Origin: Nemertoderma westbladi
Lineage: Eukaryota > Animalia > Xenacoelomorpha
Assembly (NCBI GenBank): GCA_032718475.1
Contig: JAUCBJ010002189.1
Location: 1 to 42,898 of the forward strand
Direction of reading: 5' to 3'
Length of the DNA stretch: 42,898 bases
The notes beneath the pieces were generated by a model, which made no database searches, was not told the DNA's origin, and worked only from the letters and a program-made list of their open reading frames with translations. A program made the translations under genes and the position numbers. Shown one piece after another: positions 1 through 42,898 of this stretch (position 1 is its first letter; each line of letters starts with the position of its first letter).

Positions 1-97
1 ATTAATTCGCCAAGTCGGGTTTTGCGACCAGTTTCCCCCCCTGTATCGAAATTTTTGTCTAATTTCTAGGAAGTGATAGGCCTATTGCTGCAGTAGT

Positions 98-370
98 ATT
101 TATTTTGGGGGATTATGTATTTATTATTTTGGGCGAAATAATATATTTTTATTTTGGGGGAAAATGTATTTGTTTTGGGGGAAAATGTATTTATTTTGGG
201 CGAAAACGTATTTGTTTTGGGAAAATTTGTAATTATTTTGGGGGTTTTTTCATTTATTTTGGTGCTAATAATTGGTTTTGGGAAGCATTTATTTATTTTG
301 GTATTGAATAATTAGTTTTGGAGTGAAAAAATTTGTTTTGGTGTTTGAATAATTTTATTTGGTGTTGATT
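98..370. repeat. Degenerate 21-bp period minisatellite (ATTTATTTTGGGGGAAAATGT-like)
   Basis: TTTTGG recurs about every 21 bp; explains the repetitive spurious ORF 105..311. Confidence 0.8.
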
Positions 371-639
371 TGTTGATTTTGATATGCAGTAACATAAAAA
401 ATTGTTTAGTCAACAATGGAGATTTGGTTGGGGGAGGGGGGGGGGGGGGGGAACTTAATTAATTAATTAATAATTAACAATTTTAATTATCATTGAGAAA
501 ATTGATCACGTTCCAAACAGTGGCCTATTCTTTATTTGCGTCCAATTTCCCCTGGAGAGGGATGGATTTTTATTGATTGCGTCCAGTCCCCACCCCCTCT
601 CATCTGCTCACACAATACACACTCGAACAAACTAATATT

Positions 640-975
640 TGTTTCCTATTCTGGGCTGCCCAATGAATCCAAAACAAAGGAATTCAAAGCACAGAGCAAG
701 GTAAGTAACTACTCACTTCGTTATCATTCATGAATCATTTATGTAAAATTACCCAATAAAGCGGTAATATACAGGACCTTTTATTACATTAAATAATTTA
801 TCTATCAGGTGTCCTATTCTGGGCTGCACCATAAACCAAAACCAGGAATCTAACATGGAGCATGGAGCTGCCGTGCAACACTTATTAATAATTTATGTAA
901 ATTCTCAATAAAGAGATACAAATAATACACAGAACGAATACAAGTAATACACAGAACCTTTTATTACATTAAATC
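640..975. repeat. Imperfect ~170-bp tandem duplication
   Basis: TCCTATTCTGGGCTGC at ~644 and ~812; ACCTTTTATTACATTAAAT at ~776 and ~956. Confidence 0.7.
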
Positions 976-1009
976 ATTTTTATTTATTTTAATTCTATAT
1001 TTGATATTA

Positions 1010-1484
1010 GGACAAGTGCGACCTGGACAATTGCGACCTGGACAATTGCGACCCGGACAATTGACCGGGTCGCAATTGTCCGGGTCGCAATTGTCCGGAT
1101 CCAGATACAAAGATGTAATGTATATCATTGATAAAATTGACAGTAAAAAATCGTTTAAATATTAAACTGTTGTAAGTGTAATATTATATTATCTAAATTC
1201 TAGAACATGAATTTATTACGTAAAATTGAACATATTATTTAATACTTTAGAAAAATATTTTTCATTTTAAAAGACTGCAAAAACAAAATGGATCGCAATT
1301 GTCCATTACTTTATCCGGACAATTGCGACCTGGACATTTGCGACCCGGACAATTGCGACCCATAATTTTTATTTTAAAACATTTTTTTTAAAACATTTAC
1401 CGGGTCGCAATTGTCCGGGTCGCAATTGTCCGGGTCGCAATTGTCCGGGTCGCAATTGTCTGGGTCGCAATTGTCCGGACTTCC
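1010..1484. mobile_element. Non-autonomous foldback/MITE-like element built of 15-bp GGACAATTGCGACCC subrepeats in both orientations
   Basis: Arrays of GGACAATTGCGACC(C/T) face arrays of the reverse complement GGGTCGCAATTGTCC twice (1010-1100 and 1315-1480); no clear TSD. Confidence 0.6.
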
Positions 1485-1627
1485 TATATTTTAATTCTGT
1501 ATATTACATCCAAACAATTGGATAACATTTGTTGCACGTACAATATGTTAAAAGATAATTATTTAAGAAAAAATATTTTGAAAGCACTGTAGGACGGGAA
1601 TATGTTAGTAAAATTAAGTGGATCAGT

Positions 1628-1901
1628 GACGAGCTTTATGGTATCAACCACCCTCCGTGAACGCAGATTAAGATTCAGTGGGCACTGCTGGCGAAGTAAA
1701 GACGAGGTCATACCAGATCTACTTCTCTGGCAACCAACTCATGGAAAGTGTAGTCGTGGACGACCGGCCATAACATATATAGATCAACTTGAAAGGGATA
1801 CTGAACTTGGGAGAAACGAAATTGCGACAACTATGGAGAATCGGGAAGCCTGGAAGGATCTCATTTCCACTGTCCCAGTTCGCTCGACCTAGTAGTAGTA
1901 G
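1628..1901 (+). mobile_element. 5'-truncated RTE-clade LINE 3' end with (TAG)n tail
   Basis: RERRLRFSGHCWR...LLLWQP.HG...GRP RTE C-terminal motif; TAGTAGTAG tail; 13-bp TSD TAAGTGGATCAGT at 1615-1627 and 1902-1914. Confidence 0.9.
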
Positions 1902-2029
1902 TAAGTGGATCAGTAGGCGATGCTCAGTGGTGACTGATTTTAACTAGTTTCATCTGGGTCTAGATTTTGAGTCAGGTAAATTACATTACCATTATTTAGA
2001 GTAGTTTACACATTCGAGTTTCCAAGGTC

Positions 2030-2135
2030 CATCAGAAACAAGGGCAATCTTTGATCGGAGTTAAAAGACAGAATACTGTTGCATGCTGTATATTGTCCGC
2101 TGGTTGTCGACAAAGATGGCAGATACAGTCTGCGG
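2030..2135 (-). pseudogene. C-terminal CCHC zinc-knuckle piece of the LINE interrupted by the Maverick
   Basis: Minus strand reads CHLCRQPADNIQHATVFC (C-x2-C-x8-H-x4-C); in frame with the 23134+ LINE once the Maverick and one TSD copy are removed. Confidence 0.75.
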
Positions 2136-2141
2136 CACTGC

Positions 2142-2756
2142 AGTAGTATACAATTGTATGACACTGACTCAAGGTCACCCATAGCCTAGAATTACCATCC
2201 ATTTCTACTCCTTCCTCCAATCAGAACCCACCATTTCAACCTTTACCAGTAGTCGTTATTATTTCAACCAATCAGATGCCAGCATTTCAACCGTAACCAT
2301 GGTAACTTCTCAAGTTCCCGCTTATTCCGCTAGAGGTGTTATTAGTCACCCAACGCTACTCCTTTCTCCAATCATAAGCCTTTATCTTACAGGTGTTCGA
2401 GTGTCTACACTTATCGTCAGGTAACTTCTACTATTTTTCAAATCGCTATTTTTCAGCAACCAGTATTTTCATATTCACCAACTTTTATTTTACAGGTGCT
2501 ACGAGTGTCTACAGGTAACTTCTATTATTTTTAAATCGCTATTTTTCAGCAACCAGTATTTTCATATTCACCAACCTTTATTTTACAGGTGCTAGGGGTG
2601 TCTACAGGTAACTTCTACTATTTTTCATTTCGCAATTTTTCAGATAACAAAATATTCAACTGGGTTCGAACTCGGGAGTGTTATAACTCCTCACAACTCA
2701 CCACTCACTCTTCCATCCAACCTCGAGAGAAAAAGGCGATAAATATCCGAGTTATA
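2142..2756 (+). repeat. Left TIR of Maverick, with an extra ~94-bp internal tandem unit
   Basis: Reverse complement of 22594-23127; unit AGGTAACTTCTA...GTGTCTAC occurs twice (about 2419-2605). Confidence 0.93.
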
Positions 2757-2968
2757 CTGTAGCCTGACCTATTTTGCTTCATTTACTGTTATTATTTACT
2801 TTCTATTGGTTACATGTGACACGTGTTCTTAGTTGATTGGTTGTATATATAACATGATCTATATAAATATATGAATAGAATAGAAAAAAATATCATTAAT
2901 ATTTATTTATCTGTCTTGTCGCTGTTATTTAATTGTTATTACATAAAATAATAATAATAATAATAATA

Positions 2969-3220
2969 ATGTCTTCTAATACACCTGCGCCTGTAATAAG
3001 ACATACATTTAATACTGTCGATAATCTTACTTGTATTGTTATTGGTAACACTATTTATTGTCCTTCACAACCTAATTTTAAAATAGACATTTCTGAACAA
3101 GCAAGAAAAGAACTACAATCTATTGATATTTTCGGTGAGGTAGATTCTACTAATTACCTTTTAGATTACAAAGAAGAACATGATTTAGATAAATTCACAA
3201 TTTTTATCAATGTCAGATAA
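2969..3220 (+). CDS. Maverick small orphan ORF (MSSNTPAP..., ~83 aa)
   Basis: First ORF inside left TIR, ATG preceded by (AAT)n run; no recognisable motif. Confidence 0.45.
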   Translation: MSSNTPAPVIRHTFNTVDNLTCIVIGNTIYCPSQPNFKIDISEQARKELQSIDIFGEVDSTNYLLDYKEEHDLDKFTIFINVR

Positions 3221-3395
3221 CTTTATTGTTATTACTCAATATAGTGGTAATATAGTGAGCAATAAATGTGAAAAGTTTGAGATCAAATTAGATCGTAAAA
3301 ATGCTTATGAAATTATGGCTTTGTTTATTGTTATTATTTCGAAAGAAACCCTTGTAACCACTGATGAAACTGATGACAATGAAGATGATTCTTGA
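3210..3395 (+). CDS. Maverick small orphan ORF with acidic tail
   Basis: Overlaps the stop of the previous ORF in virus-like compact fashion; may be a frameshifted continuation. Confidence 0.3.
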   Translation: MSDNFIVITQYSGNIVSNKCEKFEIKLDRKNAYEIMALFIVIISKETLVTTDETDDNEDDS

Positions 3396-3462
3396 CTCTT
3401 TCAGCTATATTATAAATATTTTATCAACATTTTAACGATTTTGGTTTGGTTATTTAAGAAAA

Positions 3463-4164
3463 ATGGATATATTAATAAACACAAATTGTAGTATTTGTTA
3501 TTCTAATTTAAAACATCTTGATTGTTACATATGTGTTAATAAGCATGGAACTTGCGTGACATGTATTGATCAACATGTTGAAATTAATGATTGTACTAAA
3601 ATTTGTCCAATTTGTAGAGTACAGACACTTTGCAGAGTAAACAAGTTATATAATCCATATTATTGGAAAGAGCTGCGGAATTCTATTTACATTTCAGGAA
3701 AAAGTAACGAACCTAACGAGTTATTTACAATATCACAGAATATTTTTTATCGATATATAGTGAAAAAAGGCGGCTTTATGGTACCATGGTTGTTTGATGA
3801 AGAACATAAAAATATCACAGTAAAATTAAATAAGAATTTACGTAGTTTTGATATTTACTTTAAGACATATAAAGATGAATCATCTTCAAGAGGTATAAAA
3901 CCGAAAAAGTATTATTTGAAACTTGATGAAGGTATTCTTTGCAATGATTTGTGTATGAGAGTAATTCGCACTTTGACGGAGCATACTCTAAGTCATATTT
4001 CCAGTACTAAATGCTATGGACGTGGTATAGAACGTAAATGTCAAACTAAGAAGTATAACAAATTTATACGATGTCACCGCTATCTCACTTGGTATGGACA
4101 TTATTTAAATCGAAAACAATGTCTGTTGATTGCAGGTATACGATTACACAATCTTTTCAAATAA
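3463..4164 (+). CDS. RING-finger (C3HC4-like) protein, putative E3 ubiquitin ligase
   Basis: CSIC...CVNKHGTCVTC...CPICR at N-terminus; intact 233-aa ORF. Confidence 0.75.
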   Translation: MDILINTNCSICYSNLKHLDCYICVNKHGTCVTCIDQHVEINDCTKICPICRVQTLCRVNKLYNPYYWKELRNSIYISGKSNEPNELFTISQNIFYRYIVKKGGFMVPWLFDEEHKNITVKLNKNLRSFDIYFKTYKDESSSRGIKPKKYYLKLDEGILCNDLCMRVIRTLTEHTLSHISSTKCYGRGIERKCQTKKYNKFIRCHRYLTWYGHYLNRKQCLLIAGIRLHNLFK

Positions 4165-4350
4165 GGTAATAAATAGAACGAAAGATTACCATGATAAATA
4201 TACTAATACTACAGTTGTACATACTTTTTGTTATAAAATGCTGTTTTTTGTGAATTGTTACATATATACATAGTAATGGTGATGGTTTATTGATATTTAT
4301 ATTATATTATATTATATTGTATTGTTGATATATCTTAATAATAATAATAA

Positions 4351-5034
4351 ATGGCTGACTTTAATTCAGGTCCATATAATTTAAACTTTCAAATGGGAAC
4401 GAGTATGATAATTTCTGGCCCGTCTGGTTCCGGAAAGTCTACATTTGTTGGTAATTTAATTAAACACAAGAATGGCTGCTTCAACGAAACCCCCTTACGA
4501 GTATTGTATTGTTATGGGAGCAATCCCCTGACTATTCCTGGTATTACTCACCTTTATAAAGGTTTGCCTGAAAATATAGATAGTTTAGTGAATAGTCGAG
4601 ATTTATTAATTATAGATGATTTATTAACAGAAACTGAGTCTAGTACAGCCTTAACTGTATTGTTTACTAAGGTTGCTTATCATTCCAATATATTTATTTG
4701 TTTCATAACGCTAAACATGTTTTACGGTGGGAAGCATAACCGCACAAGATCAATTAATAGCCATACCTTAGTATTAATGAAAAATCCGCGAGACAGTTTA
4801 TCGGTTTTAAATTTCGCGAAGCAGATGTTACCAGGGCAGACCAAATTTTTAGTAGATTCCTATCAAGATGCGACTATTGAACCATTTTTGCATTTCTTAA
4901 TTGATTTACGACAGGAAACACCCAAACATTTAAGATTTAGATCGGATATATTTCGTAATCATAATTGTTACATTAAAAATTACATTGACTATAAACGTAG
5001 CGAAAATAATAATAATAATAATAATAATAATTAA
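4351..5034 (+). CDS. ATP: A32/FtsK-HerA-family DNA packaging ATPase
   Basis: Walker A GPSGSGKST, Walker B LLIIDDL, RSINSH...MKNPRD motifs typical of Polinton ATPases. Confidence 0.93.
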   Translation: MADFNSGPYNLNFQMGTSMIISGPSGSGKSTFVGNLIKHKNGCFNETPLRVLYCYGSNPLTIPGITHLYKGLPENIDSLVNSRDLLIIDDLLTETESSTALTVLFTKVAYHSNIFICFITLNMFYGGKHNRTRSINSHTLVLMKNPRDSLSVLNFAKQMLPGQTKFLVDSYQDATIEPFLHFLIDLRQETPKHLRFRSDIFRNHNCYIKNYIDYKRSENNNNNNNNN

Positions 5035-5067
5035 TATTTTGTAACAATTTTCAATAATGTTGCAACA

Positions 5068-5444
5068 ATGGATAGACTTGTGCAGAAATATCGTAACGAA
5101 TTGGAATTTGCGCTACCCCTCAACAAAGAACTTATTTTATTAACCATACCGCGAGTAATGAATTAATACGGCTCATTGTAAATACCGCATTAAATGTTCT
5201 AAAAGGTAACGTACAATTGACCCCTCATTCATTTAGAAATATTCGTCGTTATAAAAAGGTATTAAAATCGCTCAACCGCAAAACAAAAAATATATCAAGT
5301 TACAGAAAAAAGTTAACCAATCAATCTGGAGGCATACTACCGTTACTAATACCCTTACTCGGCATTGGTGCAAAACTCGCCGCGAGCGCTGGTGCCGCCG
5401 CCGCTGGAGCGGCTATTGCGAAAAAAATTAACCGCAGATGGTAA
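5068..5444 (+). CDS. Small basic virion core/membrane-active precursor (Maverick PW-like), 5' part frameshifted
   Basis: ELIRLIVNTALNVLKGNVQLT...RRYKKVL...NQSGG|ILPLLIPLLG; QxGG protease-type site then hydrophobic/amphipathic peptide. Confidence 0.65.
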
Positions 5445-5446
5445 TA

Positions 5447-5680
5447 ATGGTTAAAACGGGGGTAACATTTAGAAAATTATATTTAGTATCGAGTAAACCG
5501 TTAGCTACTGATTTAAAACCTCAAGATATACCTAGAGTAAATACTACAAAAAGAAAACCCTTCAAAACATCAACTTCAAAGAAAAAAAAAAATTTCAGCT
5601 GTTTTTACAGTGATGCCCTTTATAAGAGATTTGAATATACATATTACTTGCGGTTGTCGAAAAGATGCCACGCAAGATGA
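5447..5680 (+). pseudogene. Short remnant ORF between core protein and integrase
   Basis: Starts M...RKLYLV, resembling the N-terminus of the ORF found at this position in many Mavericks; short and probably frameshifted at the poly-A run near 5582. Confidence 0.3.
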
Positions 5681-5700
5681 AACCGATTTTAAGCTGAAGC

Positions 5701-6755
5701 TTAGACAAAAAACTGTTAAGAATTTATTTAGATCCTTCATCGCCTGCAGGTTTTGCAAGTATCGCAAAATTAGCAAAAGCCGCAAACATCAAACCATCTC
5801 AAGCTCAGAAATGGTTGAGCGGGCAAAAGACATACTCCCTTCACGCACCACGTAGACATCGTTATCCAACATCTAAAATATTTACGGGAGGGTTAAAAGA
5901 TATATATATGATAGATCTGATGGATATGCAGCAATATAAATCACAAAATAATAATTATAACTATATATTAACATGAGTATTGATGCCTTTAGCCGGTTTG
6001 CTTTTGCCTATGGTATGAAGACAAAAACAGGTATTGAAATTATTAGTATATTGCAAAAAATATTCCAGAAAGGTAAACCAAACAGAATCGCGACTGATCA
6101 AGGGTCTGAGTTTCTAAATAAATCTGTAAGAAAATATTTAGATACTATTGGTGTACGTTATTACGTAATGTACTCTGTGAATAAGGCAGCTATTGTCGAG
6201 AGATTCAATAGAACATTAAATACAAAGATGTTCAAAATTTTCACGCAACGGGGAAATAATGTTTGGATAAAAATTTTACCGAAGCTTATTTTTGCTTATA
6301 ATAGGTCATTTCATAGGACTATACAAATGACTCCCATTGAAGTTAATAAATTTAATGAAACTGAATTAATTAATAGATTATATGGGAAATATAGACAGAT
6401 TAATCACAAGAAAATAAAATTTCAAGTTGGAGATACAGTACGTTTATCTATCGCGCGTACTGCTTTTGCTAAAGGCTATCGAGAACAATGGACACGTGAA
6501 TTATTTATTATTCATCGGGTCAGATTGGATAGAGTACCAGCGGTAATGTTCGATATTAAGGACAGAGCCGGTGCTATAATAAATGGTTCATTTTATTCAT
6601 ACGAACTCCAAAAGGTCCACCCGAGTAGTAATATTTATCTTCCGATTGACAAAAATATTGGCAAACTTAAAGAACGTGTGCGCAATGGGAAAAAAGAATA
6701 TTTAGTCCGATTCATTGGATCCAAAAAACAGTCGTGGATACAGCATATTCAATAA
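5701..6755 (+). pseudogene. INT: Retroviral-like (rve, DDE) integrase with C-terminal chromo-like domain, frameshifted at ~5973
   Basis: Upstream frame IYLDPSSPAGF...KWLSGQKTYSLH...MIDLMDM (first D); downstream frame ATDQGSEF (second D), AAIVERFNRT (E), RNGKKEYLVRFIG..SWI. Confidence 0.92.
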
Positions 6756-6795
6756 GTTTAGGTTTATACTGTATATTAATTCATTGCGTGAATAT

Positions 6796-7444
6796 GAATA
6801 ATGGTCACATATGACCGTGATTAATCAATATTAACTCGAATGATATTACTATACTATACTGTAAGTCTAATATCTATTGTTCATTCGCTTTAAATAAAGC
6901 CAGTAAAATATTGATCCCTCGCATATACTGTAGAAGCGGTAATGAACGCGGTGACAGATGTCTATAATTTAACATTATACAGTATGTATAAGGAGTCAAG
7001 TAGAGAGAGCTTATGCGAATAATGGTCACATATGATCGTAATTAATCAATATTAACTCGAATGATATTACTATACTATACTGTAAGTCTAATATCTATAG
7101 TTCATTCGCTTTAAATAAAGCAAGTAAAATATTGATCCCTCGCATATACTGTAGAAGCGGTAATGAACGCGGTGACAGATGTCTATAATTTAACATTATA
7201 CAGTATGTATAAGGAGTCAAGTAGAGAGAGCTTAAGCGAATAATGGTCACATATGATCGTAATTAATCAATATTAACTCGAATGATATTACTATGTTGTA
7301 AGTCTAATATCTATAGTTCATTCGCTTTAAATATTGATCTCTCGTATATACTGTAGAAGCGGTATTGAACGTGGTCACAGATGTCTATAGTTTAACATTA
7401 TACAGTATACAGTATGTACAATGGAGTCAAGCAGAGAGAGCTTA
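6796..7444. repeat. Three tandem ~221-bp units between integrase and capsid genes
   Basis: GAATAATGGTCACATATGA starts at 6796, 7017 and 7238. Confidence 0.93.
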
Positions 7445-7457
7445 AATAATAATAATA

Positions 7458-8312
7458 ATGGCTGTAGATACATATATCACTCTAGTTTCAGATAGCTCAT
7501 TAAACACATACCCCAATAATAACCCTAGCGAGTTTACTGTTGATTTAGCCGAAGAATTATATATTGGTCCAAAAGCTAAAATTGGACTCGCCGAGATTCA
7601 ATACCAAGCAACGTACAGTAATATTACTCTGCAAACTCAAATCTCGCTGTCAATCGGGGTAGATGCAAAAGATGCCAAATTATACAGTTTATTTCCTGGT
7701 ATGCATAGCTCTATTCAAGTCATTATTGATGATATAAATAAACTGTTTAATTCTGAAGCGAAATATAGAGATTTCGAATTCATTTTTAATACAAATAATT
7801 CTAGAATTAAATTTAAATTTCCTAAAAAGTTGAAAAAAATACAATTAAGTCTACGTGGTGATTTAATACAAATTCTAGGCTTAAAACAGTTATTGGATCA
7901 GAATCATCCAGATATTCCGAATTGGGATATAGTGGATGAATTAAGCAATATAGAACAGCCGATATTAATTTTAAATTATAGTGGACCAAAAATTTCGGAA
8001 ATTGGGATTTTAGATTTTCCAAATCCTACGAATATTACTCGTAATAAAGATACAATCTTCATATATACAGATATTATTAAGAGCTCATTTGTTGGTGATG
8101 CTTTAGCTCCGCTCTTAAGAACCTGTCCTTTAACACACTTAAATCAAAAATATATTAATCACGAATACAAGAGCATTTGCTATTACCCGTTGTTGAATAA
8201 AAAACTAAAAACAATCTTAATTACTTTACGTGACGGTCAAGGTGAATTAATTAATTTCGACAGTGGTCGCACTGTTATAACACTTAAGTTAATACGCGGT
8301 GGTGATGGATGA
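7458..8312 (+). CDS. Minor capsid protein (penton, single jelly-roll), copy 1
   Basis: YITLVSDSS..YPNN.PSEFTVDL, IGLAEIQY, IFIYTDII...VGD..APLLR, Y.PL...ITLRD..G..I.F. Confidence 0.85.
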   Translation: MAVDTYITLVSDSSLNTYPNNNPSEFTVDLAEELYIGPKAKIGLAEIQYQATYSNITLQTQISLSIGVDAKDAKLYSLFPGMHSSIQVIIDDINKLFNSEAKYRDFEFIFNTNNSRIKFKFPKKLKKIQLSLRGDLIQILGLKQLLDQNHPDIPNWDIVDELSNIEQPILILNYSGPKISEIGILDFPNPTNITRNKDTIFIYTDIIKSSFVGDALAPLLRTCPLTHLNQKYINHEYKSICYYPLLNKKLKTILITLRDGQGELINFDSGRTVITLKLIRGGDG

Positions 8313-9125
8313 GTTCTATGTTAGGCTACCAAGTAACTTGTGTCCAATTGATTTTCCCTGTAATACCGGTAGTAATTATCAGATCAATTTCCATGGTGCC
8401 TTACCTATAAATCCAAACGAAAACTGGGTGGTAGGTATAAAAAGTATATTTTACTTAGCCACGTTACCGTTCATGTATAACAATATAGAGAATGTTATTT
8501 TATTAAAAAAAGGGAAAAAAAATTTTGAGGATACACTTCCATCCGGCTTGTTCTTTCAACGCCCCAGGCGTTGAAAAATAAATTACAAATAGTTGAAAAT
8601 ACTCAGCAAAATAGGTTGCAATTTATTTTAGGGAAAACTGTACGAGAGTTATTTATAGGTCAACAATTAGCCTATTATTTTGGAATTACTGAAAATAATC
8701 TCGGTGCGAATTTAAATCCAAATTTTAAAATTATTTTGAAGACGAAAAATAACATAAAGGGTTATTTAATAAAGATTATCGGAAATGAAGAAAAAGCTTA
8801 CCAGATGGTATTTTTATGCCCTCAACCACCCAATTCTATTCCAGAACCTAAGTCGAACATGTACGTGACTACTAATATAATTGAAAATGAATATATTAAT
8901 GATTTTGGTTTAGCTTTACTTCGTCGCGTGGCGATACCTGATGACGTGAAATATGGTAGTGTAATAAATAAAGAATTTGCCAAGGATACAATTCATTATA
9001 TCCCTATAAAAAAATCATATAAGATAACATACATTCATATTGAAATAACAGACAAAGAAGGAAAAGATTTGAATTTTGAATACGGCACAACTTCTATTAC
9101 CTTACACTTTAAAAAAATAAATTAA
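8305..9125 (+). pseudogene. Minor capsid protein copy 2, frameshift/deletion near 8570
   Basis: N-part EFYVRLPSN...FP.NT...W.VGIKSI; C-part MYVTTNII...ALLRRV...HYIPI...IEITD..G..LNF..G.TSITLHFK, same motif order as copy 1. Confidence 0.8.
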
Positions 9126-9126
9126 A

Positions 9127-9690
9127 ATGGATTCCGATTTATTTCAAAGATACAGTAAACCTCAATATGGTGGTGCAGACTCTAATCTTGCTGTTTTTAA
9201 AGGTGGTAGAAGTACGAGAGGTTCGACGCAAGTTCCTGTTTTTCGAGGTGGATCATATATTGACCCTTACGGTCAACAAATTGGTGCATTTGGTCCAAAT
9301 TTAAAACAACGTTGATTTCAACGTTATCGTAGAGGTATGATGCGGACAAATCAACACGGGGAAGGTATATTTATAGATGCTTTATCTACATTGAAAAAAT
9401 TTGGAAAGCCATTAGCAAAAAAAGTTTTACAAAAAGCTTTACCATTTACCACAAAATTTATGAGACAACATGTAATACCAAAAGGTAAGCGGGTCTTACA
9501 TCAGCAGGCTAATACGGTTATTAATAAAGCAATAAATAAAATGAAACCATCAACAAGATCGGTTGTAGAAAAAGTTTATAGAGATTTAAAGCGACCAACT
9601 AAAACAATGTCTATGAACATACATCATCGTCATAGTAAAAATATAAAAATAAAAGGCAAACTGAAACACTGCGAAAAAAGTATTTTTTAA
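9127..9690 (+). pseudogene. Basic core/membrane-lytic precursor with several protease-type sites; one in-frame TGA at 9313
   Basis: ORFs 9127 and 9337 share a frame; QYGG, FKGG, FRGG, QHGEG sites, then amphipathic IFIDALSTLKKFGKPLAKKVL. Confidence 0.65.
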
Positions 9691-9692
9691 TA

Positions 9693-10955
9693 ATGTCAAT
9701 TATTAAGGAATTAGATTTATTTTCTACACAGCCAATACAGACTGAATTTAAAGCAAAGCATTCATTATGAAACAATTAACCCGGTATCTAATCTCAGAAG
9801 CGAATCTAGGGAAGTCACGTTCCTTGTACCAAGATCCAATGAATTCTATACGAAACTGCAAGATGCGATATTAATTACAAAATGTACTGTATGGTGGGAT
9901 AGACGACTTGAAAACTCCCATATTTATATGTTGAATTACCCTTCTGGGACTATGTGGAGTGATATTAAAATAGACCTTAATGAGAAGCAGGTTGAAAATA
10001 GCAATAACCATTATTTCTACAAGTCGTACTTATCCAATTTACTATTTACAACATACGAATCTAAAAATGGGCTACTGGGGGCAGGCGGCTTTCGTCAGCC
10101 TTTATCCGAACACGGAAATGAAATTAATCCCGGCGCGCATCCTATTGACGATGCCTTTAGTAAACAAATGCAATTTTAAGTGGATTGACGATTGATTTTG
10201 ATACTGAAAGTAAAATAATACAACCCGGGTATGATTTAAGAATGCATTTTAGAAAAGTATCAAATTCGTTTATTTTTAAAATCACTCCAAACGCAAACGC
10301 TGTGACAAATCTTCGGCTAGAATTAGATGAAGTAAAGATCCTAATCCCTAGAATGGAGGTTAATCCAGTAATAGAAAGCAGTCACCTAAAAGGTTTAGAG
10401 AGTTACGATATTGAATATCAATTTCAAAAAAAAGAAGTTACTACATTTACTATTCCCGCTCAAACCACAAATTACACCCAAACAAACATATTTGATGGTA
10501 AAAAACCCAAATTAGTTATTATCGGTTTTATAACAAATAATGCATATTCGGGAGAATTAACTAGTAATCCCTTGAAATTTGAACATTTTAACCTTAGACG
10601 CGCGGAACTGATTGTAGACGGTCTTCCAGTAGGTGGTGTAATATATGAGCCTCATTTTACAGATGGAACATACATTTTTGAGTATACACAATTAATGAAG
10701 AACATTAATACATATATTAACGGTTACGGAGGTAATAATATAGACCATGAAACCTACTTAGGTAATTGCCCACTCATATCCTGGGACCTAACTGCCGACG
10801 TCTATGTTAGAGATCCTCAGCCATCGATATATACTAACGGACAATTCAAATTAAGATTTGCCGAACCGTTGGTTGAGACCATAAATGTAATCGTTTTTAA
10901 TATTTATGATCAATCATTAAGTTTAAATAGCAGGAAAGAAATACATATCGATTAA
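9693..10955 (+). pseudogene. MCP: Major capsid protein (double jelly-roll), several frameshifts/deletions
   Basis: N-terminal KELDLFSTQPIQT; YFYKSYLSNLL; IF.G..PK.VIIGF..N.AYSG....NP..F.HF; WDLT; LRFAEPL. Confidence 0.88.
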
Positions 10956-10981
10956 GTCTGTTATCTACAGAGGACCTTGAT

Positions 10982-11410
10982 ATGTTTCCAGTGGGTGGTC
11001 ACTATTTGGGCGCGTTTCCATCTAATAAATTACCTAAATTAGATAATAATAAGCGAAGAGACTATGGGTTAATAGTAAATACTGATAAAGAGCATCTGCC
11101 AGGTGTTCATTGGGTGGCTATATATATACGAGATAATGAAGCTGAATTATTTAATTCGTTTGGACCAAAATATCCAAACAGATGTATCGAAAAATGGCTT
11201 GAGAAAAATTCAGCAAGGTGGTGTACTACCCGCAAACAATTTCAAGACCCTAGAAGGACTACATGCGGGTTATACTGTCTTTATTACTTGGTAAATCGAA
11301 TTCACACAAACTATCCAATGAGAGCGTTTAGAAATAATGTGGAAATAAATGAAATAATATTATATAAATGGCTTGTTAATTATTATAAAATAAACCAACA
11401 AGCGTTATAA
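10982..11410 (+). CDS. PRO: Adenain/Ulp1-like cysteine maturation protease
   Basis: IVNTD....PGVHWVAI, ELFNSFG (usual D is N), Q....TTCGLYC. Confidence 0.9.
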   Translation: MFPVGGHYLGAFPSNKLPKLDNNKRRDYGLIVNTDKEHLPGVHWVAIYIRDNEAELFNSFGPKYPNRCIEKWLEKNSARWCTTRKQFQDPRRTTCGLYCLYYLVNRIHTNYPMRAFRNNVEINEIILYKWLVNYYKINQQAL

Positions 11411-11454
11411 TTAATCATTTAACTTTTGTTTATCTAAATATATTATTCGATAAA

Positions 11455-12027
11455 ATGGATAATATTATTTTTGTTGATTTTCAATATTATAAGATAGACA
11501 ATAAGGAATATCTGGTAGTATTTAAAGAATTTGCTATATTCGATTCTAAATACAGTAAAACTAATATAAAGACGTTTTTAATTAAAGGACCTCCTAATAT
11601 TAAGTTATCGGCATTAGATAAAGCCCACGTAAACAATTTACACGATATTACATCGCATTTACCTTGGGATTACGGTGACATTTCGCAAGATGACTTTAAA
11701 AAGTATATGAAGAGACAATTAAAAAATAAATATAATATATATGTATTCGGGTTGATGAAAGCCGCAATATTAAATACCCAACTTGATGTTTACGCTCTAA
11801 AATTGATGAACAAATTGGGAATATTTCGACTATATTACAATTATTTAACTCCATGCTCCTTCCATGATAAATTAACTACTGTAGAAGATAAATGTAGTTT
11901 TCACAAAGATGGTGATAGCTGCTGGAATTACTGCTCAGCGAAAAGGATTGGAGGGTATGTAACAAAGCGATTAACTGAGACAGGTGATAAACAGAAAGAA
12001 ATAACTGTGGTGAATGATGTACAGTAG
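11455..12027 (+). CDS. DEDD-like (RNase H fold) exonuclease-domain protein, possibly inactive
   Basis: IIFVDFQ...FKEFAI, LPWDYGD, IYVFG..K and Cys/His cluster at the C-terminus. Confidence 0.5.
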   Translation: MDNIIFVDFQYYKIDNKEYLVVFKEFAIFDSKYSKTNIKTFLIKGPPNIKLSALDKAHVNNLHDITSHLPWDYGDISQDDFKKYMKRQLKNKYNIYVFGLMKAAILNTQLDVYALKLMNKLGIFRLYYNYLTPCSFHDKLTTVEDKCSFHKDGDSCWNYCSAKRIGGYVTKRLTETGDKQKEITVVNDVQ

Positions 12028-12053
12028 GTTTACTGTAAGCTTGTAATGTGATG

Positions 12054-13227
12054 TGTAAAAGCTTTTGCGGATCTAGCTAGTCATTTTCCCCGCAAAGTAC
12101 TCTGTAGGTGTTTTAGCAGACATAAAAAGCCGTTTTCTTACTGTGTAGGTGTTTTAGTGGACATAAAAAGCAATTTTTCTGTATGTGTACTTTAGCGGAC
12201 ATAACTAGCGATTTTATGCCACAATACGCCAAAATACTCTTGATACAGTGTAGTTCAGATGACGACATCTATCAGCTGATATGTCCACGTAGAGCTTTTT
12301 CTTTGTTCTTTGTTCGGCTCGACCAATCAGAGCGATTTTCATTTTATTTGCACAGAAGCCTCTGGAAAATCGCGCAATGCATTATGGTCTTTGTTTACCT
12401 TTTTTCCTGAGCCCAGAACATCGGCTGTGGAATTATTCTGTGTTTCAGACTTTAGCAAAACATTAGAACGGCTTTGATCATAGAAACGTATAACTGTTAT
12501 TCTATCTAACGAACTCATAACAAACCTGGTCACATACAAACACCGCATTATTTTACTGCTATTTACTGTCGGTTATTAATTGTATCAGTTGATGGAATGT
12601 TGATATATTTGGAGAATATTGATAAATAATCATAAAACCCCAATCTTCTTGATATACTAAAGGTTAGAGAGACCGGTTACATATAGCAATTGCGACTTAC
12701 ATTATAGTGGTTTTGGAGTGAATTGAATGCTAATTCATAGACCCTACATGTGTCAGTTGCTGTTGTCCTTATATATGATTAAAATTAGTGAAGGTCGGCA
12801 GATCAGTGTGCAGCATTGTGCGGTAGTGTGCATGAGTGTGATAGATAACAAAGCATTTCCTAAAGAATGCGCTTTATACGTAAATCATAAGCCATCCCGT
12901 TGTGTTTAGTGTAAGTCATAACTCTGTTTACATACTTAGAGTGCCACGTCCTAAAGGAACTGTTAATATTTCCCGAAAGTGAATAATATTTGTCAGAGAT
13001 TATATATTAACGATCAATCGAATAGTAAAGTAGGCCTACACCGCAATAAGGTCAGAGCATCCGAATCCAGTCTCCCTTAACCGTGGGTGAATGATCGCGC
13101 ATAGGCTGGCTTCGGCTAATGTAACTTTATGTGTATCAAATACTTGTTATAGGCTAAAGTCGATTTATAACCTAGAAGACACCTAAATTTGTCAGGTTAA
13201 ACTGCTAAAGGTCTAAAAGCGCGAACA
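12054..13227 (+). mobile_element. Solo LTR copy A (1174 bp)
   Basis: TGTAAAAG...GCGAACA termini; 5-bp TSD TGATG (12049-12053, 13228-13232); homologous to 17101-18299; strand is relative only. Confidence 0.88.
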
Positions 13228-13577
13228 TGATGGGATATAATATAATTTTATTTTGGTGATGGTCTTGATGTTAATATAAAAATATAATAAAATCTAATTT
13301 TTTTACAACAAGTTCTCTAAAAAAGAATCAATTGCGTTAGGTAAACCATACACATTTAACAATATGATGTAGACCTAACATGTACAGTAAGTAGTCATTC
13401 TAATATAGTTGTACTGGTATTGCGAAACATCCTATACATCGCAAACTAATAACACATACAGTAGTTGACTAGTGATATAACTTTAGTAATATTAGTCAGA
13501 AATGCAACATAATCTGTATAGGATGTAATGTTAACCTGTTGGTACCGGTACTGTTAAATTCAATAATTTATTATAGG

Positions 13578-14503
13578 CCTATCCACAATAGTCATCCACT
13601 TTATCAGTACCGGTAGTATTTTACTCTTCCAACACTGTAGTCGCGGTCTACCGGTGTCAGTACAGCAGTAATCTGATGCAATAGCATTTGTTTTTTTCAC
13701 CTATAAGGATACTGCAGTCTACCCAAACCTTGATTAGCATACTGCAGTCATGACCTGGATTGCACGCGTGGGTCTCACATACAGGGATTAGATCACCTAG
13801 CCAAACAATACAGTACTGCAGTACTTTCACTGTTGTTGTAACAGTATATTCAGATAGAACATACTGATTTCCTTCTATTAGCATTGTACTGCAGTACCGG
13901 TACTACAGTATTAATGTAACAGTACCTGCAGTAACAAACTAAGCCAATGTATACAATATCGTGTGCCAGTTACAATCAGATGTGTGCGTAGTCCGCCACA
14001 CTACGGGGATGTAGTCAACCTCATAGTCTGCCTCGCAGCCCCTATCCACAACTGTCATCCACTTTATCAGTACCGGTAGTGTTTTACTCTTCCAACACTG
14101 TAGTCGCGGTCTACCAGTATCAGTACAGCAGTAATCTGATGCAATAGCATTTGTTTTTTTTCACCTATAAGGATACTGCAGTCTACCCGAACCTTGATTA
14201 GCATACTGCAGTCATGACCTGGATTGCACGCATGGGTCTCACATACAGGGATTAGATCACCTACCCAAACAATACAGTACTGCAGTACTTTCACTGTTGT
14301 TGTAACAGTATAGTCAGATAGAGCATACTGATTTCCTTCTATTAGCATTGTACTGCAGTACCGGTACTACAGTATTAATGTAACAGTACCTGCAGTAACA
14401 AACTAAGCCAATGTATACAATATCGTGAGCCAGTTACAATAAGATGTGTGCGCAGTCAGCCACACTACGGGGATGTAGTCAACCTCACAGCCAGCCTCGC
14501 AGC
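13578..14503. repeat. Two tandem 463-bp units in the central non-coding region of the Maverick
   Basis: CCTATCCACAA starts at 13578 and 14041; near-identical spurious ORFs 13657 and 14067. Confidence 0.93.
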
Positions 14504-14610
14504 TACTGTCAGCTAGGCACGCAGTCAGCCTGTGAGAATCATGCTTATTCAAACGAGGTTAGTTTTCCCTAACTACCGATTGAAAAATAATAATGTTTAA
14601 TTTTCACCTT

Positions 14611-15155
14611 CTAATTACCAATATATTCTACACCTAAAGTCACAACACCAAACATTAATAAATAATTAACCAGTTTACTAAATATAGGGTAATAAATGTG
14701 AAATTTGCTAGGTGAACACATTAAAGTACATTTACCGGTATGAAAGCAGCAAATGACTACGGTATTATTTATTCTTATTTTGCAATTATTAAAAATTTCA
14801 GGTTCATATATAACTTGAAGTTGTACATTATCAAAGACAACATAAAACCCGGTATTGTTTATCAATAACCTATAGACTACAGAGTTAATACTAAAAATAT
14901 AAGTACATAAATTAACAGATTTTAAAATCAAATTAATACTTGTTTTATCAAATATATGCTTTTTTACTTTTTGGAAATTATACTTACTACCTAATAATGA
15001 AATACGACCATTTTTAAATATTAATAATGTGGCACCAAATATCTTATATATAAACTGATTTGGTTTGAGTATGTGTTTACCAGATAATTGATTTTTTTAT
15101 TCTTTCAAATTAATCGCTGACAACTTACATTCTTATTAACTATCTGATAGTTCAT
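14611..15155 (-). pseudogene. TATA-binding-protein (TBP)-like ORF, frameshifted near its 5' end
   Basis: Open frame from ~15095 reads GATLLIFKNGRISLLGSK, then VIYEPEIF...VICCFHTGKCTL, matching the two TBP repeats (ALIFSSGK.V.TGAK; SYEPELF...LIFVSGK); ATG at 15155 overlaps the PolB end. Confidence 0.65.
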
Positions 15156-18100
15156 TGTTTGGCTCCCGATAAATAGGTATATTTTTTTTTTTAATTGGTT
15201 TTACAACCTTTGTTTGATAGTGACCCCAGGGAAGTGAATGATTTTTATTAACCCAAAAAAGTTTATCGTCAAATGCGCTGAGAGCAAACATATATCGTGC
15301 TACAGTGTACACTTTGTGTAATTGACTCTGAAATTGATGCGTTTCCTTGGAAATTTCTTCGTTATCCTTATATGCTCTTAAATAATCTTCGTGGCAAATT
15401 TTTTTATCCACGACAGCTCTTGTTATTCCTTTCGCCCGTCGTATATTCGTTTCATTGAATTCCAAAATTGAATATAATTTTGGTCTTAAAAATACTGCTT
15501 GTTTAATTTCACGTGAGGCTAGTTCATCTTTACAGTAATAGAGTCTGGATTTATTTTTATCGCTGTAGAGAGGGTGATCCTTGGGGTAATTAGAGGTATC
15601 TAGAATATTATTTTTAATTAATGCTTTTAAGAAATTACTCTGCGATGTATTATAATAACAACCTATTAATGAGTCTGTATCGGATGCTACAATTTCAATT
15701 CGGCAGTTTAATTCTTTCTCAATAGGTAGTAATTATCATAGTACAGCTCATACATATCAAGTTTCGCTAAATCCAAGACAGTACTACCTACATAGACTGG
15801 TTTATCTAGTGTCACGCTGTCTTTCACTAATAAGTGTCCCGATAAGGAATTGTTATAAATCATGAAATTTTCGTGATTTATACGTTTCACCAATTGATCG
15901 CATTTCTCATTGCTATTAGCGATACGGAAATTACAGCGATCTTGTATCTTCTCAATGGATTTACCAAATAACGAGCAGCTTTGCAACAGCTGTTTCAATA
16001 TAAGTTTTTGCTAGTCGTCTTTGATTAATATTAAAATCTATATAGGGTTTAAATTGATGGAAAGAATACAATTTATGGAGCTTAGTAACAATTAAACCTT
16101 GTTTTATATAAAATTTTAACAGTTTTAAATTTACATGATAGAATTCTTTATCAAATTGTGTCAACATAAGTTTTGGTGCACACATCTTATACTTGCTATT
16201 AGTACCTCTTTGTTTACATACTATATTAAATTGATCTTTCATATATGGTGAAAGCATTGTCTCATTTATACTTAAATGTTCTGGAGCTAAGGGTAGTTCT
16301 AATGTACGATCATGAATATCTTTGGGATATTTCAAATCGCAAATTAAGAAAAACCCAATATCCCCTTCAGTATCAAGATTTGTTAAATAGTTTATTAGTT
16401 CTTCTGGAGCAGCATTCTCTAAATATGTAACGTTGACTTGTTCAAAACCTGAAACAGGTAGCTTTTTACTTAAATGACCCGAATACAAGGAATTAAAATC
16501 TATATTGAAAATATGACACTCTTCCTTGCTTGGATCATAATTATCAGTATCTGGTATATTTGATTCTATGTAATGCTTTCGACAGAATGAAACCCCTCCT
16601 CTAATAAATGCTTCAAAATCTCTATATGTTTGGTAATCTTTTATTAATGCTAACTTACATTTATTGTATTTCAGGGCGCAATCATAAGTGAAAGCTGCAA
16701 TACTGCAATAATAAACTACTTCTAATTCGTAGTTTTGTCTACATACTCTCCTAAAGTTCTCAAATATATCAGCGAGGAGACAAACATCGAGTTTTAAGTA
16801 TGCTAAAAGATAATCCTTGAGATTTGAACAGTCAAACTGACTCCATGATGCGTTGGCAAAACTATATTCCTCGGGTGTACAGGTATTTTGTGTTAATTTA
16901 CTATAAAATTTGTCTATTGATGGTAATTTCGAATCATTGAATTTATTTAAATCTGTCAGATACTCGTAGGGAAATATACCTTTTCGTTTAATTGTTGCAT
17001 TATTTAAATTCGGATAAAAATATTTCATATGCTGTTCAGTAATTGGTAGAACTTATGTTATATCCTCGCTGTCTATATCCTTTGTTGAACAATCAACTAA
17101 TGTTCGCGCTTTCAGACCTTTAGCAGTTTAACCTGCCAAATTTAGATGTCTTCTAGATTATAAATCGACTTTAGCCTATGACGAGTATTTGATACACTAC
17201 ATTAGCCGAAGCCAGTCTATGCGCGACCATTCACCCGCTGGATATACCCGGGAGACTGGATTCGGAAGCTTTGACCTTATTGCGGTGTAGGCCTACTGTA
17301 TTATTCGACTGATCGTTAATATATAATTTCTGACAAATATTATTCACTTTCGGGAAATATTAACAGTTCCTTTAGGACGTGGCGCTCTAAATATGTAGAC
17401 AGAGTTATGACTTATACTAGACACAACGGGATGGCTATGGATTCACGTATAAAGCGCATTCTTTAGTAGATGCTTTGTTATCAGTCACAATCATGCACAC
17501 TACCGCACAATGCTGCATACCGATCTGCCGACCTTCACTAATTTTAGTCACATATAAAGAGAACAGCAACCGACTCATGAAGTGCCTATGAAATAGCATT
17601 AGATTCACTCCAAAACCACTTTAATGTAAGTTGCAATTGTTATATGTAACCGGTCTCTTACCTTCAGTATATCAAGAAGATTGGGGGTTTTATAATTATT
17701 TATCGATATTATCCAATATAATAATACTCCATCAACTGATATAATTAATAACCGACAGTAAATAGCAGTAAAAATTGCGGTGTTTGTAGTTGACAATATG
17801 ATTTGCATTGATAGGATTAGGATATGTGGTGTGGTTTGGTTTGATATGATATGATAACAGTTATACGTTTCTATGATCAAGCCTACTAATGTTTGGCTAA
17901 AGCCTGAAACCACAGAGATTCCAAAGCCGGTCTTCTGGCATCAGGAAAAAAGGTAAACATTGACCCATAATGCATTGCGCGATTTCCCGGAGGTTTCTGG
18001 ACAAATAACATGAGAATCGCTCTGATTGGTTGTCCGAACAAAGAAACAAAGGAAAAGCTACACGTGTACATATCAGCTGTTAGCTGTCGTCATAGTAACT

Positions 18101-20340
18101 ACACTGTGTCAAGAGGATTTTAGCGTATTGCGACATAAAATTGCTAGTTATGTCCGCTAAAGTACACATACAGAAGAAATGGCTTTTTATGTCCACTAAA
18201 ACACCGGTACAGTAAGGAAACGGCTTTTTATGTCCGTTAAACCAACTACAGAGTACTTTGCGGGGAAAATAACCAGCTAATTCCGCAAAAGCTTTTACAA
18301 CTAAAGTACTTAGGGAAAAGGATAAAAATTGATATGTGTCTAAGACACGTAGCTCGATTTTTGTTTTTTCATCTTTCACCGGTATATGCATACTCAGTGA
18401 AATATACCTTTCAGAATTTTTAGGGATTACCTTTATATCCCAATCGGAATATTGGTTATTACAAAACCCAACTTGCAAAAGAAAATGCAAATCGTAGTGA
18501 TTGCAGTTGTGTGCAGCGAGTATATACATGTGTCGTTTCAATGATAAAGAGCGGTTACATGTGTTACAAGCGGCTGCTATATAGTTACCAGTAATATGTG
18601 AGTGATGTTTGTTTTTCTCAGACTTATCCTTAAATAAAACATTGCAATAAAAGCAAGTTTTAGCTTTCCAAAAACTTAACTTATCTACATCATTAAGTAT
18701 CATCTTTTCTCTTGTGTTAGTTTCTGACCACTTATATAATTGGGTGATGTCATTATATACAGAGTCTAAAAAGTCTTGAATACAGTTGTTATCTATTGTT
18801 TTTGTAAAGGTTTTCAAATAAAATTTTGATGGATTGATTAATTCGCTACTAGGGACAACTAAATAACTTACAGTGCATGGAATATGATTCTGAATAAATT
18901 TACTGTTGCTGGCTGGCTCCAAAATAGATTCTATGTCAAAATATATTACAAACAATGCTGGTAATGTTCTGTCTAAATTTCTAAAGCTAATGTGAGTTCT
19001 TTTTTCAGACGGTAGCTTCTCAACTTGACTTTTTCCTTGATAACAAGTAAGACGGTGACATTCTAGAACATCCTTGCTGTAGAAATGTAACAAACACCGT
19101 TCACAATATTTCCTACATCCAATATGCTTACCTCTTGTATTCATCAAGAGATTCAAGTTAGTTATGCAAACATAATGTGATTGTTTTGATTTATTCTTAT
19201 TTTTTACAAGTAATATATTCAATAACTCTTTATCTGGAGTGATTTTACTAAATGGTGCCTGTCTTAATATAGATACTCGATTGTTGTCGTAGAGTAATAA
19301 ATTAATTATATATGCTGAATTCTGTTTTTCAAAAAGTTTAATTGCAAGCTGCCATTCTGTTGGATAATCTTTGTTCCCATTGTCAAAAATAAAATGATTC
19401 ATGTAATCTGTGTACTGCGAAGTACGATATTTGTTTATCTTCACTTTGCTGCTAAACTTTGTGGCTATAATAGCCCATTTGAAACAGTCATTATCAGCCG
19501 TTTGTATATTTATAACACATTTTTTAACTGATAGAGCCTTAGGTAACTCCATATAACCGTGACCTTTATATTCCAGTGACTTAGACTTGGATTCAGCTAC
19601 TTTAATTTCCACTCTTAATAAAGATTTAACGCGCCACCCTGAGCCACGAGTGTTAAACATGGCTATTTTTTGCATTAATTTTTCTAGTACATACTCAAAC
19701 CAAATATAGAAACTTTCATGTGAATCTACGGTATTAACTGCACCACATGAAGAACTAAAATAGAAAGTTTCTTCTTGGTCACCCTCTGAAAAATGTGATC
19801 GATACATGAGTATATTCACACCTAGCCAGGGTCTAAGTACATTCATTTCGCTAAGTTTTCCTAATAATAAATTTTCAATATGAGGCAGAATTTTTAGTAT
19901 TGATGAATGAATATCTGGGAAATCTTCATCATTCGGAAGATTGTAAACATAGATTTCTAAACGGTTATCGTGTGCGGCTCGTTCGATGCTAAAAATTGAT
20001 GGACCTTGACCAGATTTCAGTCTTTTTCTAGATGTGACAGTATTGTTTTGGTTCCGTCGTGGTGGTCTAACATGATAATAATGTTGGTGACAGTCGTGAC
20101 ATAAATAATTATCATATAAATATACTCTTTATTACAAGTAGGGCAAGTTTTTTCATACATGCAAAGCTTCATTTCTTTACAACCCGTAGTTGATTCATGT
20201 CGTTTACAAATTTCTTCGCGTGGAGTTGAAACATGACAATTAAAACAAGAATAAACATGAAAATGCGACTTCAGATGAGATAAATAGTTATGTTAAGAAA
20301 TTTGAAGTGGACAAAATGGATATTTCAATTGTTTATCCAT
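15136..20340 (-). pseudogene. POLB: Protein-primed family B DNA polymerase with N-terminal Zn fingers and HNH/EndoVII insert; disrupted by stops, frameshifts and a solo LTR
   Basis: VINIQTADNDCFKWAI; ExoI YFDIES; ExoII HNCNHYD; KGIFPYEY; ExoIII LKLDVCLLADIFE; IRGG; DFNSLY; AKLL..S.FGK; SDTDS (~15670); LSAFDDK. Confidence 0.95.
17101..18299 (-). mobile_element. Solo LTR copy B (1199 bp) inserted in PolB
   Basis: Reverse complement of copy A with the same termini; 5-bp TSD ACTAA (17096-17100, 18300-18304); removal restores the PolB frame (SLSTLV-DCSTK...MKYFYP) with one stop. Confidence 0.9.
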
Positions 20341-20885
20341 CTCTTTATTATCCTAAAAACAATTTAAAATTAATATGAATATTGTTATATATATAATCAA
20401 AAAAAAAATTCATAAGCTACTCAACACAAATAAAATATAATATCTAAACTTTAATTAATTTAATATTTTCAGAATGAGCTCGATTGAATCAGTTGAGCTC
20501 TTATTTCAAGTTTCTACTTATACCAACCAATCATAAATAACAGTTATATTGGAAACTAATATCATAAATAAAGTTGCTTTTACAACTGAATTCTTTATAA
20601 TAAAATGAAGTCTAAACCAAGATGTGCATAATGCGTTTTTAATTTTCATTGATAAAGTAGGTTTTACATGCTAATGTTTTATTATGGTGGTGTAAACTCA
20701 TGCATTTACATGCGAATGTTTTATACCTAATCCCGTGCTCACATTAAATATAAACTATCAGCAATATTTACTCAATAAAGTCACCTTTACATGCAAATAC
20801 TTTATAATAATCATGCTTTGTGTTAAAAAGTTACCTTTACTAGTCAGTGTGAAACTGAAAAAAAAAGTCTCTAGTTAATAATAAA

Positions 20886-21428
20886 TCAATCTGATACTGC
20901 TTTTATATGTTCCTTGTTGTAATCTGCTACCTCTTCACTTGCTTTTGTAACTTTTCTTTTCTTTGTAGGTATAGAATCATTGTTGGGATTGGAAGATGTT
21001 CGAGATGTAGATCTGCGCTTTCTATCACTCGATGTCTCTTCGATGTATGTCTTTGGATTAAATGTGGATGAAACAGTTTCTGGAAATGACTTATTAACCT
21101 TAAACTTCCATGTTGGTTGATATAGAATCGCGAAACCGTCTGCTATATCAGTTGTTGATGAAACCTTTTCCATCATATCGTTGAGAAACTCTATATGTGG
21201 TATGTCTTTATCATAATGTAACTGTAAATATTTGCTTTCCTTGTCTGTAATAATTACTTTTTTTTCTTGTACATTTATTTTTACTTTAAGTCGGTTAGAT
21301 AAAGCTTTATCGCTCGTGTCTAGCTCTGAAAAGACACCTTCGTTACTAATTTCATAATTCCATTCATACCACAATGAATTTACTTCCGATGCTGTTAAAC
21401 CCGTTATAATACCTAAGACCAATAGCAT
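20886..21428 (-). CDS. Maverick orphan ORF with basic NLS-like, Ser-rich C-terminus
   Basis: 180-aa ORF co-directional with PolB; RKRR and KKRK motifs. Confidence 0.55.
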   Translation of the reverse strand: MLLVLGIITGLTASEVNSLWYEWNYEISNEGVFSELDTSDKALSNRLKVKINVQEKKVIITDKESKYLQLHYDKDIPHIEFLNDMMEKVSSTTDIADGFAILYQPTWKFKVNKSFPETVSSTFNPKTYIEETSSDRKRRSTSRTSSNPNNDSIPTKKRKVTKASEEVADYNKEHIKAVSD

Positions 21429-21436
21429 CAGAATAT

Positions 21437-21931
21437 CTAGCTGAAATCTCCCATAGTCCCATATAAGCTGTTTGTTCCTTTATATTTGCTTACAAAACCA
21501 ACAAAAGATGGGTTGGTTAAATTAACAACAGAATACTGACTTATTCTTTCGAGTGGTGGTGATAAAAATTCTAATATTTTTGTCTTACTCTGAAGCAATA
21601 AATTAATGAGTGATTTGTTTAGAATTTGACATTTGTCTTGCTTCTGAATATACACGTTTTCAGTAATAACACAGTTGGAAATATTTAAATTTCCTCTTAT
21701 AAATTCTATATTAGGATAAATATTACCTCTTGAAACTGATGATTCCTTTTGTCGGTTGATTAATATTTCTAAGGTGTCTAGAAGGTAGAGTGTATCCCGG
21801 TAAGAGAAGCATGTTGTTACATTGCTATCGCTTGAGTGTAATATAAAGTACTTGCCATAAACAATACTACAGGTATATTTATTACATGTAAATTTCCAAG
21901 TATTGTTTGAACTTTTTTTAAATAAATCCAT
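21437..21931 (-). CDS. Maverick orphan ORF (may be the 5' part of the same gene as 20886..21428)
   Basis: 164-aa ORF in AT-rich DNA, 8 bp from the next ORF, different frame. Confidence 0.5.
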   Translation of the reverse strand: MDLFKKSSNNTWKFTCNKYTCSIVYGKYFILHSSDSNVTTCFSYRDTLYLLDTLEILINRQKESSVSRGNIYPNIEFIRGNLNISNCVITENVYIQKQDKCQILNKSLINLLLQSKTKILEFLSPPLERISQYSVVNLTNPSFVGFVSKYKGTNSLYGTMGDFS

Positions 21932-22292
21932 AATTAGAATGAAAACTATTTTGAAAAATAAAAACTAAATAAATGATTATTAGAATGTAAAACTTCGGTT
22001 TATATGGTTGCTTTATTACGTGTACAGCTAAAATTATTACATTAGCGTGAGTTAGAGAGTGAAATAGCAGTAACGAGTAACAGATGCAACGTAAACAATG
22101 CTAGTCCTATCATTCTAACTTATATTCAACTTAGTTGACCGACCAGTCACATATATACAACGATAAAAGAAATAGATTATTATTAATAGTCGAATTAATG
22201 TATTCTATGCTATAGTAATTATGTTAAGGAACTAGAAGCTATTTATAAACATCTGCTACCAGTGTTGAAGATGAAGAATTCAATGGCTATGG

Positions 22293-22350
22293 TATAACTC
22301 AGTTATTTATTGCCTTTTTCTCTCGTGGTTGGATGGAAGAGTGAGTGGAG
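22293..22350. repeat. Extra direct copy of the inner end of the right TIR
   Basis: TATAACTCAG.TATTTAT.GCCTTTTTCTCTCG.GGTTGGATGGAAGAGTGAGTGG also at 22594-22650. Confidence 0.8.
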
Positions 22351-22593
22351 AATTGTGGTAAAACACTAGGGTACAGCAACGTGGACAAGTAGCGGGTGGG
22401 TGGGTGGATAGGAAATCATTGAGTTGACAACAATCAATCAATAACAAACAACACTAAAGAGAGAGAGAGGGAGAGAAAAAAGTGAAAGGAAGAGTAACCA
22501 TCATAGCTACGGTAGGTATACGATAGGATGGTTAGGTTAGGCTACGTACTGTACAGTACAATATCATATCATATCATCGATTGAATATTTTGT

Positions 22594-23127
22594 TATAACT
22601 CAGATATTTATCGCCTTTTTCTCTCGAGGTTGGATGGAAGAGTGAGTGGTGAGTTGTGAGGAGTTATAACAGTCCCGAGTTCGAACCCAGTTGAATATTT
22701 TGTTATCTGAAAAATTGCGAAATTAAATTTAGTTACTGGTGAAAAATAGTAGAAGTTACCTGTAGACACTCGTAGCACCTGTAAAATAAAGGTTGGTGAA
22801 TATGAAAATACTGGTTGGTGAAAAATAGCGATTTGAAAAATAATAGAAGTTACACCCGAAGTAGACACCCGAGCACCTGTAAAATAAAGACACGCGATTG
22901 GAGGAAGGAGTAGCATTGGGTGACTAATAACGCCTCTAGCGGAATAAGTGGGAACTTGAGAAGTTACCATGGTTACGGTTGAAATGCTGGCATCTGATTG
23001 GTTGAAATAATAACGACTACTGGTAAAGGTTGAAATGTTGGGTTCTGATTGGAGGAAGGAGTAGAAATGGATGGTAATGCTAGGCTATGGGTGACCTTGA
23101 GCCAGTGTCATACAATTGTATACTACT
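22594..23127 (-). repeat. Right TIR of Maverick
   Basis: Reverse complement of 2142-2756, lacking one ~94-bp unit. Confidence 0.93.
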
Positions 23128-23133
23128 CACTGC

Positions 23134-24460
23134 GTCAGCAACTCGGTTTGCTGCATAGAACTTGGTCGCAGCCGCTGCTTACCAGTAATGCTGCACATCT
23201 GCATCGGTACCCTGTCAGGCCATCGAGAACTATGTCTGTCACATTCGCTGCACCATCAATGGCGTTAAGAATATTCGCGGAGGTGCTGTATTTGCTAATA
23301 CCGCACCAAAGCTTATAATAGAATGCTCTAGTTCGGCGAACATGATCCAGCGTAGTAGTCTTACGGCGTCGTAGGCGTCTTCCTTTTGTACAAAAACCTC
23401 GCAGCCATATGTCACAGCTGGGTACACCACAGCTGTCCATAGACGTCTGGCTGACTCTAGGCTGAGATTGTTTATATCAATCCTCAGGGATAGGTTTATA
23501 CAACAGATAGGTATATTTTTTATATTGGTGATTATAATGAGCGCTGGGGCCGTTTTTCATTGAAAGAACAACCCCAAGATATTCAAAGCTGGTTTCAAAC
23601 TTTAATTGGATGACAGTTTGTTTGATGAGCAGTAGTCTTCTAGGATGTCTAAGGCATTCTTGACTTGCTCAATCGAGTATCCCGCAATGACAAGATCATC
23701 AGCATAGAGTAATATCATACAACCTGTTATGAGCAATACAGCCGGTAGAAGGTCAGATATGAATAAGCTAACTAACAATGGTGAAAGCTAATCTCCCTGG
23801 ACGAGGCCTATGCATTGCTGAATTGGTTCTAGAACGTAACTCCCAATAGCAATACAAACGAAATTTACCCCCAGCACCGGCCAGAGAGCAGCGGCGAATT
23901 TAGTGCTAACACCGAGGTTGTGAAGTTTGTTAATTAGATGAACCCGATGGACTGTGACGAATGCCTTCATAAAATCAGCAAAGACAAATAGACATGGCCA
24001 CCTGGTTCACTGTGGGCAGCTGCTATTGCTATTCTAGAATGCAGACTTTTAACCGCACCAATAGTTGATCTTCCACGACGAAAGCCATGCTGACAGTCAG
24101 GGATCTTTCCTAGCCTCTCCACCCAGCTGTAAAGCCGTGATGCCAGGAAGGCTGTATAAAATTTCAGTATACATGAAAGCAAAGCTATCCCTCGATATCG
24201 GTTCGGGTCGGATTTTGTGCCTTTCCCTTTGTAAAGAGGGATGATGTATGAGTAGCACCATGATTTCGGACAGGTGCCTAAGGAGAAACACATGCTGAAG
24301 AGTGTGAATAGGAATTGAAGGAGATGACCAAAGCCTTGTTTGGGTGCTTCATTGGACACACCATCTGGACCTGTCGATTTGTGGGACTTTTGGTTGGAAA
24401 CAGACACTGTCGCTTCCTCGGGAGTAATTGGGGCGTCCAAGTAATCATCCTTCTGTTCTG
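23134..24460 (-). mobile_element. Degenerate 5'-truncated non-LTR retrotransposon (RT domain), target of the Maverick insertion
   Basis: KSTGPDGV, IIPLYKGKG...YRGIALL, QHGFRRGRST, QGD, LYADDL (~23700). Confidence 0.9.
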
Positions 24461-24590
24461 AAAGATTAATTAAGTATGATTAATTAATTTAAGATAAATT
24501 AAAAATAACCTTTTATTATATATTTTAAGATCAATGCCTTTAATATAAATAATTAAAAATATATTTTAATATAATTAAATAAATATCCAG

Positions 24591-24887
24591 TGACTAAATA
24601 TATAAATACAATCATGTTTGGGCTTACCATCCTAATTTCGGCCAATGTGGTAGGCTTTTCGCTTGGTGGTATTTACATCAACAATTTCTGTACCAACCAG
24701 ACCCCATCTGGAGTTTCTACTAAAGCCACATCTTCCTACGACTGCAGCTTTGATTGCGAGAGGAATCATCAATGTCGGTCTTTCACCTTCACCGACAGAT
24801 GCCAGATATATGAAGAGGATTGTCTGGCAGATATGGTCAACTGGGATGTTGAAACTTTGGGGAGTCGATGGGTCAACAAGAACAAAG
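24591..24887 (+). CDS. Host gene exon: signal peptide plus PAN/Apple domain 1 (ATG at 24614)
   Basis: CAG acceptor at 24588-24590, GT donor at 24888; MFGLTILISANVVGFSLG; CSFDC.....CRSFTF...C; ends in phase 1. Confidence 0.75.
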
Positions 24888-25372
24888 GTTAAATGAATTA
24901 TTTAATTTAGAATATAACATATCGAATATATTGGTGTCCCATCAGTAGCATTTCATACATGATGATGCTTGCAATAGGGTGCAGAGCCAGCGAATTCACC
25001 AACATAGCGCCAACAGATCTCACGGACAGCCATTCACTTTCCCAGTGCATCCCTATTTTTTGACCTATCTAACCGGGGGGGGGGGGGGGGGGGGGGGGGT
25101 GGGGGGAATCTGCCCACACCATTATAAAAGCCGCTGGAATTTCTAATGGCTTAGAGATGTGGCCTTGAAACTTCTTAGCTTTTCCTCAAATTTATTCCTC
25201 ATTCGAATGAAAAAAAACCGTGACTCTAACCTTGTCCGTTTTTTTCATACAGGACCTTTCTCGCACCCATGTCAGGATTTTTGAAAAAATTAAAAATTAT
25301 AGAGAAAATTATAAAGTTTCCCAAAACATGTACCACTACGATGTACTACTGACTGACTGACTGACTGAATAC

Positions 25373-26965
25373 ATGCTGACTACTTCTGGACTTATATTGT
25401 TGGTACCGGTATATCAGCTAGTGCAATACTTTAATAGTAGGCGGAGGCCTGCAACTGGCAACGGCATAAGCTTGAGGAAAGGGAACGCAATAATGAATCC
25501 CGATGGTGTACTGCCACCGCGCCCACATAGCGGTCCGTGCGGAGTTCATGTGCTAAACGATATTCTAGCATATCTATGGTCGGGTCACCTTAAAGGATAT
25601 CATAGGGACAGTATTGTCTCAATAGCGTCAGTGTGGCCAAAGTTTACGGATCTCATGTTGAAGGAAGCCAAACAGGTTATATTAGGCTTAATACCCTCGA
25701 CAGATAAGGAAAAACAGAAGCAATCATTTGCTAAAAGTAGACAATCTGGTGAGTCATTACGTCGCAACCTGATTGGGGACATATTAGATATATTTGATTA
25801 TCAGCCGTTCATAGCTGGTAATAATGTCAGAGAGAATCGATCGATTTTTATTCCTTTTGATCTTACTATTCTACCTCCGTATTCATTGTCTCAGTCAGAT
25901 ACTGCAGTATTATTACAGAGAACTAGCTTTCTACAGGACCGCTTGGCGGTTCTCGAGGCAATATGTCTACCTTTTTGCTTGAACCAATTAGGTCTGGAAC
26001 AGGAGCCAAGTAAATTGACCCCAGGTGCTGAGCTGGTTGAATCAGTTGGGTTGGCGCTAAAGAGATCAACTGAAGTAATCGGTATCCCAGACTCTGGTGA
26101 CAGGGATAGGCCTATGATGACAAGAGAATTGCCAGTTCCTCCGGGTGGCGTGTGTGCATCAGCTGTTAACGGGTCTGGAAATGGCAGCAGTAGTTCTCAA
26201 CGCGGTGGGACCGCTATCGGCAATGACCTCAATCGCACCCGCTCGCGGCAGAGTTATTCAGAGGTGCTGGTCTCAGAACGCCGTCAAGGTCAACAGCAAT
26301 TCCGACAACAACGTATGGGTGGAGAGAACCGTAACCGCAACAGATACCAGGTTCTAGAGGGAACTGATGACGATATAGTTAGAGTTCGACATCGTGACAT
26401 ATCGGAGAGTGAGGTTGACTCGGTGGATGTTGGGTATACAAGAATGGGAGTAAAGGGTAAACCTGTAAAACCAGGTCGTGATCAACGGCAGGTTGGAAGA
26501 GCCTCCTACAAGCCTGAGAGACAGTTGTGGCGTGACAGGCGGTCTGAAGTCGTTAAAGGTAAATCTAGTGTGGCGGCCTTTCCGAGTTCGCGACCTTTTG
26601 CGAGGCTATTTCTTACTGGGTGTGGAGCTGATGTTGTACCTGCAACAATCATTGATTACATAAAGGTTGGGAAGGGGTATGACGTTAAATGTGAACTTAT
26701 CTCACAGTCGGGGTCTTGGTCTAGATCATTCCTTATAACATGTAAGGAGGAGGAACGTATGGAATTGATGGTTGGTGAATTTTGGCCTATGAACACGCAG
26801 ATAAGACCGTTTTATGGGAGAGCTAACTTTGGGAGTACACGGGCCGCAGGTACACTTGGAGGTTTAGAGCGTAATCCAGTCTCTCGAAGTCTGGGTATCG
26901 AGCCAGCAAGTCCGGGTGATGACGGGAGTAACAGGAGTGTGCAAGTGGACTGTGACAAGGAGTAA
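25373..26965 (+). CDS. LINE ORF1 protein
   Basis: 530-aa ORF ahead of ORF2; LNDILAY...EAKQ.I...DILDIF...LPP N-domain; LFLTG...SFLI...FWP...IRPF C-domain; true start may be the ATG at 25493. Confidence 0.8.
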   Translation: MLTTSGLILLVPVYQLVQYFNSRRRPATGNGISLRKGNAIMNPDGVLPPRPHSGPCGVHVLNDILAYLWSGHLKGYHRDSIVSIASVWPKFTDLMLKEAKQVILGLIPSTDKEKQKQSFAKSRQSGESLRRNLIGDILDIFDYQPFIAGNNVRENRSIFIPFDLTILPPYSLSQSDTAVLLQRTSFLQDRLAVLEAICLPFCLNQLGLEQEPSKLTPGAELVESVGLALKRSTEVIGIPDSGDRDRPMMTRELPVPPGGVCASAVNGSGNGSSSSQRGGTAIGNDLNRTRSRQSYSEVLVSERRQGQQQFRQQRMGGENRNRNRYQVLEGTDDDIVRVRHRDISESEVDSVDVGYTRMGVKGKPVKPGRDQRQVGRASYKPERQLWRDRRSEVVKGKSSVAAFPSSRPFARLFLTGCGADVVPATIIDYIKVGKGYDVKCELISQSGSWSRSFLITCKEEERMELMVGEFWPMNTQIRPFYGRANFGSTRAAGTLGGLERNPVSRSLGIEPASPGDDGSNRSVQVDCDKE

Positions 26966-27061
26966 GAGGGGTTTAATATATATTTTTCATTTTTGTATCA
27001 ATTATATTTTTTATAGAAATTTTATATATATATAGGTTTTGTAATTAATCACTAAATAATT

Positions 27062-29899
27062 ATGGCTGATACAAACATTAATCTGGTGTCCTACAACTGT
27101 AACTCTATACGTAGACCAGTTGCATTAAAGACCGTAACCGATATATGTACTAGTGGTATTAATATCGTCGCTCTACAGGAGCACATGTTGCCCTGTCAAG
27201 AATTAGGGTTTCTCGATACCATAGATGGCGACTACCTAAAATTTGGTATATCGCCTGTTAATTACTCGCACGGTCTACTTACGGGTAGGCCTTATGGAGG
27301 ACTGGGTTTCTTGTGGCATAAAAAGTTAGCGAAGGCGGTGGAGTGTGTGCCCTGTGGCGATGATAGAATGCTAGGATTAACTGTAAAGCTTGAAAATAAA
27401 CAGAGTTTATTCATTCTAAACGTTTATCTACCATATGAGAGCCCTGAAAATGATGAATTATTTTCGTCATGTTTAGGTAATATTAAAAGTATATATGAGT
27501 CTTGTTCATTTACTCACTTATGTATAATAGGTGACTTTAATGCCGATGTTAAGCGTGCTTATTTCCGTGAACTAAAAATGTGGTGCAATTTCAATCACAT
27601 AATTATTAGCGATGTTGATAGGCTACCTGCTTCGACATGTACATTTATAAGTGCAGCGCATAGCACTACTTCGTGGCTGGACCACATAATTTGTTCTACC
27701 ACATTAGACTCATATATATCACAGTTATCAGTTGGGTACCAGTACGCAATTGATGACCATACCCCGATTGGCTGTAGTTTCAGTCTTACTCCGATAATAA
27801 CCGAGTATACTCCTCCAGTTGGTGCTAAATCTGCTGTAGATTGTCCGCACTGGGAGACTATAAGTAAGGACCAGTTGAGTGAGTATAACAAAGTGGTCAA
27901 TGATATATTTAGTGAATCCCTTCTCAGTGAGGATTATTTAATTAATTGTGCTAATACATCGTGTACAAATTGTAGGGTGCAAATTGATTCATTATATGAT
28001 TCTATTATTGATGGCATAAAATTAGCTAGTAAAACGGTTTTTAAAAACAAAGTTAATGGAGGCCCTAAGATAAAACATGTTCCAGGATGGAACGATTATG
28101 TTAAGCAGGAATACCAAAAGTCAAGGGAGGCATTTTTATCCTGGCGATTGTCGGGATCTCACCGACAAGGCTATTTACACGAGCAGTACCTGCGAACCAA
28201 AGCAAATTTTAAGCGGGTTTTACGGGATTGCAAACGCAATGAAAATAAAAATAGAGATGACAGGCTTGCAGAATCCTTTATTACAGCGAGTTCTGGAAAA
28301 TTTGGAATTGGTCAGTTTTGGTCACAGGTACACAATCGTTGCTCAGTGCGCTCCACAGCCCCTAATAAGGTTGGTGACGCCTGTGGACCAGAAGAGATAA
28401 GCGAAATGTGGGGTGCGCATTTTGAAAAAATCTATAACTGTGTTAATGATGATTCTGATGCCATCTTTGTAGATGCAAAGTTAAATGATATTATTTTCAG
28501 TGATATTAATGTTAATTTAAATGATATATTTGACGCTCTACATAGCTTAAATCTAGGTAAAGCATGTGGTTCAGATGGGGTATCGGGTGAGCATTTTATT
28601 TTCGGATGTGGTCCTGGCCTATTAAAGAAATTACGTGTACTAATTAATGCTATATTTGTACATGGGTATCTACCAGTAAGGATGATGGATTGCATTATTA
28701 TACCGTTAGTTAAGGATAGAACCGGTGATATTACGTCAAAGGATAATTATCGGGGTATTTGTCTCTCTACTGTGCTTAGTAGAATTCTAGAATCCGTAAT
28801 GCTTAATATTTGTAGGGGTAAATTAAGGACGGTTGATAACCAGTTTGGTTTCAAGTGTAACTTAGGTACGGAGACGTGTATATATGCTTATAAGGAATTA
28901 ATAAATCATTATCTAACTCATGACTCTCCGGTGTATGTCTGTATGCTCGATGCCTCTAAGGCGTTCGACAGGGTAAACCACTATAAGTTATTTAGGAAAT
29001 TATTAGATAGAGGTGTTCCACGGTATTTGGTTAGGGTATTGTTATTTTGGTATAGAAATCAATCTATGTGTGTTAAATGGGACGGCATTTTATCTTCAAA
29101 GTTCAAAGTTACAAACTCGACAAAACAAGGCGGTATATTTTCTCCCGTGCTATTTATAATATATATTGACGATTTAAGTACTGAACTGACTAATACGGGA
29201 GTAGGGTGTTTTATTGACAATATTAGAGTAAATAATTTGTTATATGCAGACGATATGTGCTTGATTTCCAATTCAATTGTAGGGCTACAAATACTGATCG
29301 ATTCGGCGGTATCTTATGCCAATAGGAATTCAATTGTTTTTAATGTGAAGAAAAGTAAATGTATATATTACTTTCCGAGATCTAATAGGATAACTTCAAT
29401 TACAAATGTTTTCTTGTATGATAAACCAGTTGAAATTGTTGAGCAATTTTCATATTTAGGCCATATTCTACATTCTAGTACAGATGATGACATTGATATC
29501 AAGGCCCAAATGTGTTCCTTATATGCAAGAGCCAATATGTTAATGAGAAAGTTTGGAAATTGTTCCCGTGCAGTAAAAATATGCCTATTTAGAACTTTTT
29601 GTACGCCGATTTACTGTAATAGTTTATGGGCTAGAATGAACTACTCTGATTGTGTTTATAGAAAACTGAAAGTAGCGTACAATAATGCAATTCGTTTGTT
29701 TTTTCGGATATCTAGAGTTACTGATGACATACCAACGAGTATGTCATTAACATGTGGAGAATTAAATATACCTATGTTGATTCATATAACGTACAACAGC
29801 CTTTGTAGCCTTACCAAACGTCTAAACTGTACGGAGAATAGTATTTTGCGTACAATCCATAAAGAATGTCATCAGGATTCTATAATTTTTTGTGCATGA
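27062..29899 (+). CDS. LINE ORF2: APE endonuclease plus reverse transcriptase
   Basis: SYNCNS, LQEH, NVYLP, IGDFN, LDH, DDH; QFGF, DASKAFD, QGGIFSP, YADD, YLG. Confidence 0.96.
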   Translation: MADTNINLVSYNCNSIRRPVALKTVTDICTSGINIVALQEHMLPCQELGFLDTIDGDYLKFGISPVNYSHGLLTGRPYGGLGFLWHKKLAKAVECVPCGDDRMLGLTVKLENKQSLFILNVYLPYESPENDELFSSCLGNIKSIYESCSFTHLCIIGDFNADVKRAYFRELKMWCNFNHIIISDVDRLPASTCTFISAAHSTTSWLDHIICSTTLDSYISQLSVGYQYAIDDHTPIGCSFSLTPIITEYTPPVGAKSAVDCPHWETISKDQLSEYNKVVNDIFSESLLSEDYLINCANTSCTNCRVQIDSLYDSIIDGIKLASKTVFKNKVNGGPKIKHVPGWNDYVKQEYQKSREAFLSWRLSGSHRQGYLHEQYLRTKANFKRVLRDCKRNENKNRDDRLAESFITASSGKFGIGQFWSQVHNRCSVRSTAPNKVGDACGPEEISEMWGAHFEKIYNCVNDDSDAIFVDAKLNDIIFSDINVNLNDIFDALHSLNLGKACGSDGVSGEHFIFGCGPGLLKKLRVLINAIFVHGYLPVRMMDCIIIPLVKDRTGDITSKDNYRGICLSTVLSRILESVMLNICRGKLRTVDNQFGFKCNLGTETCIYAYKELINHYLTHDSPVYVCMLDASKAFDRVNHYKLFRKLLDRGVPRYLVRVLLFWYRNQSMCVKWDGILSSKFKVTNSTKQGGIFSPVLFIIYIDDLSTELTNTGVGCFIDNIRVNNLLYADDMCLISNSIVGLQILIDSAVSYANRNSIVFNVKKSKCIYYFPRSNRITSITNVFLYDKPVEIVEQFSYLGHILHSSTDDDIDIKAQMCSLYARANMLMRKFGNCSRAVKICLFRTFCTPIYCNSLWARMNYSDCVYRKLKVAYNNAIRLFFRISRVTDDIPTSMSLTCGELNIPMLIHITYNSLCSLTKRLNCTENSILRTIHKECHQDSIIFCA

Positions 29900-30067
29900 T
29901 TAAATATTGTACTTAAGGGAAGATATATTCTTTTGTTCTGCTGTGCTATTACATAAAACTGTATTTTGTTTATTTTACGTACCGGTACCCGTTTTGTCTT
30001 TTTTCTTTGCCATAACTAAATATTTTATGGGCCTAGGCCTGGATTAAAGATTAAAGAACTAAAGAAT

Positions 30068-31730
30068 GACAGGGTATTGCCTGATAACTTTATAGAAGTA
30101 AAAGTGTCTGAGTCTGTACTCCCAGATATTCCCATTGGCGATATCTCCTTTGCAGAAGTGAAGGCTGCTGCAAAGAGCATTTAGACCAATCGTGCCAGTG
30201 GAGTAGGATGGTGTTCCCCCTGAGGTCTTTAAAATACCTGAGTGTCTAAAGCTCATCTATCCCATCATAGTAGACATGTACCGAACAACAAGAGTCCCAC
30301 AAGAAATGAAAACAAATAAGTTGGTGCCAGTTCCCAAGAAGGGCAACCTAACACTCTATGGTTCTTTTCGGGGAATCTCATTGATCTCGATTGCTGCAAA
30401 GCTATACAATAGGATTCTATTAAATCGCATCAGGGATCCCATTGAGAGACTGCTCCGTGGAAATCAGAATGGGTTCCGTAAAGGTCGTGGGACCATGGAG
30501 CCCATTTTGGCACTTAGAAGGATAATTGAAGAGTTATCAAAAAAGAAAGACAGGCATCTGGCTGTTATCTTTGTTGACTTCTTCAAGGCCTTTGATTCAG
30601 TCTCTCGCTCACGTATGTTCAGCATACTTTCATTATATGGGATTCCTGATGAAATTATTGCAGCAATCAGATCAGTATACGATGGTTCGACAACATTTGT
30701 GTCTACTGTTGACGGTGACACAGAACCATTTGAAGTGTTATGGGGCGTCCTCCAAGGAGACACACTTGCACCATTCTTGTTCATTATTGTGGTTGACTAT
30801 GTTCTACGCATGTCCTTAGATCATTATAATGATGATGGGGTGATGATAACTCCACCTACTGGCTCCAGAAGTCGAGGAAATCCTGCCAAGTACCTAACTG
30901 ATCTAGACTTTGCTGATGACTTAGGAGTACTATCAGAATCATTAGAGGGAGCCCAACGGCTCCTCAGCTCATTAGAACATGCTGCTTCTAGTGTTGGTCT
31001 TTTTATTAACTCCAGAAAGATCAAAATTCTGACAGTTAACTTTGAAAGTCCTCAGCAAGTCTTTGATCGGATGAGCATAAGCTCAAAGGATGGTATGCTT
31101 GAGCATGTGGACGACTTCTGTTACCTGGGATCATGGATCCGGAAGTCAGGTGAGGACCTTCGAATACGTAAGGGAAAGGCATGGGCAGCCTTGAATAGGC
31201 TTTCCAGGATTTGGAAGTCACCGAGAATTAATCGGAAACTTAAGGTCCGATTATTTAGAGCAGCAGTAGTTCCAGTACTCCTCTACGGGAGTCCATGCTG
31301 GGCTCTAACTGCTGAGGACACCAAATCTCTGGATGGCACATTCACAAGAATGCTACGGCGGGTTCATTGTGTCAAGTACAATGCACACATCTCCAACCAG
31401 ACACTATATAACATTGGAGGTGTCTCATTGGTTCCCCCAAGCTTGACACTAGAACAAAATCGCCTCCGCTTTGCAGGACATTGCTTTCGCCGTGAGGACC
31501 AGCCAGTGCATAATCTTGTACTTTGGCAGCCTCATGGAGTGAATAAGCATGGTGGACAGCCCATGACTTTCTTGAGACGCATCTTAAAGGACACTGGCCT
31601 TAAAGATGCGGATGATCTAGCAAATGTCATGGGTGATAGGGAGTTGTGGCGGTGCAATTTTGTTGACAAGCCGGCACAGCATTCTTAAAAATGCAGCTGC
31701 AATGCAGTATGCCGATCATAGTAAGTAGTA
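30068..31730 (+). mobile_element. 5'-truncated RTE-clade LINE (RT ORF 30276..31688)
   Basis: QNGFRKGR, DFFKAFDS, QGDTLAPFLF, FADD, YLGS, RLRFAGHC.R...LVLWQP; AGTAAGTAGTA tail. Confidence 0.92.
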
Positions 31731-31803
31731 TGCAGTGCATGGTACCTGGTCACAAGGACTATGCTACTACTGTACTATTGAATTGGCAGGGTTATTCTTC
31801 CGG

Positions 31804-32895
31804 GGGTGCATGTAAAGAGCGGACTGCGGACTGTGGACTGCGGAATGCCAAAATCCAGGCGGTCAATTTAAATTATCGACTTCCAAACTAAGAATCCGTT
31901 CTTTGTTGTCTGGACAAATGGCGGACTAAAGCCAGTAAATTGTAACCTGATTGGCTCAATCATTTACATAGGCTGAAAGGGAACTTAAAGAATGAATCAT
32001 CCCATTGCAGCATTGGCTTTTAAATGTTTACCATTGTGCAACACTGTAATACAGGAAATAATTATCCTATACAGTAATTACATGGACTGTTGATTAAGGG
32101 GCTACTACTAGTGGCGAACCTATACCTACTGAGGACTAGTGGCGAACCTATACCTCTACTGTAAATACAGTAGTAGGCTAATCAGGTAATATTTTCCTAA
32201 ACATTCACATCAAGGCACTCTCATTTTACGTAAACCTGGATGTATTATAGTAAGTTTAGTTTTGGACGTTTAAGAATAGGCCTACTACACGTGCAATACA
32301 GCCCCGCCATCGATTACGTTACTTATTATAGGCTACTTACTAATTAAGTAGGACTACCGGTGCGGTATCAATTAAGCTGCCATCAGCAGGCATGTACTGT
32401 TGGCCTACCGGCTACTGGCAACTGGTCAGCCGGTTGAAGTTTTCGATTAATTCAAACTAAAACTAAGTAGTACTTAGTTTTAATTTCCCAGTACTAAGTA
32501 GACCAGTTGCCAGCCGGTAGGCCAACAGTACATGCCTGCTGACGGCAGCTTAATTGATACCGCACCGGTAGTCGTACTTAATTACTTGCAGTATAATTAT
32601 GCTGTAGCAATGTTGGAATATTGTTTGTGTTTCCATCTCTATGCTGCTATGTGTCACAATGAAAACATTTAAGCCAATAAGAGGATTCAGGAAAGTTCCC
32701 TTTGGGCCTATGTAAATGATTGAGCCAATCAGGTTACAATTTTCTGGCTTCAGTCCGCCGTTTGTCCAGACAACAAAGAGCGGATTCTTTCATTATAATG
32801 CTATAATTCAAATTGACCGCGCATATATTTGGGCTTTTAATTGACAATCCACAGTCCATAGTCCGCAGTCCGCAGTCCGCTCTTTACATGCACCC
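31804..32895. mobile_element. Non-autonomous Mutator-like foldback element, 1092 bp
   Basis: Termini GGGTGCATGTAAAGAGCGGACTGCGGACT and its reverse complement; long imperfect TIRs; 10-bp TSD ATTCTTCCGG (31794-31803, 32896-32905). Confidence 0.85.
32341..32584. repeat. Internal hairpin with ~85-bp arms
   Basis: TAATTAAGTAGGACTACCGGTGCGG...CAACTGGTC pairs with GACCAGTTG...CCGCACCGGTAGTCGTACTTAATTA. Confidence 0.88.
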
Positions 32896-33920
32896 ATTCT
32901 TCCGGTACTGCTAGTGGGGCCCATTGTCAGTGAATTCTGCTTATTGTTTTGTATTCTGATTAGGCCTACTGCTGTACTGGGTATATTGGATTTGTTATTA
33001 GGTCATTAATAGTATTGTAGGTAGGCCTACCATTGTTGCCCCAGTGGTAGAACTAATAACCCTACCAGACCTGTCTACAGACCTGTCTAGAGTAGTCCTG
33101 CTAGACCTACCAGAGTAGTCTTTGCCTTACAATTAGGGCTATGGTACAGTAAATATGTATAGCTGTAGGCCTATATGTGCAGTTCACAGTACAGGGTACA
33201 GCTGATTCATCAACCATGCCATTGCTGATTGATTGGTTGATTAGAACTGGGGTGGAAATTCCTTCGACCAATGAATCAAGACCAAGTAAATGAAAATCAA
33301 GACCGACATAAATAAATCAAAAATAAAAATACTATATATGCCATAGTTGGTGAGACTCCCAACCGCTCGACTGTTGTGTGTAATTCTTTTACGCGCTAGC
33401 GGCGTGGCGACTGTTTAATCTTGATGGACGTTGTAATGAAATTTCAACGAAATTTTTCATGCTTGCTACACATATCTCTAAAAAAAACATTTTAGCAAAA
33501 AAATATTTTTTACCAATATTTTACATATCTGTACCATGATAAGCATTTTCCCTGAAAAGGGCCATATTCAATTGTAAAATATCGTGCTGCTCGAAGGCTT
33601 GTCAGAAATCAGACTATCTCTTACATTTTGGCTATTAACTTGAGTTTGGGAAAATATATGATGAGATAGCTGCTTGCAGATTTGAAATGTCAGATCAGAT
33701 GAAATAATATATAAAAATAATAATAGATTATATTTTTATTACTTTTAGTAACAATTATTAATGTTAACGCAAAATATACAAAATAATTAATATGAAATTA
33801 AATGTTAAAAAATATATATTTATATAATAATAAATTAATTTAATTTAAAAAGAATAGATGTAAAATTTCACATTGATATATGATTTAATTATATTAGAAC
33901 TATTTTTCATTTGCATCTAG

Positions 33921-34205
33921 TACCATGGGCTGGCTCATTTACCTCACCATGTCACACCAACTACATCGGAGATGTTTCTCTAATGAAACAGAACGACATT
34001 GACAATTATAGAAAATGCATGGCAGGATGCGGCATAATTACACAATGTACTGCTGCTGTGTGGGCCTGGGACGACGAAGATCTGACAGCCAAATTATGTC
34101 TGTTTGAAAATCCAACAGTTTCTGATACCAAACTAAGCAACATCATTGATACATATGGAGATAATGTGGCATTCTTTGACAAGGTGGACAAAATCGAATT
34201 TCAGT
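33921..34205 (+). CDS. Host gene exon: PAN/Apple domain 2
   Basis: TAG acceptor, GTAAGT donor, 285 bp phase 1-1; CMAGC.....CTAAVW...C. Confidence 0.75.
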
Positions 34206-34309
34206 GTAAGTTCGTTTTACAAAATGTTCCTATTTTATCAAATGTTCTTAATTAATATATTATTTAACAGTTTCAATAATTGATAATAATTGAATATTTT
34301 ATTACCCAG

Positions 34310-34438
34310 GCCCAGTAGAGGATCCCTGCCTTGTTTGCCAAACTGGTATAGAATACGACTGTAAGATAACAAAAGGACTGGTTACAGACTGCTGTGCTGA
34401 TGGATACGCTCTTGATGAAAGCGATGGTTCCTGTAAAG
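34310..34438 (+). CDS. Host gene exon: EGF-like Cys-rich module
   Basis: CAG/GT, 129 bp phase 1-1; CPVEDPCLVC...CCADGYALDESDGSCK. Confidence 0.7.
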
Positions 34439-34771
34439 GTTATACGATTATTAAATCAATTACTTTCATGAATATAGAATGTGAAGAAAGGTTTGTGAAT
34501 CTGGCCTTGAGGATGTTAACGTGGTTTGAAACCAACAATGGCAAGGTAATGGCATGGGCCAGTGCGAGAGATAACTTTGCAGGTGCTGTAAAATCTGCTG
34601 CGAAATCGACTATTGACTTTTTAAAAATAAGATGGTGGTAAACTTAAACAGTAATAACGAGATATAATTTTGTAATTTTTTTGTTTACTGACTGGTCTTT
34701 ATGGTCAAAAATTTCGGCAGATTAAATTAATTAATTTTTTTACAGCATTGAATAGTCTATCCAGAGTCACA

Positions 34772-35480
34772 TAGAATAAACGGAATCTCAAGTTTCGATT
34801 ATTTAGGGAAGCAGTAGATCCTGTATTCCTATATGGGAGTCCATGCCAACTGCAGATGATACCAAATCTCTGGATGGCACATATATAAGAATGCTGCCAC
34901 GTTCAATGTGTTAAGTACAATGAACACATCTCCAATCAGACTATACAACATTGGAGGTGTTTCCTTAGTCTTATAATATTATACTGCATGGATATATTAT
35001 TATAATATATATATTATTATTATTATGTTTTCTTTCTAATATAATTTAAAGATATATTATTATTACTATATAAAGAGGTGTGAAGAATTGTTGAAAAATT
35101 AAATAAAACAGAGTTTGACAAAAATGTTTTATTATTCAAAAAATATATAGAATATAATATTAAACTAGCTTACGATAAATTATTTCTAAATTATTATATT
35201 ATCTCGATCCAACTCCCTGTCGTTTGTAAACTGTCCCTTTATAAAATATTTATAAATTAAATTATTATCATTATATATATATATTGAGTCACCTCCGCTT
35301 TGCAGGACATTGCTTTCACTGGTGAGAACAAGCCAGTGCACAATCTTGTGTTTTGGCGGCCTCATGGAGTGAATAAGCATAGCAGAAAACCCATTACTTT
35401 TTGAGACACCTCTTAAAGGACACTACCCTTGAAGATGCGGATGATCTAGCAAATATCTTGGGTGATAAGGAGTTGTCGTG
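34772..35480 (+). mobile_element. Two decayed pieces (34772-34970, 35291-35480) of the same RTE family as 30068-31730
   Basis: Matches to 31223-31430 and 31462-31650, separated by AT-rich low-complexity DNA. Confidence 0.75.
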
Positions 35481-35545
35481 TCAATAGCCAGTTTATTTAA
35501 ATATGATCACAATAATACAATAATTCTTATAATAATAATTAACAG

Positions 35546-35686
35546 ATGTAGATGAGTGTGCTGCTGATACTCACGGATGTACTGAAAGTGACACTACAAT
35601 TGGAAGTTGCAGAAACATTGTGGGAAGCTATCAATGTGATTGTAAAGATGGCTTCTCACCAACAACTAATCTACATCAATGCCAAG
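35546..35686 (+). CDS. Host gene exon: calcium-binding EGF domain
   Basis: CAG/GTAAC, 141 bp phase 1-1; DVDEC...C.N..GSYQCDC..GF. Confidence 0.88.
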
Positions 35687-35721
35687 GTAACAACAAATTA
35701 TTTTTTTATTTACAGATAATG

Positions 35722-37000
35722 ACTACAACTACTAGGTCGAGTGAGCTCGGACAGTGGAAATAAGATCCATCCAAGCTTTCCGCTTCTCCATAGTTGTCGC
35801 AATTTCGTTTCTCTCAAATCCAGTATCCATTTCAAGCTGGTCATATATGTTATAGCCAGTCGTCCACGGCTACGCTTTCCATCTGGTATGACCTCATGTT
35901 TACTTCTACAGAGGTGCCCTCTGAATCTTAATCTACGTTCATGGAGGGTGGTTGATACAGGTGGTATTGTACCATAAAGCTCGGCAATTGTTATGTATTG
36001 TATCCAACTGATATTTAGGGCTCCCCTTAGTAATCTTGTGTAGCAACCATAAATTCGTTGTTCAAGTTTATTCTAGTTTCATCAGTATCCAATCCAGCCC
36101 TGTATAAAAGTGCACTTTCAATTTTGGCTAGCAGGATAAAGTGAGCAAGACAAGAGTCTTGGAGAGGTTTGATTTCCAGATGGTACCCATCTTTCACTTT
36201 GACCTTTAGTCCCTTTCAGACCTTTAGACTTTTTCCCTTTCAGCATCCGGTTGCAAACATCCAATAATGGTCTGTTTAGCACTCCTGTTTTCCATACCTC
36301 TGCATGGATTTCATCTAATCCATTCGTTTTATGGTTGGACATGCTTTTAATGCTTCTTTGGAGTTCAGCGGGTGTGAAGTCCCCTTTTTCTATAGGTAGC
36401 GTCTTGTCATATATTTTCCTTGTAGGGCTGACCTCGATGTTTGGTGGCTGCCCAAGAAAGTTGCTGAAGTGATTTTTCCACTTCCCAACACGTTCTTCAG
36501 GGACTATCGGCTTTGAGGCGCCCCTTTGCACAACTTTTCCAACCAGATACCTCATTTACAGTTTGCCAGGTAAGTCTTGATTGTTGCTGTATGTGAGCAG
36601 TTGTAATTGCTTCAGTTTTATCCTGTATGTACTTCTCCTGGCTGATGTTGTAGGCCAATTTAAGATCGTCCTTAGCTTTCTTAACCTTGTTAATGTTTTC
36701 TGTTGTTGGTTGTTCGGTTTTAACTTTGTAGGCTATCTTAAGATCTTATCTCTTACAAGTAACCTCAGAGTCTTGCCATGGCACATAATGTTTTCGTTTG
36801 GGTTTCTGGGGGATACGCCTCTTGGGTGATTCCTTGTAGGCTTTTATTATATTCTGGTATATTGAATTGGTAGACTGTTCGTCATCCATAGACTGATGTG
36901 CTTCAAAGCGGTTTTGAACATCTACTGTGTAAGCATCCTTTACTGCATTGTCAGTTCTGAGTTTCTTCCAGTCATAGTTGATTCGCTTGCTTGTCCTGGC
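35722..37000 (-). mobile_element. Internally deleted RTE LINE, same family as 1628-1901
   Basis: 35722-35990 is the reverse complement of 1628-1901 including the TAG-type tail; KWKNHF..FLG...GLDEI.AEVWK. Confidence 0.85.
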
Positions 37001-38056
37001 ATATATTTTATATATGAATTATGTATGAATCTCAGTATTCTCAAGTCTTTGATAACACACAACTAATAAACATTACATTAATCTTTCGTTTAAATTCATT
37101 AATTTAATGAATCTATTATTTTTATTTATCTTATCAAAATACCTCTAATATCCTCTAATAGTCTGTCATTTACAATATCATATTAATTAAATAATATAAT
37201 CAAACCTTCACGAGTTGTCTACATTCATTTCATTCCGGACTTTACGCCACCGGGGGCTATATTTAAAATGGTCTGGCGAAATAGGTAAATATTACATAAA
37301 ACACAGTTAGTAATGGTGCAGTGATGGTATGATCCGCTCCAACAGGAAATATAAAAGGGTCTAGCAATTAAAAAGAGAATGCATGTAGTATTAAGCACTT
37401 CAGAGTATTACAGTATGATTAGTAATTAAGAGCAAATGCAGTGAAACGTTACATGGCAACAGGTAAAATATAATATAAAAAAAAAGTTTAAAATCACATG
37501 AAACTGGCTAAATGGTCAAATAGTGGATGAACCAAGAGTCAAATTGTTATAGAATGAAGCTTAATTTTAAGATACAGTAGTTACACCCGATAATTGAATA
37601 TAAGGATTATGTACACTTGGATACCGCTCCTGAGGTAGAAAAAGCCGATAAATGGGATAAAGAACCATATAGTTCTAATATTCATTTCACTTAAACTCAA
37701 ATCATATTATAATTGCAGTGTGTAAGCAAATATAGTATGGCATAGTATACGCTTAGGAATTACGAATTTAACTACAACATGTGCAATATAAAGATATTGA
37801 CTTGACATTAAAGCTAATAATTTAAAGAGCTTGACAGACATTTTCTTTAAAAAGTAACATTAGAGAACAAAATGCATTTTCAACATTGCGTATCATTACA
37901 CCCCATAATATGCTAGAATTGATTCATGTTTATCTGTGGGTGAGTGTGTTTGGTCATCGAGAATTGCTGTAAGATATAAGTAACTAAAAGTGTCTTTGTA
38001 TGTCATTTTAGTCTTATTCCGTTGTCGGGATCCTTTTATACATGCTTTTATGTTAT

Positions 38057-38323
38057 ACTAGCAGGCAATACCCGAGGCATGTTACCCGGTATTTCTCGCT
38101 ACCGGCATAGGCCTACTGGCGTACTTGTACCGGTATAGGCCTACTGACATACCGGTACCCAGTACCGGTACCAAACGTGAATTAAACTTTTCGAAAAGTG
38201 GCCTATAACGACCGCTGGTTAAAGTTATACACACATACCAAGTTCCAGCGCAATCCCACCGCCCGTTTTGGAGGAGTTCGAACACACAGAGAGAGAGAGA
38301 ATTTGATTTTTATAGGTATAGAT
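38057..38323 (+). mobile_element. Short Helitron/Helentron-related (HINE/Lep1-like) element
   Basis: Starts ACTAG with CCCG motif, internal palindromes, (AC)(AG)n microsatellite, ends TATAGGTATAGAT; sits at the 3' part of a LINE. Confidence 0.55.
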
Positions 38324-41005
38324 TTGCTTGTCACTAGGCTTTGTAAACTAGGTAATCCGTATTTCCAGCTTCCGATTTCATAACCCGCAAACAAGTTATC
38401 TTGACAGATTCCACTTAAGTGTTCACTTAGTGTTATGCCAAATAGGTAAATGACTTTGATTTCCACAATTGAATAGGCTATGTCGACTTTTGCTATATAC
38501 CACAAGATCATCCACATCATCAACTCTAAGTATTTCATTGAGAGTTGCATTTGATACATAATTTCCAACTTCCAGCAGTGATCGCATTGCTTTTCTGAGG
38601 GTTCTGTTAACATTTTCTGTATCAGAAAGATCAATATTGCCATTCCCATACATTATAGATGGCATACATATGGAACGCCAAACTACACCTGTAACATGCA
38701 AAGGAACATCTCGCACTGTAAAACCTATATCCTTCACTCGAGATACATTCTGCCATATTTTCTTGATAAAATGATCATTAATGTTGGCTCGTGTGGCTGG
38801 TATTGGGAGACCTACGAAGGTGCACCTTTGTTCTTGCTTCAGGGAACCTCGGCCTCGCCCAATATTGATATAACCTTCACCCAGTGTGGAACCAGTTGGA
38901 TCGCTTACAATGTAATGTGACTTCTTTACATTTAATTCAAGGCCATTTTCTTCAAAGTATAGAGCACAGATATGTATTAGCTTTTTGATGTCCGTCTGTA
39001 AATTTGCAAGAAGCAATATGTCGTCTGCATAACTAACAGCTGAGTAGGACTGTTTACAGATGTGCAGGCCAAGCTTTGATTCTTCTAGTTGTGTAAATAA
39101 ATCTACAAGGTAGAAGTTGAAGAGGCAGGGAGATAACACTCCACCTTGTCTTACTCCACGCTTAAGCAGTATGCCTTCGTTGTATTGTGTGCCACCAATC
39201 CTTAGGTAAGCTACTGATTTAGAATAGTAGGCAAGAAGCAATTCAATCAGTGATGGATCAAGACTAGTTTTTGTCAATTTTTCAAATAGTGATTTGTGAC
39301 TGACACAGTCGTATGCTGCTGATAAATCTAGAGATGCTATGTGCACTGTGGAGCCACCATGGTTAAAACGGTTGATTAATTTATTTGCAATTATATATGG
39401 TATTTCTGTGCTCAGTTTTGCTTTGTACCCCATTTGTAGGTCACTGCTAGCAATATTTGCGAATTCATGTAGAACTATGATTTCCCAGAGTTTTGTAAAT
39501 ACTGGAAGGATAGATATACCCCTATAACTGTCAGTTAAATGCTTGTACCGTCCTGTTCCTTTTAGGATCGGATACAGTATATTTTGACACATCATGATCA
39601 TAGGAAAAGTGCATGTGGCTCTCATGGAATTGAATAACATAGCAATCTGTTTGCATAAAGTTGCTGACATACCCATCTGTAGACTTTCGGATGTTAGGTT
39701 GTTAATATCAGCTGCCTTGCCTTTATGTAGGGATTTTATGGCTATTGCGACATTGTCTTCTGTAATGTATTTTTGAGGCGTGGGTAAATTCATCTTTGAT
39801 GTGCCTGTTTGTTCCTTGTTGCCGCAGAACACGCTGCTATTGTGATCCCCTTTGCTGAAGAATGATTTGTAATGGTTAAAAAGCTTATCGGAATTTTGAT
39901 GCGCTATGGTGTTATTTTTTTTCTGCTCGTATTAGGTTCCAGAATTTTTGATCCTTTGTTGTACAGGTCCTTGCTAGATTTGAGATATGATCGTGATAAG
40001 CCTTTTCTGCGAGTTTTGTTTCAATACGCCTTCTTTGGTGCAGAAGTGTGGCTAGATAGGATTGATTTGAGTTTTTGTTGCTCATTGTATTATGAATTTG
40101 GCCTTTCGTTTCTTGAAGTAGCTTGAAGGTTATTGATTTCCCAGACCTATAGCTTAATTTGTTTTTCCAGTTCCTTGCTCTATTCGGTATTATTGAGGGA
40201 ATACACGATTTAGCAGTGTCCAGCAGAGCTTTTGTGATATATTCAATATGACTTATTGAATCAATGGAGGTAAAGTTTAAATCATTCAACTTATGTTCAA
40301 GATCATCCTTGTACTTGGCAATCTGTTCCTTGCTCGCTTTGTTGAAGTAAAATATACGGTTCTTGATATTATGTGTGGTTGTTGTGCTTTGTAGTATTGG
40401 TTCCTTACATTTCCCCAAAGTAATTGCTGTTAACACTGGAGTGTGGTCAGATATATTTGTGGTGGTTTCTTCAAAGATATGTGATTGTGAGACATTTTTC
40501 ATCATCCTTTGAGCATATTATGTAATCATTAGTGAGCTCCTAATAACTTCTCCACCTTTGGTTTTGAATCTGTAAGTAGCACTGCCTCCAGTTGTGATCG
40601 AGCTTAAGTTGGTGGGTGTAAGATCTAGGGGCAGCAATATGTGTTTCTGGAATAGGTAACCAAAATTAGAGTTTGTGTGGGTAGAATTTACTGCATTGTG
40701 GATTGTTGCATTAATGTCTCCTGCCACTATAACTTCAGCCCCCCTCAGTAATGACTCATCTATTACAGTACTAAGATTGGCACATTCCTCTATATAGTGG
40801 TTGCGGGATTCAGTCTGCTTAGAGTCTGTTGGCATATATGACATGTGCCTACTACAGTGACTTCCTTATCAAAAACCCCATTTATATTGACTTCTAAGAT
40901 TCGATCAGAGGCATTTTTAGGATGGGAACAACTTGGATAAATGTCATCGCGAATTATCATTGCAACTCCTCCTTCTCCCCTTACCCTTTTCTTGTTTATG
41001 AACAT
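38324..41005 (-). mobile_element. Frameshifted non-LTR retrotransposon ORF2 (APE plus RT); 3' part probably continues to ~37220
   Basis: GEGGVAM, YMPT, AGDINA, SDH; YRGIS, QMGY, DLSAAYD, QGGVLSP, YADD. Confidence 0.9.
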
Positions 41006-41234
41006 AGCTTTCGCTACAGTATATTATGTTAATTATATACAGTACATTATGGCCAGCCTAGACAGAGAGACAAACTGCACAGTTGCATTGTATATAAATT
41101 GCATTTAATTCCAACAAGTTGGCCCATCACAGGCTTACTCCTCGCTACCATTAATCTTAATCTACCACTGACCAACTCCACCTTACCATCGAACTACCAC
41201 TGACATACTGCAAACCTCCTCCTGGCTGCTGATA

Positions 41235-41266
<32 letters not shown>

Positions 41267-41440
41267 GAACTGGATGCAATAAAAATTCATCCCTTATTTA
41301 ACATTGAGGCAGGATTGGATATTAATTCACCAAGATGGGAATTGCGTCCAGTTTCTCCCTGTCTCCCTGACTGCTAGAGGTAGTCCTGGACCTGTATATT
41401 TATTTATTTCCATAAAAATGAATATAATATAATTTTATAG

Positions 41441-41566
41441 ATGATGATGAATGTACATTAAACACAGACAACTGCCACATTAATGCTGACTGTTCCAATA
41501 CTGATGGTGGATTTAGTTGTAGTTGCAAAACTGGATACACAGGAGATGGTGTCACTACATGTTTAG
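41441..41566 (+). CDS. Host gene exon: calcium-binding EGF domain
   Basis: TAG/GTAAT, 126 bp phase 1-1; [41 protein letters not shown]. Confidence 0.9.
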
Positions 41567-41684
41567 GTAATAAATAAATTGACATACAATAATTACAAAC
41601 ATAATTCTTTTAATAGCTGAAAACATTTTCTTTTTTATACTATAATTATATTTACTTAAAAATGAATTTAAAATAATTTTATAG

Positions 41685-41809
41685 ATGACGATGAATGTCA
41701 ATAAACACAGACAACTGCCACATTAATGCTGACTGTTCCAATACTGATGGTGGATTTAGTTGTAGTTGCAAAACTGGATACACAGGAGATGGTGTTACTA
41801 CATGTTTAG
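41685..41809 (+). CDS. Near-identical duplicated cbEGF exon, 125 bp (1-bp deletion)
   Basis: Same splice sites as 41441-41566 but GAA TGT CAA TAA replaces GAA TGT ACA TTA. Confidence 0.6.
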
Positions 41810-41948
41810 GTAATAAATTTATATACCATTATAAAGAAGTTATGTGGCTCTTGCATCTGAGGTGGCAGATTACTGGGAGGGATATACTACCTTCACAGAG
41901 GCAGTTAACTTAGCAGCGGCAAGAACAGTTCCAGTCCACCCTTGAAAT

Positions 41949-42898
41949 GGTGTGCGGACATTTCCTCCCCCGGACAGCTCCCCCCGTTCAAGTAGAACTC
42001 TTCCCCCCAGACAATTCTCCCCCAGACACTCCCCCCTGGACACCCCCCCCCCCCCCCCCCCGACTGTTCTTAATTTCGCACATTTTTATTTTTCATTTTG
42101 TAAGGTAAACGGACCGCTCGTATCCAGGCAAGTTGTATCCAATTTTCCTTCCTTAGCTCAGAAAATGATCTTTTGCATCCCGATTTTACATTTTATATCC
42201 AAGTTTTATTTATGGATTTTATCAATGAAATTACATCGTATTGTTTGCTAATATTTAAACAATTAATTAGATGACCAATAAATTTCATCCCCGAATGATA
42301 TAATGTTTTTTTTACTATAGAATTATAATAATTAATTGTTTTAATTATAGTTTAGTTGATGATAATAGTAGCAGATGGGGATGAATATTGAATATTATTG
42401 ATGCAATCAAAATTATTCCTCTCCAGGGGAAAATCGATATGCATCGACCTGTATTCTGTGTCCAGAATTACATATTGATAAACTAATTAAATTTCCTGGT
42501 TACTTGCAATATTTTTAATAGGATTTTGTTAAATTATAATATTGTAGTAATTTTTATATTAATTTGCTTAACATCCAATGCAGTTCCTAATTTAGGCTTA
42601 GTCGACTTATTATCTCATGATACAAACATGAATGAATTATTTCAAAATGGTCTTAAAGTCGTTCACCACGGGCACACAGGGAAATGCCAGGGTTGGTGGC
42701 GGCAGACCCGAACAAAAGAAGCGGGGGTTTAAACAAAAATAAAAAGTAAAACAAACAAAATTTGACTATAAAAATGTATGAAAAAACTTGACTAGATACA
42801 ACTTGTCTGGATACAACTTGACTTGTTTATTGCTTTGATGCCAGATTCATTTTAACACTTTGATTGGGGGGGGGGGGGGGGGGAAGTGTCTGGGGGGA
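41949..42898. mobile_element. Probable foldback/MITE-like element with C-rich subterminal repeats, running off the window
   Basis: GGACA..TCCCCC repeats at 41957-42061; complementary GGGGAAGTGTCTGGGGGA at the window end. Confidence 0.5.

What the first reader, a model, noticed from the sequence alone, without database searches (positions are those of the whole stretch)
14611..15155. Maverick-encoded TATA-binding-protein-like gene coupled to PolB
Seen: the ORF track shows only the last 106 aa; extending the frame upstream gives KPNQFIYKIFGATLLIFKNGRISLLGSK (repeat 1) and VIYEPEIFNNCKIRINNTVVICCFHTGKCTL (repeat 2), with a frameshifted start MNYQIVNKNVSC..INLKE, about 180 codons in total. Established: the TBP core is ~180 aa of two repeats with IF.SGK...TG and YEPE.F motifs; TBP-like proteins occur in giant viruses and beta/gamma-herpesvirus late-gene systems but are not core Maverick genes. 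Inference: a ~19-kb virus carrying its own divergent promoter-recognition factor, to redirect host Pol II to viral AT-rich promoters or to compete with host TBP. Best candidate for an undescribed system; novelty is unverified.
Basis: partly seen in the sequence, partly recalled or inferred. Interest (0 to 1): 0.85.

Follow-up and report, generated by a model that had tools for sequence, protein, structure and literature searches.

The report
Decayed Maverick carries its own TBP
A decayed virus-like Maverick transposon carries a broken copy of a small, divergent TATA-binding-protein gene; sister copies show signs of selection on it and related elements carry similar genes, and the intact protein likely helped the host's transcription machinery switch on the element's own genes.

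Summary
At 14611-15155 (-) lies a two-lobed TBP-like gene of about 180 codons, broken by one frameshift and one stop. The 161-residue open part passes Pfam's TBP cut-off (E 1.8e-7). It sits in a 21-kb Maverick with AGTAGT ends and a 6-bp target duplication. Sister copies differ from this copy at both breaks, and 23 of 37 listed differences fall on third codon positions, so the gene was under selection. Two of 110 polymerase-bearing contigs, mostly fragments, carry a TBP. One lies in this element's polymerase clade; the other also encodes TFIIB. Neither TBP sits directly behind the polymerase. The protein keeps both DNA-intercalating loop phenylalanines and both TFIIB-binding glutamates, and no viral TFIIB was found in this element. 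It most likely loaded host TFIIB and polymerase on the element's TATA promoters (about 50%). No private promoter box was found; ordinary TATAAA is mildly enriched (9 of 17 starts). The full saddle was not confirmed. A TBP label already appears on a Polinton-like virus map (Starrett 2021), and this scan found Maverick TBPs before on other DNA.

The parts
14611..15155 (-). TBP-like gene, about 180 codons, broken in this copy by one frameshift and one in-frame stop
14614..15096 (-). Open part of the gene, 161 aa: most of the N-lobe and the whole C-lobe
   Evidence: Pfam PF00352 E 1.8e-7; profile of relatives E 1.4e-7; model and fold searches
15097..15155 (-). Start and first strand/helix region of the N-lobe; holds the frameshift (about 15122-15114) and the in-frame stop (15099-15097)
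   Evidence: adding this piece with X at the breaks raises the profile score from 30.9 to 34.1 bits; other copies differ from the window at both places
15016..15018 (-). Phe27 of the open frame, N-lobe L5.1 equivalent (DNA-intercalating)
   Evidence: invariant in alignment A2; role from PMC7221094 passages
14791..14808 (-). C-lobe stirrup YEPExF with Glu98 and Glu100 (C.L3.2 and C.L3.4 equivalents, TFIIB contacts) and Phe102
   Evidence: role from PMC7221094 passages
14743..14745 (-). Phe118, C-lobe L5.1 equivalent
   Evidence: invariant in A2
15136..20340 (-). Protein-primed family B polymerase, in several frames and interrupted by a solo LTR; its last codons overlap the TBP start
   Evidence: tblastn with the L026 polymerase E 5e-96 and 5e-56; homologues with PF03175
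2142..2764 (+). Left terminal inverted repeat, begins AGTAGT; 6-bp target duplication outside
22285..23127 (-). Right terminal inverted repeat, ends ACTACT; the same 6-bp duplication follows
4351..5034 (+). Packaging ATPase
   Evidence: P-loop hits; tblastn with L026 and L106 ATPases E 3e-34 and 1e-21
5068..5444 (+). pX-like core protein gene, frameshifted (start inferred)
   Evidence: Adeno_PX E 0.0035, below cut-off
5665..6755 (+). Retroviral-type integrase, broken (start inferred)
   Evidence: rve E 3.7e-8
7458..8312 (+). Putative minor capsid protein
   Evidence: tblastn with a 565-aa L106 protein that I took for a penton, E 3e-11; no Pfam hit
9693..10955 (+). Putative major capsid protein, broken
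   Evidence: tblastn with the 444-aa L106 protein beside its protease, E 7e-24; no Pfam hit
10982..11410 (+). Adenain-type protease
   Evidence: Peptidase_C5 E 1.5e-5, above cut-off
17101..18299 (.). Solo-LTR-like insertion (TG...CA ends, 5-bp target duplication) inside the polymerase gene; absent from some other copies
   Evidence: joint 17093-18298 in all four runs

Best explanation
This is a real but now broken Maverick gene for a minimal two-lobed TATA-binding protein, and the intact protein likely bound TATA-type promoters of the element and likely recruited host TFIIB and RNA polymerase II to them. Shown: TBP family membership, location inside a bounded Maverick, selection on the reading frame among sister copies, both L5.1 phenylalanines and both stirrup glutamates. 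Inferred step 1: it is made together with the polymerase, because its start overlaps the polymerase's end and it has no TATAA in the 150 nt upstream. Inferred step 2: it binds and bends AT-rich promoter DNA. Inferred step 3: it hands over to host TFIIB through the acidic stirrup, since no viral TFIIB was found in this element. Inferred step 4: this boosts the capsid-module genes after replication starts. The copy in this window cannot do any of this.
For: Family: all 35 PDB hits of profile A2 are TBP chains or fusions, best E 4e-30; hhalign probability 98.5 against a near-canonical giant-virus TBP.

Fold: TBP ranks first in Foldseek-PDB and in VIA-wide.

Selection: 23 of 37 listed differences among other copies are at third positions (p 3e-4); 20 of 37 are synonymous against 25% expected (p 2e-4). 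A polymerase control gives 7 of 10.

Viral lineage: the open frame scores 24-33 bits against the best members of the L026 family (L026 itself 24.1) and 6.5-8.0 against L019 and two giant-virus TBPs. The polymerase tree groups window, L024 and L026 at SH-aLRT 97 (quick tree).

TFIIB side: YEPExF is in 73 of 81 family proteins. L019/L106 has Asn at the first glutamate and encodes its own TFIIB (PF00382 E 5e-11), which fits the co-variation described in PMC7221094.

Promoters: TATAAA lies upstream of 9 of 17 starts against 4.1 in shuffles (p 0.008), with 3 on the reverse strand.
Against: No element-specific box: no 6-, 7- or 8-mer beats the shuffled maximum (p 0.29, 0.90, 0.58). TATAAG is at 2 of 17 starts. 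TATAAA is not confined to capsid-module genes (5 of 10 against 4 of 7 other starts). Host TBP could read these boxes, so they do not call for a viral reader.

The model is moderate (pLDDT 64.9, pTM 0.42). No fold match reaches E 0.001 or Z 8, and TM-scores are about 0.3, so the saddle is not confirmed.

The N-lobe stirrup is shortened and its phenylalanine cannot be placed. Only 2 of 110 polymerase contigs showed a TBP, so it is no core gene. The same glutamate also binds the Pol III factors Brf1/2, so Pol II is not singled out. Several starts were inferred in decayed genes. The window's polymerase is a long branch in a quick tree.
Confidence: 0.5

Rival explanations
1. The protein is a decoy. 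It occupies host TATA boxes or soaks up host TFIIB/Brf through its acidic stirrup and so damps host transcription or an antiviral response.
For: The stirrup and loop phenylalanines are kept while much of the N-lobe is remodelled. No private promoter box was found. The gene is patchy, like an accessory gene.
Against: A Polinton with a side-by-side TBP and TFIIB pair (L106) points to a working initiation module in at least one lineage. Characterised viral TBP-like proteins serve viral transcription (PMC7498053 abstract; PMC12917281 passages).
Confidence: 0.2
2. It reads a private, non-standard promoter box on late genes, like the herpesvirus TATT system, and the box was missed here because this copy is decayed and starts are uncertain.
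For: Earlier AI notes of this scan report such boxes in other Maverick families (unchecked). The DNA-binding face differs from canonical TBP in the N-lobe.
Against: Tests on this element, L026 and L106 found no shared non-standard word among the patterns tried: TATAAG at 2 of 10 late starts (p 0.11), TATT not enriched. The de novo search on this element was not significant.
Confidence: 0.15
3. It is a replication aid: a DNA-bending protein that helps the protein-primed polymerase at the terminal repeats, which would explain its place behind PolB.
For: The start overlaps the end of the polymerase frame. Adenovirus origins use DNA-bending host transcription factors (recalled, no call).
Against: Adjacency to PolB is not conserved (0 of 50 loci). 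The TFIIB-binding glutamates are conserved across the family, which this role would not need.
Confidence: 0.1
4. It is a captured host TBP fragment that has decayed without ever serving the element.
For: The copy is broken, and single-sequence searches find no homologue.
Against: Third-position and synonymous excess among copies, other copies differing at both breaks, and much higher scores against a Polinton-linked family than against a near-canonical TBP.
Confidence: 0.05

Closest known systems
'TBP' gene label on MELD viruses with adintovirus-like PolB (Starrett et al. 2021, PMC8502044, Fig. 5 legend; passages and section 3.4 read, figure not visible)
   Same: A TBP-like gene in a Polinton-type element.
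   Different: There it is only a legend entry in a section on non-animal datasets; the text has no analysis. I could not see which genome bears the label or whether it is the same protein family.
Cellular TBP core (Pfam PF00352; PDB 7o4i_O, 1mp9, 1cdw)
   Same: Two lobes, L5.1 Phe in both, YEPExF stirrup, about 180 residues.
   Different: About 13-22% identity in fold alignments, shortened N-lobe stirrup and helix 2, no N-terminal extension, encoded by a mobile element.
TBP and TFIIB pairs of large DNA viruses (Ravarani et al. 2020, PMC7221094, passages read; poxvirus VITF-3, PMC12917281, passages read)
   Same: Virus-encoded two-lobed TBP-like protein that keeps the L5.1 Phe.
   Different: Those viruses nearly always encode their own TFIIB, and the first stirrup glutamate is only about 40% conserved. 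This 19-kb element keeps both glutamates, and no TFIIB or RNA polymerase gene was found in it. The relative L106 does follow the paired pattern.
Beta/gamma-herpesvirus TBP mimic (KSHV ORF24; PMC7498053, abstract read)
   Same: A virus that depends on host Pol II brings its own TBP-like promoter reader.
   Different: ORF24 binds Pol II directly through an extra N-terminal domain and works in a six-protein complex. This gene is a bare core with no such domain, and no TATT-type box was found.

Membership tests
TBP family (PF00352) | Profile score above the curated cut-off, two repeats | tested here: met
   31.3 bits against 22.9, two stretches
TBP family (PF00352) | L5.1 phenylalanine in both lobes | tested here: met
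   F27 and F118, invariant in 60 aligned sequences; definition
TBP family (PF00352) | C-lobe glutamates C.L3.2 and C.L3.4 for TFIIB | tested here: met
   E98 and E100
TBP family (PF00352) | Pseudo-symmetric saddle with a continuous ten-stranded sheet | tested here: inconclusive
   TBP ranks first, but TM is about 0.3 and the best Z is 7.8 over one lobe; the modelled open frame lacks the first strand
TBP family (PF00352) | Stirrup phenylalanine of the N-lobe (yeast F99, numbering recalled) | tested here: inconclusive
   The N-lobe stirrup is shortened and no Phe aligns securely; the C-lobe counterpart F102 is kept
Eukaryotic TBP | Basic patch on N-lobe helix 2 for TFIIA, Mot1, Brf | tested here: inconclusive
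   The helix is shorter but holds several lysines here; the L026 family has acidic and apolar residues there; register unsure
TBP family (PF00352) | Binds and bends TATA DNA | not testable with these tools
   needs bench assay
Maverick/Polinton | Terminal inverted repeats with AGTAGT ends and 6-bp target duplication | tested here: met
   end motif as in PMC8097293 passage
Maverick/Polinton | pPolB, integrase, packaging ATPase, protease, capsid genes | tested here: met
   the capsid genes rest on similarity to L106 proteins only
Herpesvirus ORF24-type TBP mimic | N-terminal Pol II-binding domain ahead of the TBP core | tested here: not met
   The gene is 181 positions, and the family profile aligns from position 13
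Herpesvirus ORF24-type TBP mimic | Distinct late-promoter box (TATT type) | tested here: not met
   TATT 8 of 10 against 7.1 expected; no de novo word significant
Orthogonal viral TBP-TFIIB pair | Own TFIIB-like gene in the same genome | tested here: inconclusive
   No hit in this element by Pfam or by the L106 TFIIB, but several ORFs are unassigned and the element is decayed; met in L106

The most novel reading that the evidence does not exclude
Mavericks run the smallest known viral takeover of transcription initiation, and lineages choose between modules. One lineage (this element, L026) carries a bare TBP that keeps the acidic stirrup and plugs into host TFIIB. Another (L106) carries its own TBP-TFIIB pair with an altered stirrup. 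A third (L027) carries a VLTF3-like factor instead. These 15-20 kb elements would then have a programmed early-to-late cascade, as infectious viruses do.
Probability: 0.35. Interest if true: 0.8.

Novelty: new variant of a known kind. Interest (0 to 1): 0.55.

Why it matters
How Mavericks control their capsid genes is open, and it bears on whether they are working viruses. A conserved, element-borne TBP gives a concrete, testable handle. It would also be a viral TBP in an element far smaller than the pox-, herpes- and giant viruses known to carry one. A bare 170-180 residue TBP, and the side-by-side TBP-TFIIB pair of L106, are simple models for how the initiation interface can be rewired. The value is tempered: the gene has been labelled once in print, the scan has noted it in other genomes, this copy is dead, and the mechanism is inferred.

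Tried and rejected
Single-sequence searches with the open frame found nothing: 0 of 15 candidates, 0 hits in 1.84 billion representatives, no viral contig, and only chance PDB hits. The single-sequence model was unusable (pLDDT 39.5). No whole genome is held. No RNA holder was listed, which is no evidence on expression.

The inverted repeat 12054-13227 / 17101-18299 first looked like an inversion around the gene. It is two separate solo-LTR-like insertions.

L104 is a giant-virus-type contig with a near-canonical TBP, not a Maverick (my reading of its ORFs). L105/L123 is a chance antisense match inside a long bacterial ORF and was dropped from all counts. Further scans with TBP queries added no new Polinton.

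A private promoter box was sought and not found. A test of whether TBP and VLTF3 exclude each other could not be run, because the VLTF3 seed found only itself. The 164-aa ORF gave no Atlas or Pfam hit. Rfam gave 0 matches over the element. No model of the L106 TBP-TFIIB pair was obtained, so binding is open. The careful polymerase tree did not finish; the quick tree is quoted.

Full report
OBSERVATION. Both quoted motifs lie in one open frame on the minus strand, 14614-15096, 161 aa. The ATG at 15155 is in another frame. The gene is broken by a frameshift between about 15122 and 15114 and by an in-frame stop at 15099-15097. The open frame matches Pfam TBP at E 1.8e-7, 31.3 bits against a cut-off of 22.9, in two stretches. 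The three listed top Atlas clusters are TBP at 0.94, with a recognition value below the tool's line, so that is weak support. Single-sequence searches found no relative.

THE ELEMENT. The gene lies in a Maverick at 2142-23127 with AGTAGT...ACTACT ends and a perfect 6-bp target duplication. The terminal repeats are 89-93% alike in their two main segments. It holds a packaging ATPase, integrase, protease, putative capsid genes and a protein-primed polymerase. Many of these are broken. Two solo-LTR-like insertions of 1.2 kb (86% alike, TG...CA ends, 5-bp duplications) sit at 12054-13227 and 17101-18299; the second interrupts the polymerase and is skipped by contigs in all four runs. Without them the element is 18.6 kb. 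The host looks like an animal from the surrounding LINE-like ORFs (inference; no genome is held).

THE GENE WAS UNDER SELECTION. Contigs from four public DNA runs (three studies, one species label) were laid on the gene: 370, 234, 114 and 5 records. At the stop, 10, 7, 5 and 2 contigs carry another letter and hold nearly all the depth. At the frameshift a length difference is listed in two runs. The breaks therefore look private to this copy. No record spans the whole stretch, so an intact copy is not shown. The table shows 40 of 71 places; 37 lie in the open frame and 3 upstream ones were left out. Of the 37, 23 are third positions (p 3e-4) and 20 are synonymous against 25% expected (p 2e-4). 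Caveats: the places are the best supported, several belong to one divergent subfamily, and each was scored alone. The last polymerase frame gives 7 of 10 third positions.

RELATIVES. A polymerase alignment fetched 20 viral and 80 metagenome loci, and a narrower one added 10 new contigs. Most are fragments: the first 100 have a median of 5.4 kb and 25 reach 10 kb. Two of the 110 carry a TBP. L026 has pPolB, integrase and ATPase, with TBP (E 3e-15) in front of the ATPase, 5.5 kb past the polymerase. L019/L106 has a split polymerase, integrase, a protease-like gene and an ATPase, with TBP (E 9e-14) beside a TFIIB gene (PF00382 E 5e-11). That contig lies in a giant-virus bin that has a second TBP on another contig, so its status is unsure. 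L026's TBP has 81 relatives, median length 167, 73 with YEPExF; their genomic context could not be seen. A profile of 52 of these sequences, without the window, finds the window's frame at 30.9 bits; shuffles reach 12.1. The window's protein scores 24-33 bits against the best of this family and 6.5-8.0 against L019 and two giant-virus TBPs. In a quick polymerase tree of 41 rows (loci of 7 kb or more with a segment of at least 220 residues), the window groups with L024 and L026 at SH-aLRT 97. It is a long branch, and the careful tree did not finish. L024 ends before the place where L026 has its TBP. Gene and polymerase thus agree, which suggests inheritance within one Maverick lineage. 'Coupled to PolB' is not general: 0 of 50 loci that reach at least 800 nt past the polymerase end show a TBP there, within the limited sensitivity of the profiles.

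FOLD AND RESIDUES. Profile A2 hits 35 PDB sequences, all TBP chains or fusions. The model built from A2 has pLDDT 64.9 and pTM 0.42. TBP ranks first in Foldseek-PDB (E 2e-3, TM 0.30) and VIA-wide (Z 7.8, 85 residues, near-tied with non-TBP chains). In the viral library the best named matches are giant-virus TBPs. None passes a strong threshold, so TBP-like lobes are supported and the saddle is not confirmed. Ravarani et al. 2020 (PMC7221094, passages) name the L5.1 Phe of each lobe as the key DNA contact and two C-lobe glutamates as the TFIIB contacts. They report that viral TBPs often lose the glutamates (about 40% kept) and nearly always come with a viral TFIIB. The window's protein keeps F27, F118, E98, E100 and F102; by my reading, some copies have Asp at 98. 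No TFIIB was found in this element or in the 18.2 of 23.0 kb seen of L026. L106 has Asn at the first glutamate and its own TFIIB. Three elements are too few to prove co-variation, but they fit it. The N-lobe stirrup and helix 2 are shortened.

PROMOTERS. Earlier AI notes suggested a private box such as TATAAG. Over 17 starts in this element, several of them inferred, TATAAG occurs at 2 and no 6- to 8-mer beats the shuffled maximum. Ordinary TATAAA, tested as a named pattern, occurs at 9 against 4.1 expected (p 0.008; 3 on the reverse strand). It is spread over capsid-module and other genes, and six patterns were tried. L026 showed no enrichment; L106 showed TATAWAW at 7 of 25 automatically called starts (p 0.007). 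The TBP gene itself has no TATAA in the 150 nt upstream and overlaps the polymerase end.

MECHANISM. Best reading, 0.5: a minimal viral TBP made along with the polymerase binds the element's TATA-type promoters and hands over to host TFIIB and Pol II. Family, location, selection and residues are shown; expression timing, DNA binding, partner and target genes are inferred. Rivals: decoy 0.2, private-box reader 0.15, replication aid 0.1, dead capture 0.05. Confidence that it is a genuine Maverick TBP-family gene is about 0.95.

PRIOR KNOWLEDGE. Starrett et al. [quoted passage not shown] 5 legend. The preprint has the same label (passages). Term searches inside PMC8097293, PMC10748475, PMC11161782 and bioRxiv 10.64898/2026.06.19.733378 gave 0 for TBP, TATA and TFIIB (their supplements were not searched and may bear on this). 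PMC7221094 has 0 mentions of polinton or transposon. Library searches (listings only) showed no study of a Maverick TBP; most subscription papers are outside the library. The herpesvirus mimic has an extra Pol II-binding domain (PMC7498053, abstract). The scan's index holds 37 findings with these words in at least 5 genomes; these are unchecked AI notes and not support.

VERDICT. A real, selected, lineage-linked TBP-like gene in a decayed Maverick. It is a new variant of a known kind, noted once in print without study. Interest 0.55.

Noticed in passing
L106:9876-11074 (same contig as L019): A Polinton-type contig in a giant-virus bin carries TBP and a TFIIB-like gene side by side and overlapping; its TBP has Asn at the first TFIIB-binding glutamate. 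A search for Polinton with TFIIB and TATA listed two papers, neither on this by title.
   Followed up: partly
L027:5447-6085: A Polinton-like contig without a detected TBP carries a VLTF3-like late transcription factor (PF04947 E 1e-16): a possible alternative module.
   Followed up: partly
window 12054-13227 and 17101-18299: Two solo-LTR-like insertions of one family, in opposite orientation, 86% alike, each with TG...CA ends and its own 5-bp target duplication.
   Followed up: yes
window 13578-14454: Tandem duplication of about 464 bp between the converging gene blocks, 96-97% alike, with Cys-rich short ORFs (weak EGF-like hits below cut-off).
   Followed up: no
window 6796-7408: 221-bp tandem repeats between integrase and the putative minor capsid gene.
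   Followed up: no
window 20886-21931 (-), 11455-12027 (+), 2969-3395 (+), 3463-4164 (+): Unassigned ORFs of the element (164, 180, 190, 83 and about 61 aa) and a RING-like ORF (E 0.039); any could be a partner of the TBP.
   Followed up: partly
L106:1705-6495: The polymerase is split over several ORFs with a dUTPase gene on the opposite strand inside it; introns or insertions are possible.
   Followed up: no
L026:11783-14128: KilA-N and PLA2-like accessory genes between polymerase and TBP.
   Followed up: no
window 14714-15113: Some contigs match the gene at only about 83-85% and then diverge upstream: a second, more distant Maverick subfamily with the same gene appears to exist in this species.
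   Followed up: no
window 990-1496: Array of 15-bp repeats in both orientations upstream of the element.
   Followed up: no
window 23900-40900: Several LINE-like reverse-transcriptase ORFs flank the element on the right, including a two-ORF element at 25373-29899 (read by eye).
   Followed up: no
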